Positions 1 to 64,000 of a stretch of DNA of 64,000 bases are shown here, piece by piece. The translations under genes and the position numbers were made by a program. Positions within the stretch are counted from its first letter, which is position 1, and the number at the start of each line of letters is the position of its first letter. The notes beneath the pieces were generated by a model. It made no database searches. It was not told the origin of the DNA and saw nothing but the letters and a program-made list of their open reading frames with translations. Source of the stretch: an uncultured Candidatus Saccharibacteria bacterium (GTDB lineage: Bacteria > Patescibacteriota > Minisyncoccia > Phycocordibacterales > CSBR16-119); contig CAZPVH010000004.1 of the NCBI GenBank assembly GCA_964589975.1, positions 10,469 through 74,468 of the forward strand, in the 5' to 3' direction.

Positions 1-7
1 TATTGCC

Positions 8-361
8 ATGAATACTGATACTTTAAGGGGTAAATTATTGGAAGAGCGTGCACAGATTGAAAAGGAAATGAACGACCTTGGCGTCAGGGACCCTGAAACA
101 GGTGACTGGAGTGTCATGGGTGAGCCTGACGGAGAAGAAGCTGATAAGAACGATATGGGTGATCGTGATGAGGAATTCGCTTCAAAAGCAGATACTCTCT
201 CTCAGCTCGAGCTTCGCTACAAAGACATAAATGACGCGCTTTCAAAGATAGAAATGAATGACGGCTCATTTGGAAAGTGCTCCGTCTGCGGTGCTAGCAT
301 AGAAGAAGACCGCCTTATGGCAAATTCGTCCGCCAAAACCTGCAAGGCGCATATGGAATAA
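8..361 (+). CDS. DksA/TraR-family C4-type zinc-finger protein
   Basis: 117 aa, acidic N-terminal coiled-coil region, C-terminal CxxC-(N17)-CxxC motif (CSVCGAS...CKAHME). ATG at position 8; the N-terminus may continue upstream of the window. Confidence 0.55.
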   Translation: MNTDTLRGKLLEERAQIEKEMNDLGVRDPETGDWSVMGEPDGEEADKNDMGDRDEEFASKADTLSQLELRYKDINDALSKIEMNDGSFGKCSVCGASIEEDRLMANSSAKTCKAHME

Positions 362-385
362 CGAACTTTAAACTCCCGGTAATGA

Positions 386-418
386 CTAAAAACCCTTATT
401 TTATAAGGGTTTTTAGTA
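386..418 (+). terminator. rho-independent terminator
   Basis: Stem AAAAACCCTTA/TAAGGGTTTTT followed by a T-run, directly after the DksA-like stop. Confidence 0.5.
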
Positions 419-447
419 TTGACTTTTAGACAAAAATGTGATACTAT
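419..447 (+). promoter_or_regulatory. sigma70-like promoter TTGACT-N17-TACTAT
   Basis: Canonical -35/-10 spacing about 20 nt upstream of the 466 start. Confidence 0.45.
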
Positions 448-465
448 GTACACAGACCAAAACCC

Positions 466-1077
466 TTGAAAATGAAGAACTTCCAGATACTGATCGGTTT
501 TGCCATGGTGTTCCTTCTCGGAATGCTGTTTGGCCAGAAACTAAGAACGAGCGGGGAGTCTATCGCTCAACCCACTGAAGCGAAGAAGGAATTGGCTGTC
601 GCTTCTCATGAGGACAAGATACTCTCAACGAGAGAAGTGACCGATAAGTCCACGAGCGATGATCCTTTTGAGAGCTATGAATTGCTCAACAAAAAGTTGG
701 AACGCGAGCTCATGTATTTGGCCGATTCCTCCGAGGGTGTATACAAGAGAGGCATGCGTCTCATGGAAGACAAGAAGGAGGCCGACATGAAGGCCGCTCT
801 CGCAGAAGCAAAAGCGTCTGACCCCGTGTCTTTCATTAAGTGGAACGATGCGGCCGATCATTCGAACTTCGCTGAGGCGCAAAAGATGGAGCGTTGCGTG
901 GCCTTCAAGAAATTCCGCGAATGGCGGAAATGGGAATACACGGTTTATCAGCCCTATAACGACTCCGCCTATCAAGTGCATTACAAGTTCGTTAACAGTG
1001 TTAAGAATCGGCATGCAAAGCTTCGTGCAAACATGCTTGATTCATTGGAAAAAGCGACAGGACACGCATGTCCCTAG
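466..1077 (+). CDS. hypothetical membrane-anchored protein
   Basis: 203 aa with an N-terminal TM helix (ILIGFAMVFLLGMLF). TTG start at 466; alternative ATG at 472. Confidence 0.5.
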   Translation: MKMKNFQILIGFAMVFLLGMLFGQKLRTSGESIAQPTEAKKELAVASHEDKILSTREVTDKSTSDDPFESYELLNKKLERELMYLADSSEGVYKRGMRLMEDKKEADMKAALAEAKASDPVSFIKWNDAADHSNFAEAQKMERCVAFKKFREWRKWEYTVYQPYNDSAYQVHYKFVNSVKNRHAKLRANMLDSLEKATGHACP

Positions 1078-1098
1078 CTCAATCCTGCGCAGAAATGA

Positions 1099-1130
1099 AA
1101 GGCCCCTCGTCAAGTGAGGGGCCTTTTTGT
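1099..1130. terminator. bidirectional intrinsic terminator
   Basis: GGCCCCTC-loop-GAGGGGCC stem with a T5 run; lies between the convergent genes 466..1077 (+) and 1132..1518 (-). Confidence 0.6.
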
Positions 1131-1131
1131 T

Positions 1132-1518
1132 TCAATGTTTTACGCGCTGGAACTTCTTATTAAGTGACCTGAAGAAGTCTTTCCCTGTGTCTGAAGCGCC
1201 ACCAGCGGTGAATAGACAAAGAAAGACAGAAGCCATACAGATCTTGGCTACGTTGACTGCCCAGGGAATGGTGTTCAGGTCACCAATTACCCAGAAGGCG
1301 CACGTCACGACCCAAGCCAGAATTCCGCCGGCTATAGCAGTCTCACGCAGATTCCGTTCAGAATGAAGTGCGGCCATGATCGCAGTTATCGTAACCAGTA
1401 CCGCGACAATATTCGCAACATGCGGCCAGGCGTAAAGCCATGAGGTATCCAAGGTAAGCCAGAGGACTGTTGTCAGCGTCTCGTAACGCATAAAGCGACG
1501 ATTGTCGGGTTTCGGCAT
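1132..1518 (-). CDS. hypothetical small integral membrane protein
   Basis: 128 aa with 3–4 predicted TM helices. Confidence 0.5.
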   Translation of the reverse strand: MPKPDNRRFMRYETLTTVLWLTLDTSWLYAWPHVANIVAVLVTITAIMAALHSERNLRETAIAGGILAWVVTCAFWVIGDLNTIPWAVNVAKICMASVFLCLFTAGGASDTGKDFFRSLNKKFQRVKH

Positions 1519-1643
1519 CGGTGGTTGGTTTTTTGCAATACTACAGTATTCTAGTTTTTTGTAAATGACCTTAAATATTCTTTTTCACAATTTTAATTTT
1601 TAAATACTTAATACTGTATACCTAATACTGTATACTTTTAAAC

Positions 1644-3149
1644 ATGTCATTCTCACGAGTGTATTCGGCTCAGGTGAATGTTCTCGATGGACAGCTCATC
1701 ACAGTCGAAACTGACCTCACAAAGAAAACTTTGCATAATTTCATGATTGTCGGCCTGGCAGACAAGGCCGTCGATGAGGCGCGCGACCGCGTTGGTTCGG
1801 CGATAAAGAATTCCGGCTATAAGTCCCCGAAACAATCTAATCAAAAAATTGTGGTCTCGCTCTCGCCAGCATCGGTGAAGAAAGAGGGATCATATTTCGA
1901 CCTTGCCATCGCGCTCGGCTACTTGCTCTCGAACGAAGAACTAAAATTTGATCCCGAAGGCAAGATCTTTATCGGCGAGCTCTCACTCGATGGGGAATTG
2001 AAACCGGTCAAAGGAATTCTCCCTCTTGCCAAATCCGCCAAGGAACTCGGATTCAAGGAAGTTTTTGTTCCAGCGGGTAACGCCAAGGAAGCAGCGCTAA
2101 TTGAAGGCCTCAGTATTTATCCGGTGAAAAACCTAAAGGAGGCAATAGACCACCTAAACGCGGAGAATAAGTTCTGTATAAATTGCCAAGAAGTGACACC
2201 GATCACTTACAAAGAAACTTTCGGAGGAAACGACTTCTCTGATATTCGGGGGCAAGAGCTCGCCAAAAGGGGACTCGAGATTGCCGCGGCCGGCGGGCAT
2301 AACATTGCCATGTATGGGCCGCCCGGAACGGGTAAGACTATGCTCGCCAGGGCATTTTCTGGAATCCTTCCCGGGCTTTCGAAAGATGATGTGCTCGAGG
2401 TTACCGCCATTCACTCTATCGCCGGCATACTTGAGGATTCTTTGGTGACGGAGAGACCTTTTCGAAGCCCGCATTCGACAAGTAGCTATGTTTCGGTAAT
2501 TGGCGGAGGAACATTTCCGAAGCCGGGCGAGGTGACGCTCGCGCACAAGGGCGTACTTTTCCTCGACGAGTTTCCGGAATTCGATAGACGAGTCCTCGAA
2601 TCTCTTCGTCAGCCCCTCGAAGACCGGGTTGTGCACATTTCCCGCGCCAAAGGCTCGGCGTCATATCCGACGAACTTTATTCTGGTCGCGGCCATGAACC
2701 CGCCACCAGCGAACGCGACAGCGGGAGACATTGTCAGGTATCGTCGGAAAATCTCGGGTCCCATTATGGACCGCATCGACCTATGGGTGAATGTTCTAAA
2801 TATTGATTACGACAAATTGGGGTCAAAAGTAAAAGAAGGCGAGGAAAGTTCTGTCATAAAGAAAAGAGTTCTTGCCGCCAGAAAAAAACAAGAAGAGCGA
2901 CTAAAGAATTCTAGAGCTAATACGAATTCAGAGATGGGCGTGAAGGATATTGATAAGCTGATTGAGATTTCAAAAGAAGTGAGAGATATATTAAACACAA
3001 CAGCCAAGAAGCTGAATCTTTCCGCTCGCGCGTATCATAGGGTAATAAAGCTTTCGCGCACAATTGCAGACCTAGACGGTACTGAGAATATTGAGATGAA
3101 GCATGTGCTGGAGGCCCTGCAGTATCGGCCTAAGCAAGAAGAATACTAA
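1644..3149 (+). CDS. comM: YifB/ComM family Mg-chelatase-like AAA+ ATPase
   Basis: N-terminal Lon-like domain; Walker A GPPGTGKTMLA; VLFLDEFPEF Walker B; conserved C-terminal region of the ComM/YifB family. Confidence 0.85.
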   Translation: MSFSRVYSAQVNVLDGQLITVETDLTKKTLHNFMIVGLADKAVDEARDRVGSAIKNSGYKSPKQSNQKIVVSLSPASVKKEGSYFDLAIALGYLLSNEELKFDPEGKIFIGELSLDGELKPVKGILPLAKSAKELGFKEVFVPAGNAKEAALIEGLSIYPVKNLKEAIDHLNAENKFCINCQEVTPITYKETFGGNDFSDIRGQELAKRGLEIAAAGGHNIAMYGPPGTGKTMLARAFSGILPGLSKDDVLEVTAIHSIAGILEDSLVTERPFRSPHSTSSYVSVIGGGTFPKPGEVTLAHKGVLFLDEFPEFDRRVLESLRQPLEDRVVHISRAKGSASYPTNFILVAAMNPPPANATAGDIVRYRRKISGPIMDRIDLWVNVLNIDYDKLGSKVKEGEESSVIKKRVLAARKKQEERLKNSRANTNSEMGVKDIDKLIEISKEVRDILNTTAKKLNLSARAYHRVIKLSRTIADLDGTENIEMKHVLEALQYRPKQEEY

Positions 3150-3176
3150 GGGCTCCGCTACTGCTCCGCTAAAAGA

Positions 3177-3208
3177 GAAAAGCCGCACCTTACGGCGCGG
3201 CTTTTCGA
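3177..3208. terminator. intrinsic terminator (bidirectional)
   Basis: AGCCGCACC-TTAC-GGCGCGGCT hairpin plus T-run between convergent genes. Confidence 0.5.
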
Positions 3209-3249
3209 TCCCGCAGGAGGAAGAGGAGTATGTTTTGCGGAGTACCCCT

Positions 3250-4344
3250 CTAGTACATTTTTTCTAGGATTCCGATTCCATTGATGCCGCTGTTGCCCGT
3301 GCGGATCTCGACGTGAAGGTGTGGTCCAGTGGAGCGTCCGGTTGAGCCAACGCCACCAATGACGTCGCCCTGCTTCACAGTCTGGCCTTGTTTGACAGAA
3401 ATGCTAGAGAGGTGAGCGTAGAGAGTCTGAGTGCCATTGTCGTGTCCGATGATGACGAGTCCGCCGTATCCGCCGTTGTAAGCAGTAGTAGGCTTCACCA
3501 CCATGACGCGACCACTCGCCATTGCCCAGACGGCTGTGCCCGTCTTCGCGCCGATGTCTATAGCTTTATATCGGTCATGAACGCCCTGAGTTTTTACGCC
3601 CTTGACTGGTTTGATGTAGTAGCCGTTTGGAGCTTCCTTTGACGGCGCGCCTTTTGTTGTCGGTTTCTTCGTTTCTGTCGGGGCCTCCATTTCTTCGCCG
3701 TTCGGGATGATGATCTCAGTTCCGACGGCCAAAGCTTCGCCTTCTTCTATACCATTGAAAAGAGAGATTTCGCGGGCGTCAGCTTTGTACTTCTTCGCGA
3801 TGCTTGCAAATGTGTCGCCCTTGGCAACCTTGTGCTTGATTCCGGAGATCGGGAGGATGATAAGCTCCTGGCCAGGTTTTACTGTGCCTTTAACGTCTAT
3901 ATCGTTCGCCCAGCGAATGGTGTTAGGCGAAATTCCGAACATTTCGGCGATCTGGCCCAAAGTGTCGCCCTCGCGGACCGTGTATATAGAGATGTCGTCC
4001 GGGGAAGCGGAAACGATCTTTTCAGCCTCCTTTGTATCAGCGACTGGAGTCGTGTTTGGAACCAGAGCCTCGTCGTCAGTCATTAGAGGGTCCGGGCCGC
4101 CAACGGCGCCTTTCGGATCAGGGCGAGCTTTGGAGTTCAAGAGGGTAAGGGTCTGGGAGTTATAGAGGTTTGTCTCCGGGGAATACAGGTTCTCCTGGTC
4201 AGATCGGGCGACGCTCTGGCTGGAGAGATATGGGAGAACGAAAAAAGCCGCAATAGCTGCCAAAGAAAAACAGGCTTTTTTCGTGAAAAGCCGATTTAAA
4301 AGAGGTTTTTTGATTCCTGCCCCTTTAGCATTGATGGAAGGCAC
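3250..4344 (-). CDS. LysM-domain peptidase M23 (cell-wall endopeptidase)
   Basis: Signal/TM N-terminus; two LysM motifs (YTVREGDTLGQIAEMFGISPNTI, HKVAKGDTFASIAKKYKAD); C-terminal M23 signature GHDNGTQTLYAHL...GSTGRSTGPHLHVE. Confidence 0.85.
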   Translation of the reverse strand: MPSINAKGAGIKKPLLNRLFTKKACFSLAAIAAFFVLPYLSSQSVARSDQENLYSPETNLYNSQTLTLLNSKARPDPKGAVGGPDPLMTDDEALVPNTTPVADTKEAEKIVSASPDDISIYTVREGDTLGQIAEMFGISPNTIRWANDIDVKGTVKPGQELIILPISGIKHKVAKGDTFASIAKKYKADAREISLFNGIEEGEALAVGTEIIIPNGEEMEAPTETKKPTTKGAPSKEAPNGYYIKPVKGVKTQGVHDRYKAIDIGAKTGTAVWAMASGRVMVVKPTTAYNGGYGGLVIIGHDNGTQTLYAHLSSISVKQGQTVKQGDVIGGVGSTGRSTGPHLHVEIRTGNSGINGIGILEKMY

Positions 4345-4596
4345 GGAATCTTGTGAGTTTTTTCTTATAAGCCTATGTTTAACCTTTGTCTTACCTTAGC
4401 ATCCTGTATTTCTGTCGCTCCGGGCTATAAAACAAAAATTTGAGCTATTTCTGACTCCTTGAGGACATCAGAGGTAACCCATGAGAACAATCCTATCGGA
4501 TAGCCCCGGGGGAGTCAACGCAAATGTGGATAACCTCAAAACCTTGACGACAGGTAAAGAAGTATTGTCCACTTGGCCTATTTCTAAAGGCTTTTA

Positions 4597-4611
4597 TGAT
4601 ATAATTTCCCC
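4597..4611 (+). promoter_or_regulatory. extended -10 promoter (TGaTATAAT) 6 nt upstream of the ATG (leaderless)
   Basis: TGATATAAT-TTCCCC-ATG; an identical module sits upstream of the gene at 22315. Confidence 0.45.
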
Positions 4612-7600
4612 ATGAATTTGGAATCTAGAAAAACCAAAGATTTGGGTGAGTTGGCCGATATTCTAAAAACGGCCGAAGCAGAGGATCGGCAGAAGGAGGG
4701 AGTAAGGGCGATGGAGGAGGTCCAAGCTCGGGCCAGAGAAGAAGCCGAAAAGGATAAAGCTGCAGAAAATGTACAGATCGATGTTTCAGGAGTTGAGCCG
4801 GAAGTTACCCAAGAATTCGAAAAGTCTCAAGAACAGCACGGAGGGTACAGATGGGAGAACGGTGACGGGAAGACTTTTCAGCCTCTTTTAAAACAAATAG
4901 ACCGTATCGCCTTGGAAGAACTCACTAAGGCCCAGATAAAGAAATATGCTGAAGAGATCGCCAAGGGGAATTATCCTTCTAAGGCAGGGTCCATAAAATT
5001 TTTTAATGAACACGAACAAGAGATAGACCGAGAGGTGCAGATCATAAAGGCAAAGGATAAGGAAGCAAATCTAAAGGAGACTATTTCAAATAATTTTCCA
5101 AATAGTGAGAAGCCTTCTGGGGCAACCGAGAAGAAGTCGAGTGGTGTTGGCCGCATGAGGTTCGACGGCACTGATCCTTATGGACTTCGGATAAATAAGC
5201 AGATCAGGTATTCCAAATCACCTGAAAATTCAGCCAAATCTGCAGAAACTACAGAATCAGCATTTGCAAGATGGGATGGGAAGCAAGAAAGGATTCATCT
5301 TGAGCCCGGTTCGCAAGTTCGGGCTGGTTCGATTGAGGCGGAGCGCGAACCTGTTGGCCGGCCGGAATCTTTTAAGTTGGACACAAAACCAGAAGGCCTA
5401 CCCAAAGAAGCTCCACGATTTGGAGAGGTGGAATCTCATGCCAGGGCTGGAGGAAAGACCATAATTAGTGAGAAAGCCCCTGCCGCGCCAACTGCTGCTC
5501 CGGAAAAGCCTAACGGGAAGGAACGAGTGGAGAAACCGGTTATTGAAAGGACAGAGGCACCTAAGCCTAATCCTGCGTCAGAAAGACTTCAAACGCCAGC
5601 TGCTGCATTTGAGGGGCGAACGGAAACGAAGTCTGAATCAAATAAGGAGCTTGACGGTCTTGTTCAATTCAATCTCGGAAAATTTGGCATTATTAACGGC
5701 AATGATACCGAAGAAGCTAAGGGCCTCAAGATGGCAGAACTTCGCCGTGAAATACCAGAGTTCTTTGCTCTCTCGTCAGCACAACAGCTCTATGCCCTTG
5801 AGAAGCTTAGTCAGAAAAAGTCACACAATCTAGATGTGGAGACCAAGCGAGCTATCAAAGACGCTGACGCCACTAATAAGAAGGGCGGAATATTCGGACG
5901 TATTGGACGAGGTCTCACCAGAACTGGACGCACTGCGACGCTTCGCAAAAAAACATTGGAAGAGATGAAAAAGGGCGGTCTTGCAAGCTATAAAGAAGAT
6001 CTTCAGGGAATTGCTGGATTCACGCTTGCTCGCGGCAAACAGATCGAGGTTGGAGAGAAGGGTATGGTTATAAAATTCGTTAATCGCGGTGAAGAGGTAG
6101 AAGGAAAGCATGGAAAAATCATAGACGCGTATAACCGCGCTGCCACAGCTTTGGCCGAAACGCCGTACGTTCACACAACAGGCGATCTTACGCCTCTTGA
6201 AATAGTGGCCAGAAATAAATTCAAAAAGGCGGAAAAGGCTTTTGAGGCGGCACGAGCAGAACTTATGGCGTTCGAAGGAAAGGGTCTTCCGCCAGAAGAG
6301 ATGAAAAAGAAAGTTCTTGAATTCTCAAACCTCGATGATGATATTCGTCTGAACCAGGCATACTCATATGATTCAAAAGATCTCTACGGCGATACAAGCA
6401 TTTGGAACAAGATGGGCCAGATCGCGAATGATTACAAGATAACCGAAAAGGGCGGTTACGCTCTATCCGGTTTCGCGGCACGAACAATGGGCAAATACGC
6501 TCTTGGACTCGGCGGCGGCGTAGTCGCGTCTTCATTTATGGGAGGACTCCGCGGCTGGATAAGCAAGCGTCAGGAATTCAAAGAACTTGCAGAGCGAAAA
6601 CGCTCGGGCGATGACGTTAAAGGCAAAGAAGCTGTCGGGGTTAAAGAGGTTATTGACGGCGCTAGCTATGCGGCAAAGATAGACAAGCTTATTGCCGAGA
6701 TAGAAAACGCAAAAAGTCCGAAGCGAGACGCGCTCATCCAGAGTTTGCAGAACCGAGTTATGATTGCGCGCGAGCGTGATGAAATGGGACTTGTAAACTT
6801 TGGCAAAGCTAACAAAGAATTGGCGGCGAAATATGACTTCTTCCGAGCGCTGAAGGCTGCCAATAGAATTCTTCTTGAAACTGATCCGGAGGTCATGAAG
6901 ACGGCTGATGCTGTGGCGGAAAGAATGCAGTCGCTCTATTTCAAAGATGAAATAAAAGATGTAGAAAAGAAAAAAGCGATCAAGGCATCAATCAAGCGTG
7001 GCGCTATAGCTGGGGCAGGATTCTTTGTCGGAGGCTTTATTGCAAACGACCTGGCTTTCCATAATGGCGAATGGACGAAAGGCGCTATCAAAGATGTATC
7101 TGACCTGAGCGAGAAGGCTCTTGGAGAGCTAAAAGAATTCGCCAAGGAAGCAAACGCAGCAGCGAATGTGCAGTTTGCGAAACTGGGAAGACTTGGCCTT
7201 GACGCTATAGACGGAAACAGCGCCATGAATCCTGAAGCTACAGGCATCAATAAGCCTAGTTTCCATAAAGTTGAAGTCATGCCGGAAATTCCACGGCTTG
7301 AGCAGACGTTTTCTATGGTGGGCGGACGAGGAGCGATTGGCGCTATCGATGAACTTCAGGAGAAACTTCTGGCTCGCTATGGCGAGAACATGCCGGAGAA
7401 TTTGAAAGCCTTTATGGCGGCCAAGCCGGAGAAGCTCGCGATTGATTGGGGCTTTTATCGCCCAGGCGAAGAGGCTGAGAGCGCCGCTGTTATGAAAGGC
7501 GCGAAGTTTGGTATTACAAACGAAGGCCAGATTACGTTTGAAGATCATGAGGGCAATGTTGTCAGACTTGGTGGCGGCGAGAAATTTGCCGGCCGAATGT

Positions 7601-8775
7601 ATGACGGTAGTCCAAAGGCGGCAGCTGCCATCGTTGACGAGACCCCGCGAGTTGATTTTGCTGACATTGAGGCGCAGCACCAGGCGACTGGCTGGGAACA
7701 TCAGAACGCTGGTACCGGCGAAATATTCTCAAGAGAAGTTCCTATGCAGCCTGGAATGGGCGGGGCGAATGCGGAGCTCATGGCTTCGACAAGCGGTGGT
7801 CCTGTCGGAGCTGAAACTATTGGCACCATCTCTGGCGTGCCGCCTGAAGGAATGTCAGTCGCGACCCCTGAAATACGGGGAACAGTGGTGGCCAAGTACG
7901 ACGACTTCGGTCGCGTGACTCGCATGGCGTGGGCGCCGCAGAGCAGGATTGATGAAGTCGTAAAATTCAAAGCGACTCCTGATAAATTCCTAGTTGATGA
8001 CCTGGAGCACTCAGGTCTTAAGTACCCGACTCGCTCTTTTGGCACATCAGAGCTTCGAAATACCGAGATGACAAAATACTGCATCTCATATCTTGAGTGG
8101 CGAAACATGCTGAAGTCAGGCGGTTTCCAGCCGGGATCACCGGAGTATAACTACATCACCGGTCAGATGAGACTAGTTGGCTCAGCTATCGAAGCCAAGT
8201 CGGGAGCAATCTTCCGTCCGATCCAAGAAGACGGGATTCTCCGAGGCCTCAAGGCTCCAAGAATAGAAAATATCCCGACAGCTCCAGCGAGTCCGATGCC
8301 ACCAGAGCCGGAAATGCCCAGCGCCAAGGCGCCGGCCCCGGTAGAAGATTTCACCGGTCGCCCAGGCTCATCTGAAGTATTGAAATTCCAGGATGGGAAT
8401 GGGGTAAAAGCCAAGCTTGAATTCTTGAAAGACGAGAACGGAAAGATATATGGCATCGGCAAGGAAAGCGGTATGAAAACGCCTTTTGATAATAATTCCG
8501 AGAAGTTCTTGGAAGATAATTGGAAAGACTTGGCAAAGGCCGAGGCTGAGGCCAAGGGCAAGGATCTTAGAATATTTGAGAAGCAGATAGAGCTCCGAGC
8601 AAAGAACTACGTCCAATACGAAACCCTGATCAAAAGCAGCTTCTTCAAAGATCTTCCGCCAGATGGTCAGGAAGTTATCAAGCAAGAATTGGCGAAAATA
8701 GTGAGTCGCTATGACAAATTCCTCAAAAATGAGCAATATGCCGATATCGCGGCATCTATAAAGGGCAGATCATAA
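4612..8775 (+). CDS. very large (1387 aa) acidic coiled-coil hypothetical protein
   Basis: Single uninterrupted ORF, highly charged K/E-rich, one internal hydrophobic Gly-rich segment, no recognisable catalytic motif. Confidence 0.6.
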   Translation: MNLESRKTKDLGELADILKTAEAEDRQKEGVRAMEEVQARAREEAEKDKAAENVQIDVSGVEPEVTQEFEKSQEQHGGYRWENGDGKTFQPLLKQIDRIALEELTKAQIKKYAEEIAKGNYPSKAGSIKFFNEHEQEIDREVQIIKAKDKEANLKETISNNFPNSEKPSGATEKKSSGVGRMRFDGTDPYGLRINKQIRYSKSPENSAKSAETTESAFARWDGKQERIHLEPGSQVRAGSIEAEREPVGRPESFKLDTKPEGLPKEAPRFGEVESHARAGGKTIISEKAPAAPTAAPEKPNGKERVEKPVIERTEAPKPNPASERLQTPAAAFEGRTETKSESNKELDGLVQFNLGKFGIINGNDTEEAKGLKMAELRREIPEFFALSSAQQLYALEKLSQKKSHNLDVETKRAIKDADATNKKGGIFGRIGRGLTRTGRTATLRKKTLEEMKKGGLASYKEDLQGIAGFTLARGKQIEVGEKGMVIKFVNRGEEVEGKHGKIIDAYNRAATALAETPYVHTTGDLTPLEIVARNKFKKAEKAFEAARAELMAFEGKGLPPEEMKKKVLEFSNLDDDIRLNQAYSYDSKDLYGDTSIWNKMGQIANDYKITEKGGYALSGFAARTMGKYALGLGGGVVASSFMGGLRGWISKRQEFKELAERKRSGDDVKGKEAVGVKEVIDGASYAAKIDKLIAEIENAKSPKRDALIQSLQNRVMIARERDEMGLVNFGKANKELAAKYDFFRALKAANRILLETDPEVMKTADAVAERMQSLYFKDEIKDVEKKKAIKASIKRGAIAGAGFFVGGFIANDLAFHNGEWTKGAIKDVSDLSEKALGELKEFAKEANAAANVQFAKLGRLGLDAIDGNSAMNPEATGINKPSFHKVEVMPEIPRLEQTFSMVGGRGAIGAIDELQEKLLARYGENMPENLKAFMAAKPEKLAIDWGFYRPGEEAESAAVMKGAKFGITNEGQITFEDHEGNVVRLGGGEKFAGRMYDGSPKAAAAIVDETPRVDFADIEAQHQATGWEHQNAGTGEIFSREVPMQPGMGGANAELMASTSGGPVGAETIGTISGVPPEGMSVATPEIRGTVVAKYDDFGRVTRMAWAPQSRIDEVVKFKATPDKFLVDDLEHSGLKYPTRSFGTSELRNTEMTKYCISYLEWRNMLKSGGFQPGSPEYNYITGQMRLVGSAIEAKSGAIFRPIQEDGILRGLKAPRIENIPTAPASPMPPEPEMPSAKAPAPVEDFTGRPGSSEVLKFQDGNGVKAKLEFLKDENGKIYGIGKESGMKTPFDNNSEKFLEDNWKDLAKAEAEAKGKDLRIFEKQIELRAKNYVQYETLIKSSFFKDLPPDGQEVIKQELAKIVSRYDKFLKNEQYADIAASIKGRS

Positions 8776-8795
8776 AGTCTCGTGATATAGTGTTG

Positions 8796-8926
8796 TGATG
8801 AATCCCGTTAGTGACCGCGGTCGCTAGCGAGAATTCGTTATCTGAATATGGAATTCTTACTTTATACAAATATTAGTACTATGGCAGTTTGCGGGACGAC
8901 CGCGACCTGTCACTAACGGGATGAAT
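8796..8926. repeat. MITE-like palindromic element (family 2) with about 24-bp terminal inverted repeats and GATGAAT/ATGAAT flanking direct repeat
   Basis: Left arm GAATCCCGTTAGTGACCGCGGTCG, right arm CGACCGCGACCTGTCACTAACGGGAT. The right arm ends at the ATG of the downstream helicase gene. Confidence 0.45.
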
Positions 8927-10858
8927 TACCTCGAAGGCCTAAACGATCGGCAGAAAGAGGCCGTCCTTCATAAGGACGGCCCTTTGCTCATTGTCGCTGG
9001 CGCGGGCGCGGGGAAGACAAAGACTATCACACACAGGATTGCGTACCTCATCGAGCAAGGTGTGCCGGGAGAACAAATTCTTGCCGTAACCTTCACAAAC
9101 AAAGCCGCCAAAGAGATGAATGAGCGCGTGCAAAGCTTGGTAGCACTGCCGGATTTCGCCGGGAGACCGACTATTTGTACATTTCACTCGCTGGGTGTCA
9201 GGATCCTTAAAGAAAACGCTAGAGCACTCGGACTTTCGCGATTTTTCCCAATCATGGATGACGATGACAGTATGTCTCTCATTAAAGAATCCATGAAAGA
9301 GCTCGGCATTGATCCGAAGACTGTTTCGCCTCGTTCGGTTCGCTCATTCATCTCGCGCTCGAAGAATGATTTTTTATCGGAGCAGGATTTCTCCGATCAG
9401 AATGTGAAGTCGTATCAGCAAGCCATCAATCTTTCTGTTTGGAAAAAATATGAAGAGAAGAAAAAAGCCGCAGGAGGACTTGATTTTGACGACCTCTTGC
9501 TCGAGACAACAAAGCTTCTTCAGAAGAATCCAGAAATACTCGCGGTATATCATGCTCGCTGGAGATACATTCATGTGGATGAGTATCAAGACACGAATAA
9601 AGTGCAGTATGTGCTGACGCAGCTCCTTGCCAAGGCGAGCCGGAACATCTGTGTGGTTGGTGATGGTGACCAAAATATTTACAGTTGGCGTGGTGCCGAC
9701 ATTGTAAACATCTTGAACTTCGAGAAGGACTATCCCGACGCTAAAGTGGTACTACTCGAGGAGAATTATCGCTCGACGAAGACGATACTTCACGCGGCGA
9801 ACTCAGTTATAAAGAAGAATAAAGAACGAAAAGAAAAGAATTTATTTACATCAAACGATGATGGTGACATGGTCTCACTTTTTGAAGCCTATAACGATAG
9901 AATCGAAGCTGAATTTGTGGCCGAGAAATGCGTCGAGCTCATGGATAAAGGAATTAAGCCGGAAGACATTGCCGTTCTTTATCGCGCGAACTTCCAGTCG
10001 CGTCTTCTGGAAGAAAAGATGCTCACATATTCCGTGCCTTATCAGGTACTTGGGGTTAAATTCTTTGATCGAAGAGAGGTGAAAGATGTTTTGTCGTACC
10101 TGCGGCTCGCGTTTAATCCGAATTCCTCTGTCGATATCCGCCGGGCAATATCTTTCCCAAAGCGCGGGCTCGGGAAAGTCGCTGTCGAGAAAATCCTTGC
10201 AGGAGAAAAGGATAAATTACCGATGAAGACACTTATAAAAGTGAATCAGTTTTTTGAATCTATCGAAAAGATGCGCGAATATGCCGAATCGCATCTTCCA
10301 TCAGAGACGTTGAAGTATGTCATCAAAGCTTCCGGCATAGAAGCGGAACTAAAAGCCGGGAAGTCTGACGACGATATCGACCGGCTTGAAAATGTCATGG
10401 AAATGGTTTCGTTCGCAGCTAAATATGACAGTTTTCCACCGATCGAGGGTATTGAAAAACTTATCGAAGAAGCGAGTCTTGCATCTGATCAGGATTCGCT
10501 CTCGTCCGAAGGCGAGGCGAAGAAAGAAAAGAATAAGCGTGGTGTGAAGCTTATGACCGTGCATGCCTCAAAGGGGCTCGAGTTTAAATACGTGTTCATC
10601 GTCGGACTTGAAGGCGAGCTTTTTCCGCATGTCCGCGACGACATGTCGGATATCGAAGAAGAGCGCCGCTTGTTTTACGTTGCCATTACGCGCGCTCGCG
10701 AGAAACTGTTCCTGACTTACGCCACGCTTCGCCAGCTTTTTGGTGAGACCAAACTCCAAATGCCGTCGCAGTTCCTAAATGATGTCCCGCAGGAAATACT
10801 TTTCCGCGAGGAAAGGGAGTCGAGCGGGTTTGGGAATAATGTGATATATCTAGATTGA
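8921..10858 (+). CDS. uvrD: UvrD/PcrA-family ATP-dependent DNA helicase
   Basis: GAGAGKTKT Walker A; helicase motifs TFHSLG, VDEYQDTN, VGDGDQNIYSWRGA, YRS; C-terminal motif VHASKGLEF...LFYVAITRA. Confidence 0.85.
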   Translation: MNYLEGLNDRQKEAVLHKDGPLLIVAGAGAGKTKTITHRIAYLIEQGVPGEQILAVTFTNKAAKEMNERVQSLVALPDFAGRPTICTFHSLGVRILKENARALGLSRFFPIMDDDDSMSLIKESMKELGIDPKTVSPRSVRSFISRSKNDFLSEQDFSDQNVKSYQQAINLSVWKKYEEKKKAAGGLDFDDLLLETTKLLQKNPEILAVYHARWRYIHVDEYQDTNKVQYVLTQLLAKASRNICVVGDGDQNIYSWRGADIVNILNFEKDYPDAKVVLLEENYRSTKTILHAANSVIKKNKERKEKNLFTSNDDGDMVSLFEAYNDRIEAEFVAEKCVELMDKGIKPEDIAVLYRANFQSRLLEEKMLTYSVPYQVLGVKFFDRREVKDVLSYLRLAFNPNSSVDIRRAISFPKRGLGKVAVEKILAGEKDKLPMKTLIKVNQFFESIEKMREYAESHLPSETLKYVIKASGIEAELKAGKSDDDIDRLENVMEMVSFAAKYDSFPPIEGIEKLIEEASLASDQDSLSSEGEAKKEKNKRGVKLMTVHASKGLEFKYVFIVGLEGELFPHVRDDMSDIEEERRLFYVAITRAREKLFLTYATLRQLFGETKLQMPSQFLNDVPQEILFREERESSGFGNNVIYLD

Positions 10859-10859
10859 C

Positions 10860-10944
10860 GCTCCGCAAAACATGAGATTTCCTCACCCTGCGGGAGCGCT
10901 TCACTAGGTCCTCGGGATTCGAAAATCTCATGTTTTGACTCCGC
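10860..10944. repeat. MITE-like palindromic intergenic element (family 1, short copy)
   Basis: 15-bp perfect TIR CAAAACATGAGATTT/AAATCTCATGTTTTG flanked by GCTCCGC / ACTCCGC; the internal CTGCGGG...CTCGGGATTCG motif is shared with the elements at about 22.1 kb and 43.8 kb. Confidence 0.5.
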
Positions 10945-10954
10945 TAAGAGTAAT

Positions 10955-11773
10955 TTGATTAATAGAATGATTATGCGACCAAAGAAATCACTCGGGCAGA
11001 ATTTTTTGAAGAGCGGAAAAGCGCTCGGGGATATTGTTCGTGCGGGGGAGGTGAGTGCCGATGATGTGGTGCTAGAAATTGGTCCGGGGAAGGGAGCGCT
11101 GACGGAGAAACTCCTCGAAACCGGCGCGAAAGTTTTCGCCGTCGAAAAAGATCGTGATTTGATTCCACTTCTCACAGAAAAATTCGCTACATACATTGCT
11201 TCCGGAAAACTAACCCTCATCGAAGCCGACATCCTCGACTTCAATCCTTTAAGCTATAAGCTAAAAGCTAACAGCTATAAGCTCATGGGCAACATCCCGT
11301 ACTACATCACGGGCGCCATCATCCGAAAATTCTTGGAGTCCGATTATCAACCATCGCTTGCCGTTTTTCTAGTCCAAAAAGAAGTCACGGAGAGAATCGT
11401 CGCGCGTGATGGGAAGGAATCGATCTTGTCGCTCTCAGTCAAAGCTTACGGCGAGCCAAAACTCGTGGCCAAAGTCCCAAAAAGATACTTTACTCCGGAA
11501 CCGAAGGTCGATTCAGCCGTGCTTTTAATCGACAATATAAGTAAAAAGAATTTTCGAAATCTCAAGGAGGACGACTTTTTCTTCTTGGTTAAAGCAGCTT
11601 TCGGCCAAAAGAGGAAGACAATGCTAAAAAACCTTACCGGAGCCGGGATTTCCAGGGAAAATCTGGTATTTCAGGCCGAAAATATGGGGCTTGATCCGAA
11701 AATAAGGGCCGAAGACCTAACCATTCAGCAATTTCTGTCTTTAACGAAGGCTCTTTTCCCGAATAAACAGTAG
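10955..11773 (+). CDS. rsmA: 16S rRNA (adenine1518/1519-N6)-dimethyltransferase RsmA/KsgA
   Basis: LGQNFL motif, SAM-binding VLEIGPGKGALT, conserved KsgA C-terminal domain; TTG start. Confidence 0.85.
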   Translation: MINRMIMRPKKSLGQNFLKSGKALGDIVRAGEVSADDVVLEIGPGKGALTEKLLETGAKVFAVEKDRDLIPLLTEKFATYIASGKLTLIEADILDFNPLSYKLKANSYKLMGNIPYYITGAIIRKFLESDYQPSLAVFLVQKEVTERIVARDGKESILSLSVKAYGEPKLVAKVPKRYFTPEPKVDSAVLLIDNISKKNFRNLKEDDFFFLVKAAFGQKRKTMLKNLTGAGISRENLVFQAENMGLDPKIRAEDLTIQQFLSLTKALFPNKQ

Positions 11774-11803
11774 CAAAAACGAGATCCTTGCTATGATAGC
11801 GGT

Positions 11804-12163
11804 ATGAAAGCATTGCGCTATTTATTTTTAATTGTTTTGATTGCGGCCCCCTTATTAACGCTTGCTGCAGTTCTCAGGCCCTTTGGCGGACGCATAGCAA
11901 CAGCGCCTACGCCAGGAGTCTCATGTCCGGCCGGTAAACAGCCCGGCAGTCCTTTTACTGTATTGCCGGTGACACCAATGCCGCCATGGCTAATGGTCGG
12001 AGACTATCATCCCATCTCTACAAAATACCAGCTTGTTCCAAGTGCTTGGATTCTCGGTTTATATATACCTACTCCTATCCCAGAGTGCGCCTCCAACTCT
12101 CTCCCGCCAGTGCCTGTAAGTGGTTTTAGGACGTATATGCACGGAACTTCTGTTTCTTATTAA
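11804..12163 (+). CDS. small secreted Pro-rich protein (possible pilin-like T4SS subunit)
   Basis: 119 aa with a signal peptide, 2 Cys and a Pro-rich mature part; TGcTATGAT-N6-ATG leaderless-type promoter. Confidence 0.45.
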   Translation: MKALRYLFLIVLIAAPLLTLAAVLRPFGGRIATAPTPGVSCPAGKQPGSPFTVLPVTPMPPWLMVGDYHPISTKYQLVPSAWILGLYIPTPIPECASNSLPPVPVSGFRTYMHGTSVSY

Positions 12164-12173
12164 GCAATACAAT

Positions 12174-13079
12174 ATGAACTCAAAGTATCTTCCCAGCAGA
12201 AAATTTGTCATCTTCATCGGCTCAGCCATTCTTCTCGGCGTCCTGATTTGGGTTGGCTCGATGGTCCTCGGGAAGAGCGCGACATATACGAAAAAAGAAA
12301 AAGACAACTCTGTTGCCGGCTCTAGCGAATCAGAGAATTTTTACACCATGGACTCGGACAAAGACGATATCTATGACTGGGAAGAGGGGCTTTGGGGCAC
12401 GGACCCGAACAAAGCCGACACGGACGGCGACGGGGTAAGTGATGGCGAGGATATAAAAGAAAGGAAGGAGGCAATCCAAGATAGAAATGACATAGAAGGG
12501 GAAATAGCGCTTTCTGAAGATTTGAATCAAACAGAAATATTTGCCCGGCAGCTATTTTCAGCTGCATCGCTCGCCAATCAAAGTGGCGGGTTGTCGCCAG
12601 AGTCGCTTAACAACTTTTCTGAGTCGTTTGGTAAATCGATCTCTGGTGCCAGCATTGCTGATCTCTACCGTCCATCTGACCTGAAACTCGGCCAAGTATC
12701 GGCTGCAGAATACAAGAAAGACTTATCGATGATTTTCAAGCCGTACCTGGATTCTAAGTTGTCGACTGAAAGCGCAATATATCTAATGTCTACCGGCAAT
12801 GTTTCGGCAGAAACGGATATTGAAAAGCTTGCCGAGCTGCATCATGGCATCTCTAACTCGCTCGCCTCACTCGAAGTGCCTTTTGCTGTAGCTGGACCGC
12901 ATCTTGCGATGGCCAATAATTCGGCCAAGATCTCGCTCGCTCTTCTGAATCTGAAGAATTTGGAGCAGGATCCAATACTTGCCATGATCGGCCTGCGACA
13001 GTACTTCGAATATTCGACGGAATATGAGAAAGCTTTATCTGATCTCTCCGCATATTTCAAAGCTAATGGTATAATTTAA
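12174..13079 (+). CDS. membrane-anchored protein with thrombospondin-type-3-like Ca-binding Asp repeat
   Basis: N-terminal TM helix and a DPNKADTDGDGVSDGEDIKE motif. Start moved to the internal ATG (MNSKY); the ORF-track start at 12120 overlaps the upstream gene. Confidence 0.55.
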   Translation: MNSKYLPSRKFVIFIGSAILLGVLIWVGSMVLGKSATYTKKEKDNSVAGSSESENFYTMDSDKDDIYDWEEGLWGTDPNKADTDGDGVSDGEDIKERKEAIQDRNDIEGEIALSEDLNQTEIFARQLFSAASLANQSGGLSPESLNNFSESFGKSISGASIADLYRPSDLKLGQVSAAEYKKDLSMIFKPYLDSKLSTESAIYLMSTGNVSAETDIEKLAELHHGISNSLASLEVPFAVAGPHLAMANNSAKISLALLNLKNLEQDPILAMIGLRQYFEYSTEYEKALSDLSAYFKANGII

Positions 13080-15356
13080 ATGTTTTTTATGACTGGACGC
13101 AAAGCTCTGAAAATAATCCTCTCGCTTTTCCTTATAGCAACAATCATGGCGCCAAACGCCCTGCCTTTTTCCGCGAAGTATGCTGCGGCCCAAAGCGCAA
13201 ATGGGGAGCTAAGCGGTTCAGCTGGGACGGGCTTCAATGCTGGGGGAATAATCGCTTCGGCCATCTCGTGTTCTGGTCTCATGGATAAACTGGCTAGTGC
13301 GCTCTCAAGCCTTTTTTCGGTCACCGAAGTTCCGGTCGGCGACGCAGGACTCCGAACAAAGGAGAACTGCATGGACGCTATCGTCCATCAACTCGTAGTT
13401 ATGATCCTCGACAAGATTACGCTTGCGACTGTTGACTGGATTAATAGCGGTTTCGAGGGTCAGCCGCTATATCTTTCTGATCCTGAAGATTTTTTCACAA
13501 ATATTGCCCAGGATGAAATCAATCGTGTTACTGGTTGGTATGGTTGCACGACTGGAAATGTGAATTGCGGCGAAGACTATCCTTTCGGTCAGATTGTCAT
13601 GAGTAATATCATATCGACAATTCAAAGTCAGCTGGCAGCCAATGTCAGATTTTCACTAAACCAGGTTTTGGCTCACGGAACATACGAAGAATACAAGTTT
13701 GATTTCAATGTCGGTGGCTGGGCCGGGTATACAGCCATGCTTCAGCCTAACAACAACATTTTCGGCAACAATTTACTTATTAACAAAGAACTCGGTCGCA
13801 GGATTGGCGGTACATCAATGACTATCAGTCAGAATTTCAAAGCCCAGGTTACTGAGTCCGGAGGTTTTTTGAATCAGCGACGTTGTGTCCTTACCGCTAC
13901 AAACGATCCTGGCGACTACTATATTCCTAAAGACGACGAGATGCATGTTCCTCCTGGAGGACCAATTCCGCAGGCGGTTTACAATGCCGCCAATATGAAC
14001 GGCCCGTACGACGTGCCGACCGAGACGCAACAAGCAACCCTTACCGAGTACACTCTTCGGAGCGAATGCAAAGAGTGGCGCACGACAACTCCCGGAAACA
14101 TCGTCTCGAGCAAAATTACCAGCGCTCTTAACATTTCTGATAACAAATTGATCCAAGCCGATGAAATTTCCGAGAGCCTCGGCCTCATCTTTGACGCGCT
14201 CATCAACCAGCTTGTGAATACCGGCCTTGAATCCCTGAGCTCCTTCGCTTCGAGCGACGGAGGCGGCGGAGGACTCAACAGCGTCTTGGTGGCCCAGGTC
14301 AACGGCGAGCAGCCAGGACAAGTGACGAACGGACAGGCTCCACCTCCGGCTATTGATGCCATTACCGGTACAGGTTACTCGCAAGAGCCGCTACTTTTGG
14401 TACAGCAGCAGTATATCCAGCTTGCTCAACAGGCTGTTCCACAGCTTGATACCCTTATGAAGAAAATACGGGCGCTTGATTATTGTGTTCCTGGACCTCA
14501 TCCTTCTTGGCTTGACGAAGCAGAGGAAAATTTCCAGAACGTGCTTCTGTCCGTACAGCCGTTTGTTTCAAGTAATCCTGATTCCGGCGATGCTGAAGAA
14601 GAAAATCAGTCCTATTATGCCGCTGCCATTAATACCATTACCGGAATCAATATCTCTGAAAGTCCCGCGATGCATAACCATACGCAGTTCACGGCGTTTA
14701 TGAATAACGTCTTTAACAAGTACGCGGCCAGGATGCAGGATACTGCTAACATGGGCTACAGCAGGTTCTTGGCGCCGCCGGCGACTCGAGTTTTCTTGCA
14801 GAACCTGATGGATGAAATGGAAACCTACCAGACGACCTATGATAATTTGAATGAATATTTGACCAACATTACTTCATATATGCCGCAACTGATACAAATT
14901 GACGCTGCGCTCAACGATTTGGCTGATGGAAATGGAGGCGTCTTGGACGAAGATGATCCGCAGGTCCAGGCGCAAATCTCTTTGTTTAATAGTATTTCCG
15001 ATCACTTTGCCACAGAGGCTCAGCTCGACTACCTGGAGGTTAATTATGTTCTATATCAGAACCGTGAGACAACGGTTAATAGTCATATAAACAGTTGCTT
15101 GGCCGAAACGGTGAACGTTCCGTATCAGCCGGATCAACGAGTCATGTATCCGACTCCGATCCTGCCAACATACCAGCAGAACGATGGCGCCGAAATACCT
15201 ACTAACATGCCGAATTTCGATGACGCTTTCCTTCCGGGTGTTGATTTTACAGACAACACTAACGGTGGAGATATCGATGTCTCGTTCGAAAATGTTCAAA
15301 TTATTGGTTCTGAGCCTCTTACCATCTTTGAAACGGTTCTGCAATCAGTCTATTAA
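13080..15356 (+). CDS. large secreted hypothetical protein (758 aa)
   Basis: Signal peptide; Gly/Asn/Gln-rich; lies in the T4SS-like cluster. Alternative start at 13089. Confidence 0.6.
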   Translation: MFFMTGRKALKIILSLFLIATIMAPNALPFSAKYAAAQSANGELSGSAGTGFNAGGIIASAISCSGLMDKLASALSSLFSVTEVPVGDAGLRTKENCMDAIVHQLVVMILDKITLATVDWINSGFEGQPLYLSDPEDFFTNIAQDEINRVTGWYGCTTGNVNCGEDYPFGQIVMSNIISTIQSQLAANVRFSLNQVLAHGTYEEYKFDFNVGGWAGYTAMLQPNNNIFGNNLLINKELGRRIGGTSMTISQNFKAQVTESGGFLNQRRCVLTATNDPGDYYIPKDDEMHVPPGGPIPQAVYNAANMNGPYDVPTETQQATLTEYTLRSECKEWRTTTPGNIVSSKITSALNISDNKLIQADEISESLGLIFDALINQLVNTGLESLSSFASSDGGGGGLNSVLVAQVNGEQPGQVTNGQAPPPAIDAITGTGYSQEPLLLVQQQYIQLAQQAVPQLDTLMKKIRALDYCVPGPHPSWLDEAEENFQNVLLSVQPFVSSNPDSGDAEEENQSYYAAAINTITGINISESPAMHNHTQFTAFMNNVFNKYAARMQDTANMGYSRFLAPPATRVFLQNLMDEMETYQTTYDNLNEYLTNITSYMPQLIQIDAALNDLADGNGGVLDEDDPQVQAQISLFNSISDHFATEAQLDYLEVNYVLYQNRETTVNSHINSCLAETVNVPYQPDQRVMYPTPILPTYQQNDGAEIPTNMPNFDDAFLPGVDFTDNTNGGDIDVSFENVQIIGSEPLTIFETVLQSVY

Positions 15357-15448
15357 GGATAAAAGGTCGGATTTGCACACATTAGAGCCCCGGAAACGGG
15401 GCTCTGGTGCTATAATCTCCATATGCTTGCGCCTTTTGCGCACGATTA

Positions 15449-17788
15449 ATGAAAAAGAAATTCGGCATTGCCATAATGTTTTTTTCGATTGTTCTTGGAA
15501 CTGTTTTTGTTCCGGCTTTTTCAGCATATGCTCAGGCCAATGTCGACACATCTGACTACAACGACTATGAAGCAAGGCTTCAGGATTGCGGGGTTCTGGG
15601 AGATTCCAACCTGACAGCCTGTCTTGTCGAGGCTTTGTATTACTTGGTGCTGACGCCTTCGGCTTGGTTCGCCCGCGTGACTGGTGAACTGTTCGATTAT
15701 TTCGTCCAGTATTCCCTCGACACGAATTCATACCGTGGGAATGACAATTTTATTGAACGCGGTTGGTCTATAGTTCGTGATATTGGAAACGTCCTATTTA
15801 TCTTTGCTCTTCTTTATATTGCCATCACGCACATACTCCAAGCTGGTACGTCAGGGACAAAGAAATTTCTAATCAATCTCATCATTGCGGCGCTGCTGAT
15901 TAACTTCTCGCTCTTTTTCTCTCGCGTCATCATAGATGGTGGGAATGTTCTGGCTCGCGCGTTCTATAACAACATAGAGATCCCGAATGACGACAACCTG
16001 CAGTATCACACTATCTCCCAGGGAATCGTGATGCATGTTAATCCGCAGCGCCTGCTTGGCTCCGAACTTTTTACGCCAAAATATTCGAGTGATCCTGATG
16101 TGCCAGAAGGAAAAGTCGATAACGGGTATGCGGCACTAATTCTCGGTATGGCCACAGCAGTCAATATTGTCATGGGGATCACGTTTCTCTCTGTTGCGCT
16201 TCTCTTCGTTGGTCGCGTTGTGGGACTATGGTTCTTGATGATCTTCTCGCCGTTTGCGCTGGCTTCTATTGCTGTTCCAAATTCCGGCAAGATCTTTGGT
16301 CAGTTTAGCTGGAGCGGCTGGATCGATCAGATATTGAAGCTTTCATTCATGGCGCCGGTCTTCCTGTTTTTCCTCTTTCTCCTCATCATGTTCCTCCAAA
16401 TCATTTTCCAGACGAACGTATCTGACGCTGACAAGACGACAGTGCAGTGGATTCTCGATGTTGTCATACCATTTGTCATGGTCATATTTATTCTCAATAA
16501 GGCAAAGAAAGTCGCGGCAGACATGGCTGGGGAAGCGGGCAGCGCGGTCAAGAGCGCGGTTGGTTCTGCCGCAGGGTTTGCTGTCAGCACTGTGGGTCTC
16601 GGTATTGGGGCTACAGCATACATTGGCCGTAATACTGTCGGTAGGCTCGCATCTTCGTCGATAAAACGTCAACAGTTCCAAGAACGAGTTGCTTTGAATA
16701 ATATGAAAGCCAAGGAGTCTGAGCGAAAAGCTGAACAAGCTACGAACGAAAAAGAACGGTTGGCTCATATTCGTGACGCAGAAAAAGCTCGAGCAGCTGC
16801 GGTAAGAAATGCGATGGTTGTCAATCGAATGGATAAATTTAGAAAGGGTAGCTGGGATATCAGGAAGACCGACTGGATGAAGAAACAAGGAGGCCTGGCC
16901 GGAGTTGCTTATGATGTTGGCGCGAAAGCGGGTGGCTGGTCAAAGTCTCTGGCAGGGGAGTTATTTGATTCAAAGACTAAACTTGATATCGGTAAAGCCA
17001 AAGACACGAGTCGTTCGAAATACGAGGAGGATCAGAAAAAGAAGGATCTTGAAAAGGCAAAACTTTATGATGTGCAGGATCGAGGTGATCTTGAAATGAT
17101 CAAATACGAAGCGCGCAAAGGCTTGAATGGCAAGACGGAAGCTATAGAACGCATTGATGAATACATAGAAGAAACTACTAATTCCAAGAAGATTACAGAA
17201 ACGGAAAGAGAGAGACGGCTTAAAGATGCAGAGAATTGGAAGAAGGCGCTGGTCGCTGCTGTCACTGATAAGGATGTTATAGATGTTATATCGGGTAAAA
17301 AAGCTCAAGAAATTGATAATCCTGCATATCAAGATCTGAAAGAATCGCTGGAAGAGAAGCAGACTCGCAGAAATGAACTGCAGGCAATAAAAAAACGCGA
17401 AGGAAGACTCTTGCCTGAAGAGGAAAGGGAGTTGAATGGACTAGATGGAGAAATAGCGGCAACTAATTTGGAATTGAAGAAAACGAAACAAAAGATAGCT
17501 GACCCTGACAACCCTGGTTATTCTGGCGTTGAAGATCACGCGAAAACAATAGCGGGACAAGCAAGAGACGGCTACGCCACCATTGTTGAGAATAAAAATA
17601 TTACCAACGATATATTTAATCTTGGGGTAGGAAAGAGGGAAGCTGCGGCCAGGGCTGATGAAATAAGACGAGGCGTAAAGCCAGATGACTGGAAAGACAA
17701 GTTCAAGAAACTAGCAAAAGAGGTTGGAATGGATGAAAAACCAAAAGATGAACCAAAGTCTGATGATGGAGGAGGTGATAAAAAATAA
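15449..17788 (+). CDS. VirB6/TrbL-like polytopic membrane protein with long charged coiled-coil C-terminus
   Basis: Signal peptide, at least 5 TM helices in the middle third, a Gly/Ala-rich segment, then about 350 aa of K/E-rich coiled coil. Confidence 0.5.
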   Translation: MKKKFGIAIMFFSIVLGTVFVPAFSAYAQANVDTSDYNDYEARLQDCGVLGDSNLTACLVEALYYLVLTPSAWFARVTGELFDYFVQYSLDTNSYRGNDNFIERGWSIVRDIGNVLFIFALLYIAITHILQAGTSGTKKFLINLIIAALLINFSLFFSRVIIDGGNVLARAFYNNIEIPNDDNLQYHTISQGIVMHVNPQRLLGSELFTPKYSSDPDVPEGKVDNGYAALILGMATAVNIVMGITFLSVALLFVGRVVGLWFLMIFSPFALASIAVPNSGKIFGQFSWSGWIDQILKLSFMAPVFLFFLFLLIMFLQIIFQTNVSDADKTTVQWILDVVIPFVMVIFILNKAKKVAADMAGEAGSAVKSAVGSAAGFAVSTVGLGIGATAYIGRNTVGRLASSSIKRQQFQERVALNNMKAKESERKAEQATNEKERLAHIRDAEKARAAAVRNAMVVNRMDKFRKGSWDIRKTDWMKKQGGLAGVAYDVGAKAGGWSKSLAGELFDSKTKLDIGKAKDTSRSKYEEDQKKKDLEKAKLYDVQDRGDLEMIKYEARKGLNGKTEAIERIDEYIEETTNSKKITETERERRLKDAENWKKALVAAVTDKDVIDVISGKKAQEIDNPAYQDLKESLEEKQTRRNELQAIKKREGRLLPEEERELNGLDGEIAATNLELKKTKQKIADPDNPGYSGVEDHAKTIAGQARDGYATIVENKNITNDIFNLGVGKREAAARADEIRRGVKPDDWKDKFKKLAKEVGMDEKPKDEPKSDDGGGDKK

Positions 17789-17797
17789 AATAAGATC

Positions 17798-18466
17798 ATG
17801 ACGGTAACATCACCTGACAAGTTAATAGAAGAACATTTGGCATCCCTGCCTGAGCCTATTAAAAAGGCCATCGCTTCTTTCGACTGGGCGAGGGAGGTCT
17901 TCGATATTGGTCGAAAGCATAACATGCATATCGATCGCATTGGCGAGCTTCAAACTGAAGTCATGCTTGTCGTATTGGGACTCATTTCTCCTCGGGATTT
18001 CCAGACTGAACTAATGGAGCGAATCGAGCCTAATCACGATATTGCTATAGAAGTTTCTGACGAGGTGAATAAACGCGTCTTTATCCGGATCCGGGAATTC
18101 ATGAAAAAGTATTATGAGGACGACGGCACGCCAAAAGCTGTGGCGGAACCACCCGACGCCATAAAATCCGCCGAGAAAAAGGTGCTTAATGGCGCGGGAA
18201 TTCGGCTTGAGGGCGACCCTGAGCCTGAACCAGCGAAAATCACCATGGGTCCCGCGTCCATTTCGTCCGAAGAAGATGGAATCATCTCGCTTGGATCGTA
18301 TGATGACTCTGATTCGGCAGCGCCAACTCCGAAAATAGATCCGATCGTGCAGAAAGTCGCGCAGACGATGGAGAAACAGGAAGTCAGACCGTCGCCAATC
18401 ACTGTCATCAAGGCCGAGAATGCGCCAAAAGGTTTTTTGGATCCGTATAGAGAAGTTGTTGAGTAA
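17798..18466 (+). CDS. hypothetical cytoplasmic protein
   Basis: 222 aa, acidic, no recognisable motifs. Confidence 0.5.
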   Translation: MTVTSPDKLIEEHLASLPEPIKKAIASFDWAREVFDIGRKHNMHIDRIGELQTEVMLVVLGLISPRDFQTELMERIEPNHDIAIEVSDEVNKRVFIRIREFMKKYYEDDGTPKAVAEPPDAIKSAEKKVLNGAGIRLEGDPEPEPAKITMGPASISSEEDGIISLGSYDDSDSAAPTPKIDPIVQKVAQTMEKQEVRPSPITVIKAENAPKGFLDPYREVVE

Positions 18467-18916
18467 GTAGAAAGTAGTAAGTCGTAAGTCGCACGAACGA
18501 TGAACGAGCAAATAAAAAGAGGGCACAAGGATCTTGTAGTATGGCAAAAGGCCATGGACTTGGTCGAGGAAATTTATAAGTTGATTAAAGAGCTTCCAAA
18601 GGATGAGAAGTTTAATCTGGTTTCACAGATAAGCAGATCAGCTGTATCTATACCCTCAAATATTGCCGAAGGGTATAGAAGGGGGTCTGATAAATCATTC
18701 AAACAATTTTTATTAATTGCCTTCGGTTCAAGCGCCGAACTTGAAACTCAAATTGAGCTGGTCAAGAGACTGGTTTTAGCCCCCAATTTTGATTTTAAAG
18801 CAGTTGATAATCTCTTGTCTGACACCATGAGATTACTGAACGCTTTCATAAAGAAACTAGGTTGATCAAAGAGTTATCCGTGCTACTTACGACTTCCGAC
18901 TTCCAACTTACTGCGT
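18461..18916. repeat. IVS-like hairpin element: heptamer-repeat inverted repeats enclosing the four-helix-bundle gene
   Basis: Left arm GTAAGTAG-AAAGTAG-TAAGTCG-TAAGTCG-CACG (18461–18499). Right arm CGTGCTACTTACGACTTCCGACTTCCAACTTAC (18879–18916). The proximal stem pairs about 17 of 20 nt. Confidence 0.5.
18500..18865 (+). CDS. four-helix-bundle protein (23S rRNA intervening-sequence protein family)
   Basis: 121 aa; WQKAMDL...ELPKDEKFNLVSQISRSAVSIPSNIAEGYRRGS...ELETQIELVKRL matches the TIGR02436-type family. Confidence 0.8.
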   Translation: MNEQIKRGHKDLVVWQKAMDLVEEIYKLIKELPKDEKFNLVSQISRSAVSIPSNIAEGYRRGSDKSFKQFLLIAFGSSAELETQIELVKRLVLAPNFDFKAVDNLLSDTMRLLNAFIKKLG

Positions 18917-18928
18917 TATAATTAACTC

Positions 18929-19345
18929 ATGCGTTTCCAGGTTCCCCAATTCATCGACATCGAAGACAAGATCTTCGGACCGTTCACGTTCAAGCAGTTC
19001 GTCTATTTGGCGGGCGGCGCCGGCGCGTCTTACGCCATTTTCAAGCTTTTGCCTATCTACATCTCCGTTTTGCTTATCTTGCCGATCCTTGGAGTCGCCA
19101 TGGCACTTACTTTTTACAAAGTGAACGGCAAGCCGTTCATTGATATCCTCCAAGCCTGGTTCATATACACCTTCAAATCGAAGCTTTTCATCTGGAAGCA
19201 GCGCAAGGTCGAGAAAAAGAAAGAAGTTGTAGAAAAGAAGCCAGAAGCTCATCCAATGTCGAACATTCCAAAGCTTACGGAGTCGCGTCTCTCAGATATT
19301 TCTTGGAGCCTAGATGTCCTAGACATGCAGCAGAAGGATAAATAA
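18929..19345 (+). CDS. PrgI/VirB3-like small membrane protein of Gram-positive-type T4SS
   Basis: 138 aa; FQVPQFIDIEDKIFGPFTFKQFVYLAGGAG plus two TM helices, typical of the PrgI family; TATAAT-N6-ATG promoter. Confidence 0.6.
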   Translation: MRFQVPQFIDIEDKIFGPFTFKQFVYLAGGAGASYAIFKLLPIYISVLLILPILGVAMALTFYKVNGKPFIDILQAWFIYTFKSKLFIWKQRKVEKKKEVVEKKPEAHPMSNIPKLTESRLSDISWSLDVLDMQQKDK

Positions 19346-19351
19346 TTTTTT

Positions 19352-19996
19352 ATGGCACTTAATGCAAGAGCATCACAGCAGTTCGTTCCGATAAAAGAGA
19401 TCCAAGATGGGATCGTCGTTTTGAAAGACGGCGGTCTTCGGGCAATTCTCATGGCTTCTTCCATTAACCTTTCTCTAAAATCGGAGGATGAGCAAACTGC
19501 GACGATCATGCAGTTCCAAAATTTCTTGAATACGCTCGATTTTTCCATACAGATCTCGGTGCAGTCGAGGAAATTCAATATCACAAACTATGTAGCCCTG
19601 CTTGAGGGTCGGGTTAGGGAGCAGACCGAGCCGCTTCTAAAGATTCAAACTGAAGAATATATTAAATTCATTAAGGATTTTACCGAAACGACCAACATTA
19701 TGACCAAGCACTTTTTCTTGGTCATACCCCTAATGCCACTCAAAGGTGCTGACGGTGGTCTAATGGACAAAGTGCTGCCGGCGAATAAAACAATGACGCG
19801 CGCAGAGAAGGAAGAGGCTTTTAGCGAGGAGCGCTCACAACTTGAACAGCGTATTGCCGTTGTTGAACAGGGACTTTCTCGCATTGGCGTCCGAACTCTT
19901 CAGCTCAAAACGGAGGATGAGGTCGAATTGTTTTATCGCGTCTTCAATCCGGGCGACGCCGAAAGTCCGATTGATATAACTAATCAAGACAAATAA
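19352..19996 (+). CDS. VirB4/TrbE-family conjugal-transfer ATPase, N-terminal domain fragment
   Basis: IPIKEIQDGIVVLKDGGLRAILMASSINLSLKSEDEQ is the typical N-terminus of Gram-positive VirB4 (PrgJ/TcpF/Orf16-like). It ends at a TAA in frame with the next ORF. Confidence 0.6.
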   Translation: MALNARASQQFVPIKEIQDGIVVLKDGGLRAILMASSINLSLKSEDEQTATIMQFQNFLNTLDFSIQISVQSRKFNITNYVALLEGRVREQTEPLLKIQTEEYIKFIKDFTETTNIMTKHFFLVIPLMPLKGADGGLMDKVLPANKTMTRAEKEEAFSEERSQLEQRIAVVEQGLSRIGVRTLQLKTEDEVELFYRVFNPGDAESPIDITNQDK

Positions 19997-19999
19997 TTT

Positions 20000-22072
20000 A
20001 TGGGACTTCTAGATCTCCTCTCGGGGAAAAAACCAAAGAATCCGAAGAAAGAAATCCTGCCGGTATTGCCGGAAGAGATTTATCAGGCTGCGACTTTGGA
20101 GCTTCAGGATATTTTGGCGCCGTCGGCTCTTAAAATATCGCCGAAGGCCCTGAATCTCGGCGACAAAATCGCCCGAACGTATTTCGTCATTTCATACCCA
20201 AGGTTCCTATCAGACAATTGGTTCACTCCAATCATAAACCTCGACAAGATCTTCGATATTGCGATCCACATCCATCCCTTGGATACGAACACCATTCTCC
20301 GAAAATTTCAAAAGAAAGTGGCTGAGGTTCAGAGTCAGGTTAATGTTAGAGAATCAAAAGGCCTTGTGCGTGATCCGGTTCTCGATACGGCGTATCAGGA
20401 TCTTGAAGCTCTTCGTGACTCTTTGCAACAGGCTCAAGACAAGATGTTCGACGTTGGACTCTACATCACCATTTACGCGGATTCCATGCCGGAGCTTTCG
20501 AAGATTGAGAATGAAATCAAGTCGATCCTGGAAGCCAAGCTTGTCTATATCAAGCCAGCGCTATTTCAGCAGGATGTTGGTTTCAATAGCGTGGCGCCGC
20601 TTGCGACAGACTTCTTGGCTGTTCATCAGAAGATGAATACCGAGCCTCTTTCATCCATCTTTCCATTCGTCTCTTTCGATCTTTCGTCCGACAAGGGAAT
20701 TCTTTACGGCATAAATCGTCACAACTCTTCTCTGGTTATTTTCGACCGCTTTTCGCTCGAAAACTATAACTCGGTCACGTTTGCCAAGTCCGGTTCGGGT
20801 AAATCATATTCAACCAAACTAGAGATTCTCCGAACGCTCATGTTCGACGCGGAAGTCATCGTGATCGACCCCGAGAGGGAATACGAATATCTCTCTGAGG
20901 CCATTGGTGGCCGGTATTTCAATATTTCGCTCTCGTCCGAACACCACATCAACCCTTTTGATTTGCCTATTCCGACCGCCGATGAGACGCCGGAAGACGT
21001 TCTTCGCGCCAACACTATCCAGCTGGTTGGAATGTTTCGTATCATGCTCGGGGGCCTCACTCCGGAGGAAGACGCGATTATCGACAAGGCTGTGACAGAG
21101 ACCTACGCTCTAAAAGACATCACGTCAGATTCGGATTTTGCAAACATAGAGCCGCCTCTCCTTTCTGATTTCGAAATGGTTCTCGGTGGAATTGAAGGCT
21201 CAGACTCAATCATGACTCGGCTAGCCAAATACACGAAGGGTTCCTGGAAAAATTTCATTAACCAGCCGACAAACGTTGATATTAACAAGCGTTTTATCGT
21301 TTTCTCTGTTCGCGACATGGAAGACGATTTGAAGCCGGTTGCGATGTATATCGTCACGCACTTTATCTGGAACGCCGTCAGGAAGAATCTCAAAAAGCGC
21401 CTGCTTATCGTTGATGAGGCCTGGTGGATGATGAAGAGCGAAGATACTGCTTCCTTCCTTTACAGTATCGCCAAGCGAGGACGAAAATACTTCCTCGGCC
21501 TCTCAACCATCACTCAGGACGTGAATGACTTCGTGGAGAGCCAGTACGGCATGGCTATTGTCACGAACTCTTCGATGCAGCTACTCCTCAAGCAGTCCAC
21601 GAGCTCGGCCGACGCTCTCCAAAAAGTCTTTAACCTGACGGACGAGGAAAAATATCTCCTGCTCGAATCGGAAGTCGGCGAGGGCATCTTCTTTGCGGGC
21701 TTGAAGCATGTTGCCATAAAGGTCATTGCCTCATACACCGAAGATCAGATCATTACTTCGGACCCATCCCAGGTTTTGGCGATCAAGAAGGCTAAAGAGC
21801 AATTCCGAGAAGACGAAAAGGAGTTCGTGCGTACGGAAGGCGAACGTTTGGCAGGGGCCATGAATATTGAAGAAAGGCCAGAACCGACGTCATCTCCGGT
21901 CGAAGAATCGCCGACTAGACCCGCACAAGTTGTGGCTGAGCCAGAAAATCCAATTCCTCCCGCAAAGTCTACGGGGCCGAGGCCTCAGACAGAAACAGAG
22001 AATCTGGCCGAAGAGAGCGAGGGGCTGTCTGACGAGATTGATGATTTGGAGAAGATGTTTAAAGAATATTAG
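20000..22072 (+). CDS. virB4: VirB4/TrbE-family type IV secretion ATPase (ATPase domain)
   Basis: Walker A FAKSGSGKS, Walker B LLIVDEAWWMM, conserved VirB4 C-terminal motifs; acidic C-terminal tail. Confidence 0.85.
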   Translation: MGLLDLLSGKKPKNPKKEILPVLPEEIYQAATLELQDILAPSALKISPKALNLGDKIARTYFVISYPRFLSDNWFTPIINLDKIFDIAIHIHPLDTNTILRKFQKKVAEVQSQVNVRESKGLVRDPVLDTAYQDLEALRDSLQQAQDKMFDVGLYITIYADSMPELSKIENEIKSILEAKLVYIKPALFQQDVGFNSVAPLATDFLAVHQKMNTEPLSSIFPFVSFDLSSDKGILYGINRHNSSLVIFDRFSLENYNSVTFAKSGSGKSYSTKLEILRTLMFDAEVIVIDPEREYEYLSEAIGGRYFNISLSSEHHINPFDLPIPTADETPEDVLRANTIQLVGMFRIMLGGLTPEEDAIIDKAVTETYALKDITSDSDFANIEPPLLSDFEMVLGGIEGSDSIMTRLAKYTKGSWKNFINQPTNVDINKRFIVFSVRDMEDDLKPVAMYIVTHFIWNAVRKNLKKRLLIVDEAWWMMKSEDTASFLYSIAKRGRKYFLGLSTITQDVNDFVESQYGMAIVTNSSMQLLLKQSTSSADALQKVFNLTDEEKYLLLESEVGEGIFFAGLKHVAIKVIASYTEDQIITSDPSQVLAIKKAKEQFREDEKEFVRTEGERLAGAMNIEERPEPTSSPVEESPTRPAQVVAEPENPIPPAKSTGPRPQTETENLAEESEGLSDEIDDLEKMFKEY

Positions 22073-22075
22073 GAA

Positions 22076-22245
22076 GCTCCGCAGAATGCTTATTTAGGAA
22101 TCCTCCGAGATGCGCGCCCTCCATCCCTCGTAGCCCTCGGAATGGAGAAAACTGGCGCGCCCCCTCACGAAAAAGCTCCTAAAAGGGAGCTTTTTCTGCG
22201 GGTTCGTTCTCGGATTCCTAAATAAGCACTCTGCTCCGCGGAGAG
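22076..22245. repeat. MITE-like palindromic intergenic element (family 1, long copy)
   Basis: 21-bp TIR AGAATGCTTATTTAGGAATCC / GGATTCCTAAATAAGCACTCT with nested GC-rich hairpins. Internal CTGCGGGTTCGTTCTCGGATTCC is conserved with the copy at about 43.8 kb. Flanked by direct GCTCCGC on both sides. Confidence 0.5.
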
Positions 22246-22314
22246 CGGAGAGGTCTCAATAGTTTTCCTACTAGCAGCTTATAACTTCGGACTCGGTTTT
22301 GATATAATATTCCC

Positions 22315-22899
22315 ATGAATCAAGACAATACGGACCCGAAGACTATCAACTCTGATGACCAGAATACGATGGCTGATGCGGGCGTCGACATAACCGGCGG
22401 ATCGGGGGAGAATATTGCCGAAGGCGAGAAGGAACAGGCGTCGGAAGTCATGGATATTGATAGTTCGGCAGATGATGCTACGGCTGAAAAGGCCGGCATA
22501 AAGTTCGTCCAAACCGACAAAACTGATTTATCCGCGATGGCTGAGGCCAAGCAGAAAGCAGCATCTGACTCAAGGGCTCTAGAAGCTGAGTTTAAGGCGG
22601 AGTTTCCGGATTTCAAGGGTCCGCTTAAACCAGAATCAGAAAATGCTGTTATGGGTAAAGTAACTTCGCTCGGAACACTCCTTGCTAAAATTCAGGAAAA
22701 GCTTGGCTTAAAGAAGACATCGGTCCGGGAAGAGCTTGGAAGTCTCAAAAAGATGAAGGATGCTATCGGAAAAGACATTGAAGAGATCAAGGAGCTTGAG
22801 AGTTCAGAGCAAAAGATTAAAGAAGAGATTGGCAAAATTGAGTCCATTAGGAAAGAGGTAGAAGATATAGAAGAGAAGCTCGGAGAAGATTTGAAGTAG
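22315..22899 (+). CDS. acidic coiled-coil hypothetical protein
   Basis: 194 aa, very acidic; preceded by the same TGATATAAT-N6-ATGAAT module as the gene at 4612. Confidence 0.55.
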   Translation: MNQDNTDPKTINSDDQNTMADAGVDITGGSGENIAEGEKEQASEVMDIDSSADDATAEKAGIKFVQTDKTDLSAMAEAKQKAASDSRALEAEFKAEFPDFKGPLKPESENAVMGKVTSLGTLLAKIQEKLGLKKTSVREELGSLKKMKDAIGKDIEEIKELESSEQKIKEEIGKIESIRKEVEDIEEKLGEDLK

Positions 22900-22911
22900 C
22901 AGCTATTTAAA

Positions 22912-23892
22912 ATGACAAATCGGGACTTTTATAAAATATTTTTTGTTGCCGTTTTAGTTCTTTTGCCGTTCTTTTCTTACGCCCAGGTACAAGTTGGTCG
23001 TCGCATTACGCTCGTGGCTTCGCCTCAAAGCCCTGGACCTGGAGAGTCGGTTGTCATCACAGTTTCATCCTCTGAAATAAATATAGATCTTTCCAACATC
23101 GAGTGGTCGGTTGACGGTAAGTCGGCCCAAAAAGGCAAGGGGATGAGAAACTTTTCTTTTACCGCTCCTGGAAATGGAAAATCAAGCACCGTGAGTGTTA
23201 AGGTCTCGCCTCCGACCGGTACCACCGCGAACGAGTCAATAACATTCTCGCCGGCTGATATGGATATCATTTGGGAGGCTGAAAATGCATATACCCCTCC
23301 ATTTTATAAAGGAAAGACGCTACCCTTGAAACAGGGCCAAGTAAAGATAGTGGCAATTCCGAACGTTAGGAGTCAAAGTGGAAATATGATGAAACCATCG
23401 GAGTTTGCCTTCAGCTGGAAGAAAGACGGCCAAAATATGCAGGGCCAGTCTGGCTTCGGCAAGACTAGCTTCTCGTACATGAGTCAGCTTCTTGAAGAGA
23501 CCAATAGGATTGATGTCTTGGCTTCTAACGGCTTGAAACAGGTTGGCGGAGGAATCATTATTTCATATTTCGAGCCAGACTTCGTATTTTATGAAGTAGA
23601 TACATTGCTTGGACCCAAATACCAAAGTGCGCTTCGTGATGGTTTTCGTCCTGAAAAATCGCAGTTAACGCTTGTTGCGGAGCCTTATTTCTTGCCAGCG
23701 AATTGGCAAATAGACCCAGGAACTACTTTTGAGTGGAAAGTAAATAATCAAAAAGTGGGCCCGAAAACGAAGAATACATTGGCTGTAAATGCTGCCTCTC
23801 AGACTAGTAGCTTCAATGTGAGTGTTACATATAATGAGGCTAAGAAACTTTTTCGCAAATTCTCCGAGACAATCAGCATAAATCCTAAATAA
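22912..23892 (+). CDS. secreted hypothetical protein
   Basis: 326 aa with a signal peptide (LLPFFSYAQ). Confidence 0.55.
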   Translation: MTNRDFYKIFFVAVLVLLPFFSYAQVQVGRRITLVASPQSPGPGESVVITVSSSEINIDLSNIEWSVDGKSAQKGKGMRNFSFTAPGNGKSSTVSVKVSPPTGTTANESITFSPADMDIIWEAENAYTPPFYKGKTLPLKQGQVKIVAIPNVRSQSGNMMKPSEFAFSWKKDGQNMQGQSGFGKTSFSYMSQLLEETNRIDVLASNGLKQVGGGIIISYFEPDFVFYEVDTLLGPKYQSALRDGFRPEKSQLTLVAEPYFLPANWQIDPGTTFEWKVNNQKVGPKTKNTLAVNAASQTSSFNVSVTYNEAKKLFRKFSETISINPK

Positions 23893-23893
23893 T

Positions 23894-25393
23894 ATGAGCA
23901 GATCTGCATACAAAAAAATAATTACAGTCGCATTCTTTTTCACCATCGCGGTTGTTTTTATGCCGAGCAAGGCAGACGCAGCGTGTGCAGTTAGTAGTGT
24001 TGCAATGCGTCCGAATGGTGTTCAGCCGACTCAGACAGGCGACACAGATCCGCCAACTCCGGATGATTTTCCAGGACCTAACAATCCGTATAGGAATGAG
24101 AATACGGGTTACGGGAATGAGGGTTATAATGACGACAATCCAAACTTTCCACCGTTTGTGTATGCGGATGTTAGTACCTCTGGCTGTACAAATGATTCTT
24201 TAATTTTTTCGGTAAAGACTCACGTCGAGGCTACTGACGGCGTTGAGGCAGTCCTAGAAGAGATTGTTGTCGTAACGACAAATTCCGATTACGTGTATAT
24301 GCCTGGCCATACGGCCCACAGTAGCTCTTTTACAGTAGCTTACCGCGCGGGTGATCGTTACTGTACAGCTGAAGATTCGGTTTTTGATTGTCAGATATTT
24401 CTTGAGATAAAAAACTCCGATGGTCAACTTTTGTTTTCAAAAGGCACCGCTCAACAGCCAACTCTTTTGTATGAATGTGAATTACCCTGCGGACCCACCG
24501 GCGCAAATTGGCTTTTTGTCGGAGTTCAGGATTTTGGAGTCTCGCTCGACGCGCCGATGGGTGTTGATTTAGGAGACTTTGATTACTTCACTGAGGGGTA
24601 CGACCAGTATCTGGCTCCGTTACCAGGATTCACTGCAACGACCACATCAACCCTAGGCGGTTTTCTGAAAGGTCTTTTCACCGTCCTCGTCATGGTCGCC
24701 GGCATACTGGCATTTATTATGCTTGTGCTTGGTGGTATTACTTATGCGACCGCCGACGCGATCAGCGGGAAAACCAGTGGCAAGGAAATGATGCTAAATG
24801 CGGTCTTGGGACTCATTATCGCTCTTGGAGCATGGGTGATTCTAAACAGCATAAATCCGAACCTGGCTTCAAACCTCTCGATAACCATTCCGAAAGCGAA
24901 CTTCATTCCACGTTACGAGCCTGAAACCGGAGTTGGTGAAAACGTTGAGACGATCACTCTGAACCTTGTTGGCGGCGGCACCACAACCATGACAGCCTGC
25001 GACGAAACGAAAATTGTGCCCATAACAGCCTTTGGTAAGACTTTCCGAATACATCAGGGCCTTGTTACAAATATTCAGGCTGTCGAACAGCAGTGGCTTG
25101 CTATGCCAGAAGATCAGCGCTATAAGATAACCTCGATCGGCGGTTATAATTGTCGAAAGGTTAAAGGTACTCAAACATGGTCGAGTCATGCTTTCGGTAC
25201 TGCAGTTGATATAAATCCGAACAAAAATCCTTTTACCAGCGGACCATTGGTAACCGATATGCCGCCAAGCTTTGTTCAGCTCTGGACAAGTCATGGGTGG
25301 GGCTGGGGAGGAGGTTGGGATAGTGTGAAAGACGCTATGCACTTCAGTAAATATCCGACAGCCGAAGATGGAGACGCTACAATTTCACCATAA
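23894..25393 (+). CDS. membrane-anchored peptidoglycan hydrolase, peptidase M15 (VanY/L-Ala-D-Glu peptidase-like) domain
   Basis: Signal peptide, long central hydrophobic segment, C-terminal SSHAFGTAVDINPN...DAMHFS zinc-binding H-x6-D...H motifs; functional analogue of VirB1/PrgK/TcpG. Confidence 0.65.
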   Translation: MSRSAYKKIITVAFFFTIAVVFMPSKADAACAVSSVAMRPNGVQPTQTGDTDPPTPDDFPGPNNPYRNENTGYGNEGYNDDNPNFPPFVYADVSTSGCTNDSLIFSVKTHVEATDGVEAVLEEIVVVTTNSDYVYMPGHTAHSSSFTVAYRAGDRYCTAEDSVFDCQIFLEIKNSDGQLLFSKGTAQQPTLLYECELPCGPTGANWLFVGVQDFGVSLDAPMGVDLGDFDYFTEGYDQYLAPLPGFTATTTSTLGGFLKGLFTVLVMVAGILAFIMLVLGGITYATADAISGKTSGKEMMLNAVLGLIIALGAWVILNSINPNLASNLSITIPKANFIPRYEPETGVGENVETITLNLVGGGTTTMTACDETKIVPITAFGKTFRIHQGLVTNIQAVEQQWLAMPEDQRYKITSIGGYNCRKVKGTQTWSSHAFGTAVDINPNKNPFTSGPLVTDMPPSFVQLWTSHGWGWGGGWDSVKDAMHFSKYPTAEDGDATISP

Positions 25394-27031
25394 TTGTTTA
25401 TGAGAAACTCAAAAGCATTCAAAATTCTAGCTTTCATCGCGCTCTTCCTCCTCATTATCTTTTCTTGGATTCTCTGGAAAGACGCGCAGGAAAAGAAAAT
25501 TCGCGAGACGCCTCGCAATTCCGGTATCGAGGACCCGTTTGGGGCAGGGGCGGTGGATACAGAGCTCCCAAGCTCCGGCAGCGCTAATCAAGGTACGGGT
25601 ACTACCGGCGGCCAGGATATTCCTGTCTCAAATCCGGTTCCTGATCAGTCGGTAACGGTCGTCGAAGATAGTCCTGCTCTCAGGCAGATTTCTGACAAGC
25701 CGGTTGCCGGCGCTACATTTGTCGTAGAAGAGCGAATAATTCCGGAAGAAGAGAGCGCAACGCCTGCCACAGGACTTATTGAGGTTTATGATTTCTCGGG
25801 GTATAAGACTATCCGTTTTGGTGACAAGGCTGATGAAATTATTGCCATCAAGACCGTACTCAATCGTCAAACGCCTTCGCCGGGACTTACAATAAACAAT
25901 GATTACGATACCGACATGAAGAACGCGACTGTCGATTTTCAGAATAGGTCTGGGTTGCCGGGAGATGGTGTGATTGGCCCGAAGACTTATCAGAAGCTCA
26001 ATTTGCTTCAGGGTATTACCGCTTTTACTTCCACAAAAAAGCCGGCTAACAAGGAATTTGTTCTGATGGCTCGGTTCGTCGATTCCGTAAGCGGCACAGT
26101 TCACGATAGAGCGGTTAGGAAAATGGAAGAAGAGAAAGCCGTGACGAAAACGAGCGTGCCGCGCGTAGTAGAAGCATTCTTTGATTCGACCGGCACAAAT
26201 ATCATCATGCGCTATCTCAAAGATAATATTATCGAAACATATCTCGCTAAACTTACTTTTCCAAAGATTGATCCAAACCTGACTCAAGAAGAGAAGGATA
26301 AGGTGTCTAAAGCCGCTCAAGTTTCCGGAGAGTTTCTTCCGGAAAACATCGAGACGGTTTCCATCTCGCGCGACAAGAAAAGCTTTTTCTATCTGAACCC
26401 TGTGGCGGGCGGTGTGGCCGGTATCACTTATAATTTTGCGACCAAAGCGAAGAAGCAAATTTTTGAAAGCCCTCTTTCAGAGTGGCTGGCTGATTGGGGA
26501 AGCGATGGAAAGATTTCTCTTACTACAAAGGCTTCAGGCTTAGTTCCAGGGTACTCGTATACTATAGATTCAAAGGTCGGTACCATGGCTAGACTTATCG
26601 GCGGCGAAAAAGGCCTGATGACACTTCTCTCGCCTGATGGTAAAAAACTACTTTACTCGACATTTGTGAACTCAAGTATTGAGACATTTATTTATGACCT
26701 TGCCGCTGGAAAATCAACAGGTATATCTCCGGCGGCGCTGCCAGAGAAGTGTGTATGGTCCAAGGATTCTAAAAATGTTTACTGCCTTGCGCCGATCAAG
26801 GCTATGTCCGGAAACATGCCTGACGATTGGTATAAGGGCAAGGTAACGTTTGACGATGCGCTCTGGGTCACGGATCTCATAAACTATAACGGCAACATTA
26901 TCTATGATTTCAAGGCGAAGTCCGGCCAAGGAATCGATGCTGTAAATCCAGTCATGAATGCAACGGAAGATTACATTCTATTCAAGAATAGGAAAGACGG
27001 GACGCTTTGGGGGTACGACTTGAATAAGTGA
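25394..27031 (+). CDS. membrane-anchored protein with peptidoglycan-binding domain and TolB-like beta-propeller region
   Basis: N-terminal TM helix; PG_binding_1-like motif DFQNRSGLPGDGVIGPKTYQKL; SPDGKKLLYS-type propeller repeats. Confidence 0.55.
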   Translation: MFMRNSKAFKILAFIALFLLIIFSWILWKDAQEKKIRETPRNSGIEDPFGAGAVDTELPSSGSANQGTGTTGGQDIPVSNPVPDQSVTVVEDSPALRQISDKPVAGATFVVEERIIPEEESATPATGLIEVYDFSGYKTIRFGDKADEIIAIKTVLNRQTPSPGLTINNDYDTDMKNATVDFQNRSGLPGDGVIGPKTYQKLNLLQGITAFTSTKKPANKEFVLMARFVDSVSGTVHDRAVRKMEEEKAVTKTSVPRVVEAFFDSTGTNIIMRYLKDNIIETYLAKLTFPKIDPNLTQEEKDKVSKAAQVSGEFLPENIETVSISRDKKSFFYLNPVAGGVAGITYNFATKAKKQIFESPLSEWLADWGSDGKISLTTKASGLVPGYSYTIDSKVGTMARLIGGEKGLMTLLSPDGKKLLYSTFVNSSIETFIYDLAAGKSTGISPAALPEKCVWSKDSKNVYCLAPIKAMSGNMPDDWYKGKVTFDDALWVTDLINYNGNIIYDFKAKSGQGIDAVNPVMNATEDYILFKNRKDGTLWGYDLNK

Positions 27032-27109
27032 TTAGATTCTATTGGTTAGAGAAAAAACGAGCCGACAGGCTCGTTTTTTCTCCATAAGTTATTAACTGAT
27101 CAACAGAAG

Positions 27110-27700
27110 CTACTTTTTCGTTTCAGGTTTCGTCATGATTTTGTCGACGACACCGTATTTTTTGGCCTCGTCAGCATCCATCCAGTAGTCACGGTCGACG
27201 TCTTTCTCGATCCGTTCGACTTTCTGTCCAGTGACTTTCGAGAGCATCCGATTAAGCTTGTCTTTAATTTTAAGAATATTCTGTGCTGTAATGGCAATGT
27301 CTGAGGCCTGGCCGGAAATACCGCCGAGAGGCTGGTGGATCATTACTTCGGCGTTAGGGAGAGCATAGCGCTTGCCTTTCTGTCCATGAGCCAGGAGGAG
27401 GGCTGCGCCTGAAGCCGCGATGCCGACACAGATCGTAGAGACATCAGGCTTCACGTGATTCATGGCGTCTATCATGGCCATGGTGCCGGAGACAGCTCCG
27501 CCCGGTGAATTTATGTAGAGGTAAATATCTTTCTTTGGGTCTTCAGATTCAAGAAAAAGAAGCTGGGCGATGATGGTGTTCGCTGTGCGGTCGTCGATCT
27601 CTCCGGTCAAGAAGATAATACGTTCGCGAAGAAGGCGAGAGTAAATATCGTACGCTCGCTCGCCGAATTGGGATTTTTCGATGACGGTTGGGATTAGCAT
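27110..27700 (-). CDS. clpP: ATP-dependent Clp protease proteolytic subunit
   Basis: Ser-His-Asp triad context [11 protein letters not shown] ... MIHQPLGG; full-length, 196 aa. Confidence 0.9.
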
Positions 27701-27736
27701 GTTGAGTGAATTAGATGATAATGGTTACAGTTTACA

Positions 27737-28756
27737 CTACTTCTGGCTTTCGAGGAATTTCATCACCTCTTCGTTTTCGAGGACGGATTCGATGTACGCG
27801 CGAGCGTTATTCTCATCTACGTCCTTATAGTTTTCCATAACTTTCTTCACCTCAGCGTTTACAGCGTCTGCCGGAGCTTTTATTTTCTCGGCCTTGGCAA
27901 TTTCAGCGACTACGAGCTGGAGCTTGGCGCGCTTTTCGGCGTTCTCTCGCCAATCCTTTCTCATGTCTTCAGGAGTCTTGCCAAGGTTTTTCATGTAGTC
28001 ATCGTACTTTAGTCCCATGCCTTCAATATCGGCTTTCATTTTGGATTCCATTTTCATGATTTCGGAATCAATTAGCACTTCTGGGACATCGATTGGGGTG
28101 TTTTCGATTATCTTTTCTATAATCTCGAGCCTTCTTTTGTCCTTGGCGCGGAACTCTTTCTCACTGCGGATATTCTCTGTGATCTTGGTTTTGAAATCCT
28201 GTAGACTTTCGAATCCGCCAAGCTTTTTTATGTATTCCTCATCAATCTCGGGAAGGGGTGCGTCAGCAGGAATCTCAGCGCCTTTGGCCTCTTCCTTTTG
28301 CTTCATCATTTGGACGTTCTTTAGTACGCCTTCGATCTCGGCGGGGGTAACTTCAGTTTTTATTTCATCTTTGTTAAAACTCTTGGCGATTGATTTATAA
28401 TCGGCAAGCTTTACTTCTGGAAGCGTCGCAACAGTAATGCTAAACCCGAGGGGATTGCCCTTGGCTAGCTTTGTAATATTTATGCGAGGATAGCCGATGG
28501 CGTCAATCTTGTGTTCAGTCAGAATTTTAGGATACTGCTTCGATAGTGCTGTCTGAGCCATTTCTTCGAGTATTGCCATTTCATTCACATTCTTCTCAAC
28601 AATATTTGCAGGAATGTGGCCTGGGCGGAAGCCGTCGACTTTGACGTGCTCTCCAAGGTGCTTCAGGGCGCCGGCGCGGAAAGACTCAAAAGTCTCCGCG
28701 TCAATTTCGCCTTTAATCTCAACCATACCTTTGTCTAGTTTTTTGATTTCAACCAT
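27737..28756 (-). CDS. tig: trigger factor
   Basis: N-terminal ribosome-binding domain (GFRPGHIP) and C-terminal chaperone domain. Start set at the internal ATG that abuts the ppa stop; the ORF track extends it to 28813. Confidence 0.8.
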   Translation of the reverse strand: MVEIKKLDKGMVEIKGEIDAETFESFRAGALKHLGEHVKVDGFRPGHIPANIVEKNVNEMAILEEMAQTALSKQYPKILTEHKIDAIGYPRINITKLAKGNPLGFSITVATLPEVKLADYKSIAKSFNKDEIKTEVTPAEIEGVLKNVQMMKQKEEAKGAEIPADAPLPEIDEEYIKKLGGFESLQDFKTKITENIRSEKEFRAKDKRRLEIIEKIIENTPIDVPEVLIDSEIMKMESKMKADIEGMGLKYDDYMKNLGKTPEDMRKDWRENAEKRAKLQLVVAEIAKAEKIKAPADAVNAEVKKVMENYKDVDENNARAYIESVLENEEVMKFLESQK

Positions 28757-28757
28757 A

Positions 28758-29300
28758 TTATTTATTTCCGAACTTTTCTTCATAGAGTTTGATCGACTTC
28801 TCGACGGCTGCAAGTGCGGCAGCCTTGTCAGAGATCTTGCCGATAGTCACGACTCCTTTCTCGCCCTTCTTGAGTTCCTTGTAAGTCTCGAAGAAGTGCA
28901 CATACTCCTTAAGATTGTGCTTGTTGATGTCAGAGAGATCTTTGGTATCTTCCCAGCGCTTATCATCAACCGGAACGCCGATTATCTTGTAATCAGATTC
29001 GCCGCCGTCGATCATTTCCATGACTGCTACCGGACGAACTTTAACCAACACGCCGACATTCAATGGAAAAGTTGTTAGGACAATAACATCAAGCGCGTCG
29101 CCGTCTTCCCAGAGCGTTTGCGGCACAAAGCCGTAGTCAAAAGGGTAGGGCGCAGAGCTGTAGTTTGCGCGATCGAGCGCGATAAGTCCGGTTTCTTTGT
29201 CGATCTCATACTTATTCGGAGAGTTCTTTGGGATTTCGATAATGACGTTCACTTCTTCCGGGATATTCTTTCCGCGCGTTACTTCATGCCATAGATTCAT
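28758..29300 (-). CDS. ppa: inorganic pyrophosphatase
   Basis: Family I PPase motifs (DGDALDVIVL, KIIGV) and Asp cluster. Confidence 0.9.
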   Translation of the reverse strand: MNLWHEVTRGKNIPEEVNVIIEIPKNSPNKYEIDKETGLIALDRANYSSAPYPFDYGFVPQTLWEDGDALDVIVLTTFPLNVGVLVKVRPVAVMEMIDGGESDYKIIGVPVDDKRWEDTKDLSDINKHNLKEYVHFFETYKELKKGEKGVVTIGKISDKAAALAAVEKSIKLYEEKFGNK

Positions 29301-29324
29301 ATGTTTTTCTGACTAATTTAATAA

Positions 29325-30626
29325 TTATTCAGCAGCCTTCTCCTCAGAGGATTCCTCTGTTGTTTCAGTTGGAGCTTCTTCTTTTGCCTCCTCGATAGCT
29401 TCCTCGATTATTTCTTCAGCAGATTCCGTCGGTTTCTCGTCGACAATCTCGTCGTCGGTGTCGGCTTTTGGCGCGCCTTTTCCTTTGATATCGATTCTGT
29501 AGCCGGTAAGCTTCGCTGCCAAACGGACATTTTGTCCACCTTTGCCGATAGCGAGCGAGAGCTGGTCTTCGGCGACTTCTATTTCAGCGATTTTTTCGTC
29601 TGCTTTGATGTTGATATCAAGTATTTTCGCAGGAGAGAGAGACGCCGCGACAAATTCAGCCGGGTCGGAGCTCCATTCAATGATGTCGATCTTCTCGCCT
29701 CCTAGCTCATTCATGACCGTTGTCACGCGAACACCTTTCTGGCCTACACATGAGCCGATTGGGTCGATAGAGTCGTCGTGTGACATGACTGCCATCTTTG
29801 AGCGACTACCTGCCTCGCGAGCGATTGATTTGATCTCAACAGTGCCGCTTGCGATTTCAGGAGACTCGATGGCAAAGAGCGACTCAAGGAATCTTGGGTG
29901 TGAACGGGAGAGGTCGAGGTTTACTCCGCGGCCGGTTTCTTCAACCGCCATGAGGTAAGCCTTGATGCGCTGGCCCTGCATGAATCGTTCGCCGAAGATC
30001 TGCTCTTCGCGCGGCAGGATTCCTGTTGCTCGGTGGAAATCAACGAATAGAACTCCGCGATCGATCTTCTGAACGGTTCCAGTAACAATCTCACCTTCTT
30101 TTCCGCCGTATTCTTCCATGACAGCACCGCGCTCCGCTTCGCGGATGCGCTGGATGATGACCTGCTTCGCGGTCTGAGCGGCAATTCGGCCGAAGTCATC
30201 CTTCATCTCGAGAGGGAAGACGATCTCTTCGCCGAGCTCAGAGCCCTTCTTTATCTTTTTAGCGTCTTCAAGGAGAATATGTTTCTCAGGATTGTAAACG
30301 GGAAGAGGCTCCGGTTCATTCGGATCTTTTTCCACCACCGGCTCAAAGCGCGAAGGGCGGCGCTCGTCGTCTCCAAAGTCTGCTTCTTCTCCCTCGGCCA
30401 GGAACCTTACCGTCGTATCATCAACGACTATTTTTACTTGATAAAACTCCATTCCGCCGGAATCCATATCGAGCTTTACTCTCACGATCTGGCCTTTCTT
30501 GCCGTAATCTTTTTTATAAGCCGCGGCCAAGGATTGCTCTATGGCGTCTACTATTTTGTCCCTAGGAATCTTGCGCTCCTCTTCCAGTTGCATAAGCGCT
30601 GATTTCAATGTCTTTAAGTCCAACAT
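29325..30626 (-). CDS. nusA: transcription termination/antitermination factor NusA
   Basis: N-terminal domain, S1 and two KH domains (GxxG motifs), acidic C-terminal tail. Confidence 0.9.
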   Translation of the reverse strand: MLDLKTLKSALMQLEEERKIPRDKIVDAIEQSLAAAYKKDYGKKGQIVRVKLDMDSGGMEFYQVKIVVDDTTVRFLAEGEEADFGDDERRPSRFEPVVEKDPNEPEPLPVYNPEKHILLEDAKKIKKGSELGEEIVFPLEMKDDFGRIAAQTAKQVIIQRIREAERGAVMEEYGGKEGEIVTGTVQKIDRGVLFVDFHRATGILPREEQIFGERFMQGQRIKAYLMAVEETGRGVNLDLSRSHPRFLESLFAIESPEIASGTVEIKSIAREAGSRSKMAVMSHDDSIDPIGSCVGQKGVRVTTVMNELGGEKIDIIEWSSDPAEFVAASLSPAKILDINIKADEKIAEIEVAEDQLSLAIGKGGQNVRLAAKLTGYRIDIKGKGAPKADTDDEIVDEKPTESAEEIIEEAIEEAKEEAPTETTEESSEEKAAE

Positions 30627-30754
30627 ATATTTAATTGTTACTCCTATTAAATTTTAAACCCTTAATAAAATAGCCCTGGAGGCCAGGACAATCACGCTTC
30701 TATAATAATATTCCACATCAAATAAGTCAAATGTTATGTGCGGCGTGATAAAAT

Positions 30755-33727
30755 ATGGCAATGAAAAAACTTTCAGATGAATTCGTGCTTTCGGTCGGGA
30801 TGCTCCTTACGGCGTTTTTGATTTTTCAAGCAGCTATTATCCCCGGGATGTACAACAAAGATCAAACAGCTGCAGTTTTTACATCTAAGAAAGATTCGTT
30901 TGAAATCAGTCCTTCCAAGTCAAACCCAAAAGTATTTAGTTTTGAATATAAATTTGAAACTTTAAAATCTGGCAAAGAAGCTTACTTTGATATACCGATT
31001 AGGAGGTTTGATGACAAAAGAACTTCTCTTGGCGCGGACAATGAGATTTTTGGCAACATAAGAGACGCATGGAACTATCCTGTCAGAGAAAATGCGTTCA
31101 TGAATGCTCGTGGTGGGGGAGAAAAAAGAGGCGGAGATGACCGCTCTGATGAAGATCCAGACGTTCTTGGGCAAGTGAACTGTCGAGCAAATACTGATAT
31201 TGATGGCTATTTTAAAGCTTATTTTGAGGATGTGGCGCTGGGGAATGGTGTCGGTTACGCGGATCAGATTTTTGGAGAGGCTAGGCGAAACGAAGTCTGT
31301 CAGGTTCTACAGGATATCTCAGAACTCATCAATCTTGATGAGACGGACGTAACTCCTGATATTATATTCATGGCAGACCCTGGAAATATTCCGCCAAATG
31401 CACTGGCAGGAGCTTCATCCTATTTTAACAATGCCTCGATTGGGCCGGACAACGGATTTCTACATCGCCACATCATCTCGGAGGAAGATCCAACGCCGGC
31501 AGACGGAATGTTTGATGCTTATGTTGTCACAAATTTTAATGGTATCAGCTGGGATGTTGATACGGATTTGAATCCTGGCACATATGACATGTATTCCGTC
31601 CTGTATCACGAAATATTACACGCCCTTGGTTTCAGGGGACTTCTACCTGCTGTTATAACTAATTCAGGTTCTACGTTCCATCACGATACATTTGACAGCT
31701 TCTCATTCAAGGATGATTCTTTAGCGGATCAGTTCATTGATCCGAGTGACTTTAGTCTTGATGTATTTAACGGAGCCCCATCGCCTTGGTTTGTTACAAA
31801 CGATGTTGTTTATAGGGGCACGAGGAATTTGGACGGGGCAGTTCCTGACGGCATCAGGCCTATTTATAGCCCGATTGGGTGGCAGCAGGGCTCGTCTCTG
31901 TCACACTTTGATATGGCGAGAGCGAATGGCGAGGTCTACGTTATGCATCCATCAATTGGCACCAATACCGAGCGTTCGATTCACGAGCATGAAAAGGAGG
32001 TTTTATGCCACCTAGGCTATGTGGTAGAGGGGGTGAGTGGCTGCGAAGACGCGACGCCTTGGGCCGAAAATGATGTCGCGGCCCTACAGACTGGAAGCGC
32101 GATTTGCATTGAACCGCTTTTAAATGATTTTTCTCTTGAAAATGGGACTGTCCGCCTCAATGAGGTTATTCCTATAGATATTCAAGCAGGGGATGTTATT
32201 GCGTACCATAGTACTGTTAACTGCACAGGTGCGCCGCTCCCGGATGCTGATTGGGCCAGGACCATATTATTTGAATCAACAAGCAATGATAGCGTAAGAC
32301 TTCTGGCTTATAGGGATAGAGATACTGCCTCGGATAGGTTGTCGAATCAGGCAATTATCAAGATTGTGGGAGATTGCAGCAATGATCCAGATGAATATGT
32401 CTGCAATGGAGATTTCGAGATGACAACTGCCCCAAATGACGCATTCATTTCCTGTCCGAACGGCTGGGACCCCTTCATTTCCGCGACTACTTACTGGTGT
32501 AACGCATACGACGATGGCGCCTATGTTCTTTCGGCAAATCAGCAGATGGACATAGTTGTTCCAGAGAACGATGATTATATTGCAGATGTTAATCCTTTGC
32601 CTTGGGCCTTCTCTAACAAGCTTCGTCAGCCACTCGTTGCCGGGGAAGATTACATTTTGTCTTTCGATATGTGGGGCCACATGGATTATATACCTCCGGC
32701 GCTCATAATCGGTTTAAATATGGAGCCATTGGTCGGCCACACCGCTGAAACATGGTATGCCGACGCGGAGTCTTTTCCCGATCAGACTATACCGGTAACC
32801 CAATTGGGAGAGCCGATTTCTCAAACCATCCTAAATGTCTGGTGGGATCATTACGAAATTCCATTCACGGCGAATGACAACTATGAATCTCTTATTTTTG
32901 GATCAGATATATACAAATTATTCCTAGACAATATATCTATCAAGCGAGCAGATATTTTTGAAGAAGGCGGATTAAATACAGTTCAGGGCAAGGTTTATTA
33001 TGATCTCAATTCAAACGGTCAGCTAGAGACAGGCGAGAGCGGGTTGAGCGGTATAACAGTTGGAATATTTCCGCTTGGTTCAACAATACCGCTTGCCACC
33101 ACAACGACAGAAGATGGTGTAAATCTCGGTGAATACGTGTTTGAAAATATGCCCGACAATGTATATAGAATGGTCCTCATGGATGAATCTGTTTTTCCAT
33201 CTGTTACCGAACCAGCGTCTAATAGCTTATTGCCGGGGTACAACCATGCAGTGCATACGTATATCGTCGATGGCGAGACGTCCGAAGGTAATGATTTTGG
33301 TGTCACGCTCGAGGTTGGTCAAATGCCGAATATTCATCTAAAGAAAGGGTTGGCGGATTCCTCGCTCTCTCTTATTGATCGCAATATTACATGGCAGATT
33401 GAGGCTACAAATACGGGAGAAATCGCTGCTCATAACGTTAATATTTCAGACCCTATTCCACTCGGACTTATATACTATAGCCACGTTACACCATCTCCAA
33501 ACATTTATAGCCCAGATACCCATATCTGGAATCTCCCGGTCGTTCAGTCGGGCCAGACGATCGTTCTCCAGATCACCATGAAAGTTCCGCTAGGAACTTG
33601 CGGCAAAAAAGACAATACGGCCAACCTGGTATCTCTAAATGAAGTCGATAGCGATCCAGCTGACAATGTCGCATCGGCGACAATCAAGCTTCGACCGTGC
33701 GGAAATCAAATTGAATCAGTGAAGTAG
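30755..33727 (+). CDS. large secreted protein with HExxH zinc-metallopeptidase-like motif, CnaB/SdrD-type and DUF11 repeat domains
   Basis: Signal peptide, YSVLYHEILHALGF, a CnaB-like segment (VQGKVYYDLNSNGQLETGESGLSGITVG) and a DUF11-like C-terminus. The true start is probably the ATG at 30761 (TGaTAAAAT-N6-ATG). Confidence 0.6.
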   Translation: MAMKKLSDEFVLSVGMLLTAFLIFQAAIIPGMYNKDQTAAVFTSKKDSFEISPSKSNPKVFSFEYKFETLKSGKEAYFDIPIRRFDDKRTSLGADNEIFGNIRDAWNYPVRENAFMNARGGGEKRGGDDRSDEDPDVLGQVNCRANTDIDGYFKAYFEDVALGNGVGYADQIFGEARRNEVCQVLQDISELINLDETDVTPDIIFMADPGNIPPNALAGASSYFNNASIGPDNGFLHRHIISEEDPTPADGMFDAYVVTNFNGISWDVDTDLNPGTYDMYSVLYHEILHALGFRGLLPAVITNSGSTFHHDTFDSFSFKDDSLADQFIDPSDFSLDVFNGAPSPWFVTNDVVYRGTRNLDGAVPDGIRPIYSPIGWQQGSSLSHFDMARANGEVYVMHPSIGTNTERSIHEHEKEVLCHLGYVVEGVSGCEDATPWAENDVAALQTGSAICIEPLLNDFSLENGTVRLNEVIPIDIQAGDVIAYHSTVNCTGAPLPDADWARTILFESTSNDSVRLLAYRDRDTASDRLSNQAIIKIVGDCSNDPDEYVCNGDFEMTTAPNDAFISCPNGWDPFISATTYWCNAYDDGAYVLSANQQMDIVVPENDDYIADVNPLPWAFSNKLRQPLVAGEDYILSFDMWGHMDYIPPALIIGLNMEPLVGHTAETWYADAESFPDQTIPVTQLGEPISQTILNVWWDHYEIPFTANDNYESLIFGSDIYKLFLDNISIKRADIFEEGGLNTVQGKVYYDLNSNGQLETGESGLSGITVGIFPLGSTIPLATTTTEDGVNLGEYVFENMPDNVYRMVLMDESVFPSVTEPASNSLLPGYNHAVHTYIVDGETSEGNDFGVTLEVGQMPNIHLKKGLADSSLSLIDRNITWQIEATNTGEIAAHNVNISDPIPLGLIYYSHVTPSPNIYSPDTHIWNLPVVQSGQTIVLQITMKVPLGTCGKKDNTANLVSLNEVDSDPADNVASATIKLRPCGNQIESVK

Positions 33728-33828
33728 ATTTTGTTGGTTATCCACAAAGATTATATATAGAATCACTCGGTACGCGGCTCAGGTGTTATGATAGTACTAT
33801 CAATTAGAACTAAGCTTGTTTTTTATTT

Positions 33829-34131
33829 ATGAATTCGCAAACGCAAATCAAAAAGAAGTCTCAATGGTTTCTGTATGCCCTTCTTGTAGTTTTGGTAATC
33901 ATCGTACTTATCATAATGATTGGTAAAAATAAGCAAGAAAAGATTTCGGATGATCGTCGCGATCAAATAATAGAGCTTCTGAGGGCTAGAAACACTGCAA
34001 ACTCAAACCTGACACCGGAACAGCAAGCCCAGGTTGTAGATAAACTTCGCGCAGGCAATAAAACCAACAAGAGCAATCTTAATGAGGAGCAAATGCAGCA
34101 GGTCATGGACTCGCTCCGATCGAGGCAATAA
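33829..34131 (+). CDS. small TM protein with internal duplicated LRARN/LRAGN motif
   Basis: 100 aa with an N-terminal TM helix and repeated Q-rich segments. Confidence 0.45.
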   Translation: MNSQTQIKKKSQWFLYALLVVLVIIVLIIMIGKNKQEKISDDRRDQIIELLRARNTANSNLTPEQQAQVVDKLRAGNKTNKSNLNEEQMQQVMDSLRSRQ

Positions 34132-34143
34132 TCTCATGACTTT

Positions 34144-36468
34144 ATGGTCCGTTTCCTTTTAAAAAGCAAGACCAGGAAAATCAGAACCTCCATTATCGCG
34201 GGGGCTCTGATTGTTTTCGGAGCTATTTTCTTTGGTTTCGGTGGCGCGCAGGCGGCTCCAAACTTTGATCCGATTCCTGCAGATTCTGAGCCAGGAGATA
34301 TTTCCGGATTTGCTTGGATGGGAACTGATATTAATAATCCGGGACAGAGTGAGGGAGGAGGGGGGTGGCTTAATATGAGTTGCAAAACTTCTTATTGCTA
34401 CGACTGGAATGGCAACGGCTCTTTAGAAGATAATGAAAAGTGGGGCGTCACCATAAATTTGAGCCACACGGCTTCTGCTGGAAGTTTCTCTGGCTATGCC
34501 TGGAGTTCAAATTACGGATGGCTGGCATTTAGGGGTCCAGGAATATCGAGATGCTGGACACAGCATCCAGGTATAACCACCGATGGAATGGTTCAGGCAG
34601 ACATATGGGGCGGTGGAAGTTTGATCGATGTTACGGGGTGGGCTCAATTCGTGGCTGGGGGAGATAATGATCTTGATGGTTGGGACGGTTGCGTTGCTTT
34701 TAGTGGTGCGAATCACGGCGTAAAGCTCAACATGGATACTGGGGATCTCGAGGGTTGGGCCTGGGGTGGTCCGGTTGTGGGTTGGATCAGTTTCCAGACG
34801 CCAGAATGTCCAGAGTGCAATACCAGCGTTAACCTAGGGGGAACTCCGCAGCTCACTTTCTGGGCAAGCCCAACAGTACTTACTCCCGGCATAACCAGCT
34901 CGACTCTCCATTGGACGTCAAATACTGTAAACGGGAATTACGTGGCTACGTGTACGGATTATAATAATACTAGTAATTACACCCATTGGAGAAGTGTCGG
35001 CATGCCGACCGTCACTAATGTAGGAGAAATCAGTACAAGTGAGGGCAATCTGCCTAATGGGACCCATCCGATAAATAACGTGACCCAGACTACTACGTAT
35101 AGTCTTACATGCCAAGACAGGTTCGGCGAGGATTTGCCGACCCAGTATGTGACGGTGACTGTACAAGTACCTGGCTGTACTGATCCATTGGCTCCAAACT
35201 ACAATCCGCTCGCGAACATTGATGATGGTAGTTGCGGAGGCGCCGGTACGCCAACTGTTACACTAAACGTTATTACAAATGGTTCTCCTGATAATACATT
35301 GCCAGAAGGCAGTAGTAACGCTACCGACTATCAAGTGAGTCCGCGATGGGTATTCACTAATAGAAACCAATTTGCTTCGGCATACTGTACTCAGTCATTC
35401 AAAGACGAGAACGGTGTGACACAGAACTTGAATGCATGGACCGGATCACAATTATCTAACCCAACGCTTGTTGGAAACAATCCATTCGATACTTCAGGTA
35501 ACAGCTGGGTTACAACGACAAATATCGCAACGTACGCGGATGACGCGCCGGTCGGTTCAGTGTTCACCTTTACTATCTCTTGTGTGGATCTTGGTGGGGT
35601 TACTCATTCTGCGAGTGATACGGTGATAATTGTTGCCGGACCAATCGATCCGCCAACACCGTCACTTGCGCTCTTCGCTGAGAATCCGACCATTATTATT
35701 GGTAGCGGTAATTATGACGAAAAGCTTTGGTGGTCATCTAACAATCCTAGCGAGCTTGAATCCTGTACAGGCGACTTCGTTCGAACTTCTCCTTCAGCGC
35801 AGAACCCGAACTTGGTTGGTTGGGAAACAGGTAATCTGCCTGAGCCGAACGTTAACCAAAATCCTGGCCACACCGCCCATCAAACTGCATTCAACACTTT
35901 GGCCGCAGGCGTAACATCTCCAGCGACATATAGATTTACCCTCACTTGTGACGATGATTTGCATCCTGGTGAAGAAGTTAGCGCTTCAACCAACATACAG
36001 TTTATTGATACTCCGGTCTCGACCGAGCCACCATTCGTTTCGCTATCTATTAAGACGCCTGATACGAACCCAGTCGGAGGCGGATCAGAGCAGATTCCAG
36101 CTGGTGGTATTGACCCATTCACCCTCAAGTGGTCAGCTCTCAATGTTCACGGATGTAAGGCAGCATCCGATCAGTACTTGCCAGGCGGCACATCTCCTGT
36201 AAGCAGCAATGCGAACTGGGACGGTCAACCTGTTCCTGACGATGGTGATCCTACAGACTCATCGATGGTAGAGAAAACCTTCCCTATACTGCCTCCGGAT
36301 AACATGAACACGATTTTCTTCATCACTGACTGTGTTCCTGATGATCCGACAACATTTGGAAGTGCGCCGTTACCTGATGTGTGGGTATGTATGTCGATCA
36401 CCGGACAAGCATTCCAGTCATGTAGTCCGTCTGGACCAGGTCGACCACCGGCTTACATAGAAATCTAA
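34144..36468 (+). CDS. large secreted hypothetical protein (774 aa)
   Basis: Signal peptide; Trp/Gly/Thr-rich predicted beta-rich domains; no catalytic motif recognised. Confidence 0.6.
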   Translation: MVRFLLKSKTRKIRTSIIAGALIVFGAIFFGFGGAQAAPNFDPIPADSEPGDISGFAWMGTDINNPGQSEGGGGWLNMSCKTSYCYDWNGNGSLEDNEKWGVTINLSHTASAGSFSGYAWSSNYGWLAFRGPGISRCWTQHPGITTDGMVQADIWGGGSLIDVTGWAQFVAGGDNDLDGWDGCVAFSGANHGVKLNMDTGDLEGWAWGGPVVGWISFQTPECPECNTSVNLGGTPQLTFWASPTVLTPGITSSTLHWTSNTVNGNYVATCTDYNNTSNYTHWRSVGMPTVTNVGEISTSEGNLPNGTHPINNVTQTTTYSLTCQDRFGEDLPTQYVTVTVQVPGCTDPLAPNYNPLANIDDGSCGGAGTPTVTLNVITNGSPDNTLPEGSSNATDYQVSPRWVFTNRNQFASAYCTQSFKDENGVTQNLNAWTGSQLSNPTLVGNNPFDTSGNSWVTTTNIATYADDAPVGSVFTFTISCVDLGGVTHSASDTVIIVAGPIDPPTPSLALFAENPTIIIGSGNYDEKLWWSSNNPSELESCTGDFVRTSPSAQNPNLVGWETGNLPEPNVNQNPGHTAHQTAFNTLAAGVTSPATYRFTLTCDDDLHPGEEVSASTNIQFIDTPVSTEPPFVSLSIKTPDTNPVGGGSEQIPAGGIDPFTLKWSALNVHGCKAASDQYLPGGTSPVSSNANWDGQPVPDDGDPTDSSMVEKTFPILPPDNMNTIFFITDCVPDDPTTFGSAPLPDVWVCMSITGQAFQSCSPSGPGRPPAYIEI

Positions 36469-36618
36469 AAGAAAAATCAAAAACTTCGCATTAGCGAAGT
36501 TTTTGATTGAGTGGGTTTTCCACAAACTGTATGACAAATGTCAACAGGGAAGAGCCATGAAGTGATATTATAGAAGAAGCTTTAGAAATTATTAGTCGCA
36601 TTATTTTTATTATTTGTT

Positions 36619-39600
36619 ATGTCATCTTTTAGAACCAAAGTCGCCGCCGCAGTTTTCACAATCGTCGCTCTCACATTCGGGCCATACGCGGCTCTCGCGC
36701 AGAACTCCTGGACTCCGCCGACACAGGCTCCGACCGGCGGCAACGTTCCGGCTCCGGTAAACGTCGGAATATCCGACCAGACCAAGCTTGGACCTTTGTC
36801 GATAAAGGGCGCTTTCAAGAGCCTCTCCACTTCTACGCTCTCTGGTGATGTTGTCACTCAGCCTGACACCAGTGGCTTTGGCTTCATGGCAAACTTTCTT
36901 GAGACATTCTTCTATAACAATGTCTATGTGGGAGATGCAACTCCTTTCAATGGTTCCGGTAATGAAATCCCGGTAGACTTCAATGTCTACGGTAAGTTCA
37001 AATATCAAACAGCAGATAATGCCGGCAATCCTGAGCCAGTAAATCCTGGTGACATTCTCGTGGCCAATGACGAGGGCTACACCGAATGGGCTGACCCATC
37101 AACTATTTCAGGTGGCGGTTCAGACCCAAGATTGCCAAATGGTACATCAAAAGGCGACACATTATATTGGGATCCGACCACTAGTAAATGGGTGGTAGCA
37201 TCAAATGTTCAAATAAGTCCAAATGTTTTTGAGTCTCTTCGAGCTACTGGCACAAATGGAGGACTTCATGTTTTGAATGACGGCTCAGTGGTTTCTGATT
37301 ACCGAGCTTCTTTTACCGGCGGACTCAAAGTAACTCTTCCGAGCGGCGCTCCGACACCTGGACAGGTTCTTGAAACATCAGACAACCAAGGAAACATAGC
37401 TTGGGGAGATGGACTACCTCCGGGAGGAAATAATGGTGATGTTTTGGTGTGGAACAGTACTACTAATCAATGGGAATCGACGACTTTCAATGTAACTGGA
37501 AGTCTTCCTCCGGGTAACTCAACCGGCCAGTCTCTTCGATGGACCGGTACTGCATGGCAGGTGACGGATGCTGTTAAGACTCCGAGCGATACAACTGTCC
37601 AGATTGGCGCCAACGCAAGCAACACCGCAGTCATGATTGGAAACACGGTCAACACGTCGTTCATGCAGATCAATTCCAACAGTTTAAATTTAAACCCTGA
37701 CGCTATCAGTATCCCTCTAAACGGCACAGCCGCTGCTGGTAAGGTTCTGGCCTCAAGTAATAACACTGGTGCCCTGGCTTGGACAGATGTCTCAAGTCTT
37801 CCCGGGGGACTTCCCGCAGGAACAACTGGTCAGACCCTTTGGCACAACGGCACATCATGGCAACCTACAAGCAAACTTATTTGGAACGGCGCAGGAGAAG
37901 TCTTAAAGTTTGAAGGATCGGGTCTTCTTTTGAAGGGGGAGGGCGGCGCACTCGACCCAGCTGAGGGACGATTCTTGCAGTCTAAAAATGATCAGGGGGA
38001 AGTAGTATGGAATAAATACTTTGTTTATAAAGACATACCTTATGTAGATGATGGTGTAGACAAGCATATCGACTCTATCGAGATTCTTGAAAGCAATGGT
38101 GATGATACCAGGACTTCTGGACTGGCTAACTATGGCGAATATACTTACCTTGCGAATCGTTTAGAAGTCGATGGTCTTACGTTCCTAAATAACGACACAG
38201 AGGTTAACGGCGAGTCTATATTAAATGGCAATACCACAATTTCTACTAGTGGAGACCTGTGGCTTGAGGGAATCGACGCCCTGCCACCGACACAGATGGA
38301 TCTTAATGGCAATCCTGTATCGATGAATTACAACCTAGAGTCTCTTTGTATAAATAGACAAGATTTCAAGGTCGTCCTCTGTGATCCAGGCGCGGGCAAA
38401 CCAAAGCCTCAAGTTATTGGAACATTTACAGAGACTTTTGGTCCTGGTTCTGGCACAGGCGTATCATTCCCAAGACCTAATCAGGCCCCAGGTCCTGTTG
38501 AGGTGAAAATGTGTGCTGCTGGCGGTGGTGGTGGTGGTGGTGGACGTGGATTTGAGATTGATCTTAATGAATATGGTCACGGTGGTGGTGGTGGTGGTGG
38601 TGGTGGTAAGGGGCAATGTTCGACAACTACAATAAATCCTGGTGATGGAGAAGAAATCACATGGACATCGATAGGCGCAGGTGGTTCTGGAGGAAGTCCG
38701 GGAAATATTGATGTGGTCTATGGTTACGGCGAGCCGTATCAGGTAAATGCTAATACTGCAGCTACAAGCGGTCAGCCTGGAGGAGGTACTCAGGTTTATT
38801 TTGAAGGAAATCTATTGGCTAGTCTAATGGGCGGATCAGGTGGTTATGCGGGCGGAAATGCTAGTACTAGCGGACAAGGTATCGGTGGAAGTGGTGGTTC
38901 GAGTGATTTAACAGTTGCTACTGTTTGGTGGCATAAGGGTGCCAACGGTCAAATAGACTCAGAGGGTGGCAATGGTGGTCATGGTGGTAAAGGAGAAGAT
39001 AATGCTTCTGGGCAGGGTGGTGAGGGTGGTGGTTCTGGTCAATTTCAAAGTGGCCAACAATTTGGTGGAAATGGAATGCAGGGAGCTGCTGGTTATGGCG
39101 GCGGTGGCGGTGGCGGCGCATCTGGAAAGTGGTACGATTACGCCTATACTTTAAGTAATCAGAATGATGATGATAACGCTTACGTTAGTCATGGAGGCTG
39201 GGGCGGAAATGGCGGAAGTGGTTATGTTGCTATTACCTACAACATATATCTTCCAGATCCGGAACCTATTACTGAACAGCTCTTTACAGAATCAGGCACG
39301 TTTAACATAAATGTTATTCCGACAAATGTTGTTGATGTTACTATCGAAGCTTGGGGAGGCGGCGGTGGCGGAGGACTTGCTCAAAACGCTGTTGGTGGTC
39401 TGTCCGGAAGCCACAATAGATACGGCGGCGGCGGAGGTTCTGGAGGCTATGCGAAGACGATTATTCCGAGAGCAAACCTCACAAATACTCTGAATGTAAT
39501 CGTTGGCGGAGGAGGAGCAGCCTCAGCTAATGGTGGACCAAGTAGTGTTGTCGGGGGCGGTCAGATTGTTACGGCATACGGTGGTGAGGGCGGAAAAGAC

Positions 39601-39861
39601 TCGATCCAGAACGCAGCATGTACAGCCGGAGGTAATGGAGGTACGAATAACTACGGACAGGATCAGGCGGTAGACGGAGGCGACGGAGGAGCTTGTGGAG
39701 TTCTCCAGGTCAACCCACCTGTTGTCGGGGCTGGCCAGGGTGGAGTCCAGTCTGTCGGTGGTTATGGCACAGGAGGCAACGGAGCTAAACTGTTCGGTTC
39801 AGGAGCTAGTCCTGTAGCGGCCCAGAGTGGTCAGGCCGGACGAGTTCTCATCTCTTGGTAA
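36619..39861 (+). CDS. giant secreted Gly-rich repeat protein (1080 aa)
   Basis: Signal peptide; N-terminal half has at least 6 degenerate G(D/Q)xL-x(8–12)-W repeats of about 38 aa; C-terminal half has poly-Gly runs and GGxGG repeats. Confidence 0.65.
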   Translation: MSSFRTKVAAAVFTIVALTFGPYAALAQNSWTPPTQAPTGGNVPAPVNVGISDQTKLGPLSIKGAFKSLSTSTLSGDVVTQPDTSGFGFMANFLETFFYNNVYVGDATPFNGSGNEIPVDFNVYGKFKYQTADNAGNPEPVNPGDILVANDEGYTEWADPSTISGGGSDPRLPNGTSKGDTLYWDPTTSKWVVASNVQISPNVFESLRATGTNGGLHVLNDGSVVSDYRASFTGGLKVTLPSGAPTPGQVLETSDNQGNIAWGDGLPPGGNNGDVLVWNSTTNQWESTTFNVTGSLPPGNSTGQSLRWTGTAWQVTDAVKTPSDTTVQIGANASNTAVMIGNTVNTSFMQINSNSLNLNPDAISIPLNGTAAAGKVLASSNNTGALAWTDVSSLPGGLPAGTTGQTLWHNGTSWQPTSKLIWNGAGEVLKFEGSGLLLKGEGGALDPAEGRFLQSKNDQGEVVWNKYFVYKDIPYVDDGVDKHIDSIEILESNGDDTRTSGLANYGEYTYLANRLEVDGLTFLNNDTEVNGESILNGNTTISTSGDLWLEGIDALPPTQMDLNGNPVSMNYNLESLCINRQDFKVVLCDPGAGKPKPQVIGTFTETFGPGSGTGVSFPRPNQAPGPVEVKMCAAGGGGGGGGRGFEIDLNEYGHGGGGGGGGGKGQCSTTTINPGDGEEITWTSIGAGGSGGSPGNIDVVYGYGEPYQVNANTAATSGQPGGGTQVYFEGNLLASLMGGSGGYAGGNASTSGQGIGGSGGSSDLTVATVWWHKGANGQIDSEGGNGGHGGKGEDNASGQGGEGGGSGQFQSGQQFGGNGMQGAAGYGGGGGGGASGKWYDYAYTLSNQNDDDNAYVSHGGWGGNGGSGYVAITYNIYLPDPEPITEQLFTESGTFNINVIPTNVVDVTIEAWGGGGGGGLAQNAVGGLSGSHNRYGGGGGSGGYAKTIIPRANLTNTLNVIVGGGGAASANGGPSSVVGGGQIVTAYGGEGGKDSIQNAACTAGGNGGTNNYGQDQAVDGGDGGACGVLQVNPPVVGAGQGGVQSVGGYGTGGNGAKLFGSGASPVAAQSGQAGRVLISW
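38521..38612 (+). repeat. (GGT)n microsatellites inside the Gly-rich gene
   Basis: Two runs of 7–8 GGT units encoding Gly8–Gly9. Confidence 0.7.
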
Positions 39862-39883
39862 ACAAAAATTATTAATAACAGCA

Positions 39884-39909
39884 AAAAACCCGGATATCCG
39901 GGTTTTTTG
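39884..39909 (+). terminator. intrinsic terminator
   Basis: AAAAAACCCGGATATCCGGGTTTTTTGC, a perfect hairpin with a T6 run. Confidence 0.7.
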
Positions 39910-39914
39910 CTACA

Positions 39915-40697
39915 ATGATGTGTATGAAAAAGGACAAGATTTTGATAGTTGGCAATTGGAAGGCGAATCCTGATAGTTTGCGCCTCGCCAAATCTATACT
40001 GAGCGGTTTGCAGAAAGCTTCGGCCAAATCAAAAAACATTGATGTGGTGGTCTGTCCGCCGGTCATCTACCTTGAAAGTCTCCGAAATCAGGCGAGAGGC
40101 ATATCTCTAGGCGCGCAGGATCTCTTCACCGAGCCGAACGGCGCTTTTACCGGTGAAGTCGGTTATGTGTCACTCCTTGAGACAAAGATCAAATATGCCA
40201 TCATTGGTCACTCAGAGCGACGTGAGGCTGGAGAGACAGATGAAGAAATCGGCAAGAAGATAAAAACCGCTCTTTCTGTCGGAATCAGTCCGATTCTATG
40301 CATAGGCGAGAAGTTCCGCGACAAGGACATGTCGTACCTGGGCGTCCTAAAGCAGCAGCTCTTGGTCGCTTTCAAGGAGGTGCCAAAGGCGAAGGTGCGG
40401 AATGTAATTGTAGCCTATGAGCCCGTTTGGGCTATCGGTAAAGGCGCTGAACGTGCAGCTAGGCCGGACGAGATCAAAGAAGTAGTTATATTTATTCGCC
40501 GAGTAGTAGGAGATATGTATAAAACAAGCGCTGTGCCGCCAATCAAGATTATATATGGTGCATCTGTTGATGGAAATAATGCTAAATATATTGTTGAAGA
40601 GAGTGGTGTAGGGGGGCTTCTGGTTGGTCGCGCGAGTTTAGCCCCGAAAGTTTGGGGTGAGATAGTCAAAGCATTGAGCCAAATAAAATATGATTAA
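39915..40697 (+). CDS. tpiA: triosephosphate isomerase
   Basis: VGNWKAN, catalytic AYEPVWAIGKG; the likely true start is the third ATG at 39924 (TACAAT-N7-ATG). Confidence 0.9.
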   Translation: MMCMKKDKILIVGNWKANPDSLRLAKSILSGLQKASAKSKNIDVVVCPPVIYLESLRNQARGISLGAQDLFTEPNGAFTGEVGYVSLLETKIKYAIIGHSERREAGETDEEIGKKIKTALSVGISPILCIGEKFRDKDMSYLGVLKQQLLVAFKEVPKAKVRNVIVAYEPVWAIGKGAERAARPDEIKEVVIFIRRVVGDMYKTSAVPPIKIIYGASVDGNNAKYIVEESGVGGLLVGRASLAPKVWGEIVKALSQIKYD

Positions 40698-41838
40698 GAA
40701 CCTGCAAGAAGTTAGGAATCTGAAGGATCGGCGCGTCTTAGTGCGTGTTGACTGGAACGTGCCTGTCGGTGATGATGGGCGTGTTGATGAAAGCGAAGCT
40801 TTTCGTGTAACCAAAAGTCTGGAGACCATAAAATATCTTAGGGATTCTGGAGCTAAAACTATTGTCATGAGTCATATTGGGCGGGGCAAGAAGGACTCAC
40901 TTTATCCGGTTGCAGAATATACAAAGAATCTTTTGCCGATTCGCTTTATCGCAACGTGGGACCACGAAGCAATTTTGGGCGCGGTTTCAAACATGTCTGG
41001 CGGAGATGTAATTCTGCTTGAGAATTTACGGCAGAATACTGGAGAAGAAGAGAATAGTGAGAAATTCGCAAGCTTCCTCTCGACTCTCGGAGATATGTAT
41101 GTAAATGAGGCGTTTGCAGTGTCTCATCGCGCGCACGCATCTCTGTCAGCAATCACACAGTATTTGCCTTCCTACGCCGGTCTTTGGCTACAGAAAGAAA
41201 TATCAAATCTCCAGAAAGTTATGCAAGAGCCCGAGCGGCCGTTTCTCTTTATCCTTGGCGGAGCGAAGTTTGATACAAAAATATCTCTTATTAGAAAATT
41301 TGAAGGCGTTGCCGACGAGATATTCATTGGGGGTGCTTTGGCGAATAATTTTTTTAAGCGCCTTGGGATGGAGATAGGGAAGTCTTTGGTGGATGATTCC
41401 GAGGACACGACCGAATTTTTTCACAAAGATCATGTGAGTATTCCGTTTGACGTTATAGTGAAACCGGAAAATAAAAGCATCGAACTTCCATTAATTCAAA
41501 AAACGGACACCATAGTTGATATTGGGGCTGAAACCCTTGTAGAGCTTAAAAAGAAAATTTCGAATGCTAAGACTATCCTCTGGAATGGGCCGCTTGGTTT
41601 ATACGAAGAAGGTTTTGACGGCTCAAGTAAGTCTATATTAGAAGCAATCGGTGAGTCAGGAGCTTTTTCTGTAATTGGAGGAGGGGATACGGTGAAGCTT
41701 GTGATGGAGCTTGGATTAGAAGACAAACTGTCATTTGTTTCAACCGGTGGAGGGGCTATGCTCGAGTTTCTGGGTGCAGGAACACTGCCTGGAATTCAAG
41801 CCCTCGATCAAGATGGTCAGATTTCCACAGACGAATAA
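40690..41838 (+). CDS. pgk: phosphoglycerate kinase
   Basis: RVDWNVP N-terminal motif and the PGK hinge and C-terminal nucleotide-binding motifs; 8-nt overlap with tpiA. Confidence 0.9.
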   Translation: MIKNLQEVRNLKDRRVLVRVDWNVPVGDDGRVDESEAFRVTKSLETIKYLRDSGAKTIVMSHIGRGKKDSLYPVAEYTKNLLPIRFIATWDHEAILGAVSNMSGGDVILLENLRQNTGEEENSEKFASFLSTLGDMYVNEAFAVSHRAHASLSAITQYLPSYAGLWLQKEISNLQKVMQEPERPFLFILGGAKFDTKISLIRKFEGVADEIFIGGALANNFFKRLGMEIGKSLVDDSEDTTEFFHKDHVSIPFDVIVKPENKSIELPLIQKTDTIVDIGAETLVELKKKISNAKTILWNGPLGLYEEGFDGSSKSILEAIGESGAFSVIGGGDTVKLVMELGLEDKLSFVSTGGGAMLEFLGAGTLPGIQALDQDGQISTDE

Positions 41839-41892
41839 TTTAAGTAGGTTTATAATGTAAGAAGCTTATTTTTAACAACAAGTCTATTTATT

Positions 41893-42630
41893 ATGAAAAA
41901 GAAGAATCTATTAACAGAACGTCGGATGCTCATTGGTCTCATCGCCCTCTTGTTTGTGATGGGCTTCATCCATACCATGGGAATTCTAACACTTACGAAC
42001 AAACTTGGTAGCCGCGTAGACTTATCGACGCAGACAGCCCAGGTCGCCACACTTAGTATCTGTTTGCAAATAACACCGGCATACAATATTACTACTACTG
42101 GAGAAATTCTCGGTTGGGATGGTGGCCCTGGTGTAGCTCAGCATATGTATTGGAACATTAAAAACCTTTGTTCTACCAATATTAGAATAATTAATGTTGC
42201 TAATTTGAACATATCAGAGCCAAATTTGTTCACTGTTCAAGCAAGAAATCAAAATGGCTCAATAGTTCCAATTTTAGGCTCAGGTTTATCAACCTACGGA
42301 ATAGGTGCTTATTATGAGTTTGTTAACTGTGCAACATGTAGTAACACATGGGTTCCTTCAACAGTACCAAATTCTAATTATCAAATATCTACCTCTGTTA
42401 TTCCTCCACAAGCGACGCGTTTAATTGATTTGTCTGCGGTTTACTCTAGGGGCGGCTCAGGTTCAGATGCTCCGATAAGAATTGCTCCTAAAGCTATAAA
42501 GTGGGTCATGGAAAGTTCTGTAGCTGATAACAATATTTCTGCAACTGATATATTGACCACTCAAGTTGGTACAACGAATGCTAATTATTGGGCACCGGAT
42601 TTCATCGATGCTGATAATTATGTTAACTAG
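41893..42630 (+). CDS. secreted hypothetical protein
   Basis: 245 aa with a signal peptide/TM helix; Thr/Asn-rich. Confidence 0.55.
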   Translation: MKKKNLLTERRMLIGLIALLFVMGFIHTMGILTLTNKLGSRVDLSTQTAQVATLSICLQITPAYNITTTGEILGWDGGPGVAQHMYWNIKNLCSTNIRIINVANLNISEPNLFTVQARNQNGSIVPILGSGLSTYGIGAYYEFVNCATCSNTWVPSTVPNSNYQISTSVIPPQATRLIDLSAVYSRGGSGSDAPIRIAPKAIKWVMESSVADNNISATDILTTQVGTTNANYWAPDFIDADNYVN

Positions 42631-42649
42631 GTATTAAAACAAATGACAA

Positions 42650-42682
42650 GGCCCTCTCGTTCGAGAGGGCCTTTCATTTTTA
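42650..42682. terminator. bidirectional intrinsic terminator
   Basis: AAGGCCCTCTCG-TTCG-AGAGGGCCTT between convergent genes. Confidence 0.65.
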
Positions 42683-42697
42683 CGCCTTAGGGGCGCT

Positions 42698-43711
42698 TTA
42701 GCGTTTTGTGATCGTGCGGGCTGTTCCGTCCTGGAACCGGACAACATAGTTGCCAGGGATGAAAGACGTTCCGTCGATTGCTCCGCTGTTGTCAGTTTGT
42801 CCGGTCCAGACAACGCGTCCATTCATGTCGGTTACAACTGCCGATTTCGAGACGGTTGTGACCCGGCACTTGTCGAAGAATGGATTCGGGTATGACTGGA
42901 AGCTGTTGGTGACAACTTCTTCCGTGCTCGTGCTCATGTCGCCTGCCAGGAAGCAGTCGGACTCAGTGGTTACAATGACCGCGGAGAACGATGTGCCAAA
43001 GCCGATGTCAGCGAGACCGTTCTCACTATGGAGCAGTCGAAGCTCGATCTTGAGATCGGTGGGGAGGCCATCGTAGATGAAGCTGAAGCTGTAGTGGTCC
43101 GATGTGTTCCAGTACTGCTCTTGCTGTTGCGATTCCAGGACTTCGAGCGTTGCGCAGTTGATCAGTCGGGCTTCCACGAAGGAGCGTTTCTGTCCGCAGT
43201 CATTGTAGACCGTGGATGCGATATTCCAATCGAGAGCGTGAACCTGACAGCAAACCTGTCCAACGATGGCAGTCGGTGCTTCCTCGAAGTCGAAGATGAC
43301 CGGAGTATTGTAGACCTGAGCCCAGGTTTCTGAGCCGTTGGTATTAGTGCCAGCGCACCAGACGTATTGACCGTTTTCGATCGTGAAGAGATCGAGAACT
43401 ACCGAAGCGAACTCGTAGCTCGCATTTGGCACCATCGGTACGTATGTCACCGACATGGTGTCCAGTCCCGGGGAGTCGATGAAGTAGTTGGTCGTGGTCG
43501 GCTGACCATTGATGGTCGCTACGACAACTTTCGGGTTGTTATCCGACCATTCGGTGCTGAAGACGACGAGAACTTCACCGGCTTTGTAGCAGATAGGGCC
43601 GATGTTTTGGCCGGCTTGGCACTGCCAGTCGAGTATGTCGACCGAAGAGGCAAGGGAAGTTCCCACGCTAACACTGGCGCAAAACGCTAAAGTGACGAAG
43701 AGCTTGTTCAT
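42698..43711 (-). CDS. secreted protein with T9SS-type (Por_Secre_tail-like) C-terminal sorting domain
   Basis: Signal peptide; C-terminal 70 aa SYPNPFFDKCRVTT...VTDMNGRVVWTG...GNYVVRFQDGTARTITKR match the type A T9SS CTD consensus (YPNPF, DxxGRxV, GxYxV, K-rich end). Confidence 0.55.
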   Translation of the reverse strand: MNKLFVTLAFCASVSVGTSLASSVDILDWQCQAGQNIGPICYKAGEVLVVFSTEWSDNNPKVVVATINGQPTTTNYFIDSPGLDTMSVTYVPMVPNASYEFASVVLDLFTIENGQYVWCAGTNTNGSETWAQVYNTPVIFDFEEAPTAIVGQVCCQVHALDWNIASTVYNDCGQKRSFVEARLINCATLEVLESQQQEQYWNTSDHYSFSFIYDGLPTDLKIELRLLHSENGLADIGFGTSFSAVIVTTESDCFLAGDMSTSTEEVVTNSFQSYPNPFFDKCRVTTVSKSAVVTDMNGRVVWTGQTDNSGAIDGTSFIPGNYVVRFQDGTARTITKR

Positions 43712-43769
43712 GGGTTATGGTTGTTTTTCTGAATATTACCATGAAAGCCTATAAAAGTCAAATTGGGCT

Positions 43770-43930
43770 CCCCAGAATGTGTTATTTGGGATTCTGCGAG
43801 ACGCCCGCCAGCCTTCCTCCGAGCACTCGGAAGGCTCATGAAGCACTAGTAGGCGGGCGCCCTCACGGCCTGTGCGCAGGCCTGCGGGTTCGTTCTCGAA
43901 TCCCAAAAAACACATTCTGCTTCGCTGGAA
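43770..43930. repeat. MITE-like palindromic intergenic element (family 1, long copy)
   Basis: 20-bp TIR GAATGTGTTATTTGGGATTC / GAATCCCAAAAAACACATTC; internal CTGCGGGTTCGTTCTCGAATCCC; about 80% identity over both ends to the copy at about 22.1 kb. Confidence 0.5.
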
Positions 43931-43939
43931 GGGGGGAGA

Positions 43940-44344
43940 TTAGAGATTAGCCTTTATTTTTTCAGCAAATTCAGACATTTCACCGGTTGAGTCATATGAT
44001 ACTTCCGGGCGAGTTGATATGTGCACCTCGCTTTCGTTGTAGCGTGGGATGAGATGGATATGGAAATGTGGTACCTCATTACCAACAACGCCAATTTGGA
44101 CATAATCGCATGGTATTCCTGAACGCATCGCATTTATAATCTCCTTGGCTTTGATGAAAATTTCTCCTACGAGCTCGTCGGGGGCTTCATGAATCCATGT
44201 GTAATGTGCCTTTGGTATTAATAGGGTGTGACCTTTTGTAACTGGGTGAATGTCCAAAAATGCCAAGAATTTTTCATCCTCGTAAACCTTTGTCGCAGGG
44301 ATCTCCCCATCGATTATCTTCTCGAATATCGTTTTCATAGTCAC
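43940..44344 (-). CDS. HIT-family (histidine triad) nucleotide hydrolase
   Basis: HxHxHxx motif HFHIHLIP; 134 aa. Confidence 0.85.
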   Translation of the reverse strand: MTMKTIFEKIIDGEIPATKVYEDEKFLAFLDIHPVTKGHTLLIPKAHYTWIHEAPDELVGEIFIKAKEIINAMRSGIPCDYVQIGVVGNEVPHFHIHLIPRYNESEVHISTRPEVSYDSTGEMSEFAEKIKANL

Positions 44345-44370
44345 ATTTTATCACATGTTATACTTGGCAA

Positions 44371-46071
44371 ATGTCTTTAAAGGAAATCCCCACCGAAATT
44401 GAAAATGAGCTCGTAAAATACCCGCCTCTCACGAGGCGTCTATTGTGGAATAGGGGAATAACTTCTGCGGATGAAGCGGAAGAGTTTATGAATCCTTCTT
44501 ACGAGCAGCATATTCATGATCCTTTTCTCATGAAGAGTCTCGAAAGGGGTGTTGATCAGATTTACACGGCTATAAAAGCTGACCAGAAGATTTGTATCTT
44601 TGCGGACTATGACTGCGACGGAATTCCTGGAGCTGTGATGTGGGATGATTTCTTTAAGAAAATCAATTTTACAAATTACCAGATATATATTCCTGATAGA
44701 CATAAAGAAGGGTACGGACTCGGCATGGAATCTATCAAAGAGATTTATGAAGCTGGCGCGAAGCTTCTCATCACACTTGATCTCGGGATTACCGCCGTAG
44801 AAGAAGTCGAATATGCGAAAACTTTGGGACTCCCTATAATTATTACTGATCACCACCTTCCTCAGGAAAAATTACCAGATACCTTGATTATTAATCCCAA
44901 ACAAAAGGGTGATACTTATCCGGATAACATGCTATGTGGTTCGGGCGTAGCTTTTAAAGTAATCCAAGGCTTTATCAAGAAGTATGGAGATGAATTTCAG
45001 ATTCCGGCAGGGTTCGATAAGTGGTTGCTCGACATGGCAGGACTTGCAACGCTCGCAGATATGGTGCCACTACGACATGAAAATAGGGCTATCGCCCACT
45101 TCGGACTTAAGGTTCTCAGAAAAACTCGCCGCCCGGGACTACTTCGGCTCCTCCGGAAAGTAAATGTCGACCCGCAGAATTTGCAGGAAGACGATGTTAC
45201 TTTTTCTATATGCCCGAAACTTAACGCCGCGAGTCGAATGGACTCGCCCATGCGCGCATTTGAACTCCTGGCCGCTCCCGAAGAATCTTCGGCGGCGCTT
45301 CACGCAGATCACCTCATAAAGATAAATGACGAGCGAAAACTTCTTGTCGCGCACATCATGAAGTCAGTTAAGAAAACTTTTAGTCATGAATCGAGAAGCC
45401 AGAAAGCAGTAATTGTTATCGGTGATCCGACATGGCGCGTTGGGGTCCTTGGGCTCGTGGCGGGTAAGATTGTCGACGAATACAAGCGCCCAGCATTCGT
45501 TTGGGGGCTCGAAGGCGGAACGGTGATCAAGGGATCATGTCGTTCGGACGGGACTATGAACTTGGTGGAGATGATGGCGCATTTGCCCGACGGCAGCCTT
45601 CTTGATTTCGGCGGACATGCAGGCGCCGGGGGGTTCTCGGTCACACACGAAGGGATTCATTTTTTGGAAGAGCGCCTCATTGAAGCGCATGGAAAGACGA
45701 AGAAAATTATTATTGATTCTGAAGAAAAAAACTTTGACGACAAACTATCGCTAGACGATGTGAATGCGCGAACCTTTATGGAAATTGATAAGCTCGCGCC
45801 ATTCGGGGTAGGGAATCCGAAGCCGGTATTTATGTTCGAAAACATTTTGATCGACGAAGTAAAGATCTTTGGCAAAGCCAAGGATCATTTAGAGCTCGCC
45901 TTCAAAGACTCACGTGGCGGACGAGTAAAAGCGATCGCCTTTTTTAAGAAACCTGAGGATTACGGAGACAAAATCTCGGTAGGAAAGAAAATAAATCTCC
46001 TCGCCAACATTGAAAAATCTATCTTTGGCTGGAAACAGGAAATCCGTCTTCGGATATCAGACATATCCTAA
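44371..46071 (+). CDS. recJ: single-stranded-DNA-specific exonuclease RecJ
   Basis: DHH motifs (DYDCDGI, ITDHH), DHHA1 domain with GGHAGAGG, C-terminal OB-fold region. Confidence 0.85.
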   Translation: MSLKEIPTEIENELVKYPPLTRRLLWNRGITSADEAEEFMNPSYEQHIHDPFLMKSLERGVDQIYTAIKADQKICIFADYDCDGIPGAVMWDDFFKKINFTNYQIYIPDRHKEGYGLGMESIKEIYEAGAKLLITLDLGITAVEEVEYAKTLGLPIIITDHHLPQEKLPDTLIINPKQKGDTYPDNMLCGSGVAFKVIQGFIKKYGDEFQIPAGFDKWLLDMAGLATLADMVPLRHENRAIAHFGLKVLRKTRRPGLLRLLRKVNVDPQNLQEDDVTFSICPKLNAASRMDSPMRAFELLAAPEESSAALHADHLIKINDERKLLVAHIMKSVKKTFSHESRSQKAVIVIGDPTWRVGVLGLVAGKIVDEYKRPAFVWGLEGGTVIKGSCRSDGTMNLVEMMAHLPDGSLLDFGGHAGAGGFSVTHEGIHFLEERLIEAHGKTKKIIIDSEEKNFDDKLSLDDVNARTFMEIDKLAPFGVGNPKPVFMFENILIDEVKIFGKAKDHLELAFKDSRGGRVKAIAFFKKPEDYGDKISVGKKINLLANIEKSIFGWKQEIRLRISDIS

Positions 46072-46106
46072 AGATTTGGTGATAGAATAAGAAAAAACAA
46101 ACGCAA

Positions 46107-46478
46107 ATGAGGATTATTTTGCTCGCTCTTTCGCTTAGTATCGCGATGAGCGTATCTGCCCAGCTTACTTTCGGGTATCCGGAAGATCGAGACACGATTC
46201 TGCCTTCGTTCGGAACTTTGGCAGAAAACTCGGTTTACGAATATTTGAAGACTTCGCCCGCCTTACCGGAAGGGTGGACAATCCTTTCTGTTTCACCGGT
46301 CACGATAAAGATGTGGTCTGTTCATGCCGGTTGGGACATCATCTCGCTCGATCCGGCCGAGGGAGGGGCCAGAGGATTTCTTTATGATTTTAGCTGGAAC
46401 GCCACAGAACTCCCGGATTCGACAATCGAATCTCGTCTCGTGGAAATCCTTGTTCACAAAGAGAAAAGCCCCCGCTAG
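46107..46478 (+). CDS. small secreted hypothetical protein
   Basis: 123 aa with a signal peptide. Confidence 0.5.
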   Translation: MRIILLALSLSIAMSVSAQLTFGYPEDRDTILPSFGTLAENSVYEYLKTSPALPEGWTILSVSPVTIKMWSVHAGWDIISLDPAEGGARGFLYDFSWNATELPDSTIESRLVEILVHKEKSPR

Positions 46479-46492
46479 GGGGCCTTTCATTA
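46466..46492. terminator. bidirectional intrinsic terminator
   Basis: GCCCCCGCTAGGGGGC hairpin; overlaps the rplT 3' end on the opposite strand. Confidence 0.6.
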
Positions 46493-46837
46493 TTTAGTGA
46501 CTGAGTCGAAGATTCTCTTGAAAGCTTCAGGATGATTCTTGGCGATGTCTGCTAAAACCTTTCGATCGAGTCCAACTTTTTTCTTGTTGAGGGCCTCGAT
46601 GAAGCGAGAGTATGTCATGCCGAGAGGTCGGACAGCGGCGTTAATCTTTGCTTGCCAGAGAGCGCGAGCGTCAGCCTTCTTGTCCTTTCGGTGGGCGAAA
46701 GCGTGGGCTCCGGCATGTTTGATGGCAACCTTTGCCTCGCGCTCCTTTGTTGATCGTCCAAAACGATAGCCTTTGACTTTCGCCAAGACATTCTTGCGCC
46801 TCTTCAGGGAAATTGTTCCTCGTTTTACTCTTGCCAT
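46490..46837 (-). CDS. rplT: 50S ribosomal protein L20
   Basis: MARVKRG...KRRKNVLAKVKGYRF, full L20 signature. Confidence 0.92.
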   Translation of the reverse strand: MARVKRGTISLKRRKNVLAKVKGYRFGRSTKEREAKVAIKHAGAHAFAHRKDKKADARALWQAKINAAVRPLGMTYSRFIEALNKKKVGLDRKVLADIAKNHPEAFKRIFDSVTK

Positions 46838-46840
46838 ATA

Positions 46841-47074
46841 TTATTTGCTAGCTTCTGTACTGGTAACCTTTGGCTTTCTGATGCGGATGTTCGTGTGAGG
46901 GAAGTATCGGGCGCGATCCTTGTTTGAAAGGCGGAAGTCGATACCTACTTTGCCCTGGAGCTGCTTGCGGCGCTTCTGCTTTGCATTGAAATGGTTAAAG
47001 CCCGGCTTTCGCGCTTTGAGCTTGCCGTTCTTTGTCACCTTTATTCTTTTTGTTAGTGATTTCTTCGTTTTCAT
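46841..47074 (-). CDS. rpmI: 50S ribosomal protein L35
   Basis: 77 aa, basic; conserved infC-rpmI-rplT order. Confidence 0.88.
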   Translation of the reverse strand: MKTKKSLTKRIKVTKNGKLKARKPGFNHFNAKQKRRKQLQGKVGIDFRLSNKDRARYFPHTNIRIRKPKVTSTEASK

Positions 47075-47080
47075 AAAATA

Positions 47081-47599
47081 TTATTGATTCTTCTTTGTGA
47101 GGTCTCTTTCGAGCGTCGCCGCAACTCCTCGTGGGCTCGGCTTTACCGCTTCGGCGATTTTGAAATTCGTGGTGATGAGCTCAAGGATTCTTTCTAGGCG
47201 CTCCTTCTTGAAATTCATTTCGCTGTACTTTGCGCGTCCTACGAGATAGAGCTCAACTTTGACCCGGTGACCTTCCTCGAGCCACTCGGATGCTTTTCTC
47301 GCCTTGAGAGCCAGGTCGGCCGGTCCGGTCGCGATCTTTATTTGGATCGATTTCGTCTCGGTCTTGTGGGCTTTCGCCTTCACTTCCTTGGCCTTCTTTT
47401 TTTGCTCGTACTCGAATTTACCATAATCCATTATTTTTGCAATGGGCGGCACGGCATTTGGAGAAATCTCGATAAGATCGAGTCCTCGTTCCTCGGCGAG
47501 AGCAATAGCGTCGCGGGTTTTAATGACCGTAGACGATTCGCCATCGACAAGCCTGACTTCGAGTGAGCGTATTTCGTTATTTATTCTGTTTCGTATCAA
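47081..47599 (-). CDS. infC: translation initiation factor IF-3
   Basis: INxEIR N-terminus, EVRLIDxxG and the IF3 C-terminal domain. Confidence 0.9.
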   Translation of the reverse strand: MIRNRINNEIRSLEVRLVDGESSTVIKTRDAIALAEERGLDLIEISPNAVPPIAKIMDYGKFEYEQKKKAKEVKAKAHKTETKSIQIKIATGPADLALKARKASEWLEEGHRVKVELYLVGRAKYSEMNFKKERLERILELITTNFKIAEAVKPSPRGVAATLERDLTKKNQ

Positions 47600-47730
47600 A
47601 TTGATGTAGCAATAAGCAAAAGATTATTGGTGAGGCGATTGTAGCTTGAAAAATAAGGGAAGTCAATGAGAATCAGCGATATTATTGACAAATTAAAAAT
47701 TAAAGGTAATGTTCGAACAAAACAGATCCA

Positions 47731-48246
47731 ATGAAAAAGACGATTTTCGGAATCATCGCCATACTGGCGATCGGTTGCACTACCGCCCCAACGGACGTAT
47801 TGCAGAGCAATGCTTTGCCAAAGACACCTGATGCTGATCAGGCTTCTCGTGTGATGGGCCCGCATGGTTGCGGTCCGCTCGGTAACGCCAAGGTGGAGCA
47901 GTATTCGGACGATGCCCGCATCATTGAGACCATTGGCTGTATGGCTCGCGCAGTGCCACTGAATGATAAATGGCATGACACAATCTATGTGAACGTTTGC
48001 GATATGTATTGGCCAGAAGATGAGGCGCTGCCTGATCTGAGTCCCGGCGCAACGATTCACATATGCGCCATGCGTTATGTGAAGGAAGACGAGAGAGGAC
48101 ATGAATTAGAAAGCAAGACGCCTTGGGAATACGTACTTTGGTACAGTATCCCGGGCCCGCTTGCTGCCACTGACAAGAAATTCGATATCAAGCTGGAGTC
48201 GGCCAAAAGCTTGGTGGCCCCGATCGATTCGATCACTTTCCGATGA
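47731..48246 (+). CDS. hypothetical lipoprotein
   Basis: Signal peptide with lipobox LAIGC; Cys-rich mature protein. Confidence 0.6.
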   Translation: MKKTIFGIIAILAIGCTTAPTDVLQSNALPKTPDADQASRVMGPHGCGPLGNAKVEQYSDDARIIETIGCMARAVPLNDKWHDTIYVNVCDMYWPEDEALPDLSPGATIHICAMRYVKEDERGHELESKTPWEYVLWYSIPGPLAATDKKFDIKLESAKSLVAPIDSITFR

Positions 48247-48265
48247 CCACCCGTTCCTTTCTTGA

Positions 48266-48290
48266 AAGCCCCGCGTGAGCGGGGCTTTTT
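48266..48290 (+). terminator. intrinsic terminator
   Basis: AAAGCCCCGC-GTGA-GCGGGGCTTTTT. Confidence 0.7.
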
Positions 48291-48499
48291 CGCTCCTAAA
48301 TACTTGACTCCACGAAACTTCTCATATAGTATGACCGTAACGCCGAAGTGAAGACTCCTGTCGTATGTCCCGCCAGTCTGGTGGGCTCAATTTTTCAGGA
48401 CTTTGCTCGGACTATTATAAAAATTAGGATGTTGACTGCTTTAATCCCTTTTGCGCGTTCTCGCGGACGGAGGTTAGGACAGCCAACCAATGTAATTAT

Positions 48500-49702
48500 A
48501 TGGCAGAAGTATTTGATAGAAGTAAGCCGCACGTAAACATTGGTACTATCGGTCACGTTGACCATGGTAAGACCACTCTTACGGCGTCTATTTTGCATGT
48601 TTTAGACATGAATAAGGCCGCTGGCTACGGAGCCCGCGTCGAGGGAATCGATGGTATTGATAACGCGCCTGAGGAAAAGGCTCGTGGTATTACTATCGCC
48701 CTTCACCACTCAGAGTACTGGACACCAAACAGGCACTACGCCCACATCGATGCCCCAGGACACGCTGACTACATTAAGAACATGATCACCGGTGCCGCTC
48801 AGATGGACGGCGCGATCCTCGTCGTGGCTGCTACAGACGGCGCCATGCCACAGACTCGCGAACACGTTCTCCTTGCAAAGCAGGTTGGTGTTCCAAAGAT
48901 GATTGTCTTCTTGAACAAAGTAGACATGGTTGATGACAAGGACATGGTTGATCTAGTCGAAGAAGAAATCCGAGAGCTTCTCACGAAGAACGGTTTCGAC
49001 GGCGCAAACACTCCGGTTATCAAGGGGTCAGGTCTCAAGGCTCTTGAAGCCAAGGATCCTTCTGATGAATGGGCTCAGAAAGTTTTGGAGCTCATGAACA
49101 CAGTTGATACATACATCCCGAATCCAGTTCGAGACACTGAGAAGCCATTCCTTATGCCTATCGAGGATATCTTCTCAATTGAAGGCCGCGGAACTGTTGT
49201 TACCGGTAAAATCGAACGAGGTATTGTAAAGGTTGGCGAGGACGTCGAGATTGTTGGTATCAAGCCAACAGCAAAGACGACTGTCACAGGAATTGAGATG
49301 TTCAACAAGCAGCTTTCAGAGGGTATGGCTGGCGACAACGCTGGTATCCTCCTCCGAGGCGCGAAGAAGGAAGACGTTCACCGAGGTCAGGTCCTCGCGA
49401 AAGTTGGTTCAGTTACTCCACACACTGATTTCGAGTGCGAAGTCTACATCTTGAAGAAAGAAGAAGGCGGCCGACACACTCCATTCTTCAAAGGCTACAA
49501 ACCTCAGTTCTACATCCGAACAACTGACGTCACTGGTGATGTTACTATCCCAGAGGGAACAGAGATGGTTATGCCTGGAGATACAGTTAAGCTAACGGTT
49601 TCTCTCGTAGCGCCGGTCGCTATGGAAGACCAGATGCGTTTCGCTATCCGTGAGGGTGGTAAGACTGTCGGTGCCGGAGTCGTTACAAAGATCATCAAAT
49701 AA
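48500..49702 (+). CDS. tuf: elongation factor Tu
   Basis: [25 protein letters not shown]-type motifs; 400 aa. Confidence 0.97.
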
Positions 49703-49727
49703 TACGACCCACTTATAGCTCATTAAT

Positions 49728-50078
49728 ATGGCAACCAAAAAAGCACAATCAAAAACAGCTAAAAAAACAGACTCTGTGATGTTACGGATCCGGGTCAGGG
49801 CTTACGAGAATAAGATTCTTGATAATTCTGTTAAACAGATTATCGATACCGCGCTTCGTCATGATGCAGGTATCCTCGGCCCTGTTCCGCTTCCAACAGA
49901 GATTAAGAAATACACGGTGAACGCCAGCCCTTTCGTTTACAAAGATGCGCGAGAACAATTCGAGATACGAACGCACAAGCGACTCATCGATATCTTGAAC
50001 CCATCTGCGAAGACGATAGAAGCACTCACGAACTTGAACCTCCCATCCGGAGTAGAGATCGACGTGAAGATGGTCTAA
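49728..50078 (+). CDS. rpsJ: 30S ribosomal protein S10
   Basis: [12 protein letters not shown]...GPVPLPT signature; has an N-terminal K-rich extension. Confidence 0.95.
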
Positions 50079-50143
50079 CTGTATAGCTACAATGCCCTTT
50101 TAAAAGAGACGCCTTGTCAGGCGCTCTTGGGTAACTTAACTAT

Positions 50144-50764
50144 ATGATCAAATTTATATTAGGAAAAAAACTGAATATGACGCAGTTCTTCGACGAAGAC
50201 GGCAAGGTTTTCCCTGCAACTCTCGTTGAGGCTGGCCCAGTCAAAGTCATCCAGGTGAAAACGCCGGAAACTGACGGATATAATGCTATCCAGTTTGGAT
50301 ACGGCGAGATAAAGGAGTCTCGGCTCAATAAATCAACCAAAGGCCATCTAAAAGGTCTCGGAAATTTCCGACACCTCAAAGAATATCGCCTCTCTGAGAC
50401 AAACGATATGAAGGTCGGCGATACGCTTGATGCGGCAACATTCACACCGGGAGATACCATCACAGTAGAAGGCGTCTCAAAAGGAAAAGGATTCCAGGGT
50501 GTTGTTAAGCGCCACGGTTTCAAGGGTGGACGACGCTCTCACGGCCAGAAGCACTCTGAGCGTGAAGCTGGAACCATTTCCGGAGGTGGCGGACGAGCCG
50601 GAGGCCGAGTGGCCAAGGGTATTCGCATGGCCGGCCGCATGGGCGGCGACATTGTCACGGTGAAGAACTTGAAGGTTCTCGCTATTGATGCAGAAAACAA
50701 TCAGATGCTCGTAAAGGGCGCGATCCCGGGTCGACGGGGGACATTGGTAACTATTACCGGCTAG
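50144..50764 (+). CDS. rplC: 50S ribosomal protein L3
   Basis: KLNMTQFFDEDGKV, FQGVVKRHGFKGG. Confidence 0.95.
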   Translation: MIKFILGKKLNMTQFFDEDGKVFPATLVEAGPVKVIQVKTPETDGYNAIQFGYGEIKESRLNKSTKGHLKGLGNFRHLKEYRLSETNDMKVGDTLDAATFTPGDTITVEGVSKGKGFQGVVKRHGFKGGRRSHGQKHSEREAGTISGGGGRAGGRVAKGIRMAGRMGGDIVTVKNLKVLAIDAENNQMLVKGAIPGRRGTLVTITG

Positions 50765-50775
50765 AGATTAGATAT

Positions 50776-50812
50776 GGATCCCGTTAGAGGCCGCGATCGC
50801 GGACGATAACGG
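50776..50812. repeat. short palindromic element related to family 2 (collapsed TIR-only copy)
   Basis: ATCCCGTTAGAGGCCGCGATCGCGGACGATAACGG shares the ATCCCGTTAG..CCGCG..TCGC arm with the element at 8796–8926. Confidence 0.35.
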
Positions 50813-50822
50813 AAAAAAATTT

Positions 50823-51560
50823 ATGAAAACACAAAACTCACAAAAGAATACTGAAGTTTCAGAAACCTCAAGATCGCGATCTGCCTCTAACGGGATGGAA
50901 GCAACCATCTACAACAAAGAAGGAAAAGCAGCAGGGAAAATAGAATTGCCAGCGGATATCTTTGGTCTCTCTTGGAATGCCGACTTGGTTCACCAGGTCA
51001 TGACTTCGATGAACCAGAACGCGCGAGCGAACACAGCTTCGACTAAAGATCGATCTGAGGTCTCGGGTACTGGCGCGAAGCCTTGGAAGCAGAAGGGAAC
51101 AGGCCGCGCGCGACATGGTTCACGCCGTTCTCCAATCTGGGTCAAAGGAGGCGTGGCTCATGGTCCGAATCCTGACCGAAACTACACAAAGAAGATCAAC
51201 AAGAAGATGAGCGCCAAAGCTCTCTTTACCGCAATATCAAAGAAGATGAAAGACGGAGAGGTTCTTTTCGTCGATACGCTCTCGATGGGAGAGATGAAAA
51301 CGAAGGAAGCTGCAAAGGCACTCATGGCTCTTGGTGGCATTACCGGCTTCGAGCGCCTCCAAGGCTCAAAGAAAGTTGTTGCGCACATCGCAACCGCGAA
51401 GCGCGAAGATAATACCGCAAAGAGCTTCAACAACATTCCGTTCGTCGAAGTTGGCGAGATCCGAAACATCAATCTTCTCGACGTCATCAATCATCGTTAC
51501 CTTATCATTGAAAGCCCAAAGGAGTCTGTCGAATTCCTGGCCTCTAAGCTAGCAAAATAA
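50823..51560 (+). CDS. rplD: 50S ribosomal protein L4
   Basis: PWKQKGTGRARHGS...GGVAHGP; N-terminal 24-aa extension. The start could be the internal ATG at about 50895. Confidence 0.92.
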   Translation: MKTQNSQKNTEVSETSRSRSASNGMEATIYNKEGKAAGKIELPADIFGLSWNADLVHQVMTSMNQNARANTASTKDRSEVSGTGAKPWKQKGTGRARHGSRRSPIWVKGGVAHGPNPDRNYTKKINKKMSAKALFTAISKKMKDGEVLFVDTLSMGEMKTKEAAKALMALGGITGFERLQGSKKVVAHIATAKREDNTAKSFNNIPFVEVGEIRNINLLDVINHRYLIIESPKESVEFLASKLAK

Positions 51561-51561
51561 T

Positions 51562-51969
51562 ATGGGAATCTTTTCTAAGAAGACAGACGAAAAAGAAGCA
51601 AAGAAGCCAGCGGCTAAAAAGGCGACAAAGAAGACAGAAGACAAGGTTGTCTCTGCAGAACCAAAAGCTTCGAAGCCTCTCAAGGCAGAGGCAATGGACT
51701 TTGCTGGAGTTCTCCGAAATCCTAGGATCACGGAAAAGGCGGCCCATATCTCTGACCAGAATGTTTACACTTTCGATGTTGCGCCAGGCGCTTCAAAGAT
51801 TGAGATTATGAAAGCCATCAAGGCCATCTACAAGCTCTCTCCGATAAAGGTTAACGTTTCCGCTATTCCGACCAAGCGCGTCTTCCGAGCGAAGCACATT
51901 GGCGTGAAGCGCGGTGGCCGAAAGGCTTACGTCTACCTCCGAAAGGGAGACAAGATAGAATTTATTTAA
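51562..51969 (+). CDS. rplW: 50S ribosomal protein L23
   Basis: L23 core (VLRNPRITEKA...YTFDV...) with a K/A-rich N-terminal extension. Confidence 0.92.
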   Translation: MGIFSKKTDEKEAKKPAAKKATKKTEDKVVSAEPKASKPLKAEAMDFAGVLRNPRITEKAAHISDQNVYTFDVAPGASKIEIMKAIKAIYKLSPIKVNVSAIPTKRVFRAKHIGVKRGGRKAYVYLRKGDKIEFI

Positions 51970-52022
51970 TTAATTAGCAGTCTGAGAACCATCACTGTTA
52001 CTCACTATAGATTGCAAATACC

Positions 52023-52877
52023 ATGAAGAAATATAAACCAACATCAGCAGGAAGGCGCGGCATGACGGTAGTAACCTACCGCGGCGTCCTTTCTAAATCA
52101 AAGCGCCATAAGCGCTTGTCAGTCGGCAAGAAGGGCCAGGGTGGCCGAAACAATCAGGGCCGCATCACCGTTCCTCACCAGGGCGGCGGCCACAAGCAGG
52201 CCTACCGACAGGTAGACTTCCTCTACAACAAGCAGGATATCCCGGCGAAATTCACGACGGTGGAATACGATCCGAATCGAAACGCTTTCATCTCACTCGC
52301 GGTTTACGCGGATGGAGAAAAGCGCTATGTCGTCTTCCCGAAAGGCGCAAAAATCGGTGACAAATTTATCGTCGGCAAGAACGTAGATGTGAAGACCGGA
52401 AATCGTCTGCCGCTCGTTGCGATTCCAGTCGGTACTTTTGTCTACAACGTTGAGATCAAAACGAACGGTGGCGCCAAGCTTGCTCGTTCTGCCGGATCAT
52501 TCCTCCAGGTCGTCGCTCACGACGAAGGCAAGACGTTCCTCAAGATGCCATCGACCGAAGTCCGCAAGGTTCCTTCAACTGCATGGGCATGCGTCGGCGA
52601 AGTTTCAAACTCTGAGTGGAAGCTTACAAACTTCGGTAAGGCTGGACGGTCTCGCTGGAAGGGCATTCGTCCGACTGTTCGCGGTTCTGCCATGAGCCCA
52701 GTCGATCACCCACACGGAGGAGGCGAGGGCCGACAGGGAATCGGTCTACGCCGAGGACCAAAGACTCGTCACGGAAAGCTTGCGTATGGCGTCAAAACCC
52801 GAAAGTCAAAGAAATACTCAAACAACCAGATCGTTACTCGCCGAAAGACGAAGCGAAATCAGCAGACGGTTGTCTAA
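52023..52877 (+). CDS. rplB: 50S ribosomal protein L2
   Basis: GRNNQGRITV...HQGGGHKQ..., SPVDHPHGGGEG. Confidence 0.96.
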   Translation: MKKYKPTSAGRRGMTVVTYRGVLSKSKRHKRLSVGKKGQGGRNNQGRITVPHQGGGHKQAYRQVDFLYNKQDIPAKFTTVEYDPNRNAFISLAVYADGEKRYVVFPKGAKIGDKFIVGKNVDVKTGNRLPLVAIPVGTFVYNVEIKTNGGAKLARSAGSFLQVVAHDEGKTFLKMPSTEVRKVPSTAWACVGEVSNSEWKLTNFGKAGRSRWKGIRPTVRGSAMSPVDHPHGGGEGRQGIGLRRGPKTRHGKLAYGVKTRKSKKYSNNQIVTRRKTKRNQQTVV

Positions 52878-52913
52878 TAGGTAACAGGAAACAGGTTACA
52901 GGTTACAGAAAAG

Positions 52914-52939
52914 AAAGCGCCCCGCAAGGGGCGTTTTCC
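52914..52939 (+). terminator. intrinsic terminator after rplB
   Basis: AAAGCGCCCCGCAAGGGGCGTTTTCC; its position interrupts the usual rplB-rpsS cotranscription. Confidence 0.65.
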
Positions 52940-52966
52940 CATTCCTACATTTGTTATAATCCTCAC

Positions 52967-53590
52967 ATGAAACTCAATTTCAAATATGACCAAGAGAAAG
53001 ATGTAGAGAACTTCATCAAATCTGCCAAATCCGTAAACAGCAAGAAGCCGACAGGCGTCATGCAGAAATATATTGATATTTACGGAGAGAGCTTTGAGAC
53101 AGAAAAACTAAACGAATTCATTACGGAAATGTTAAATGGTGTAGATGTAAACCAAATCATTTCAGATATTACGGCGAAGTGGTCAGCCATGGAAGATGAA
53201 TTCATCATGCGCTCAGAAAAGATCTTCGGCTGCAAATATCAGGTGGAGGAAGTGACGGTATTCCTTACGACGAATTCCAGATGTACATATAATACGCTTG
53301 AGAAATATTTTTTCGTGAGCATTCCACGGGCAGATGTAGCGCATGTGACGATCATGCATGAGCTTTTACATTTCTATACGAAAGAAGCATTCGAGGATTT
53401 CATACCAAAAGAAAAATACAATGATATAAAAGAAGCGCTTACGGTCTTACTAAACGTAGAATATGCTGACCTGATGGGGGATAAAAAAGACGAAGGATAT
53501 CCTCAGCATACGCAAATGCGCCAGAAAATCATCGACTTGTGGTTAGAAGGCAAAAATATGAAGGAAATAGTGGCTATTTTGGCCGGTTAA
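52967..53590 (+). CDS. hypothetical protein with HExxH motif (putative zinc-dependent hydrolase)
   Basis: 207 aa, VTIMHELLHFYTKEAF; TGtTATAAT-N6-ATG leaderless-type promoter. Confidence 0.5.
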   Translation: MKLNFKYDQEKDVENFIKSAKSVNSKKPTGVMQKYIDIYGESFETEKLNEFITEMLNGVDVNQIISDITAKWSAMEDEFIMRSEKIFGCKYQVEEVTVFLTTNSRCTYNTLEKYFFVSIPRADVAHVTIMHELLHFYTKEAFEDFIPKEKYNDIKEALTVLLNVEYADLMGDKKDEGYPQHTQMRQKIIDLWLEGKNMKEIVAILAG

Positions 53591-53595
53591 TTTTC

Positions 53596-53624
53596 TTGAC
53601 TTATACTTATAAATATGGTATGAT
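53596..53624 (+). promoter_or_regulatory. sigma70-like promoter TTGACT-N17-TATGAT with about 75-nt hairpin-containing leader
   Basis: Canonical spacing; the leader contains TTTGGTTGGTTG...CAACCAACTAAA inverted repeat. Confidence 0.4.
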
Positions 53625-53701
53625 ATAATTAGATAGGGGTTTGGTTGGTTGCTATAGGAGGTTTAATAAGCCTTTTATAACAACCAACTAAATCTTGAAA
53701 A

Positions 53702-53953
53702 ATGACTGGCTACGAAGTCTGCATGGTAGTCCTTGCCCTGTGTGTCGCTTTTCTTGGCCTCACTCTCTTTCTCTACATCAAGACAGGTGACGGTGGCAAC
53801 TGGGAATGGTTTTTTAGTAAGTCATACAGAAAGGAATTTGAATGGCAGAGGCACAAATGGGAGCGTTTTCGCTACCTTAGTCAGGACTATGAAGGTGAGG
53901 AAGTCCCTCCTACAGTAAAGAGCGCGAATGACGATAACGATGACTGCGACTAG
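53702..53953 (+). CDS. small membrane protein, Trp-rich with acidic tail
   Basis: 83 aa with one TM helix and C-terminal NDDNDDCD. Confidence 0.45.
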   Translation: MTGYEVCMVVLALCVAFLGLTLFLYIKTGDGGNWEWFFSKSYRKEFEWQRHKWERFRYLSQDYEGEEVPPTVKSANDDNDDCD

Positions 53954-53999
53954 GAAAGGTGGCCGGTTTGGGTGAATAACTCAGACCGGCTTTTCGTTT

Positions 54000-54491
54000 A
54001 TGTCATATGCTAAAATAATTACCATGATGACGCGACGCCAAAAAGTCTGGAGGAACAGAATCATTGTCTTTTTCATTTTTCCGCTAGCCGTAATCCTGCC
54101 TATTGTTTTGATAGACAAGAAGCCTGTAGATGAGAGAGGGGTTGAGGTCCCAGAAGGTCTTGAGCTAAATGAACAGGGGTTTTTGGTTGAAAAAACTGAT
54201 GGAGGTCCAACCGTGGAAGAAGAAACGGCTTGGGCTACTGCGGAGAATGGTTTACCAGCAGGTTGGGCTATTTGGTCTGATGAGATTAGCGGAAGGCCAG
54301 TAGAGAAGTATGCACCGGTAAAAGACATGCCAAGTTTTGTTGTAAAAATAGAGGCTACCATTACTGACAAACTTGTTCGTCCTTACGAGTGTGTTGGTCC
54401 AGATGATGTGGTGTTCTGTGTCGTAGGGAATAATCCTGACGTCCTGCGTTATTTTAAAGTCCTTAAGTACTATTACGAACCAGAAGAATAA
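54000..54491 (+). CDS. membrane-anchored hypothetical protein
   Basis: 163 aa with an N-terminal TM helix. Confidence 0.5.
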   Translation: MSYAKIITMMTRRQKVWRNRIIVFFIFPLAVILPIVLIDKKPVDERGVEVPEGLELNEQGFLVEKTDGGPTVEEETAWATAENGLPAGWAIWSDEISGRPVEKYAPVKDMPSFVVKIEATITDKLVRPYECVGPDDVVFCVVGNNPDVLRYFKVLKYYYEPEE

Positions 54492-54501
54492 AGACTCGGG
54501 G

Positions 54502-55005
54502 TTGACGGATACCTTGCTTGATGATAGAAAGGAATTAAACAAGCACTCAAACAAAAGAAGAATGAAGAAAGTATTAGGCATCGACTGCGGGAATGTGATC
54601 CTCTGTCAGATGAACGGCACTCCGGTACAGGGAAGTGTCGAAGCTATCCGGTCCATCGTAGATTCCGGAATGTTCCACGACATCTGGCTGGTGTCGAAGT
54701 GCGGCCCGCGCGTGCAATCGCTTACCCGCGAATGGCTCGCGAATCTTGATTTCTGGAAGCGAACCGGCATAAAGGGTAGCAATATCGAATTCTGCCTGAA
54801 GTTCTGGGAAAAGGGACCGATCTGCGAGCGCCTCGGCGTAACGCATTTCATCGATGATCGGCCGAAAGTACTGAACTGTCTGACTACGGTCGGAACGCTC
54901 TATGCTTTCAATCCTGAACCACGCTCATTGTCGGACTATCAGCGTCCGAACCCCATGATCGTTGTACGCTCATGGGATGAACTCTTGAAGGATCTATTCA
55001 AATAG
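54502..55005 (+). CDS. HAD-superfamily-like hydrolase (5'(3')-deoxyribonucleotidase-like)
   Basis: VLGIDCGNVI (degenerate motif I) and THFIDDRPKV (motif IV-like); low confidence. Confidence 0.4.
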   Translation: MTDTLLDDRKELNKHSNKRRMKKVLGIDCGNVILCQMNGTPVQGSVEAIRSIVDSGMFHDIWLVSKCGPRVQSLTREWLANLDFWKRTGIKGSNIEFCLKFWEKGPICERLGVTHFIDDRPKVLNCLTTVGTLYAFNPEPRSLSDYQRPNPMIVVRSWDELLKDLFK

Positions 55006-55013
55006 ATCAAAAA

Positions 55014-55040
55014 CCACCGGCCATTGGCCGGTTTTGTGTT
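55014..55040 (+). terminator. intrinsic terminator
   Basis: CCGGCCATTGGCCGG palindrome plus a T-rich tail. Confidence 0.6.
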
Positions 55041-55091
55041 TTCATTGCAATTAATTAAGCAGCAGAGTAGACTTTTTTCAAAACTGAACCA

Positions 55092-55514
55092 ATGGCAAAA
55101 AAGAAAACTCCACGCATGACATATTCGTTCATGGTAGAGGCAACTAAGACAGGCTTTTCGGCTCATTCACTGCAATACGGCGCTGTTGTCGCAACAACAG
55201 GCGATACATTGGAGCAGCTCCGAACAAATGCCGCCGCGGCGATCAATCTGACTGGTAAAGCCAAAGGAACGGTGTCTGCCTGGGATATTTGCCTCAGTAT
55301 GGATGTGCGAACCTTTTTCAAGGGTAACAGGATCCTGAAGGTAGGACCTCTGGCGAAGCGGATCAATATGGACTCTACGCTTCTCTCTCAGTATGTGAGC
55401 GGCAAGAAGAAACCATCCGAAGCACAGATTGCGAGGATTACAGCCGGTATCAGAGAAATAGCCACTGAACTCTCAACGATCTCGTTTCTGGTTCCACAGA
55501 AGAAGCCTGGGTAA
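55092..55514 (+). CDS. HicB-like antitoxin-fold protein with C-terminal XRE-type HTH (orphan; no hicA nearby)
   Basis: N-terminal UPF0150/HicB-like segment TYSFMVEATKTGFSAHSLQYGAVVATTGDTLEQL; C-terminal INMDSTLLSQYVSGKKKPSEAQIARI, an HTH. Confidence 0.45.
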   Translation: MAKKKTPRMTYSFMVEATKTGFSAHSLQYGAVVATTGDTLEQLRTNAAAAINLTGKAKGTVSAWDICLSMDVRTFFKGNRILKVGPLAKRINMDSTLLSQYVSGKKKPSEAQIARITAGIREIATELSTISFLVPQKKPG

Positions 55515-55530
55515 CAACCCGGGCTTTCTG

Positions 55531-55559
55531 TTTGACATATAAAACCCTATCTGCTAGTA
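55531..55559 (+). promoter_or_regulatory. sigma70-like promoter TTGACA-N17-TAGTAT restoring transcription of rpsS-...-rplE
   Basis: 25 of 29 nt identical to the promoter at 59922–59949 (shared AAAACCCTATCTGCTA core). Confidence 0.6.
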
Positions 55560-55565
55560 TCCTCT

Positions 55566-55660
55566 CATTCGGCCTTTTGGCCCGAATTTTTTTGAAAAGT
55601 AAATATTGAGATGGCGGTGAGCCCGAAGGCGACTTCGGAACCACGACCTAGCCATGTATA
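55566..55660 (+). promoter_or_regulatory. leader region with terminator-like hairpin plus T7 run and a 17-codon uORF (possible attenuator)
   Basis: ATTCGGCC-TTTT-GGCCCGAAT followed by TTTTTTT; downstream ATG GCG GTG AGC ... TAT TGA (MAVSPKATSEPRPSHVY) contains a second hairpin CCGAAG-GCGA-CTTCGG. Confidence 0.3.
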
Positions 55661-55677
55661 TTGATTTTCGTACTTAA

Positions 55678-56040
55678 ATGACACGATCACTTAAAAAAGG
55701 TCCATACGTAGATATAAAGCTATTGAAAAAAATAGCTGGAAAGAAGCCCCAAGCAACTGGGGTTATTAACACGTGGGCGCGCGCGTCCCAGATCGCTCCT
55801 GAAATGGTCGGGTTCGTTTTTGGCGTGCACAACGGCCGCGAGCACATCAAAGTCCTTGTTTCTGAAGACATGGTCGGACACAGGCTCGGCGAATTTTCTC
55901 CGACCCGTAAGTTCCACCGACATGGCGGTAAGCTAATGAAGGAGCTTGAGCAGAAGAAGAAAGAGGGCGAGGTCGCTGCCGCGCAGGCTGCAAAGGCTGC
56001 CGCTGACGCTGGGTCATCTAAGACGCCAGCTAAGAAATAA
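55678..56040 (+). CDS. rpsS: 30S ribosomal protein S19
   Basis: SLKKGPYVD...HNGREH...GHRLGEF, plus a K/A-rich C-terminal extension. Confidence 0.95.
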
Positions 56041-56042
56041 TT

Positions 56043-56495
56043 ATGAAAGCCATACTTAAAAACTATCGGCAGTCTCCACGGAAGGTTCGCCTGGTGGCTA
56101 GATCTGTGCGCGGAAAGACTCCGGCGCAGGCTCTCATGATTCTTGATTTCATGCCAAAGCGTGCTGCTGAACCAATAATGAAACTCATCGTTTCAGCTGT
56201 TGCGAATGCTAAAGTAAATAACAACGTAGACGTTGCCGACCTTATCATCAAAGGCATTGAGATAAATGGTGGTGTAACCCTCAAGCGTTTCCGACCGCGA
56301 GCACGAGGCTCTGCATACCGCATCAACAAACGCACCAGCCACATCGTGGTGACTTTGGACAAGAAGCCTGGAAAGGGTGGCGTTGTCGCCGAGGCTCCAA
56401 AGGCTGAGGCTAAAGTCGCGAAGCCAGCAGCAGCAAAAAAAGCTGCGCCGAAAAAGGCGGCGGTAAAGAAAGCGGTTAAGAAAAAGGCCGAATAA
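56043..56495 (+). CDS. rplV: 50S ribosomal protein L22
   Basis: L22 core plus an AKP/KKA-rich C-terminal extension. Confidence 0.93.
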   Translation: MKAILKNYRQSPRKVRLVARSVRGKTPAQALMILDFMPKRAAEPIMKLIVSAVANAKVNNNVDVADLIIKGIEINGGVTLKRFRPRARGSAYRINKRTSHIVVTLDKKPGKGGVVAEAPKAEAKVAKPAAAKKAAPKKAAVKKAVKKKAE

Positions 56496-56499
56496 TTTT

Positions 56500-57186
56500 A
56501 TGTCAAAGAAAGTAAACCCATATTCACATAGACTAGTAGTTCTCCGAGATTGGAAATCTCGCTGGTTTTCTACGGGCAAGAAATTCGCCGAGACTCTAAA
56601 GGCGGATATCCTCATCCGAGACTTCTTGAAGAAGAAGCTTCGCGCCGCTTACATTTCATCTGTTGAGATTGAGCGTTCTCGAAAGGGAGCTAGAATCATC
56701 ATCAAGACTTCACGACCTGGCGTCATCATTGGCCGCTCTGGCGAAGGCGCAAAGAAGCTCCGCGAGGATATATTGAAAATGATGAAGAAGGCTGGTCTTC
56801 CAGTTCTCGAGGAGATGAAGATCGATATTCAGGAAGTTACAAATCCTGACGCAGACGCTCAGATCGTTGCGTATTCTATTGTCGAAGGCCTAGAGAAGCG
56901 ACTTCCGTTCAAGCGTGTTATCAAAATGACTCTTGAAAAGGTCATGGCGTCGCGCGAGGTAAAGGGTGCTCGAATTGTCGTCTCCGGACGATTGAACGGC
57001 GCTGATATGGCTCGTCGAGAGGAAGTTAAGCAGGGCTCGATCCCTCTTCAGACTCTCCGCGCCGATGTCGACTTTGCTCGAGAGCGAGCAGTTCTCTCAT
57101 ACGGAACTCTCGGTATCCGCGTTTGGATTTACCGAGGAGAAGTCTTCGAGAAAGATCGCGCTAATTCAGCCGCTAGGAATAAATAA
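56500..57186 (+). CDS. rpsC: 30S ribosomal protein S3
   Basis: KH domain and the S3 C-terminal domain (GRLNGADMAR). Confidence 0.95.
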   Translation: MSKKVNPYSHRLVVLRDWKSRWFSTGKKFAETLKADILIRDFLKKKLRAAYISSVEIERSRKGARIIIKTSRPGVIIGRSGEGAKKLREDILKMMKKAGLPVLEEMKIDIQEVTNPDADAQIVAYSIVEGLEKRLPFKRVIKMTLEKVMASREVKGARIVVSGRLNGADMARREEVKQGSIPLQTLRADVDFARERAVLSYGTLGIRVWIYRGEVFEKDRANSAARNK

Positions 57187-57196
57187 CTAAACTTTT

Positions 57197-57622
57197 ATGC
57201 TTTTCCCTAAGAAAGTAAAATTTAGAAAGTGGCAGACAGGCCGGAAAAATCCGGAGAAATTGAAGCGCCCAGATACGCGCGGAAACTCTGTCGACTTCGG
57301 ATCATATGGTCTCAAAGCTGAGTCCATGGCTCGAGTCACTTCTGCTCAGATCGAGTCTGCTCGAAAGGCTATGGTTCGCCACCTCACAAAGGAGGGTAAG
57401 ACCTGGATTCGAATTTTCCCTGATCGTCCTATAACGGCCAAGGCCGCAGAGGTGGGTATGGGTAAGGGTAAAGGAGACCTGAAGGGCTACTGTTTCGAAG
57501 TTCACCCAGGCCGCATCATTTTCGAAGCTGACGGCGCTACACCTGAACTCTGCAAAGAAGCTCTCAGGAAAGCCGGAACGAAATTGCCGTGCAAGACCCG
57601 CGTAGTTGCGAGAAATAAATAA
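57197..57622 (+). CDS. rplP: 50S ribosomal protein L16
   Basis: KKVKFRKWQTGR..., RMGKGKG. Confidence 0.95.
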   Translation: MLFPKKVKFRKWQTGRKNPEKLKRPDTRGNSVDFGSYGLKAESMARVTSAQIESARKAMVRHLTKEGKTWIRIFPDRPITAKAAEVGMGKGKGDLKGYCFEVHPGRIIFEADGATPELCKEALRKAGTKLPCKTRVVARNK

Positions 57623-57631
57623 AACTGTAAT

Positions 57632-57817
57632 ATGGCAAATATTGACCTAAAATCAAAGAAAGTCGAGGATCTCGTAAAGGAGATGAATGAAGCGGCTCTG
57701 GATCTACAGAAATCCCGCTTTAACGTCGCCGGCACGAAGAGCCAGAGAGCGAACCCATCAAAGCTCAGGAAGACGATCGCTCGGATAAAGACCGAGCTTC
57801 GCTCCCGAAATAAATAA
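57632..57817 (+). CDS. rpmC: 50S ribosomal protein L29
   Basis: 61 aa, coiled-coil, conserved position. Confidence 0.9.
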   Translation: MANIDLKSKKVEDLVKEMNEAALDLQKSRFNVAGTKSQRANPSKLRKTIARIKTELRSRNK

Positions 57818-57822
57818 ACTAT

Positions 57823-58071
57823 ATGGAAACAACGAACAAAAAACCAAAGACACTCCAGGGTACAGTCGTGAAAGACGGTAATGATAAGACTGTGGTCGTT
57901 TCCGTGCCTCGCTTCGTTAAGCACCCTAAATACCAGAAGTTCTTCAAGAAGGACAAGCGCTACCAGGCTCACGATGAGGCTAACGCTTACAAAGTGGGGG
58001 ACAAGGTAGAGATGGTAGAAGGAAAGCCGAAGTCTAGGACCAAGCGCTTTACCGTAACTAAAAAGATTTAA
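57823..58071 (+). CDS. rpsQ: 30S ribosomal protein S17
   Basis: GTVVKDGNDKTVVV...KYQKFFKKDKRYQAHDE. Confidence 0.93.
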   Translation: METTNKKPKTLQGTVVKDGNDKTVVVSVPRFVKHPKYQKFFKKDKRYQAHDEANAYKVGDKVEMVEGKPKSRTKRFTVTKKI

Positions 58072-58074
58072 TTT

Positions 58075-58446
58075 ATGTTGCAAGACGGATCAAATGTAAA
58101 AATCGCGGATAACGGAGGCGGAACAGACGCCAGGATCTTCAAAGTTCTTGGCGGTTCTAAACGCCGCTACGCCGAAATCGGCGACTTGGTCGTGATCGCG
58201 GTCAAGAAGGCTCAGCCTCGAAAGATGATCAAGAAGAAAGACGTTCATCACGCTATCGTCGTCCGCCAGCAGAAGCCATTTCGGCGAAAGGACGGATCAT
58301 ATATCTCTTTTGACGACAATGCAGTGGTCATCATCGAAAAGGGCAAGTTTGAGCCAAAGGCTGGACGCATCTTCGGTCCTATTCCTAGAGAGATCGGCGA
58401 GCTCGGTTATCAGAAGATCGTGTCATTAGCCCCTGAGGTTCTATAA
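58075..58446 (+). CDS. rplN: 50S ribosomal protein L14
   Basis: MLQDGSNVKIADNGG...IGDLVVIAVKKA. Confidence 0.95.
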   Translation: MLQDGSNVKIADNGGGTDARIFKVLGGSKRRYAEIGDLVVIAVKKAQPRKMIKKKDVHHAIVVRQQKPFRRKDGSYISFDDNAVVIIEKGKFEPKAGRIFGPIPREIGELGYQKIVSLAPEVL

Positions 58447-58450
58447 TTTT

Positions 58451-58666
58451 ATGAAAATCAAGAAAGGCGACAATGTAAAAGTCCTCACGGGAGGAGACAA
58501 AGGAAAGACTGGCAAGGTCACGCAGGTTTTGCGCGAGGAAAACCGCGTCGTTGTCGAGGGCGTAAATGTCCGAAAGGTCCACAAGAAGAAGACAGCCGGA
58601 AAAGCTGGCTCAATCATCGAAGTCGCCATGCCAATCAACGCTTCTAATGTCGCCGTCGTAAAATAA
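58451..58666 (+). CDS. rplX: 50S ribosomal protein L24 (short form)
   Basis: KOW motif IKKGDNVKVLTGGDKGKTGKV; 71 aa. Confidence 0.88.
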   Translation: MKIKKGDNVKVLTGGDKGKTGKVTQVLREENRVVVEGVNVRKVHKKKTAGKAGSIIEVAMPINASNVAVVK

Positions 58667-58677
58667 TTTTTAATACC

Positions 58678-59217
58678 ATGGAAACAACAAAGCAAAAACT
58701 AGCAAAAGCCTACGAAGTTCTGAAGCCTAAGTTCGGCTACAAGAATTCTTTGTCATCCCCAAGACTTCTAAAGGTCGTTGTTTCTTCCGGCACAGGCTCA
58801 AAGATGAAGAACGACAAGAACAAGAATGAATTCATCGCCGGCCGCCTCGGTAAAATCACCGGCCAGAAACCATCGCCTCGCCAGGCTAAGCAGTCCATTG
58901 CTTCCTTTAAGCTCCGACAGGGAGAAGTTATCGGCCAGATGGTCACGCTTCGCGGCGAGCGCATGTATGCCTTCGTCGATAAGCTCATCAACATTGCTTT
59001 CCCCCGAACGAAAGACTTCCGCGGACTCGAGTCAAAGGGAATCGATGACGTTGGAAACCTGACAATCGGCATCAAAGAGCACACGATCTTCCCGGAAACA
59101 GGGGACGAAGAGCTCAAGGATGTCTTCAGCCTCGCCATCACTTTTGTCACTACTGCGAAAAATAAAGAAGAAGCAAAAGCGTTCTTCGATTATCTCGGAA
59201 TCCCGTTTAAGAAATAA
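58678..59217 (+). CDS. rplE: 50S ribosomal protein L5
   Basis: PRLLKVVVSSGTG...FKLRQGEVIG...GIKEHTIFPE. Confidence 0.95.
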   Translation: METTKQKLAKAYEVLKPKFGYKNSLSSPRLLKVVVSSGTGSKMKNDKNKNEFIAGRLGKITGQKPSPRQAKQSIASFKLRQGEVIGQMVTLRGERMYAFVDKLINIAFPRTKDFRGLESKGIDDVGNLTIGIKEHTIFPETGDEELKDVFSLAITFVTTAKNKEEAKAFFDYLGIPFKK

Positions 59218-59229
59218 ATTTAATGAAAC

Positions 59230-59265
59230 AAAAGCTCTCGTTTGACGAGGGCTTTTGTTTTTTGG
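59230..59265 (+). terminator. intrinsic terminator after rplE
   Basis: AGCTCTCGT-TTG-ACGAGGGCT hairpin plus a T-rich run; breaks the usual rplE-rpsN linkage. Confidence 0.6.
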
Positions 59266-59634
59266 GCGATTGGTGTAAGGTGGGGCAAAACTTTATCCAT
59301 GGAAAAGCTACAAGAAGTCCTTGAACACCTGACTCGGATCAAAGAAGTTCGTCGCCGCAACAGTCCCTTTGGTCTTCCACCCGGAGAGTCTCCCAAATTC
59401 TTTAGCAACGAAGAAGGGCAACTGAATGAAAGGTTGGAAAGACATATCGGTGCTCTAGCCGAACATCTAAGTGACTTTGTAGCCCTGCGGAACCAGCTTG
59501 GCAGAGAATCATATGAAAAAGTTCTTGCCGATACGAAGAAGACCTTGGTTAACCTTGTCTGTGACGCTATTTGGATGGTCCATGGCTATGATGTGACAGC
59601 CGAAGAGATCTTTGCCGCCATTCCAGAGAAATGA
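59242..59634 (+). CDS. hypothetical protein inserted between rplE and rpsN
   Basis: 130 aa (or 111 aa from the ATG at 59301); helical, no confident family assignment. Confidence 0.45.
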   Translation: MTRAFVFWAIGVRWGKTLSMEKLQEVLEHLTRIKEVRRRNSPFGLPPGESPKFFSNEEGQLNERLERHIGALAEHLSDFVALRNQLGRESYEKVLADTKKTLVNLVCDAIWMVHGYDVTAEEIFAAIPEK

Positions 59635-59646
59635 AGCCCGCAGCAG

Positions 59647-59680
59647 AAAGCCCGTTCGCGGGCTTTCTTGTTTTTAGAAA
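59647..59680 (+). terminator. intrinsic terminator
   Basis: AAAGCCCG-TTCG-CGGGCTTT, a perfect 8-bp stem with a UUCG loop, plus CTTGTTTTT. Confidence 0.7.
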
Positions 59681-59685
59681 TAAGT

Positions 59686-59895
59686 GTGATAATCTCTCTC
59701 CTAGAAGCTTCAACAACTCTGCCCTGAATAAACCTACCAAAACAGGAAATAAAAGGGATAACAGAGGGCGCAAGGATGTGCCATGAGTTGGAAGGTTTAG
59801 ACCCTTCGGACTCTACGTCCAAACAGTTCTCTAGGTACAAATTGTAGCTTGGGCTTTAGGGGCGCTTTTGGGCGCCCCTTCTCTTTTTCCTTGCC
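59686..59895 (+). ncRNA. candidate small RNA (about 200 nt) with its own extended -10 promoter and terminator
   Basis: TGTGATAAT at 59685–59693; C-UUCG-G tetraloop hairpin; terminal hairpin GGGGCGC-TTTTGG-GCGCCCC followed by TTCTCTTTTT; no ORF longer than 30 codons. Confidence 0.25.
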
Positions 59896-59921
59896 CGTCC
59901 GTAGACTCTGGCGTAGGCGGG

Positions 59922-59949
59922 TTGACATAAAATCCCTATCTGCTAATAT
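59922..59949 (+). promoter_or_regulatory. sigma70-like promoter TTGACA-N16-TAATAT restoring transcription of rpsN-...-secY
   Basis: Near-duplicate of the promoter at 55531–55559. Confidence 0.6.
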
Positions 59950-60038
59950 GCCCTTGTCCCGTTCAATCCCCGTATCTCCTTCTTGGCCCAAAGGACCCGG
60001 AAGCAAATATAGGCGATATTAGCGGGGCGTTAAAAAAT

Positions 60039-60308
60039 ATGGCTAAAAAATCAGTTACAGCGCGAAATAACAAGCGCATCAAACTTCATGCAAAGTACGC
60101 CAAAAAGAGGGCGGAACTTAAGGCTGCCGGAGACTACGAAGGCCTCCAGAAGCTTCCAAAGAACTCCTCTCCATCACGCCTGAAGAACCGATGCGGTATC
60201 ACCAGCCGTCCGCGAGGCTATATGCGTGATTTTGGACTTTCTCGCATCAAGTTCCGAGAGCTCGCGTCAGTCGGCGAGATTCCGGGCGTAAGGAAGTCAT
60301 CCTGGTAA
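60039..60308 (+). CDS. rpsN: 30S ribosomal protein S14 (long, non-zinc type)
   Basis: 89 aa, [28 protein letters not shown]. Confidence 0.93.
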
Positions 60309-60314
60309 TTCTAT

Positions 60315-60704
60315 ATGGATAAGATTGCAAACATGCTCATAATGCTGAAGAACGCGGGAATTGCCGGCAAGCCTCTTGTTGTTGTTCCTCATTCAGCTCT
60401 AAAGGAAGCCATCGGACAGTGCCTAGTGAAGGGTAAATTTGTCGAGAAGGTTTCAAAGAAGACTCTCGAAGGAAACAAGGCGGTTCTTGAAATCACTCTC
60501 CTCCGCACAGGACGCGAGCCTCGTATTACACAGGTAGAGCGAATCTCAAAGCCTTCAAAGCGAGTGTATATCAAAGCAAAAGACATTAAGCCTGTCCGCC
60601 AGGGATACGGCATGATGGTGCTTTCGACTCCGAAAGGCGTTTTGATCGCGGACGATGCTCGCAAAGAATTGGTCGGCGGTGAAGCTCTATTCCGAATCTG
60701 GTAA
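60315..60704 (+). CDS. rpsH: 30S ribosomal protein S8
   Basis: DKIANMLIMLKNA...GMMVLSTPKGV. Confidence 0.95.
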   Translation: MDKIANMLIMLKNAGIAGKPLVVVPHSALKEAIGQCLVKGKFVEKVSKKTLEGNKAVLEITLLRTGREPRITQVERISKPSKRVYIKAKDIKPVRQGYGMMVLSTPKGVLIADDARKELVGGEALFRIW

Positions 60705-60714
60705 TCATAAATAT

Positions 60715-61251
60715 ATGTCACGAGTTGGTAAACAAATCCTAAAGGTTCCCGCTGGCGTCGAGCTATCACTCGCCGGAGGCAATTTGACTGTCAAAGGTCC
60801 GAAAGCTACTCTCGCGCGCCCATTCAAAACAAACATCATTGATATAAAGATCGATAATGGCGAAGTTTCTTTTGTTCCAAAGAACGAAGAGAATTCCACG
60901 AAGGCTCTCTGGGGAACATACGCTTCTCATGTTCGAAACATGATCAAAGGCGTTACTGACGGATACGAAAAGAAGCTCGAACTCGAAGGAGTCGGCTTCA
61001 AGTCTGAAGTTCAGGGTACGAACCTAAAGTTCGCACTCGGCTTCTCTCATCCGGTTATCATGCCGATCCCAGAAGGCCTCAAAGTTACTGCGGAAAAGAA
61101 CCTCATCACGGTGAGCGGAGCGGACAAGGAGCTTGTCGGCGAATTCAGCGCAAATGTCCGAGGCAAGAAGCCGCCTGAGCCGTACAAAGGGAAGGGTATC
61201 CATTACCAGGGCGAATACATCCGCCGCAAGCAGGGCAAGAAAGCCGTCTAA
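60715..61251 (+). CDS. rplF: 50S ribosomal protein L6
   Basis: MSRVGKQILKVPAGV...; start set at the internal ATG after the rpsH stop, because the ORF-track start at 60655 overlaps rpsH. Confidence 0.93.
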   Translation: MSRVGKQILKVPAGVELSLAGGNLTVKGPKATLARPFKTNIIDIKIDNGEVSFVPKNEENSTKALWGTYASHVRNMIKGVTDGYEKKLELEGVGFKSEVQGTNLKFALGFSHPVIMPIPEGLKVTAEKNLITVSGADKELVGEFSANVRGKKPPEPYKGKGIHYQGEYIRRKQGKKAV

Positions 61252-61260
61252 AATAATTTT

Positions 61261-61611
61261 ATGCAAGCTAGAAAACAAAGGCAATCAAGGCGAGACAGAA
61301 TCAAGCGAAAGATCCGCTCAAAGGTGGCTGGTTCGGCTATGCGACCACGTCTTTCGGTGTACCGCTCAAACAAGAATATCTACGCTCAGATCATCAACGA
61401 TGAGACTGGCACGACTATTGTTTCCGCTTCTGATATCAAGACAAAGACTGGTACCAAGCGAGACAGGGCTATCGAGGTTGGTAAAATTATTGCCAAGCTC
61501 GCAAAGGATGCTGGCGTGACCGCGATCGTTTTCGACAGGAACGGCTTTAATTACACAGGTCGGATCAAGCTTTTGGCAGACAGCGCCCGCGAGGGAGGTT
61601 TAACCTTTTAA
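61261..61611 (+). CDS. rplR: 50S ribosomal protein L18
   Basis: RPRLSVYRSNKNIYAQIIND... Confidence 0.93.
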   Translation: MQARKQRQSRRDRIKRKIRSKVAGSAMRPRLSVYRSNKNIYAQIINDETGTTIVSASDIKTKTGTKRDRAIEVGKIIAKLAKDAGVTAIVFDRNGFNYTGRIKLLADSAREGGLTF

Positions 61612-61619
61612 TCAATTAT

Positions 61620-62225
61620 ATGGACGAAGTAAAACCAACAACATCAACAGCATCAGAAGGGCAGAAGCCGGCGTCTTCGTATCGAGGAGGCGGAAAGTCT
61701 TTTGACCGTGGAGGTTCGCGAGGCGGACGACGCCCAGTCGAGCGCCGCGAGAAGCCTGAATTCGACCAGAAAATTCTCTCAATCCGACGTGTTACCCGTG
61801 TTGTTTCCGGCGGACGACGATTCTCATTCTCCGTCACTATGCTTGTTGGAGACAAGAAAGGCCGAGTGGGTCTTGGACTTGGGAAATCTGCGGACACAAC
61901 TCTTGCTATTAATAAGGCTGTGGCATCTGGCAAGAAGCACATGATCACGGTCCGAACGACTCCTGATATGTCTATCTCTCACTCAGTCGAAGGAAAGTTC
62001 AAGGCTTCTCGCGTCATGCTCATGCCAAACAAAGGCAAGGGTCTCGTTGTCGGCGGTGCTATCCGCGACATCATCGTCCTCGCCGGGCTCAAGAACATTA
62101 CAGGCAAGATCTTCTCCCGCTCAAAGACTCATCTCAATAACGCCAAGGCCGCAATGAATGCCCTTCAAGATCTCAAAGCGCCAAAGAAAGTAAAGGTCGC
62201 TGCGCCGGCTGAAGTAGCAGAGTAA
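61620..62225 (+). CDS. rpsE: 30S ribosomal protein S5
   Basis: S5 dsRBD and C-terminal domain (RVTRVVSGGRRFSF, GLGLGKS) with an R/G-rich N-terminal extension. Confidence 0.95.
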   Translation: MDEVKPTTSTASEGQKPASSYRGGGKSFDRGGSRGGRRPVERREKPEFDQKILSIRRVTRVVSGGRRFSFSVTMLVGDKKGRVGLGLGKSADTTLAINKAVASGKKHMITVRTTPDMSISHSVEGKFKASRVMLMPNKGKGLVVGGAIRDIIVLAGLKNITGKIFSRSKTHLNNAKAAMNALQDLKAPKKVKVAAPAEVAE

Positions 62226-62234
62226 TAAAATTTT

Positions 62235-62684
62235 ATGCAAACTAATAATCTAGTTCGAAAAACGAAGAACAAGAAGACAAAGCTCATCGGCCGAGGCGGC
62301 AAGAGGGGCAAGACTTCTGGACGCGGAACAAAAGGACAGTGGGCTCACGGCAGCCACGGCGTCCGTCCTGAGATGCGAGACATCGTCAAGAAGTTCCCGA
62401 AACTCCGCGGACACGGAAAGAACCGCGGACGCACGGTTAATTCTTCTGTCGTTCGCGAGACTCCAATCAATCTTTCCACGCTTGAAGAGAACTTCAAAGC
62501 AGGGGACAAGGTCACCTTGGACGCGCTACTTGAGAAGAAGCTCGTGAATAAATCCGGTGGCAAGAATCCGTCAGTAAAGATCTTGGCCGGTGGTGAAATA
62601 TCTAAGAAGCTTTCAGTCATCGGCTTCAGCATGTCGGCCGCAGCGCGAGCCGCTATCGAAAAAGCCGGCGGCGAGGTAAAATAA
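62235..62684 (+). CDS. rplO: 50S ribosomal protein L15
   Basis: GRGGKRGKTSGRGTKGQ...; directly follows rpsE with no L30 gene between them. Confidence 0.93.
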   Translation: MQTNNLVRKTKNKKTKLIGRGGKRGKTSGRGTKGQWAHGSHGVRPEMRDIVKKFPKLRGHGKNRGRTVNSSVVRETPINLSTLEENFKAGDKVTLDALLEKKLVNKSGGKNPSVKILAGGEISKKLSVIGFSMSAAARAAIEKAGGEVK

Positions 62685-62688
62685 ACCC

Positions 62689-63957
62689 ATGTCTTTTTGG
62701 CAAAAACTTAAAATAGTATTCACAGATAAATACATCAGGAGAAAGATAATCTTCGTTCTTCTTATTTTGGCGGTCTTCCGTCTCTTGGCGGCAATTCCGA
62801 TTCCAGGAGTTGATGCATTTCGTCTTCAGGGATTTTTGGACTCTAACCAGTTCCTGGGACTACTCAACATCTTTTCTGGGGGCGGACTTTCAGCGCTTTC
62901 CATTGTCATGATGGGCGTTGGTCCATACATCACATCTTCCATCATTATGCAGCTTTTGACGTTGATGTCTCCGCGTCTCAAGTCTATGTATCACGAAGAA
63001 GGAGCCGAAGGGCGACTTCGTTTTTCACAGTACGCTCGTTACTTGACCGTTCCATTGTCTCTAATCCAGGCATACGCACTGCTCGCCATATTGGCAAGCC
63101 AAGGAGTCTTGGAGCCACTTTCAGCCTACGATAAAGCCATCGCCATGATTGTTGTTACGGCTGGATCAATGCTTCTTGTATGGCTTGGTGAGCTCATAAC
63201 AGAAAGGGGAATTGGCAACGGTGTGTCGGTGCTTATCTTTGCAGGTATTGTCGCAGCTCTGCCAGCCTCCATCAGTCAGCTCGCTTTCACATATGATCCG
63301 TCACAGCTCGTAATGTACATTGGTTTCTTGGCTGTTACTGTTGTGCTCATCGCCGGTATTGTTGTTATTACTGAGGCGGAGAGACTTCTTCCAATCACTC
63401 ATACGAAACAGGCTAGAGCAGGCGGGGCTATGACTTCTCAGTCTTCATATCTTCCGCTTCGCATAAATCAGGCCGGTGTGATGCCAGTTATCTTCGCTCT
63501 TTCAGTTCTAATGTTCCCGCAGCTTATAGCTAATTTCTTTGTTAATTCTTCTCACGCTTGGCTTCAGTCTGTAAGTCAGGGGCTCACATGGTTCCTCGCA
63601 GAGCAGTGGCTCTACGCGGCGGTTTACTTCCTCCTCGTATTCCTCTTTACTTACTTCTACACGGCGGTGACTTTTGACCCGGAAGCTGTGGCGACGAATC
63701 TTCAGAAGAACGGCGCTTTCGTTCCAGGTATCAGACCGGGACAATCAACGACAGAATATATTGGCAAGATTGTGAGTCGGATCACTTTTATGGGCGCGAT
63801 CTTCTTGGGTGTCATAGCAGTTCTACCAATCGTTATGCAGCAGCTTACGGGTCTTCAGACTCTTGCGATTGGAGGCACGGCAGTGCTCATCGTTGTCTCA
63901 GTTATCCTTGATATCTTGAAGAAGGTAGAAGGCCAAGTGTCAATGCGTCAATACTAG
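62689..63957 (+). CDS. secY: preprotein translocase subunit SecY
   Basis: 422 aa with 10 TM helices and conserved SecY motifs (GIGNGVS, plug region). Confidence 0.95.
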   Translation: MSFWQKLKIVFTDKYIRRKIIFVLLILAVFRLLAAIPIPGVDAFRLQGFLDSNQFLGLLNIFSGGGLSALSIVMMGVGPYITSSIIMQLLTLMSPRLKSMYHEEGAEGRLRFSQYARYLTVPLSLIQAYALLAILASQGVLEPLSAYDKAIAMIVVTAGSMLLVWLGELITERGIGNGVSVLIFAGIVAALPASISQLAFTYDPSQLVMYIGFLAVTVVLIAGIVVITEAERLLPITHTKQARAGGAMTSQSSYLPLRINQAGVMPVIFALSVLMFPQLIANFFVNSSHAWLQSVSQGLTWFLAEQWLYAAVYFLLVFLFTYFYTAVTFDPEAVATNLQKNGAFVPGIRPGQSTTEYIGKIVSRITFMGAIFLGVIAVLPIVMQQLTGLQTLAIGGTAVLIVVSVILDILKKVEGQVSMRQY

Positions 63958-63965
63958 AATATGAA

Positions 63966-64000
63966 AAGTAAAGCGCCCGCTTCAAACGCGGGCGCTTTAC
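63966..64000 (+). terminator. intrinsic terminator (truncated by window end)
   Basis: AAAGCGCCCGC-TTCAAA-CGCGGGCGCTTT. Confidence 0.55.

Follow-up and report, generated by a model that had tools for sequence, protein, structure and literature searches.

Between a VirB4-like gene and the gene downstream of it, in the 64,000 nucleotides of DNA analysed here (the window), lies a palindrome with the same heptamer, GCTCCGC, on both of its sides. This locus raises the question of whether the heptamer is a target sequence that was duplicated on insertion or a part of the palindromic unit itself, and hence what kind of element the palindrome is. The repeat family to which it belongs bears on how tagged palindromic repeats are recognised and spread and on how mobile DNA comes to serve as transcription terminators.

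Anatomy of the element behind the VirB4 gene

The element, named copy A, started 3 nt past the TAG stop codon of the VirB4 gene. Its parts and its surroundings are listed below; P1 to P3 are its stems.

20000–22072, plus strand: gene of a VirB4/TraC-like type IV secretion ATPase (Pfam P-loop_TraG, AAA_10 and DUF87)
22076–22239, plus strand: copy A, long type, 164 bp, probably reaching 22260
22076–22082, plus strand: left tag GCTCCGC, whose last two bases (GC) are the outermost pairs of the main stem
22081–22110, plus strand: left arm of the main stem P1 (GCAGAATGCTTATTTAGGAATCC followed by TCCGAGA), inverted repeat, folds
22112–22160, plus strand: P2, the GC-rich stem GCGCGCC/GGCGCGC around the hairpin CTCCATCC...GGAATGGAG
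22162–22168, plus strand: conserved motif CCCTCAC, paired in the fold with CTGCGGG around P3
22169–22196, plus strand: P3, GAAAAAGCTCC-TAAAAG-GGAGCTTTTTC, with 11-nt arms that are 100% complementary
22196–22212, plus strand: conserved core CTGCGGGTTCGTTCTCG, exact in copy B
22208–22234, plus strand: right arm of P1 (TCTCGGA followed by GGATTCCTAAATAAGCACTCTGC), inverted repeat
22233–22239, plus strand: right tag GCTCCGC
22240–22260, plus strand: purine-rich tail GGAGAGCGGAGAGGTCTCAAT, with two tag-like motifs of the opposite strand (TCTCCGC twice)
22300–22308, plus strand: extended −10 box TGATATAAT, 6 nt ahead of the ATG of the next gene, a leaderless-type promoter outside copy A

Copy A folded as a three-way junction, with z-scores of −10.3 for the plus-strand RNA, −10.6 for the minus-strand RNA and −9.5 for single-stranded DNA, and none of 200 shuffled sequences folded equally well. 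The nested hairpins described in the sequence-only reading of this DNA were both found, GCGCGCC and GGCGCGC lying at 22112–22118 and 22154–22160 with CTCCATCCC/GGAATGGAG inside them and P3 following, and the GCTCCGC flanks that it had called identical were exact at both ends. The terminal arms (22081–22103 and 22212–22234) were 23 nt long and paired at 22 of 23 positions (96% complementary). Together with the further pairing of TCCGAGA/TCTCGGA (22104–22110 and 22208–22214), the main stem measured about 30 bp with an internal loop. No second occurrence of the arm sequence was present in the window, where shuffles predict none.

The ends of the inserted unit were inferred from the closest empty site. 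In that related genome (L126), the intergenic sequence behind the VirB4 stop codon resumed at AGTTTTCCTAC, which corresponds to position 22261 of the window, so that the extra segment in the window would span about 22073–22260. The tail at 22240–22260 is not in that empty site and thus probably belongs to the inserted segment; it resembled the tail of copy B, the similarity running to 22252 and 43938, respectively.

On the downstream side, the next gene (22315–22899) has its own TGATATAAT box before the ATG, so that copy A is bounded by a stop codon on one side and by the promoter of that gene on the other. Relatives kept TATAAT or TACAAT, 6 to 7 nt and an ATG downstream of the same slot, and the box marks the downstream limit of the slot. 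A consensus promoter scan called nothing in or beside copy A, the TGATATAAT box included. The possibility that the element is coding was rejected, since copies A and B are open in different frames; there was no conserved reading frame.

A family of tagged palindromes in the window and in related genomes

Three further copies were found in the window:

3152–3245, minus strand: copy D, composite, with convergent genes on either side and tags behind both stop codons
10860–10944, plus strand: copy C, short type, 1 nt past the stop codon of a UvrD-like gene, with flanks GCTCCGC and ACTCCGC
43767–43925, plus strand: copy B, long type, with flanks GCTCCCC and GCTTCGC and surrounding genes on the minus strand

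Copy B has the same sequence orientation as copy A and sits inside a run of minus-strand genes; it is therefore antisense to its neighbours. It was present unchanged in two Logan contigs of the source organism. The sequence-only reading had compared the right end of copy A with this copy. The likeness was confirmed and had been understated: the 17-mer CTGCGGGTTCGTTCTCG was exact and 57 nt were 77% identical, and the homology extended from end to end, with 81% column identity. Both copies could be folded into one consensus three-way junction of 46 pairs, 9 of them compensated and none broken. The tag that copy A had been said to have in common with the 10.9-kb copy (copy C) was there as well, with GCTCCGC as the left flank of that copy and ACTCCGC as its right flank. 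Copy D carried GCTCCGC twice on the plus strand and ACTCCGC on the minus strand, and combined a remnant of the short-type core with a central terminator hairpin at 3177–3206.

The genes of the window include those for EF-Tu, ribosomal proteins, NusA, ClpP, trigger factor, PGK, TIM and RecJ and a T4SS-like cluster. The host is a bacterium of the Paceibacteria type; VirB4 homologs with 84–90% identity were found in metagenome-assembled genomes of Patescibacteria/'Candidatus Paceibacterota'. Members of the Patescibacteria have tiny, streamlined genomes; in this 64-kb core region, which is 91% coding, the four copies occupied 502 of 5467 intergenic nucleotides (about 9%).

Copies in other genomes were found by walking to relatives, as exact patterns are too strict for a family that diverges so fast. 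We reached the syntenic loci of relatives through VirB4 proteins and through a neighbour of copy B; the sample was small, about 222 kb in 11 loci. About 14 copies were found in 7 related genomes; 5 of them lay within 22 kb of one assembly (GCA_034680565.1). Besides copies A to D, the full copies were E in L114, F in L112, G1 to G5 in L134 and H1 in L135 (L numbers denote the loci of relatives). Partial copies stood at contig ends in L137 (J1) and in L130, the latter at the site of copy B. The loci of L110, L125, L126 and L136 contained no copy. Pattern scans of other collections gave no further members. A scan of genome contigs for CTGCGGGTTCGTTCTCG returned 109 hits in unrelated taxa, none with a CCTCAC partner; a scan of metagenome contigs for CCTCAC-N6-36-TGCGGGTTCGTTCTCG returned 10 hits, all due to chance; three scans of viral contigs gave chance hits or none; and sensitive blastn of 22073–22260 against phage and plasmid records gave no match.

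In its general form the unit consists of 5′-GCTCCGC, an A-rich arm beginning with A(A/G/T)AA, an interior, a T-rich arm ending in a T-run, and GCT(C/A/T)CGC-3′. The stem begins within the tags, whose inner GC supplies its outermost pairs, and it was near-perfect over 15–30 bp across copies. The heptamer was the most conserved part of the unit: the left tag was exact in 9 of the 12 full copies (5 genomes) and the right tag in 3 of 12, with all right tags but one within one mismatch (the exception, ACTTCGT of G5, is three off). The flanks thus recurred at the other copies, on which point the sequence-only reading had staked its own refutation.

As MAFFT misplaced the arms when all types were aligned together, the arms were compared in a register set by the tags. 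Within copies, 180 of 187 arm positions were paired (96%), whereas the left arm of one copy paired with the right arm of another at 55% of positions on average. Between any two copies, 4 to 13 of 17 arm positions were compensated and the arms matched at 3 to 12 of 17. The termini varied accordingly: AGAATGC, AAAACAT, ATAACGC, AAAAAAC and AAAATTA were all seen. Copy E, from another genome, had the layout of copy A with entirely different arms. Conservation of sequence was seen in the tags and in a few single-stranded cores; the arms keep only their complementarity. The ends of copy A had been described as terminal inverted repeats; they are true inverted arms, but the term is not supported in the transposon sense, for only their complementarity is kept between copies.

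Several kinds of interior were distinguished, and alignments were made for the long, short and F-type ones:

Long interior (A, B, E and the L130 copy): P2, CCCTCAC, the terminator-shaped P3 and CTGCGG(G)T.CG
Short interior (C, H1, G1, G4, J1 and a remnant in D): CCTCACC-CTGCGG(G/A)AGCG...CTAGGTCCTCGGGATTCG
F-type interior (F and G5): CGCGTTC, a hairpin, CCGCTAAAGACTC, a terminator hairpin and T(C/T)CCGTAT, with compensated hairpins
Other interiors: that of G2, which is its own, and that of G3, a bare 19-bp hairpin between tags

P2 was present in the long-type copies A and B, with compensated changes between them, reduced in E and missing from the short copies. CCCTCAC was the same in A, B, E and the partial copy of L130; it read CCTCAC in the short copies C, H1 and G4 and CTTCAC in J1. 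The core was CTGCGG-TACGTTCGC in copy E and CTGCGG(G/A)AGCG in the short type. The interior is modular: it can be empty, leaving a bare hairpin, or hold a short core, an F-type core or the long three-way junction of copy A.

Tag-like motifs also occurred inside the copies (GCTACGC in the loop of G3, the inverted GCGG(G/A)AGC in the short core and TCTCCGT in the F-type) and beside them (two tandem tags left of D and the two inverted TCTCCGC right of A). The complementary strand folded better by 2–12 kcal/mol in 10 of 12 copies, probably because it is the strand rich in G and U; arm mismatches were too few to decide the strand. In the whole window GCTCCGC was counted 14 times on both strands against 8.9 expected and was not over-represented; its signal is its position at the element boundaries. 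A DNA uptake sequence was rejected for this reason, GCTCCGC not being enriched away from those boundaries. A tRNA-like origin, suspected from GGGTTCG, was rejected also: ARAGORN found no tRNA or tmRNA in the window, and the motif had no T-arm complement.

Turnover of the copies and origin of the tag

The slot downstream of VirB4 measured 242 nt in the window and 46–115 nt, with no element, in six relatives (L110, L112, L114, L125, L126 and L136). It was filled otherwise in two more, by G2, of a different type, in L134 and by the short-type H1 in L135. In relatives whose VirB4 proteins are 87–96% identical, this slot is thus either empty or taken by an element of one of three types (long, short and a third). 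In L137, whose VirB4 is 96% identical to that of L135, the VirB4 slot was empty, and an element was present in another slot that is empty in L135. Other sites behaved likewise. At the slot between UvrD and KsgA (site C), the window has copy C and L134 has G1, and no element is present in L110 or L114. The slot between the convergent PG_binding and ClpP genes (site E) held only a plain hairpin terminator with A- and T-tracts in the window, L110 and L135, and was filled by the long-type copy E in L114, by copy F in L112, by the bare hairpin G3 in L134 and by the short-type J1 in L137.

These comparisons show that an element family exists which is homologous between sites and between genomes and whose presence and type vary in close relatives. 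The varying content of the slots among such close relatives indicates turnover, and hence mobility. The presence of varied types in one slot and one orientation could also reflect replacement in place instead of repeated insertion.

Whether the flank is a specific target or a part of the unit had been left open by the sequence-only reading; our comparisons favour the second alternative and speak against a target-site duplication. The empty orthologous slots that were examined, those of six genomes at site A and further ones at sites C and E, have intergenic DNA too diverged to be aligned, and not one of them contained a lone GCTCCGC. The tag is therefore most likely part of the unit. With about 9 chance occurrences of GCTCCGC per 64 kb and more than 90% of the DNA coding, pre-existing targets 1–3 nt past stop codons would be very rare, too rare to account for the density of the copies and their fixed position. 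The unequal conservation of left and right tags and the recurrence of the tag as a building block in and near the elements point in the same direction. Against this, direct repeats on both sides are what site-specific duplication, or a recombination core, would give, and the relatives, with their strongly diverged intergenic regions, may once have had a target heptamer. Site-specific recombination with the heptamer (or its GC or TCC centre) as crossover core may be involved. On balance, we think it fairly probable from these sequence comparisons that the tag belongs to the unit.

For the family as a whole, the account that we favour, with confidence somewhat above even, is that a clade of Paceibacteria (Patescibacteria/CPR) carries a lineage-restricted family of mobile palindromic repeats that are small, non-coding and non-autonomous. 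The best reading of copy A would then be a REP/MITE-like tagged palindromic repeat that serves as a 3′-end or terminator module. The tag and any long hairpin are conserved and the arm sequence is free, which suggests recognition of tag plus structure, not of transposon termini. The tag would be the recognition element of the unit, as the GTAG tag of REPs is recognised along with its hairpin, and movement would need a trans-acting enzyme that is specific for structure plus tag and is encoded elsewhere in the genome. The copies have had time to diverge at half of their arm positions, and yet their arms pair almost perfectly; the pairing may be maintained by selection on the hairpin or through a folded intermediate in which mismatches of one arm are corrected against the other. 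An inserted element would act, in mRNA or in DNA, as a terminator or as a hairpin protecting the 3′ end, and such a function would itself keep the arms paired.

Several features would also fit a classical MITE, which would have arisen by deletion from an IS; a DDE transposase would bind its terminal inverted repeats and insert it only into the target GCTCCGC (or its TCC or CTCCG centre), with duplication of this target. The unit is non-coding and 60–165 bp long, its inverted termini are long and its direct flanks identical; some relatives have it where others do not; the contigs of L130 and L137 break within the repeat, as happens with multi-copy repeats; and, the inner GC of each tag being stem, GC-TCC-[GC...GC]-TCC-GC would fit a duplication of 3 bp within a target of 7 bp. 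However, with termini unconserved and arms matching at only 3–12 of 17 positions, a terminus-binding transposase would find no common site. The supposed target is in no empty slot examined, although these slots are too diverged to serve as true pre-insertion alleles. Chance alone gives the heptamer about nine sites in mostly coding DNA, yet ten copies stand 1–3 nt past stops, and the two tags are unequally conserved (left 9 and right 3 exact of 12). The Pfam search of 40 window ORFs revealed no transposase, recombinase or other mobilising gene, only housekeeping and T4SS genes, and no partner IS lies within the 64 kb. We regard a classical MITE as unlikely.

It is also conceivable that the units move as single-stranded DNA through an HUH/Y1 enzyme, in the manner of REP/RAYT or IS200/IS605, the left GCTCCGC being the target behind which a unit inserts and the right one that unit's own cleavage site; mobilisation in the favoured account would then take this particular form. 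The elements are rich in hairpins, fold equally well as single-stranded DNA and, like tagged REPs, combine a variable hairpin with a short conserved sequence at its base. The variant tag GCTACGC reads GCGTAGC on the other strand and contains GTAG; CGTAG/CTACG arrays fill intergenic regions of L137 and L112; and the left tag is kept better than the right. The three intact copies of the window have one orientation in a stretch of monotonic GC skew, but this orientation sample is far too small for a test of strand bias. On the other side, no Y1 transposase was among the window ORFs scanned, the ends of IS200/IS605 elements are separate subterminal hairpins that do not pair with each other, and REPs have stems of 6–13 bp and a one-ended tag where stems of 15–30 bp and direct tags at both ends were found here. 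A mechanism of this kind appears distinctly unlikely.

That the repeats are paralogous structured non-coding RNAs, either sRNA genes or cis-regulatory elements of 3′ or 5′ UTRs, whose three-way junction and conserved loops have a specific function, and that they are not mobile DNA, seemed very improbable to us. The fold z-scores are very strong, pairs in P1, P2 and P3 are compensated between A, B and E, the single-stranded CCCTCAC and CUGCGGGUUCG are conserved, and one strand is slightly better folded in 10 of 12 copies. Yet the single-stranded DNA folds alike, and the orientation to transcription is not fixed, copy B being antisense and G4 and G5 face to face. P2 and P3 are dispensable, as the short type and the bare G3 keep just tags and arms, and close relatives have the locus without the element. 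CCTCAC and CTGCGGG abut in short copies and cannot pair there, which indicates conservation at the level of sequence. No promoter-like site was called in or next to copy A, and a search against Rfam 15 gave no family at the gathering threshold in the window or in the five related loci L112, L114, L134, L135 and L137, the best sub-threshold hits (E of at least 0.6) being noise.

In yet another reading, the direct tags would mark a fixed slot directly past stop codons, in which unrelated hairpin or terminator modules are exchanged by a recombinase specific for tag plus structure. We put it forward as a very doubtful proposal. If true, it would account for the mixed types that share a slot and an orientation in different relatives, the paired yet diverging arms and the absence of lone tags, and it would resemble the recognition of attC sites and REPs but with direct tags, in genome-reduced CPR bacteria.

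Position behind stop codons and relation to known repeats

Of the 13 placed copies, 10 (A, C, D, E, F, G1, G2, G3, H1 and J1) followed a co-oriented gene, their tag starting 1–3 nt past its stop codon, a place taken in relatives by a plain terminator hairpin. The exceptions were the antisense copy B and copies G4 and G5 of L134, which lie upstream of genes and face each other upstream of nusA. P3 of copy A has the form A5-GCTCC-loop-GGAGC-T5, an A-tract, a GC core, a loop, a GC core and a T-tract, and this is the shape of plain bidirectional terminator hairpins elsewhere in the window (27047–27084, 36475–36508, 39880–39911 and 59226–59260). Copy E contained a compensated version, GAAAAAACTCCC...GGGAGTTTTTTC. 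Terminator-shaped hairpins were seen in A, E, D and the F-type, copy B being without A/T tracts, and P1 closes with a T-run in most copies. A consensus terminator scan of 21900–22400 did not call P3, probably because the A/T tracts were counted into the stem. Four features suggest a role in the transcript of the upstream gene, as a plausible terminator or as protection of the 3′ end: the closeness of the copies to stop codons, their sense orientation, their standing in for a plain hairpin at site E and the shape of P3. Of the terminator or sRNA role raised in the sequence-only reading, the terminator part is plausible.

The closest known kind is that of the tagged REPs, which have a conserved unpaired tag and stems that vary by complementary changes, and which lie downstream of ORFs (PMC3733652). 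A REP is defined as a 20–40 bp unit with a 6–13 bp stem and an unpaired GTAG or CGTC tag at one end, and REPs are likely to be transcribed, terminating transcripts or stabilising mRNA (PMC3733652). The present family resembles REPs and BIMEs in its unpaired tag beside a hairpin, its complementary stem variation, its mosaic or modular build and its lack of coding capacity, and in lying mostly behind ORFs between co-directional or convergent genes, as the placed copies do here (PMC3733652). It belongs to a CPR host, however, which is not among the phyla given for tagged REPs in that survey (PMC3733652). The tag also differs, being GCTCC(GC)/(GC)TCCGC instead of GTAG or CGTC, with GTAG only in the minority form GCTACGC, on the complementary strand. 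The tags are direct at both ends, whereas REP dimers are mostly head-to-head or tail-to-tail; the stems are 15–30 bp long (19 bp in the minimal G3) in units of up to 164 bp with a three-way junction; and a RAYT (Y1 transposase) gene was not among the 40 window ORFs.

Bacterial MITEs include the Correia/NEMIS elements of Neisseria, RUP of S. pneumoniae, bcr1 of the Bacillus cereus group and ERIC. Some of them are terminators or RNase III substrates, and bcr1 and Correia have fixed duplications (TTTAT and TA, respectively). The family described here has in common with them the size range of 50–200 bp, terminal inverted repeats, an intergenic position and a probable co-transcription with neighbouring genes. 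MITEs keep their terminal sequences, which are transposase binding sites, and their parent IS can be identified. The termini here are unconserved, the empty sites do not contain the supposed target, and a parent IS is not known.

Integron attC sites are recognised as folded single strands, in which the inverse core pairs with the core, its inverted counterpart. Variable sequence and length with a conserved hairpin, 7-nt boundary motifs and a position directly behind an ORF are common to both. In contrast, the tags here are direct and only their inner GC is paired, and the neighbours are syntenic core genes (VirB4, UvrD, KsgA and ClpP), not cassettes; no integrase was seen. Palindrome-associated elements derived from IS200/IS605 insert 3′ of a fixed short target and have a separate subterminal hairpin at each end and no terminal inverted repeat; here a fixed sequence precedes every copy, but the ends pair with each other over 15–30 bp. 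Neisserial intergenic mosaic elements (NIMEs) consist of RS units flanked by dRS3, a 20-bp repeat with inverted ends of its own, and likewise have different internal modules bounded by one short conserved repeat. Rickettsia palindromic elements (RPEs), which insert in frame into genes, are likewise palindromic repeats that spread in small genomes. The placement next to stop codons and the 7-nt direct tags set the present family apart from both.

Intergenic palindromic repeats are a known class, of which this is a variant in a lineage without an earlier description; a full-text literature search revealed no description of MITE- or REP-like repeats in Patescibacteria/CPR. The direct 7-nt tags, the free-running complementary arms, the modular interiors and the placement adjacent to stop codons are its unusual traits.

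The copies also affected the handling of the genomes that carry them. Two contigs ended in copies, the repeats breaking short-read assemblies, and one ORF call ran on through a copy, by which the gene caller had been misled.

Family-1 copies in assemblies, gene calls and intergenic arrays

Contig ends of two short-read contigs, at L130:1 and L137:17089, fall within copies of family 1, the palindromic repeat tagged with GCTCCGC at both ends, as would be expected if the element were a multi-copy repeat in both genomes. Contigs ending in family-1 copies mean that short-read MAGs count too few family-1 members. The repeat also affects gene calling. In L134 the call of the KsgA/RrnaAD ORF (L134:14-955) runs upstream through the family-1 copy G1 and gives a protein of 313 aa, compared with 269-276 aa in relatives. 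The long call is an annotation artefact induced by the repeat.

Stop codons were tallied next to family-1 copies in the window (22070, 10856 and 3147) and in L112, L114, L134, L135 and L137. TAG was the stop codon ahead of the tag in 8 of 10 cases, as against 13 of the 62 genes in the window. This preference may be due to chance, because only three or four of the gene sites are independent.

Many intergenic regions in two relatives, L137 and L112, consist of a small hairpin flanked by several copies of CGTAG to its left and of CTACG to its right. The arrays are as follows.

L137:12044-12153, intergenic CGTAG/CTACG array
L137:9113-9237, intergenic CGTAG/CTACG array
L137:9898-10000, intergenic CGTAG/CTACG array
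L112:12056-12156, intergenic CGTAG/CTACG array

The CGTAG motif contains GTAG, a REP-like feature. Since GCTACGC is also a minority variant of the family-1 tag, the arrays may represent the same tag system in a different guise.

Sequences at gene starts

A second palindromic family, unrelated to family 1, was present in two copies in the window, whose arms have ..ATCCCGTTAG.. / ..CTAACGGGAT.. in common.

8795-8929, copy 1; ATG at 8921, UvrD-like ORF
50778-50896, copy 2; ATG at 50893, inside ORF 50823-51560

The right arm leads into an ATG in both copies, and each ATG is one at which the ORF that follows starts or could start, so the gene has its 5' end wrapped by the element.

Further sequences lie upstream of the acidic-protein gene and of nusA.

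22300-22317, TGATATAAT, 6 nt upstream of the ATG of the acidic-protein gene
~30672-30695, minus strand (the nusA sense strand), hairpin ..CC(N)GG....CCAGGACAATCAC, directly upstream of nusA
L134 ~20940-20950, perfect DnaA-box consensus TTATCCACA, nusA-upstream intergenic region

The short distance between TGATATAAT and the ATG, together with the conserved spacing from TATAAT/TACAAT to the ATG at homologous positions in relatives, suggests a leaderless mRNA for the acidic-protein gene, the next gene downstream of VirB4. The hairpin before nusA is kept at the same position in all relatives (L110, L112, L114, L134, L135 and L136), and the remainder of this intergenic region could not be aligned across them. 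This hairpin possibly serves the nusA operon as a leader or an attenuator. The DnaA box is kept upstream of nusA in five relatives (L110, L112, L114, L134 and L136) and is absent from the nusA-upstream intergenic region of the window.

Other genes of the window

A gene for a 23S-rRNA-IVP/Avd-like four-helix bundle was located at the following positions.

Window 18500-18865
L112 and L137, ~8300-8670
L136:10181-10555

It lies within the T4SS-like cluster in some relatives and is missing or located elsewhere in others; judged by this distribution, the gene is small and mobile or variable. The largest direct-repeat family of the window comes from runs of GGT/GGC codons, especially at 38514-39380, in the gene for a glycine-rich protein of 1080 aa (36619-39861; Pfam Gly_rich_2).

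Follow-up and report, generated by a model that had tools for sequence, protein, structure and literature searches.

The locus formed by three consecutive genes for exported proteins (A, B and C) in an uncultured, ultra-small Candidatus Saccharibacteria bacterium may well be a composite of two evolutionarily independent units that lie side by side, with A there by chance: a metzincin-style protease (A) and a surface module linked to type IV pili (T4P), made up of B, C and a further downstream gene, D. We assign this reading a probability of about 0.5. It is based on the occurrence of A as a single gene at unrelated sites and from the presence of the B-C-D slot in relatives that lack A. The observed part of the explanation comprises gene structure, domain content, conservation, synteny and the enrichment of a short motif.

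Much of bacterial diversity belongs to the Patescibacteria (CPR), which apparently live attached to other cells, and we know of no attachment proteins in this group outside a few cultured Saccharibacteria. The locus offers candidates of two kinds: a family of predicted zinc proteases whose targeting modules are swappable, and a widespread, unannotated surface family whose gene is tightly coupled to one for a small membrane protein and heads a T4P operon in many lineages.

Layout and integrity of the locus

Positions are given for the window, i.e., the whole 64-kb stretch of DNA that was analysed (Table 1). Together, A, B and C encode 1,864 amino acids, and the sequence-only reading that preceded this work (three consecutive plus-strand genes for exported proteins, about 1860 aa) was exact in its coordinates, although its term 'giant' is overstated for proteins of 774-990 residues. 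Hydropathy analysis places exactly one hydrophobic segment in each of A, B, C and D, in every case at the N-terminus, which supports the proposal that the products of A, B and C are all extracytoplasmic. Signal-peptidase sites in A, C and D were judged by reading the sequence. The concern that signal peptides might be lacking did not hold up: C (AQA followed by AP) and D (ALA followed by QN, after residue 27) have canonical sites, and the N-terminus of A resembles a signal anchor.

Table 1. Features of the locus and their positions in the window.
Feature	Position	Strand	Basis or comment
Gene A	30755..33727	+	ORF, 990 aa; multi-domain extracytoplasmic putative zinc metalloprotease; 99 homologs; AF2 model
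A, N-terminal hydrophobic helix, residues 8-32	30776..30850	+	Hydropathy; predicted helix; without A-x-A-type site
A, catalytic domain, residues ~135-432	31157..32050	+	pLDDT mostly >90; NF038122 match; best-conserved region of the family
A, HEILHALGF, residues 285-293, predicted zinc-binding/catalytic motif	31607..31633	+	Within predicted helix 279-290
A, SLSH384FD ... YVM397HP, candidate third zinc ligand and Met-turn	31895..31948	+	Invariance; roles by analogy with metzincins
A, beta-sandwich and CBM-like jelly roll, residues ~440-735	32072..32959	+	All-beta prediction; least conserved part
A, SdrD_B (CnaB-like), residues ~742-850	32978..33304	+	Pfam, homologs, PDB
A, DUF11/CLIPPER (CnaA-like), residues ~858-980	33326..33694	+	Pfam; candidate isopeptide triad K864/D899/N954
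Gene B	33829..34131	+	ORF, 100 aa; bitopic membrane protein
Gene C	34144..36468	+	ORF, 774 aa; predicted Sec-exported fibrillar surface protein; 68 homologs; AF2 model
C, signal peptide, residues 1-37	34144..34254	+	Cleavage predicted by -3/-1 rule
C, N-terminal orphan domain, residues ~45-225	34276..34818	+	Invariant G/W pattern
C, stalk of four Ig-like beta-sandwich domains, residues ~232-755	34837..36408	+	
C, disordered Pro/Gly/Ser tail, residues 756-774	36409..36465	+	Ends P-A-Y-I-E-I-COOH; pLDDT <50 at 768-774
Hairpin, perfect 15-bp stem	36475..36508	.	7 nt past the C stop codon; terminator-like or attenuator-like
Gene D	36619..39861	+	1080 aa; Gly-rich, secreted; beyond the three-gene locus, third member of the conserved module

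The three open reading frames are real, intact and conserved genes. Neither A nor C is a chance ORF, given their 99 and 68 homologs, many with E = 0. No tandem DNA repeats were found between 30000 and 38500 and no paralogs of these genes within the window; mis-assembled repeats, considered in the sequence-only reading, are thus excluded. The broader idea that the ORFs are artefacts, either of this kind or as decaying pseudogenes, found no support and has a negligible probability in view of the full-length homologs with 40-79% identity in many independent assemblies, the syntenic gene order in the related locus L001 and the confident predicted folds of A and C.

Rfam and tRNA scans of the window gave no matches. 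In a scan for promoters and terminators, the counts were not above those of shuffles, and the sole standout was the hairpin after C (RNA dG -24.9 kcal/mol, z -7.2).

Gene A encodes a putative metzincin-style protease

Judged by its sequence, A adds a member to a known kind of protein, and its family, most of whose homologs are from Patescibacteria, is a conserved family of predicted multi-domain zinc proteases. The catalytic site appears to consist of a metzincin-style HExxHxxGF helix, with what seems to be the third His, H384, some 95 residues further on and a Met-turn-like segment, YVM397HP, after it. In a comparison of 54 sequences, H285, E286 and H289 are invariant, and so are S381, S383, H384, F385, D386 and M397. 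The third ligand expected at position +6 of HExxHxxGxx(H/D) is absent: A reads HEILHALGFRG, with Gly295 at +6, and the family consensus is HExxHALGFRG. The AF2 model of A has a mean pLDDT of 79.9, and the predicted secondary structure (helix 174-191, strands, the HExxH helix at 279-290 and a post-Met helix at 411-419) is compatible with metzincins.

Several features, compared on the basis of general knowledge, liken A to the metzincins (leishmanolysin, M8; astacin, M12A): (i) HExxHxxGF lies on a helix. (ii) An invariant Met occurs 13 residues past the invariant H384, in a turn-like Y-V-M-H-P context (YVM[HN]P across the family). (iii) A helix follows this segment. (iv) As in leishmanolysin, where the third His is found not at +6 but past an insert of ~62 residues, the candidate third His of A comes after a long insert, here of ~91 residues. 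Neither Peptidase_M8, astacin nor any other Pfam peptidase family was matched by A at E<=1, the 43 homologs tested did not match M8, and no PDB sequence match was found for the catalytic region. A Foldseek search of the PDB with the whole 990-aa model was dominated by Ig-like and SdrD matches, with no peptidase among the top 50, and a profile search with the catalytic domain retrieved only unnamed short relatives with T9SS tails.

The profile NF038122 (metallo_LGF) matches residues 246-422 of A (E 3.8e-11; profile positions 111-273 of 274), with a score of 43.6 bits that falls short of the curated cut-off of 80 bits. The alignment extends over the HExxHxLGF helix through the conserved His and Met, and the same profile is matched by 43/43 of the A homologs tested, all below the cut-off (best E 4.3e-13), and by remote T9SS-type relatives with 28-64 bits. 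However, the first ~110 profile positions are unmatched by A, A has a long, multi-domain C-terminus, and scores of 28-64 bits against a cut-off of 80 point to a sister clade rather than to membership. NF038122 is itself a family without a tested function.

Anchoring and C-terminal modules of A

The N-terminal helix is probably an uncleaved signal anchor, since the sequence has a 22-residue hydrophobic stretch with no small residues at -3/-1. Toward the C-terminus, SdrD_B (PF17210) is matched at residues 746-810 with 30.9 bits against a gathering threshold of 29.7; it is also matched by 40/43 homologs (best E 3.6e-14), and a PDB match to SdrD has E 2.2e-12. DUF11 (PF01345) is matched at 872-977 with 69.2 bits (threshold 24.6, E 4.8e-19). 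With both domains above their Pfam thresholds, the proposed combination of an HExxH domain, a CnaB-like SdrD_B domain and DUF11 is borne out by Pfam and NCBIfam. CBM_4_9 gives weak matches in 5/43 homologs, and the C-terminal modules differ among homologs (NHL, Kelch, SprB, PG_binding_1, CBM). All 12 of the 12 cysteines are conserved to some degree and seven are invariant.

CLIPPER domains feature an intramolecular Lys-Asp-Asn isopeptide triad (PMC12617251). The candidate triad of A is at the expected motif positions, and its Lys, Asp and Asn are conserved in 36, 28 (with Glu in 9 more) and 36 of 54 sequences, respectively; a phmmer search with the CLIPPER region of A did not retrieve 9IFR. 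A thus resembles the MSCRAMM/SdrD B repeats and the DUF11/CLIPPER stalks (PDB 9IFR; PMC12617251) in its domain matches, its candidate triad, its extracellular location and its many disulfide-capable cysteines. It differs from them in having a single copy of each domain instead of a tandem stalk, in the placement of these domains at the C-terminal end, far from the membrane helix, and in the absence of an LPXTG or other sorting signal. No LPXTG-type signal or C-terminal anchor is present in A, which ends in ...RPCGNQIESVK, and A is therefore not a classical wall-anchored adhesin. Sortase anchoring was rejected for both A and C: the C-terminus of C reads ...RPPAYIEI, neither protein has LPXTG, and the only hydrophobic segment of each is N-terminal. 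The order of domains in A, with the protease proximal to the membrane and the Ig-like domains distal, is opposite to that expected if a stalk held out an enzyme.

Genomic setting of A

Homologs of A occur singly at unrelated sites, between nrdAB and rplJL, fusA and nusG, a rhodanese gene and pheS, or TatD and rpsF, and A is absent from the otherwise identical locus of relatives, in which B-C-D lies between nusA and tpiA. In GCA_964426385.1, two A paralogs are found elsewhere and the nusA-tpiA locus has B-C-D without A. Comparison across related genomes thus separates A from B-C-D, which is linked to T4P genes in more distant lineages, and the treatment of A, B and C as one functional locus in the sequence-only reading is not upheld. 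A would be an extracytoplasmic, probably membrane-tethered zinc metalloprotease that cleaves proteins on the surface of a partner or host, or those of the cell's own envelope. Targeting, binding and stabilising are the most likely tasks of its beta-sandwich, CBM-like, SdrD_B and CLIPPER domains.

Genes B and C form a conserved surface module

The TM helix of B spans residues ~13-32, and the protein also contains an amphipathic helical repeat, [LIV][ST]xE[EQ]xxxIxxxL, in three copies. In the window, 12 nt separate gene B from C; among 77 C-family genes, 25 are preceded by a B-like ORF at a spacing of -4 to 18 nt. No Pfam or NCBIfam family was found for B; its weak profile matches include the protein A B domain (E 5e-4), CpxP (E 0.073) and PDB chains of Spy (E 0.4-0.7), and Pfam LTXXQ was not among them. 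With its three short amphipathic helices and L-T-x-E-Q-type motifs, B is reminiscent of the Spy/CpxP LTxxQ chaperones and of three-helix bundles such as the protein A B domain, but it is membrane-anchored and far smaller, and the matches are insignificant for homology. The assignment of B as a Spy/CpxP homolog was rejected on these E-values.

The AF2 model of C (pLDDT 79.9, pTM 0.38) has a beads-on-a-string shape. Four beta-hairpin motifs of the pattern G-x-AW...GW-[IL]-x-F, arranged as two pseudo-repeats, are found in its N-terminal domain, which has no Pfam, NCBIfam or PDB-sequence match; we counted 299 tblastn-confirmed copies in GTDB species genomes and at least 1,530 representative relatives at E<=1e-3. 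A Cys-bounded motif, PGCTDPLAPNYNPLANIDDGSC, is located in the stalk (residues 343-364, nt 35170-35235). The view of B and C as novel therefore stands as far as annotation goes (no Pfam or NCBIfam annotation was found for C as a whole either), but C is not an orphan: by sequence, it is one of a very large family found in Patescibacteria. Nothing in PHROGs matched A, B or C; the PDB, searched by sequence and by profile with the alignments of A, the C family and B, yielded no more than SdrD B domains, a PKD-like chain and some weak helical matches; and a literature search found neither the motif IGWISF nor a description of these families.

The predicted signal peptide, N-terminal domain and four Ig-like sandwiches give C the architecture of a fibrillar adhesin. 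The protein would be exported by Sec and built with a distal domain of aromatic beta-hairpin repeats, which may bind a ligand on another cell, probably a glycan or wall polymer, on a four-domain Ig-like stalk with a flexible tail. Compared with fibrillar adhesins and tandem-Ig fibres (RTX extenders 6XI1/4P99, Aureispira GhpA 9FLW, V. cholerae RbmA 4BE5), C has only four Ig-like domains, its tip domain has no known relative, and a short C-terminal motif takes the place of a T1SS, T9SS or sortase signal. A special kinship to GhpA was rejected, the similarity being confined to Ig-like domains.

This tail motif, P-x-[YFW]-x-E-[IF]-COOH, is present in 35/74 C-family ORFs (47%) and in 15/869 other ORFs (1.7%), and it is found in 53/133 independent representatives. 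It co-occurs with B (20/25 with B versus 15/47 without, in counts not corrected for phylogeny). In the model of C it falls in the low-confidence tail past the last Ig domain. No transmembrane segment follows it, and it also ends some pilin-like proteins. C may be held at the cell surface through this motif, possibly by the B ectodomain, or the motif may be no more than an inherited strand at the terminus. If it is a docking signal, it would represent a new mechanism of surface retention in monoderm bacteria, and the surface proteome of CPR genomes could be found by a simple sequence tag; otherwise the analysis still yields a clean re-annotation, a composite locus and a T4SS link that is positional only.

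Link of the module to type IV pilus genes in other lineages

The gene order around B-C-D is the same in L001 and L004-L012, with nusA pointing away on one side and tpiA-pgk following on the other, and D follows C in L001 and L004-L014. D matches Pfam Gly_rich_2 (E 2e-8), and its mature N-terminus (SWTPPTQAPTGGNVPAPVNVG..Q.K) is common to D-like proteins of pilus-linked loci. The only simple repeats in the region, GGT/TGG runs, are inside D, and the only PHROGs match to D is a weak one resembling tail-fibre assembly proteins.

In many other Patescibacteria the slot between nusA and tpiA-pgk runs on into pilB-pilC-pilin genes. A co-oriented PilB gene is found within 6 kb downstream in 11/56 C-family loci (those with enough flank), and Pfam T2SSE (PilB, E about 1e-120), T2SSF (PilC) and N_methyl pilins were confirmed in these pilus-linked loci. 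Neither pilB nor pilC was found in the slot of the window or of its close relatives L001 and L004-L012, nor elsewhere in the window, so the pilus link rests on more distant lineages. The N-termini of A, B, C and D are of the Sec or anchor type, with neither a class III prepilin signal (cleavage after G, then F/M-x-x-x-E) nor N_methyl.

Proteins of the PilY1/PilC type are T4P-associated adhesins, and host attachment in Saccharibacteria is T4P-dependent. B-C(-D) resembles such adhesins in the position of its genes, which in other Patescibacteria are directly upstream of and co-oriented with pilB-pilC-pilins; C is unlike PilY1 in sequence and fold, it has a Sec signal rather than a prepilin signal, and the pilus genes are outside the present window. 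CPR-enriched membrane families of unknown function have been reported to be linked to pili (PMC6744442). B and C are candidate host-attachment proteins that form an uncharacterised, lineage-wide surface module. With D downstream, they would be an old and tightly coupled Patescibacteria module that heads the T4P operon in other lineages, and C may act with T4P in attachment. A fuller version, in which B-C is an undescribed, Patescibacteria-wide surface-display system for host attachment, with an aromatic beta-hairpin tip, a C-terminal sorting or docking signal, B as receptor or anchor and an ancestral coupling to the T4P operon, is speculative and rather unlikely to hold in every part.

Alternative explanations

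A protease that serves its own cell, in surface-protein maturation or shedding or in wall-associated remodelling, with no attack on a host, is a somewhat unlikely alternative for A. Its probable signal anchor would hold the catalytic domain beside its own membrane, some homologs carry PG_binding_1, and paralogs lie among housekeeping genes. On the other hand, the variability of the binding modules (NHL, Kelch, SprB, CBM) points to a range of external targets, and the short relatives occur as T9SS-secreted cargo in proteins of the Bacteroidota type. C, and perhaps D, could likewise be structural components of the envelope, similar to an S-layer, with B as a membrane-side assembly or anchoring factor. 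The fixed chromosomal position of the module amid housekeeping genes in many lineages is consistent with this, as is the conserved tail of C, which would suit a signal for docking to the wall or membrane. However, the structural matches to Sap, EA1 and HPI are to Ig-like sandwiches of a generic kind, Pfam and NCBIfam searches of C and D turned up neither SLH nor another known S-layer anchoring domain, the wide variation of the family in length and C-terminal architecture would sooner be expected of adhesins under diversifying selection, and the module is co-oriented with pilus genes. We consider a structural role of this kind unlikely.

Far less probable is the model of the sequence-only reading, in which A, B and C act as one adhesin-protease locus in host attachment or predation together with the neighbouring T4SS-like cluster. 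That cluster lies 4-10 kb upstream, with a VirB4/TraG-type ATPase at 20000-22072 and a T4SS_pilin and an M15 peptidase at 23894-25393, and monoderm T4SSs use surface adhesins, none of which has been found for Patescibacteria (PMC12102498). Yet clpP, tig, ppa and nusA, four housekeeping genes on the minus strand, intervene, A is found at unrelated sites without T4SS genes, and homologs of A and C occur without a nearby VirB4. In other lineages B-C-D adjoins T4P genes, not T4SS genes. The structural model of A matches the Ig-like domains of PrgB, but this is generic Ig-like similarity, and the order T4SS...nusA...C, which recurs in relatives, is accounted for by a chromosome backbone that is conserved in general.

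Integrity of the locus

The three plus-strand ORFs A, B and C are present in the window exactly as the sequence-only reading had described them, and the Gly-rich gene D lies downstream. The locus borders minus-strand genes (nusA, ppa, tig) on one side and plus-strand genes (tpiA, pgk) on the other. Database searches returned 99 relatives of A and 68 of C, many of them full-length and 40-79% identical; those with a named source come nearly all from Patescibacteria/Paceibacterota. Because no tandem DNA repeats were found in 30000-38500 and no paralogs within the window, an origin from mis-assembled repeats fails as an explanation. A, B and C are real genes.

By hydropathy, each protein has exactly one N-terminal hydrophobic segment. 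Cleavable signal peptides are predicted by the -3/-1 rule for C (AQA/AP) and D (ALA/QN). A starts with a 22-residue hydrophobic helix lacking a cleavage site of the -3/-1 type and is more likely to be signal-anchored. Another protein with an N-terminal hydrophobic segment, of 245 aa and with no match in Pfam and PHROG searches, is kept directly after pgk in seven relatives (loci L001, L004, L006, L007, L008, L012 and L014).

Features of the window and of related loci (L-numbers denote loci of relatives)
Feature	Position	Strand	Description
Gene A	30755-33727	+	ORF, 990 aa
Gene B	33829-34131	+	ORF, 100 aa
Gene C	34144-36468	+	ORF, 774 aa
Cys-bounded motif of C	35170-35235		residues 343-364
Palindromic hairpin	36475-36508		perfect 15-bp stem, 7 nt past C stop codon; RNA dG -24.9 kcal/mol, z -7.2
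Gene D	36619-39861	+	ORF, 1080 aa, Gly-rich, downstream of C
Protein kept after pgk	41893-42630		245 aa
Pfam-less ORF, T4SS-like cluster	4612-8775		1387 aa
Pfam-less ORF, T4SS-like cluster	13080-15356		758 aa
Pfam-less ORF, T4SS-like cluster	15449-17788		779 aa
Pfam-less ORF, T4SS-like cluster	22912-23892		326 aa
ORF ending ...DPYREVVE	17798-18466		222 aa, T4SS-like region
Type IV pilus operons	L045:13116-19919; L069:13030-19166; L053:13215-19967		complete, compact, between C/D-like genes and tpiA
D-like proteins	L045:11226-12793; L057:8451-9857 and 11210-12622; L031:11702-14964		after C-family genes
Second B-like paralogs	L004:9265-9582; L005:9263-9571; L006:9266-9583; L010:9183-9497; L011:4231-4539		upstream of B
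Split C homolog	L009:4186-5895 / 6021-6278		main ORF and 85-aa ORF

A predicted metalloprotease with exchangeable C-terminal modules

The domain calls made earlier for A hold: HEILHALGF occupies residues 285-293, and Pfam places SdrD_B at 746-810 (30.9 bits against a cut-off of 29.7) and DUF11 at 872-977 (E 4.8e-19). In a 54-member alignment of A homologs, H285, E286, H289, H384 (within GSSLSHFD), M397 (within YVM[HN]P) and E413 are invariant, together with seven cysteines. The AF2 model of A (mean pLDDT 79.9, above 90 through most of 140-300 and 350-540) puts HExxH on a helix at 279-290; a long helix (174-191) and strands come before it, and a helix at 411-419 comes after. This order of elements is compatible with that of leishmanolysin-type metzincins, which have an HExxHxxGF motif lacking the +6 His, then a distal His and a Met. 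A has no +6 His and carries, as candidate counterparts, an invariant distal His and, 13 residues further on, an invariant Met.

Pfam Peptidase_M8 does not match A, searches of PDB sequences returned SdrD B domains only, and Foldseek of the whole model was swamped by Ig-like matches. The NCBIfam model NF038122 ("metallo_LGF") matches residues 246-422 (E 3.8e-11; 43.6 bits, below its cut-off of 80 bits), and all 43 A homologs scanned match it as well, each under the cut-off (best E 4.3e-13). A profile search with the catalytic domain only retrieved proteins of 435-460 aa (P0304-P0310) that join an A-type catalytic domain to a T9SS sorting tail, and these short relatives likewise match NF038122 at 41-64 bits. 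This pattern argues for A as a sister clade of NF038122, an uncharacterised metalloprotease family. The T9SS-tailed proteins suggest, in turn, that the protease domain is common to, or has been exchanged between, Bacteroidota-type organisms and Patescibacteria. A is a putative secreted multi-domain HExxH protease, to which a family already modelled, though uncharacterised, is related.

The catalytic domain is followed by a beta-sandwich (~440-540), a poorly conserved jelly roll (~555-735), in which CBM_4_9 is weakly matched in five homologs, and then SdrD_B and DUF11. The latter was recently renamed CLIPPER and is CnaA-like, carrying an isopeptide bond of the Lys-Asp-Asn type (PMC12617251); K864, D899 and N954 of A lie at the expected motif positions and form a candidate triad. 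No LPXTG or other C-terminal anchor was found in A, which ends in C-x7-K. From homolog to homolog the catalytic half stays the same and the C-terminal half varies (SdrD_B+DUF11, NHL, Kelch, SprB, PG_binding_1 and others), a pattern that fits targeting modules better than the stalk proposed earlier.

A composite locus

The sequence-only reading had treated A, B and C as one tandem locus. Several observations speak against a functional group: (i) Locus L001, from the Logan assembly of a close relative, has the full order, with A, B, C and D between nusA and tpiA-pgk, and the corresponding slot of nine GTDB genomes of Paceibacterota (L004-L012) contains B, C and D, with one or two B-like genes and nothing else between nusA and C and no A within 10 kb. 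(ii) Lone A homologs lie at unrelated sites, between TatD and rpsF, nrdAB and rplJL, fusA and nusG, and rhodanese and pheS. (iii) GCA_964426385.1 has two A paralogs on other contigs, and its own B-C-D locus (L007) is without A. With at least two paralogs in that genome, the protease family is multi-copy within small genomes. A thus represents a dispersed family with multiple gene copies, one of which was by chance inserted beside B-C-D in the lineage of the window. The two paralogs (L083 and L084) are 48% and 45% identical to A and occupy different housekeeping loci.

The B-C module

Both B and C had been called novel. Neither has a Pfam or NCBIfam match, but the N-terminal domain of C is very common: tblastn confirmed 299 copies in GTDB species genomes (Paceibacteria, Kaiser-, Taylor-, Wolfe-, Yanofsky-, Nealsonbacteria and others), and searching 1.84 billion representatives with a single sequence gave 1,530 matches at E<=1e-3. 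It has no relative in Pfam, NCBIfam or PDB sequences. Two pseudo-repeats in the domain together contain four G-x-AW...GW-[IL]-x-F hairpin motifs, whose Gly and Trp are invariant. In the AF2 model of C (pLDDT 79.9; pTM 0.38, as is usual for a beads-on-a-string shape), a signal helix is followed by this all-beta domain (~45-225), four Ig-like sandwiches (~232-755) and a disordered Pro/Gly/Ser tail. In the proteins that carry it, this domain stands nearly always directly after the signal peptide, and the rest is PKD/Ig-like. C also has a motif bounded by Cys, PGCTDPLAPNYNPLANIDDGSC, that shares 64-78% identity with short segments of T9SS cargo of Bacteroidota type (Por_Secre_tail) and of a DUF1566 protein from Aureispira; this is apparently a small linker module common to them.

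The extreme C-terminus of the family is conserved as P-x-[YFW]-x-E-[IF]-COOH (PAYIEI in C), with the variant LP-x-W-x-E-[IV]-x-P-[FW], and in the model of C it lies in the low-confidence tail past the last Ig domain. The strict pattern ends 35 of 74 family ORFs; among the other ORFs of these loci that are 150 aa or longer, it ends 15 of 869, and several of those 15 are secreted or pilin-like themselves. The motif also occurs in 53/133 independent representatives. One C homolog (L009) is apparently split, probably by a frameshift or assembly error: its main ORF lacks the motif, and a separate downstream 85-aa ORF ends in ...PGYEEF. The similar terminus ...DPYREVVE of an ORF in the T4SS-like region is probably a chance likeness, since that ORF has no signal peptide.

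B is bitopic: its N-terminus is positively charged, and it has a single TM helix and three amphipathic repeats that read [LIV][ST]xE[EQ]xxxIxxxL. Its similarity to Spy/CpxP or three-helix-bundle proteins was not significant. Of 77 C-family genes, 25 are preceded, at a distance of -4 to 18 nt (12 nt in the window), by a B-like ORF, with identities down to ~25%. The exact Phi-x-E-Phi terminus is found in 20/25 C-family proteins with a B partner versus 15/47 without one (Fisher p 1.5e-4, uncorrected for phylogeny). In some relatives a second B-like paralog, with a TM helix and near-perfect tandem repeats (e.g., YTEAELYQKAYEALKAPEGEMKQ), precedes B.

Secretion systems, pili and possible function

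The suggested tie to the upstream T4SS-like cluster does not stand: four opposite-strand housekeeping genes separate it from the locus, and synteny of the chromosome backbone accounts for the recurrence of this arrangement in relatives. According to a recent survey, the T4SS of Patescibacteria lies on the chromosome close to housekeeping genes, and no PrgB-type adhesins could be detected for it (PMC12102498). Four large ORFs in or beside the cluster have no Pfam match.

The nusA-tpiA slot behaves as a surface-protein island. In more distant Patescibacteria (L045, L053, L069, L057, L066, L047, L048, L033, L036 and others) it also contains pilus genes, in the order B-like, C-like, at least one D-like secreted protein, PilB (T2SSE+MshEN, E about 1e-120), PilC (T2SSF), three small pilins, a ~600-aa pilin-like protein ending in W-x-E-[VL]-E, and tpiA. 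Downstream flank of 6 kb or more is available for 56 C-family loci, and 11 of them have a co-oriented PilB within 6 kb. Neither pilB nor pilC was found in the slot of the window and its close relatives, or elsewhere in the 64 kb; the pilus link of this locus is therefore ancestral and comparative, not local. CPR-enriched membrane families of unknown function have been reported to cluster around pili (Meheust et al., PMC6744442).

B-C is an uncharacterised, lineage-wide module of fibrillar-adhesin-like build, with a putative tip domain and a putative retention signal that have no known counterpart. We propose that C is displayed on the cell surface with its aromatic N-terminal domain outward as the binding tip, that its C-terminal tail may hold it there, possibly via B, and that B-C-D would cooperate with type IV pili when cells attach; the main rival to this proposal sees C and D as structural components of the envelope. 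A would act as an active zinc endopeptidase, membrane-tethered or released, whose distal Ig-like and CBM-like modules may guide it to a substrate carried by a partner cell or by its own envelope, and action on the cell's own surface is the main rival here. For host attachment in CPR bacteria, A and B-C are candidates that are useful and can be tested, and nothing about them is yet mechanistically surprising.

Gene D and the C-D junction

The hairpin between C and D could serve transcription termination or attenuation. D and D-like proteins share their mature N-terminus (SWTPPTQAPTGGNVPAPVNVG..Q.K in D), and the consensus directly after the signal peptide is (A)W[ST]xPTxxPPxxNxxxP[IV]N[VI]GxxxQxKxGxL. 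The C-terminal parts of these proteins vary and in many cases are rich in Gly, and that of D weakly matches a phage tail-fibre-assembly PHROG.

Follow-up and report, generated by a model that had tools for sequence, protein, structure and literature searches.

Bacteroidota that carry a type IX secretion system (T9SS) generally encode many tail-bearing cargo proteins per genome, and the type A C-terminal domain (CTD) of such cargo is treated as a diagnostic T9SS tag and used for secretome prediction. CPR bacteria live as obligate symbionts, and most of the proteins by which they contact their hosts are unknown; to our knowledge, neither an outer membrane nor a T9SS is known from them. T9SS genes have been reported in Bacteroidota and in some other phyla of the FCB group only (PMC11285876). 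The conserved motifs of the type A domain set its fold, not its contacts with the translocon (Lauber et al., PMC10994853), and a near-invariant lysine of the last CTD strand contacts PorV in T9SS cargo (PMC10994853, PMC11285876). The locus described here encodes a secreted protein that ends in a domain of this type and lies in a CPR genome.

Architecture of the protein and its C-terminal domain

The window (the whole stretch of 64,000 nucleotides that was analyzed) contains a gene, hereafter the target, whose product is laid out as a signal peptide, two beta-sandwich domains, a linker and a T9SS-type CTD:

42698..43711, minus strand: target gene, coding for a 337-aa secreted protein (ORF listing, ATG start); member of a family of about 15 homologs, under purifying selection (omega about 0.1 against the ortholog with 75% identity)
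43646..43711, minus strand: Sec-type signal peptide, aa 1-22, MNKLFVTLAFCASVSVGTSLA|SS, read from the sequence (pLDDT below 50 at residues 1-19)
43310..43645, minus strand: D1, predicted FnIII/Ig-like beta-sandwich, aa ~23-134, with no family assignment (AlphaFold model)
42944..43294, minus strand: D2, predicted beta-sandwich, aa ~140-256, ending in the conserved motif C-F-x-[AV]-G-D-x-S-T (AlphaFold model and alignments A3 and A4)
42893..42943, minus strand: acidic disordered linker, aa ~257-273, pI ~4 (pLDDT below 50 at residues 260-278)
42701..42892, minus strand: T9SS type A-like CTD, aa 274-337, pI 9.6 (TIGR04183, PF18962 and solved-CTD profile matches, invariant residues, model)

Hydrophobic N-terminal leaders were read heuristically in 10 of the 12 aligned family members, the remaining two being truncated at the N-terminus; by the same heuristic, the Sec leader typical of T9SS cargo was found in the target and in all full-length members. 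Neither a lipobox nor an LPXTG motif occurred in the target sequence. Residues D161 and W162 were almost invariant across the 12 members of alignment A3, and C172, C186 and C253 were invariant among the closer members (six-member alignment A4). The mature protein is acidic; together with the signal peptide and the cysteines conserved among closer members, this fits a probable extracellular location.

The AlphaFold model, built with a 12-sequence alignment as input (pLDDT 79.5), displayed two FnIII/Ig-like sandwiches, a disordered linker and a tail sandwich, without any enzyme fold, and its structure-level matches were generic sandwich folds only. For all 12 members, searches of the N-terminal 270 residues gave no match to a Pfam or NCBIfam family (fn3, Big, Cadherin-like etc. 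included).

The first-pass annotation had described a type A T9SS CTD in the last roughly 70 residues of a secreted protein, and the profile searches agreed. The HMM check proposed there succeeded for TIGR04183 (NCBIfam, T9SS type A sorting domain), which matched aa 274-336 of 337, i.e., the extreme C-terminus, with 32.7 bits against a cut-off of 23 (E 5.5e-8), but fell just short for PF18962 (Pfam), with 25.9 bits against a gathering score of 27 (E 1.3e-5). Both models matched all 12 aligned members, at best with 6.8e-11 and 8.6e-8, respectively. The family profile also matched solved CTDs of T9SS cargo, that of a lipase (7pzj) at 4.6e-10 and further 5jvk, 8glk_D and 8glj_D, the latter two being isolated 75-residue CTD chains from F. 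johnsoniae translocon complexes (PMC10994853). A weak Pfam match to SdrD_B overlapped the CTD match.

The target displayed the motifs YPNPF, D-x-x-G-R-x-V and P-G-x-Y and a lysine near the C-terminus (K336), its last residues reading ...SYPNPFFDKCRVTTVSKSAVVTDMNGRVVWTGQTDNSGAIDGTSFIPGNYVVRFQDGTARTITKR, the same as quoted in the first-pass annotation. Among family members, P277, G298 and G320 of the tail were invariant and P275 and Y322 nearly so, all of them located in the motifs that define the fold; one member (P0009) had lost the YPNPF segment. Residues 280-337 were predicted to form a small beta-sandwich (pLDDT 82-89) with six strands resolved (residues 281-336), compared to seven in solved CTDs, and with low confidence for the YPNPF segment. 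The last-strand position of K336 was occupied by K in 8 of the 12 members and by R in the other 4; its equivalence to the PorV-contacting lysine was judged by profile alignment, not by superposition. Since the tail retains this lysine, it might, as far as the sequence alone can tell, still be competent for a T9SS. Judged from the profile matches, the invariant residues and the predicted fold, the tail and the T9SS type A sorting domain are genuinely homologous, the match being well beyond chance. Apart from the target and its homologs, no tail-bearing ORF was found in ~74 kb of this genome or among the related loci fetched, which argues against the tail serving these cells as a general sorting tag.

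Genome, locus and family

The window encodes YifB, an M23 peptidase, PcrA, a VirB4 of the Gram-positive CD1110 type, trigger factor, NusA, TIM, PGK, HIT and RecJ, as well as EF-Tu, a ribosomal-protein operon, SecY and several large orphan secreted proteins. The nearest PGK sequences came from Patescibacteria/Saccharibacteria MAGs (one genome per GTDB species), labeled Saccharibacteria, Patescibacteria, Nomurabacteria or Paceibacterota, with a top identity of 65%, and RecJ reached up to 72% identity, in Patescibacteria MAGs as well. The best-hit taxonomy recommended at first pass gave the same picture for the flanking genes, TIM, PGK, HIT and RecJ all being closest to genes of CPR MAGs. The absence of an L30 gene, noted at first pass, was confirmed: L15 starts 9 bp after S5, with no uL30 gene in the window. 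A passage in PMC9297842 describes uL30 loss as a frequent CPR trait. The nearest relatives of PGK and RecJ, the missing L30 and the CD1110-type VirB4 upheld the earlier impression of a non-Bacteroidota genome, and the housekeeping genes flanking the target together with the L30 absence placed the organism outside Bacteroidota and the FCB group.

No T9SS or outer-membrane component was detected among 20 large ORFs of the window (NCBIfam) or in Pfam scans, nor did any appear in about 10 kb of further flanking sequence from the same genome (Logan contigs L033 and L035), for which precomputed Pfam annotation was used. Within the resulting ~74 kb of genome inspected, none of SprA/Sov, PorV, PorU, PorK/L/M/N or GldK/L/M/N was found. 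Most members of the target family carried a Gln at +1 after the signal peptide, and so did many predicted signal peptides in the window. Taking this residue (the Q-rule) as a Bacteroidota signature of the target was rejected, as other secreted proteins of the same CPR genomes share it.

The surroundings of the target comprised the following features:

41893..42630, plus strand: o245, a 245-aa convergent neighbor with an N-terminal membrane anchor and no Pfam or NCBIfam match; beside the target in L001-L003, L022-L030 and L032
42648..42673, no strand assigned: predicted bidirectional intrinsic terminator hairpin with an 11-bp stem, common to the convergent o245 and target (terminator scan, both strands)
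43733..43761, minus strand: putative sigma70-like promoter TTGACT-17-TAATAT (with TG), ending 22 nt before the ATG (consensus scan, pattern match only)
43765..43935, no strand assigned: GC-rich structured repeat between HIT and the target promoter, with 22-nt terminal inverted repeats (43773-43794 and 43898-43919)
43940..44344, minus strand: HIT-family gene upstream of the target, a conserved syntenic neighbor (NCBIfam HinT match)

Homologs of the target were found in nine genomic contexts (L001/L002, L003, L022, L023-25, L026-27, L028, L029/L030, L032 and L031). In eight of them the gene occupied the same slot, convergent with an o245 homolog, downstream of HIT, or both; the exception was L031, a contig too short to place the gene. 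Wherever contigs reached that far, PGK/TIM adjoined the o245 side and RecJ the HIT side. HIT lay next to the target homolog in L022, L023-25 and L028, with two extra genes in between in L029. At least nine sequencing samples independently yielded contigs with the TIM-PGK-o245 / HIT-RecJ arrangement. The gene was absent at this position from the nearest GTDB representatives (L004 and L005, PGK 64-65%), in which RecJ directly follows PGK, so its presence in the clade is patchy. L005 encoded a distant o245 homolog without the target. Across loci, the identity of o245 tracked that of the target, and this co-divergence, the synteny and the membrane anchor make o245 a possible partner of the target.

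The repeat element that had been placed next to the gene at first pass is real, GC-rich and strongly folding: it is some 170 nt long, its predicted fold reaches -88.4 kcal/mol (z = -6.4), and a second copy lies near 22.1 kb (~22099-22260). It had no match in Rfam and none to phage, and the interval containing it aligned to L022 at 83%.

An exhaustive HMMER pass over 1.84 billion representative proteins yielded a family of about 15 homologs of the same architecture, 21-38% identical to the target except for one at 75%. Members P0006-P0013, P0015 and P0017 measured 278-346 aa, two truncated entries included, and were 21-38% identical over their full length; P0018, P0020 and P0023 were more distant. 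The members share a common layout with a leader, about 240 N-terminal residues, the C-F-x-[AV]-G-D-x-S-T motif, a linker and the type A tail. The N-terminal ~270 residues had no homolog outside this CPR family among the 1.84 billion representatives, and the best extra-family matches of the CTD were typical cargo, e.g., GSDH+CBM6+Por_Secre_tail. A word-indexed search returned the target itself and its 75% ortholog, nothing further; a profile search (A3) of the word-indexed set of 5.8 billion proteins returned 3 proteins and no new members, and the 72 stretches matched in a metagenome scan (six-member alignment A4) included no relative. P0014 (899 aa, 8 tandem matches) was rejected as a member, being a repetitive Ig-like repeat protein without CTD motifs. 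Apart from one JGI and one ENA contig, almost all family sequences came from Logan/SRA assemblies. No relevant paper linking T9SS or Por_Secre_tail with CPR/Patescibacteria was found in the literature. As far as can be seen from these searches, the family appears confined to one CPR/Patescibacteria clade.

Sequence evolution and codon usage

Compared across loci with the window genes, PGK was 58-89% identical and the target 23-75%; in the loci where the target had 23-32% identity, PGK retained 58-72%. The fixed slot, along with a PGK far more conserved than the target, indicates vertical inheritance within the CPR clade and a much faster evolution of the target than of its neighbors. Against the 75% ortholog, the N-terminal domains had an omega of 0.05 and the CTD one of 0.25, both rough values given saturated dS, and family-wide mean identity was equal among domains (25-28%).

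The L022 locus displayed a sharp breakpoint. Its HIT protein was 95% identical to that of the window, and its DNA remained 83% identical across window 44339-43675, a stretch that takes in HIT, the intergenic element and the opening ~12 codons of the target. Past this point, DNA similarity was gone, and target and o245 both showed 37% aa identity. Such a boundary suggests that a different target/o245 allele was swapped in.

The target had the highest GC3 (0.675) of 23 window genes and also the largest codon-usage distance. The same anomaly recurred in other lineages: GC3 of the homolog was 0.67 in L023 (0.27-0.30 in neighbors), 0.57 in L028 (0.29-0.35) and 0.56 in L029 (0.24-0.36 for housekeeping neighbors), and NNC was used over NNT at two-fold sites at 0.70-0.81 in five lineages, compared with 0.22-0.58 in neighboring genes. 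In the window, NNC usage rose from housekeeping genes (0.46) through ribosomal proteins (0.59) and EF-Tu (0.73) to the target (0.81), a strong bias that suggests very high expression. At four-fold sites, EF-Tu prefers T, but the target was enriched in both C and G; translational selection alone thus does not account for the bias, and biased gene conversion at a hotspot of recombination could underlie the GC3/NNC excess. The comparison of GC and codon usage suggested at first pass did single out the target as the most deviating gene of the window, but not as a fresh foreign signature, since the deviation recurs in every lineage; codon anomaly was thus dropped as a sign of transfer.

Possible roles of the tail and comparison with known systems

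The explanation we favor, at somewhat better than an even chance, is an abundant, Sec-exported surface or adhesin protein that is diversifying and in which the T9SS-type tail has taken on a new use, in retention or binding. The protein would be exported via Sec, extracellular and non-enzymatic, and would be formed by two FnIII/Ig-like domains, a flexible acidic linker and the C-terminal sandwich. With no T9SS or outer membrane known in CPR and none visible in the ~74 kb inspected here, the tail is most likely not a T9SS export signal; it may be a folded module for cell-surface retention or ligand binding. The gene would be kept between PGK/o245 and HIT/RecJ and passed on vertically, with occasional allele replacement by recombination, and the protein might face the host, phage or the environment. 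The simplest origin of the tail would be one old capture from a bacterium of the FCB group. An ancestor of the clade may have acquired it long ago, either by itself or along with the rest of the gene, probably from such a bacterium. Of the two options left by the first-pass annotation, lateral acquisition or use of the beta-sandwich tail in another context, the evidence thus favors the latter, with a function that can be proposed only tentatively.

Lateral acquisition as a recent event, in which a T9SS cargo gene would have come from a Bacteroidota host or neighbor with its tail as a non-functional passenger, is very improbable. The leading GC3 (0.675) and codon-usage distance of the target among 23 window genes, the typical cargo (GSDH+CBM6+Por_Secre_tail) among the best extra-family CTD matches and the non-universal o245-target-HIT block (PGK being directly followed by RecJ in L004 and L005) would all agree with it. 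It is largely refuted by homologs only 23-38% identical in the same slot of diverged CPR contigs; moreover, the N-terminal region lacks homologs beyond the CPR family among the representatives searched, GC3 and NNC are high across all lineages regardless of genome GC, the gene carries a putative sigma70-like promoter of its own, and the tail shows omega below 1 and invariant fold motifs. A decaying relic, i.e., a tail without a role on a protein working by its two N-terminal domains alone, is doubtful, though less so than a recent transfer. The higher omega of the tail (0.25, against 0.05 for the N-terminal part) in the closest pair and the loss of the YPNPF segment in P0009 point that way, but TIGR04183 and PF18962 still detect the tail in all 12 members despite about 25% pairwise identity, its divergence is no faster than that of the other domains family-wide, P277, G298 and G320 never vary and P275 and Y322 hardly do, and the tail is confidently folded in the model.

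Host-directed mimicry would imply that a CPR episymbiont of a Bacteroidota/FCB host exports a protein bearing the host's own type A sorting domain, which host PorV or PorU/PorZ would bind or anchor, tethering the symbiont or disturbing host secretion. The retention of all fold motifs and of the PorV-contacting lysine, the single tail-bearing ORF in ~74 kb and related loci, and the fast evolution, allele swaps and apparent high expression expected of a host-interface protein are in line with this scenario; it nevertheless appears quite unlikely, as CTD recognition by SprA and PorV normally takes place on the periplasmic side, the lysine is replaced by arginine in a third of the members (though some ordinary cargo has R) and no supporting literature was found. 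That the contig came from, or is chimeric with, a T9SS-bearing Bacteroidota/FCB genome, the gene being ordinary cargo, is hardly credible: the CTD match itself would fit, and so would the frequent Gln at +1 behind predicted signal peptides of the window, reminiscent of the Bacteroidetes Q-rule, whereas TIM, PGK, HIT and RecJ on both flanks are closest to CPR MAGs, the same arrangement occurs in contigs of at least nine sequencing samples, L30 is absent and no T9SS or outer-membrane protein was matched in the ~74 kb scanned. Equally remote is a chance or convergent resemblance, by which a generic Ig-like sandwich would score on CTD profiles. The target's Pfam score under the gathering threshold and the weak overlapping SdrD_B match would be expected in that case, but TIGR04183 is above its cut-off, all 12 members match both models, the family profile reaches solved CTDs at 4.6e-10, and YPNPF, DxxGRxV, PGxY and the C-terminal K are all present in a strictly C-terminal domain.

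Under the favored explanation of a repurposed tail, a domain would have been long retained by a clade outside the known T9SS range, on a seemingly highly expressed, fast-diversifying surface protein, and would evidently be able to serve a role independent of SprA and PorV. The domain family itself was already known; what is new is its context, since the family that carries it is hypervariable, passed on vertically and, it appears, highly expressed, in a lineage from which no T9SS is known. Annotation pipelines using TIGR04183 would presumably label this protein as T9SS cargo, which is misleading for CPR genomes. The target appears to be a good candidate determinant of host or phage interaction and could be used as a strain marker in the clade. 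If mimicry were true, it would represent secretion-signal mimicry across phyla and would indicate Bacteroidota as the host of this CPR clade.

Like T9SS type A cargo (F. johnsoniae RemZ and NucA, P. gingivalis RgpB), the target combines a Sec signal peptide, functional domains and a flexible linker with a basic sandwich tail at the extreme C-terminus, which is ~65-75 residues long and carries YPNPF, DxxGRxV, GxY and the lysine. Unlike T9SS cargo, it is encoded in a CPR genome, outside the reported T9SS range (PMC11285876), with no T9SS component in ~74 kb; unlike cargo of Bacteroidota, it is the sole tail-bearing ORF in the window and related loci, and its N-terminal domains have no relatives in Bacteroidota. 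To tandem FnIII/Ig-like adhesins and S-layer-associated proteins the likeness is at fold level only (3-14% identity), and in contrast to the tandem adhesins the target is small, with three domains and without LPXTG, SLH or another recognized anchor. One pair only (window and L022) displays the allele swap, and neither silent cassettes nor invertible elements were observed, in contrast to the variable surface-protein loci of other bacteria, where alleles are replaced in cassette-like fashion at a fixed chromosomal site. The parallel with such loci is that the target sits in a fixed slot between conserved flanks, and the breakpoint falls just inside the region coding for the signal peptide, separating alleles that are 37% identical from a flanking protein that is 95% identical.

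The target and its convergent neighbour

The gene of the secreted protein with a T9SS type A-like C-terminal domain (the target) is accompanied by a convergent gene, o245, and the HIT gene is located upstream of the target. Loci relevant to this arrangement were as follows:

Window 41893-42630, + strand: o245, an orphan of 245 aa with an N-terminal membrane anchor
L029 2987-4034 (contig of a CPR relative): HIT and the target homolog separated by two additional short genes, of 138 and 194 aa

The target and o245 were convergent in every case and diverged in step. The GC3 of o245 (0.33) was the lowest among the 23 genes tested. A distant o245 homolog (26%) was found downstream of RecJ in L005 (14003-14938), a contig of one of the nearest GTDB representatives, which lacks the target. 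L022 (1-2070), another relative's contig, was close to the window (43675-44339), HIT being 95% identical at the amino acid level and the nucleotide identity amounting to 83% through the intergenic region, while its target and o245 alleles were only 37% identical to those of the window. The breakpoint was sharp and fell about 12 codons inside the target. Judging from these alignments, the pair looks like it underwent a cassette-style replacement in L022. L029 was the most divergent among the syntenic target loci; its two extra genes had no match in Pfam, and one of them displayed a raised GC3 (0.54 vs 0.24 to 0.36 in housekeeping neighbours).

A GC-rich structured repeat and the RNA gene content

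A GC-rich repeat element of about 170 nt, bounded by 22-nt terminal inverted repeats, occurred at the following positions:

Window 43765-43935, + orientation: copy 1, between HIT and the target
Window 22099-22260, + orientation: copy 2, after VirB4
L022, about 436-663: the corresponding region in the relative

The two window copies shared 72% identity and the same orientation (+ strand), and the HIT-to-target interval holding the element was 83% identical between L022 and the window. Its predicted fold was very stable (-88.4 kcal/mol, z = -6.4), and searches against Rfam and phage gave no match. Candidate identities for the element are a structured RNA and a MITE-like repeat. Across the 64-kb window, no Rfam match was obtained at the gathering threshold and no tRNA genes were found. 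In the ribosomal operon, S5 was followed after 9 bp by L15, with no L30 gene in between (window 62225-62235).

Large secreted proteins and their predicted cleavage sites

Several large secreted ORFs with scant or absent family assignment were encoded in three regions:

Window 4612-8775
Window 13080-17788
Window 30755-39861

Those of 1387, 758, 779 and 774 aa had no family assignment, the 990-aa ORF combined a metalloprotease-like region with SdrD_B and DUF11, and the 1080-aa ORF carried a glycine-rich domain. Some of them flanked a CD1110-type VirB4 (window 20000-22072). The products of these ORFs probably belong to the symbiont's cell surface or are associated with a T4SS.

By a crude heuristic count, glutamine directly followed the alanine of the likely signal-peptidase site in many proteins predicted to be secreted, both in this genome and in related CPR genomes, as well as in most target-family members. 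The same crude heuristic pointed to secreted ORFs with this Ala-Gln junction at:

Window: starts 13080, 15449, 22912 and 36619
Related CPR contigs: L004 244; L005 777 and 14003; L007 1241
Further related CPR contigs: L009 16782; L011 16350; L013 18040

This pattern in CPR secreted proteins is reminiscent of the 'Q-rule', reported to be Bacteroidetes-specific (PMC5837995).

Follow-up and report, generated by a model that had tools for sequence, protein, structure and literature searches.

The element reported here has its closest described counterparts among several classes of short palindromic DNA repeats. RPEs are palindromic repeats of ~100-150 bp, present in several copies, which are located between genes and also in frame in unrelated housekeeping genes that are not destroyed by them, one DNA core being read as different peptides (PMC10969869, which is the source of the features that we compare, in-frame insertions included). 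REPINs, in turn, are hairpin units of similar size, mobilised by RAYT transposases that a cognate single-copy gene encodes; they are composed of two inverted REPs of ~20 nt, each with a palindromic core, on either side of a spacer, and found mostly at the 3' ends of genes. They are characterized by vertical inheritance, long persistence and little recent activity (PMC3337134, PMC3116915). MITE-type repeats are co-transcribed with their neighbours and can form RNase targets or barriers (PMC10969869). In addition, near-perfect arms can be accounted for by quasipalindrome template switching (PMC7202029), which is a mutational process and not a family of elements. ERIC and Correia/nemis elements have a similar size as well; the ERIC elements exist as long and short variants that differ by internal modules, and the Correia elements carry promoters.

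Patescibacteria, or candidate phyla radiation (CPR), have genomes of ~1 Mb, which are regarded as streamlined and repeat-poor. The literature yielded nothing relevant on such elements in Patescibacteria/CPR, and the palindromic element family of these tiny-genome bacteria that we present here is previously undescribed. A long-lived hairpin family would open the genome dynamics of Patescibacteria/CPR to study, and its palindromes could serve as strain markers. The DNA analysed is a stretch of 64 kb, called the window throughout, and ~0.3 Mb of related DNA was examined besides it. The gene content of the window (T4SS pilin, VirB4-like ATPase, PG-binding, M15 and M23 proteins) fits Patescibacteria, and the named RecJ and IF-2 relatives belong to Candidatus Paceibacterota, Nomurabacteria and Taylorbacteria (NCBI phylum Minisyncoccota, class-level Patescibacteria). 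The source of the window is probably a member of Patescibacteria/CPR.

The initial annotation had placed a palindromic element at 43770-43930. The element is present, but its exact limits are others: covariance models delimit a hairpin-forming repeat of 159 bp, from here on copy B, at 43767-43925, and these limits are also bracketed by an empty site in the relative L011 and a remnant in L048. Two models, R1 and R2, were built from the long copies, and the + orientation was defined as that of the strand bearing CCCTCACG. The parts of copy B are the following:

43767..43925, + strand: whole element, full-length covariance-model match (134.9 bits with R1, 135.4 bits with R2)
43767..43773, + strand: 5' terminal heptamer GCTCCCC (family consensus GCTCCGC)
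43773..43794, + strand: 5' arm of the long closing stem P1, CAGAATGTGTTATTTGGGATTC, from the inverted-repeat search
43797..43801, + strand: CGAGA, inner end of the closing stem, paired with TCTCG at 43894-43898; a helix nearly invariant in 7 copies
43802..43859, + strand: P2, GC-rich hairpin with an internal loop; an optional module, missing from the L049, L006 and S copies
43860..43867, + strand: conserved junction motif CCCTCACG, found in A, B, L008, L049, L006 and L036, and as CCCTCATG in L007
43867..43882, + strand: P3, small hairpin GGCCTG-TGCG-CAGGCC, whose sequence and length vary in every copy
43882..43898, + strand: conserved 17-mer CTGCGGGTTCGTTCTCG (family consensus CTSCRGGYTSGTTCTCG)
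43898..43919, + strand: 3' arm of P1, from the inverted-repeat search
43919..43925, + strand: 3' terminal heptamer GCTTCGC, a direct and not an inverted copy of the 5' heptamer

The architecture of copy B is thereby that of a closing inverted repeat, a three-way junction, two GC-rich hairpins and conserved joining motifs. The arms of P1 have 22 nt, are 95% complementary and lie 103 nt apart; a 20-mer of this inverted repeat occurs in the window only at these two sites when up to 3 mismatches are allowed, with a chance expectation of 0.01. The inverted repeat that had been described as a 20-bp TIR does exist, but it is not terminal: it is subterminal, and the outermost 6-7 nt at both ends are direct copies of each other. 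The flanks GCTCCCC and GCTTCGC were found as reported, and the 5' heptamer also opens copies A and S, the L007, L008, L049 and L006 copies and the one at L050 2559. The internal GC-rich stems were likewise located, three in number, by inverted-repeat search and folding (43802-43809/43852-43859, 43810-43817/43829-43836 and 43867-43872/43877-43882). As RNA, copy B folds with -89.9 kcal/mol on the + strand (z -5.5) and -88.4 on the - strand (z -6.0); as DNA, the + strand folds with -49.5 kcal/mol (z -8.2).

A census of the window with R1 and R2, with filters off, gave two long copies and one short copy; one remnant reduced to the heptamers is present as well. Besides copy B, they are:

22076..22239, + strand: copy A, long form, 164 bp; begins 3 nt past the stop codon of a VirB4/TraG-like ATPase gene (20000-22072)
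10860..10944, + strand: copy S, short form, 85 bp, without P2; 30.3 bits, E 1e-5, a rough value from a short calibration
3152..3169, + strand: remnant or unoccupied site GCTCCGC-TACT-GCTCCGC, with both terminal heptamers and the interior missing

Beyond A, B and S, neither model gave a further convincing copy in the window. Copies A and B align along their whole length, with 135-166 bits in the models, and follow the same plan with different stem sequences, as had been proposed for the copy at 22.1 kb. The conserved core that had been noticed is there too: a 23-nt core of copy B is repeated at 22196-22218 with 2 mismatches, and the exact 17-mer CTGCGGGTTCGTTCTCG is common to both copies. Copy S begins 1 nt past the stop codon of a uvrD-like gene and lies 28 nt ahead of rsmA. 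A ComM-like gene stops 2 nt ahead of the site at 3152-3169, and an ordinary terminator hairpin comes after the site; the latter resembles two family termini that have lost what lay between them, or a docking site without an occupant. The density is thus of ~3 copies per 64 kb, with an identity of 52-74% between copies. In pairwise alignment the identity of A and B is 0.73, similar to that of B and its positional orthologues (0.71-0.72), and there has therefore been no recent burst in this genome. Rfam 15 gave 0 matches at the gathering threshold in the whole window and only chance-level ones at E up to 10 for both long copies, the tRNA/tmRNA scan found no genes in the window, and there was no match to the element in phage records, plasmid records or viral contigs.

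RecJ-HIT synteny is retained in the relatives, and this made it possible to compare the locus of copy B among them (percentages are of RecJ identity unless stated otherwise):

L007 and L008, 89-90%: element of ~160 bp at exactly the same place
L049, 87%: 108-bp version without P2, 82 bits
L006, located by way of a neighbouring protein (75% identity): likewise a version without P2, cut off by the end of the contig
L050, 70%: a member of 146 bp whose 27-bp arms are perfect and whose P2 apical loop, TCCGAGCACTCGG, is that of copy B; the spacer is here the one between PGK and HIT
L048, 88%: 27-bp remnant GCTACC...ACTCCGC
L011, 73%: clean empty site

Copy B is old: a relative as distant as L050, with a RecJ identity of 70%, already has it between PGK and HIT. 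Between the window and the relatives with 87-90% RecJ identity, the fourfold-degenerate sites of recJ are identical in only 0.32-0.39 of cases, which means that neutral divergence is saturated. The positional orthologues of the element nevertheless retain an identity of ~0.60 in the multiple alignment and 0.71-0.72 in pairwise alignment. This shows that the element is old at the locus and under constraint, though it can be lost, and that copy B has been kept far above the neutral expectation. The equivalent locus of the low-GC relative L052 (RecJ 69%) has an AT-rich palindrome with arms of ~27 bp (~9279-9397), which comes immediately after the stop codon of PGK; the family model gives no detection there. 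In L006, it is the short-read contig itself that ends inside the element (positions 1-61), an example of the breaks that these palindromes cause in short-read assemblies. Gene calling is affected too, with spurious ORFs such as the 116-aa call that spans the L008 copy (L008 9396-9746).

The surroundings of copy B in the window are as follows:

43940-44344, - strand: HIT gene, whose stop codon lies 14 nt past the right end of copy B
43733..43761 (read 43761-43733), - strand: sigma-70-like promoter TTGACT-N17-(TG)TAATAT of gene 42698-43711, 6 bp to the left of the element and not part of it
42698-43711, - strand: gene of a secreted protein with a Por_Secre_tail-like C-terminal domain, next after HIT and copy B

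The element is antisense to both adjoining genes, and its placement 3' of HIT and upstream of gene 42698-43711 is as initially described. The product of this gene had been labelled a T9SS-CTD protein. A match to Por_Secre_tail does exist, but it stays below the Pfam cut-off (25.9 vs 27 bits). The domain is on record for the L048 homologue, and a homologue is also present in L049; a type IX secretion signal is unexpected in a Patescibacteria-like lineage.

The same annotation had suggested that the element supplies a promoter or a terminator to the adjacent genes. Copy B does not provide the promoter of gene 42698-43711. The TTGACT-17-TAATAT site with its TG extension is the only good sigma-70-like site for this gene; it is conserved in L007, L008, L048, L049 and L006 and partly in L011, that is, it is intact where the element is down to 27 bp (L048) and recognisable where there is no element at all (L011). 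The flank on the promoter side is 82-95% identical in relatives with saturated fourfold-degenerate sites. This is a useful negative for the HIT locus, where the element is not the source of the downstream gene's promoter. A Bacteroidota-type promoter was also considered and dropped, because a sigma-70-type site is present and the organism is CPR-like.

The terminator role, as it was formulated, does not hold either. No GC stem followed by a T run was found in copy B, the closing stem being followed by GCTTCGCTGG on the + strand and by GGGGAGCCCA on the - strand, and within copy B we detected no promoter or terminator of its own. Moreover, family members are located inside the reading frame of infB, an essential gene, and hence such hairpins cannot be efficient terminators as such. 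A weaker role as a putative barrier or stabiliser, in the form of a 3' hairpin of the HIT transcript, is possible: copy B would be transcribed as the tail of the HIT message and would do no more than separate HIT from the gene that follows, as a passive hairpin barrier. An outer pairing (P0) between the 5' heptamer and a G-rich sequence downstream of copy B was rejected, as it is not conserved in L008, L049 and L011.

To what extent the palindrome is maintained as such can be seen in an alignment of 7 copies, where 95.5% of the cells are paired and both sides have changed in 27 of the 45 pairs. None of 500 shuffles matched this number of compensatory pairs, and slid controls had at most 8 of them. 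In P1 alone, changes on both sides affect 19 of the 21 pairs. Only 2 of 289 cells are G-U, with a similar number of A-C cells (equivalent to G-U on the opposite strand), so that the pairs carry no strand signal. With respect to the genes, the copies have no common orientation: A and S are in sense, B runs antisense to the genes on either side, the L036 copy is antisense to infB, and other copies lie between convergent or divergent genes. The bias in orientation with respect to upstream genes was not significant, with only two informative tandem contexts. Taken together, the pairing data and the orientations point to a palindrome under constraint at the DNA level, which fits better than a strand-specific RNA.

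The search for copies elsewhere was done in several ways. A scan of JGI metagenomes with a degenerate pattern returned 33 loci, one of which is real (L036). A scan of GTDB genomes with CCTCACGN{8,38}TGCGGGTTCGTTCTC gave 3 matches, all due to chance in high-GC DNA and two of them clearly coding; this pattern is too strict, as relatives have CTCCGGGCTGGTTCTC. The genome and metagenome scans alike required exact core motifs, and diverged members are therefore missed by them. A 59-aa frame across the element, compared with 1.84 billion proteins, found two unrelated repetitive proteins only.

The copy in L036, a Paceibacterota metagenome contig, scores 54.5 bits, has all the core motifs and perfect 21-bp arms, and lies in frame within the infB linker that connects domain II with C1, the gene being antisense to the copy. 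Other palindromes occupy the same codons in infB relatives of 67-79% identity, at these positions:

L036, 4981-5089: the copy just described
L045, 10879-10959: linker hairpin, 23 bits
L046, 10877-10956: linker hairpin, 33.9 bits
L047, 2485-2564: linker hairpin, 23 bits

The arms of these infB palindromes differ with compensating changes, and the peptide that they encode varies. Every infB of the clade has a near-perfect hairpin of different sequence at the same codons, with a hypervariable linker peptide, in proteins of 503-529 aa. The core of the L046/L047 type (GAGCGCGTAGTCGGAGCG...) is found again as an exact insertion of 21 codons (63 bp) in alr of L036 (11753-11827) and L046 (4148-4222); in the alr gene of L045 (3439-4632), 80-82% identical, the insertion is missing and the empty site is clean. 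The alr insert opens with 12 nt that match exactly, as reverse complement, the 12 native nt directly after the insert, and the two covary between L036 and L046. One arm is, in other words, an inverted copy of the host flank, which may expose the mechanism, whether palindrome growth or hairpin-guided insertion; the relation fits growth of the palindrome by template switching (PMC7202029) or a choice of target based on complementarity. The homology of the window family with the GAGCGCGTAGTCGGAGCG type of alr and infB is tentative, since it is drawn from weak scores (23-34 bits) and a common position. For the window's own family, the sure in-frame case is infB of L036 only, and the filled and empty alr genes represent a sister type.

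Gains and losses were also observed between genes. Between HIT and RecJ, L007 carries an inserted palindrome of 85 bp (9904-9988) whose 22-bp arms are perfect and which lies directly ahead of an extended -10 box; the same site is empty in the window (44345-44370) and in L008 (9969-10000). In L050, a 133-bp member at 2559-2691 fills exactly the gap between two convergent stop codons, those of a PG-binding protein gene and clpP, and the matching site of the window (27049-27082) holds a plain bidirectional terminator made of an A-tract, a GC-stem and a T-tract. Copies A and S, the 3152 remnant and the members at L050 2559 and L050 9315 all start 1-6 nt past a same-strand stop codon.

These observations define a modular unit, in which a variable and near-perfect closing stem is combined with conserved CGAGA/TCTCG, CCCTCACG and CTSCRGGYTSGTTCTCG and with optional inner hairpins. 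Copies of the window type are bounded by direct GCTCCGC heptamers. The units abut stop codons in intergenic spacers, they have been gained and lost across evolution, as is seen from filled sites, empty sites and remnants, and in relatives they lie in frame within infB and alr without breaking these genes.

The likeness to RPEs is one of described features and not of sequence. Size and multiplicity agree, and the family is found both between genes and in frame in unrelated housekeeping genes, while copy B itself is intergenic; the core is read as ERVVGAERTSE in infB and as ERVSRSEAHKR in alr. On the other hand, the host phylum is here Patescibacteria, and the modular junction, the optional inner hairpins and the termini made of direct heptamers set the present elements apart. 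To our knowledge there is no relationship in sequence between the family of copy B and RPEs, and none would be expected at such a distance between hosts.

With REPINs the family shares the size, the preference for gene 3' ends, the vertical inheritance and a very long persistence with little recent activity, but two of the features that define REPINs are not found in it. There is no REP doublet, that is, two inverted ~20-nt REPs: the arms have 15-27 nt without a palindromic core, and what they enclose is a structured junction. Copy B lies outside genes, but the family is not purely extragenic, given its infB and alr members. In addition, ~3 copies per 64 kb with 52-74% identity contrast with the large near-identical populations of REPINs. 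The family is not a classical MITE either. The inverted repeat is not terminal, although some copies of relatives (L036, L007 9904) have inverted ends; the flanking heptamers are the same at every locus, and no target is duplicated at L011, at window 44345-44370 or at alr of L045. We know of no parent insertion sequence for the family. Long and short variants by internal modules recall ERIC, and unlike in Correia elements the promoter of copy B's neighbour is outside the element. Quasipalindrome template switching accounts for near-perfect arms in spite of the divergence between species and for the 12-nt inverted flank in alr, but it leaves the conserved junction motifs and the spread unexplained.

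With moderate confidence, we interpret copy B as a member of a family of palindromic, hairpin-forming DNA repeats of ~85-165 bp in Patescibacteria/CPR that behaves in a way similar to RPEs and REPINs. Past spread could have occurred by copying and insertion of hairpin-forming, probably single-stranded DNA, and a protein acting in trans would recognise the conserved junction and terminal motifs. What keeps the arms complementary may be selection acting on the hairpin, correction from a template during replication (quasipalindrome template switching) or a combination of the two, and template switching could extend the arms into the host flank, as may be the case in alr. The Pfam scan of 47 window ORFs revealed no transposase or other gene for mobilisation, nor did the genes called at the relatives' loci include one, and the window ORFs scanned gave no match to a Y1 transposase or RAYT. 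Neither target-site duplications nor near-identical copies were seen, and recent mobility is unsupported. The strong conservation at the orthologous locus is unlike that of a decaying selfish insertion, and a function for the host fits at least as well. Because of this strong constraint, both a structured RNA and a protein-bound DNA site have to be considered as functional alternatives.

According to the first one, which we regard as unlikely but worth keeping in mind, the element would be a structured RNA with a function for the host, either a 3'-UTR module or a small RNA that acts as stabiliser of the upstream message, as gene insulator or by binding protein through the junction nucleotides. 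Helices that vary around joining nucleotides that do not are what a functional RNA usually shows, and conservation above neutral at the orthologous locus, the start of five sites 1-6 nt past a same-strand stop codon (A, S, the 3152 remnant, L050 2559, L050 9315) and the replacement of a plain bidirectional terminator by a family member (L050 2559-2691) are all in line with it. Such an RNA would nevertheless have to be reconciled with non-Watson-Crick pairs that show no strand asymmetry, with the lack of a promoter or terminator of its own, and with the orientation of copy B, antisense to both neighbours, as well as of the firm infB copy in L036, antisense to infB, while other copies lie between divergent genes. 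The loss of the element in L011 and L048, where the neighbouring genes and the promoter remain, and the absence of Rfam matches even at E up to 10 also weigh against it. Several known RNAs and recombination structures were discarded as candidates: the motifs do not fit a hammerhead, a twister-type ribozyme, a tRNA-like T-arm, a retron or an integron attC when compared by eye with the consensus motifs, there is no reverse transcriptase or integrase nearby, and the Rfam result is negative.

The second alternative, a rather improbable one in our estimation, is a host site at the DNA level, which would be retained because a cellular protein binds it, either as an extruded hairpin or cruciform or through the conserved motifs of the duplex; conceivable binders are a nucleoid protein, a factor of replication or repair, or a domesticated RAYT-like enzyme. 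The covariation limited to Watson-Crick pairs and symmetric between strands, the same motifs in both orientations and in very different contexts, the stable DNA folding (z -8.2) and a persistence as long as in REPIN-RAYT systems (PMC3337134; bioRxiv 10.1101/2021.07.10.451892) speak for this reading. Against it, no candidate binding protein was identified, short family members do without most of the conserved motifs, and the locus tolerates the loss of the element (L011, L048).

The position just past the HIT stop codon and the A/T-rich outer ends of the stem (as in bidirectional terminators) might suggest that copy B is simply the intrinsic terminator of HIT, or else a palindrome that arose by chance and has no family. 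This is effectively refuted by the 159-nt three-way junction with no GC stem and T run, the chance expectation of 0.01 for the arms, the compensatory changes in the alignment, the homologous copies elsewhere (E down to 1e-41, on the rough calibration of the models) and the family members inside infB.

Returning to the repeat family, a further and more speculative reading, which we put forward as a tentative possibility, is that these structured palindromes make up a new class of DNA modules, specific to Patescibacteria and actively maintained rather than decaying: conserved past synonymous saturation at orthologous sites, docking precisely at stop codons (at start codons in the second type treated below), tolerated in frame in essential genes such as infB and alr, and with stems that grow by inverted copying of the host flank. 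If true, this would mean an undescribed mechanism of hairpin-templated insertion, or else a structural or regulatory code that extends over whole streamlined genomes.

Two other features of the window should be mentioned. A second palindromic family is present at 8795-8929 and 50778-50896, with arms ATCCCGTTAG... / ...CTAACGGGAT, and in both copies the 3' arm meets a start codon, that of a uvrD-like gene (8921) and that of rplD (real start at 50895). The rplC-rplD spacer has 130 bp in the window vs 4-10 bp in L050 and L052, which indicates an insertion within the S10 ribosomal-protein operon; the copy at rplD could sequester the start codon of L4. Finally, runs of GGT/GGC codons (glycine-rich repeats) extend over 38514-39380, within the gene of a 1080-aa Gly_rich_2 protein (36619-39861).
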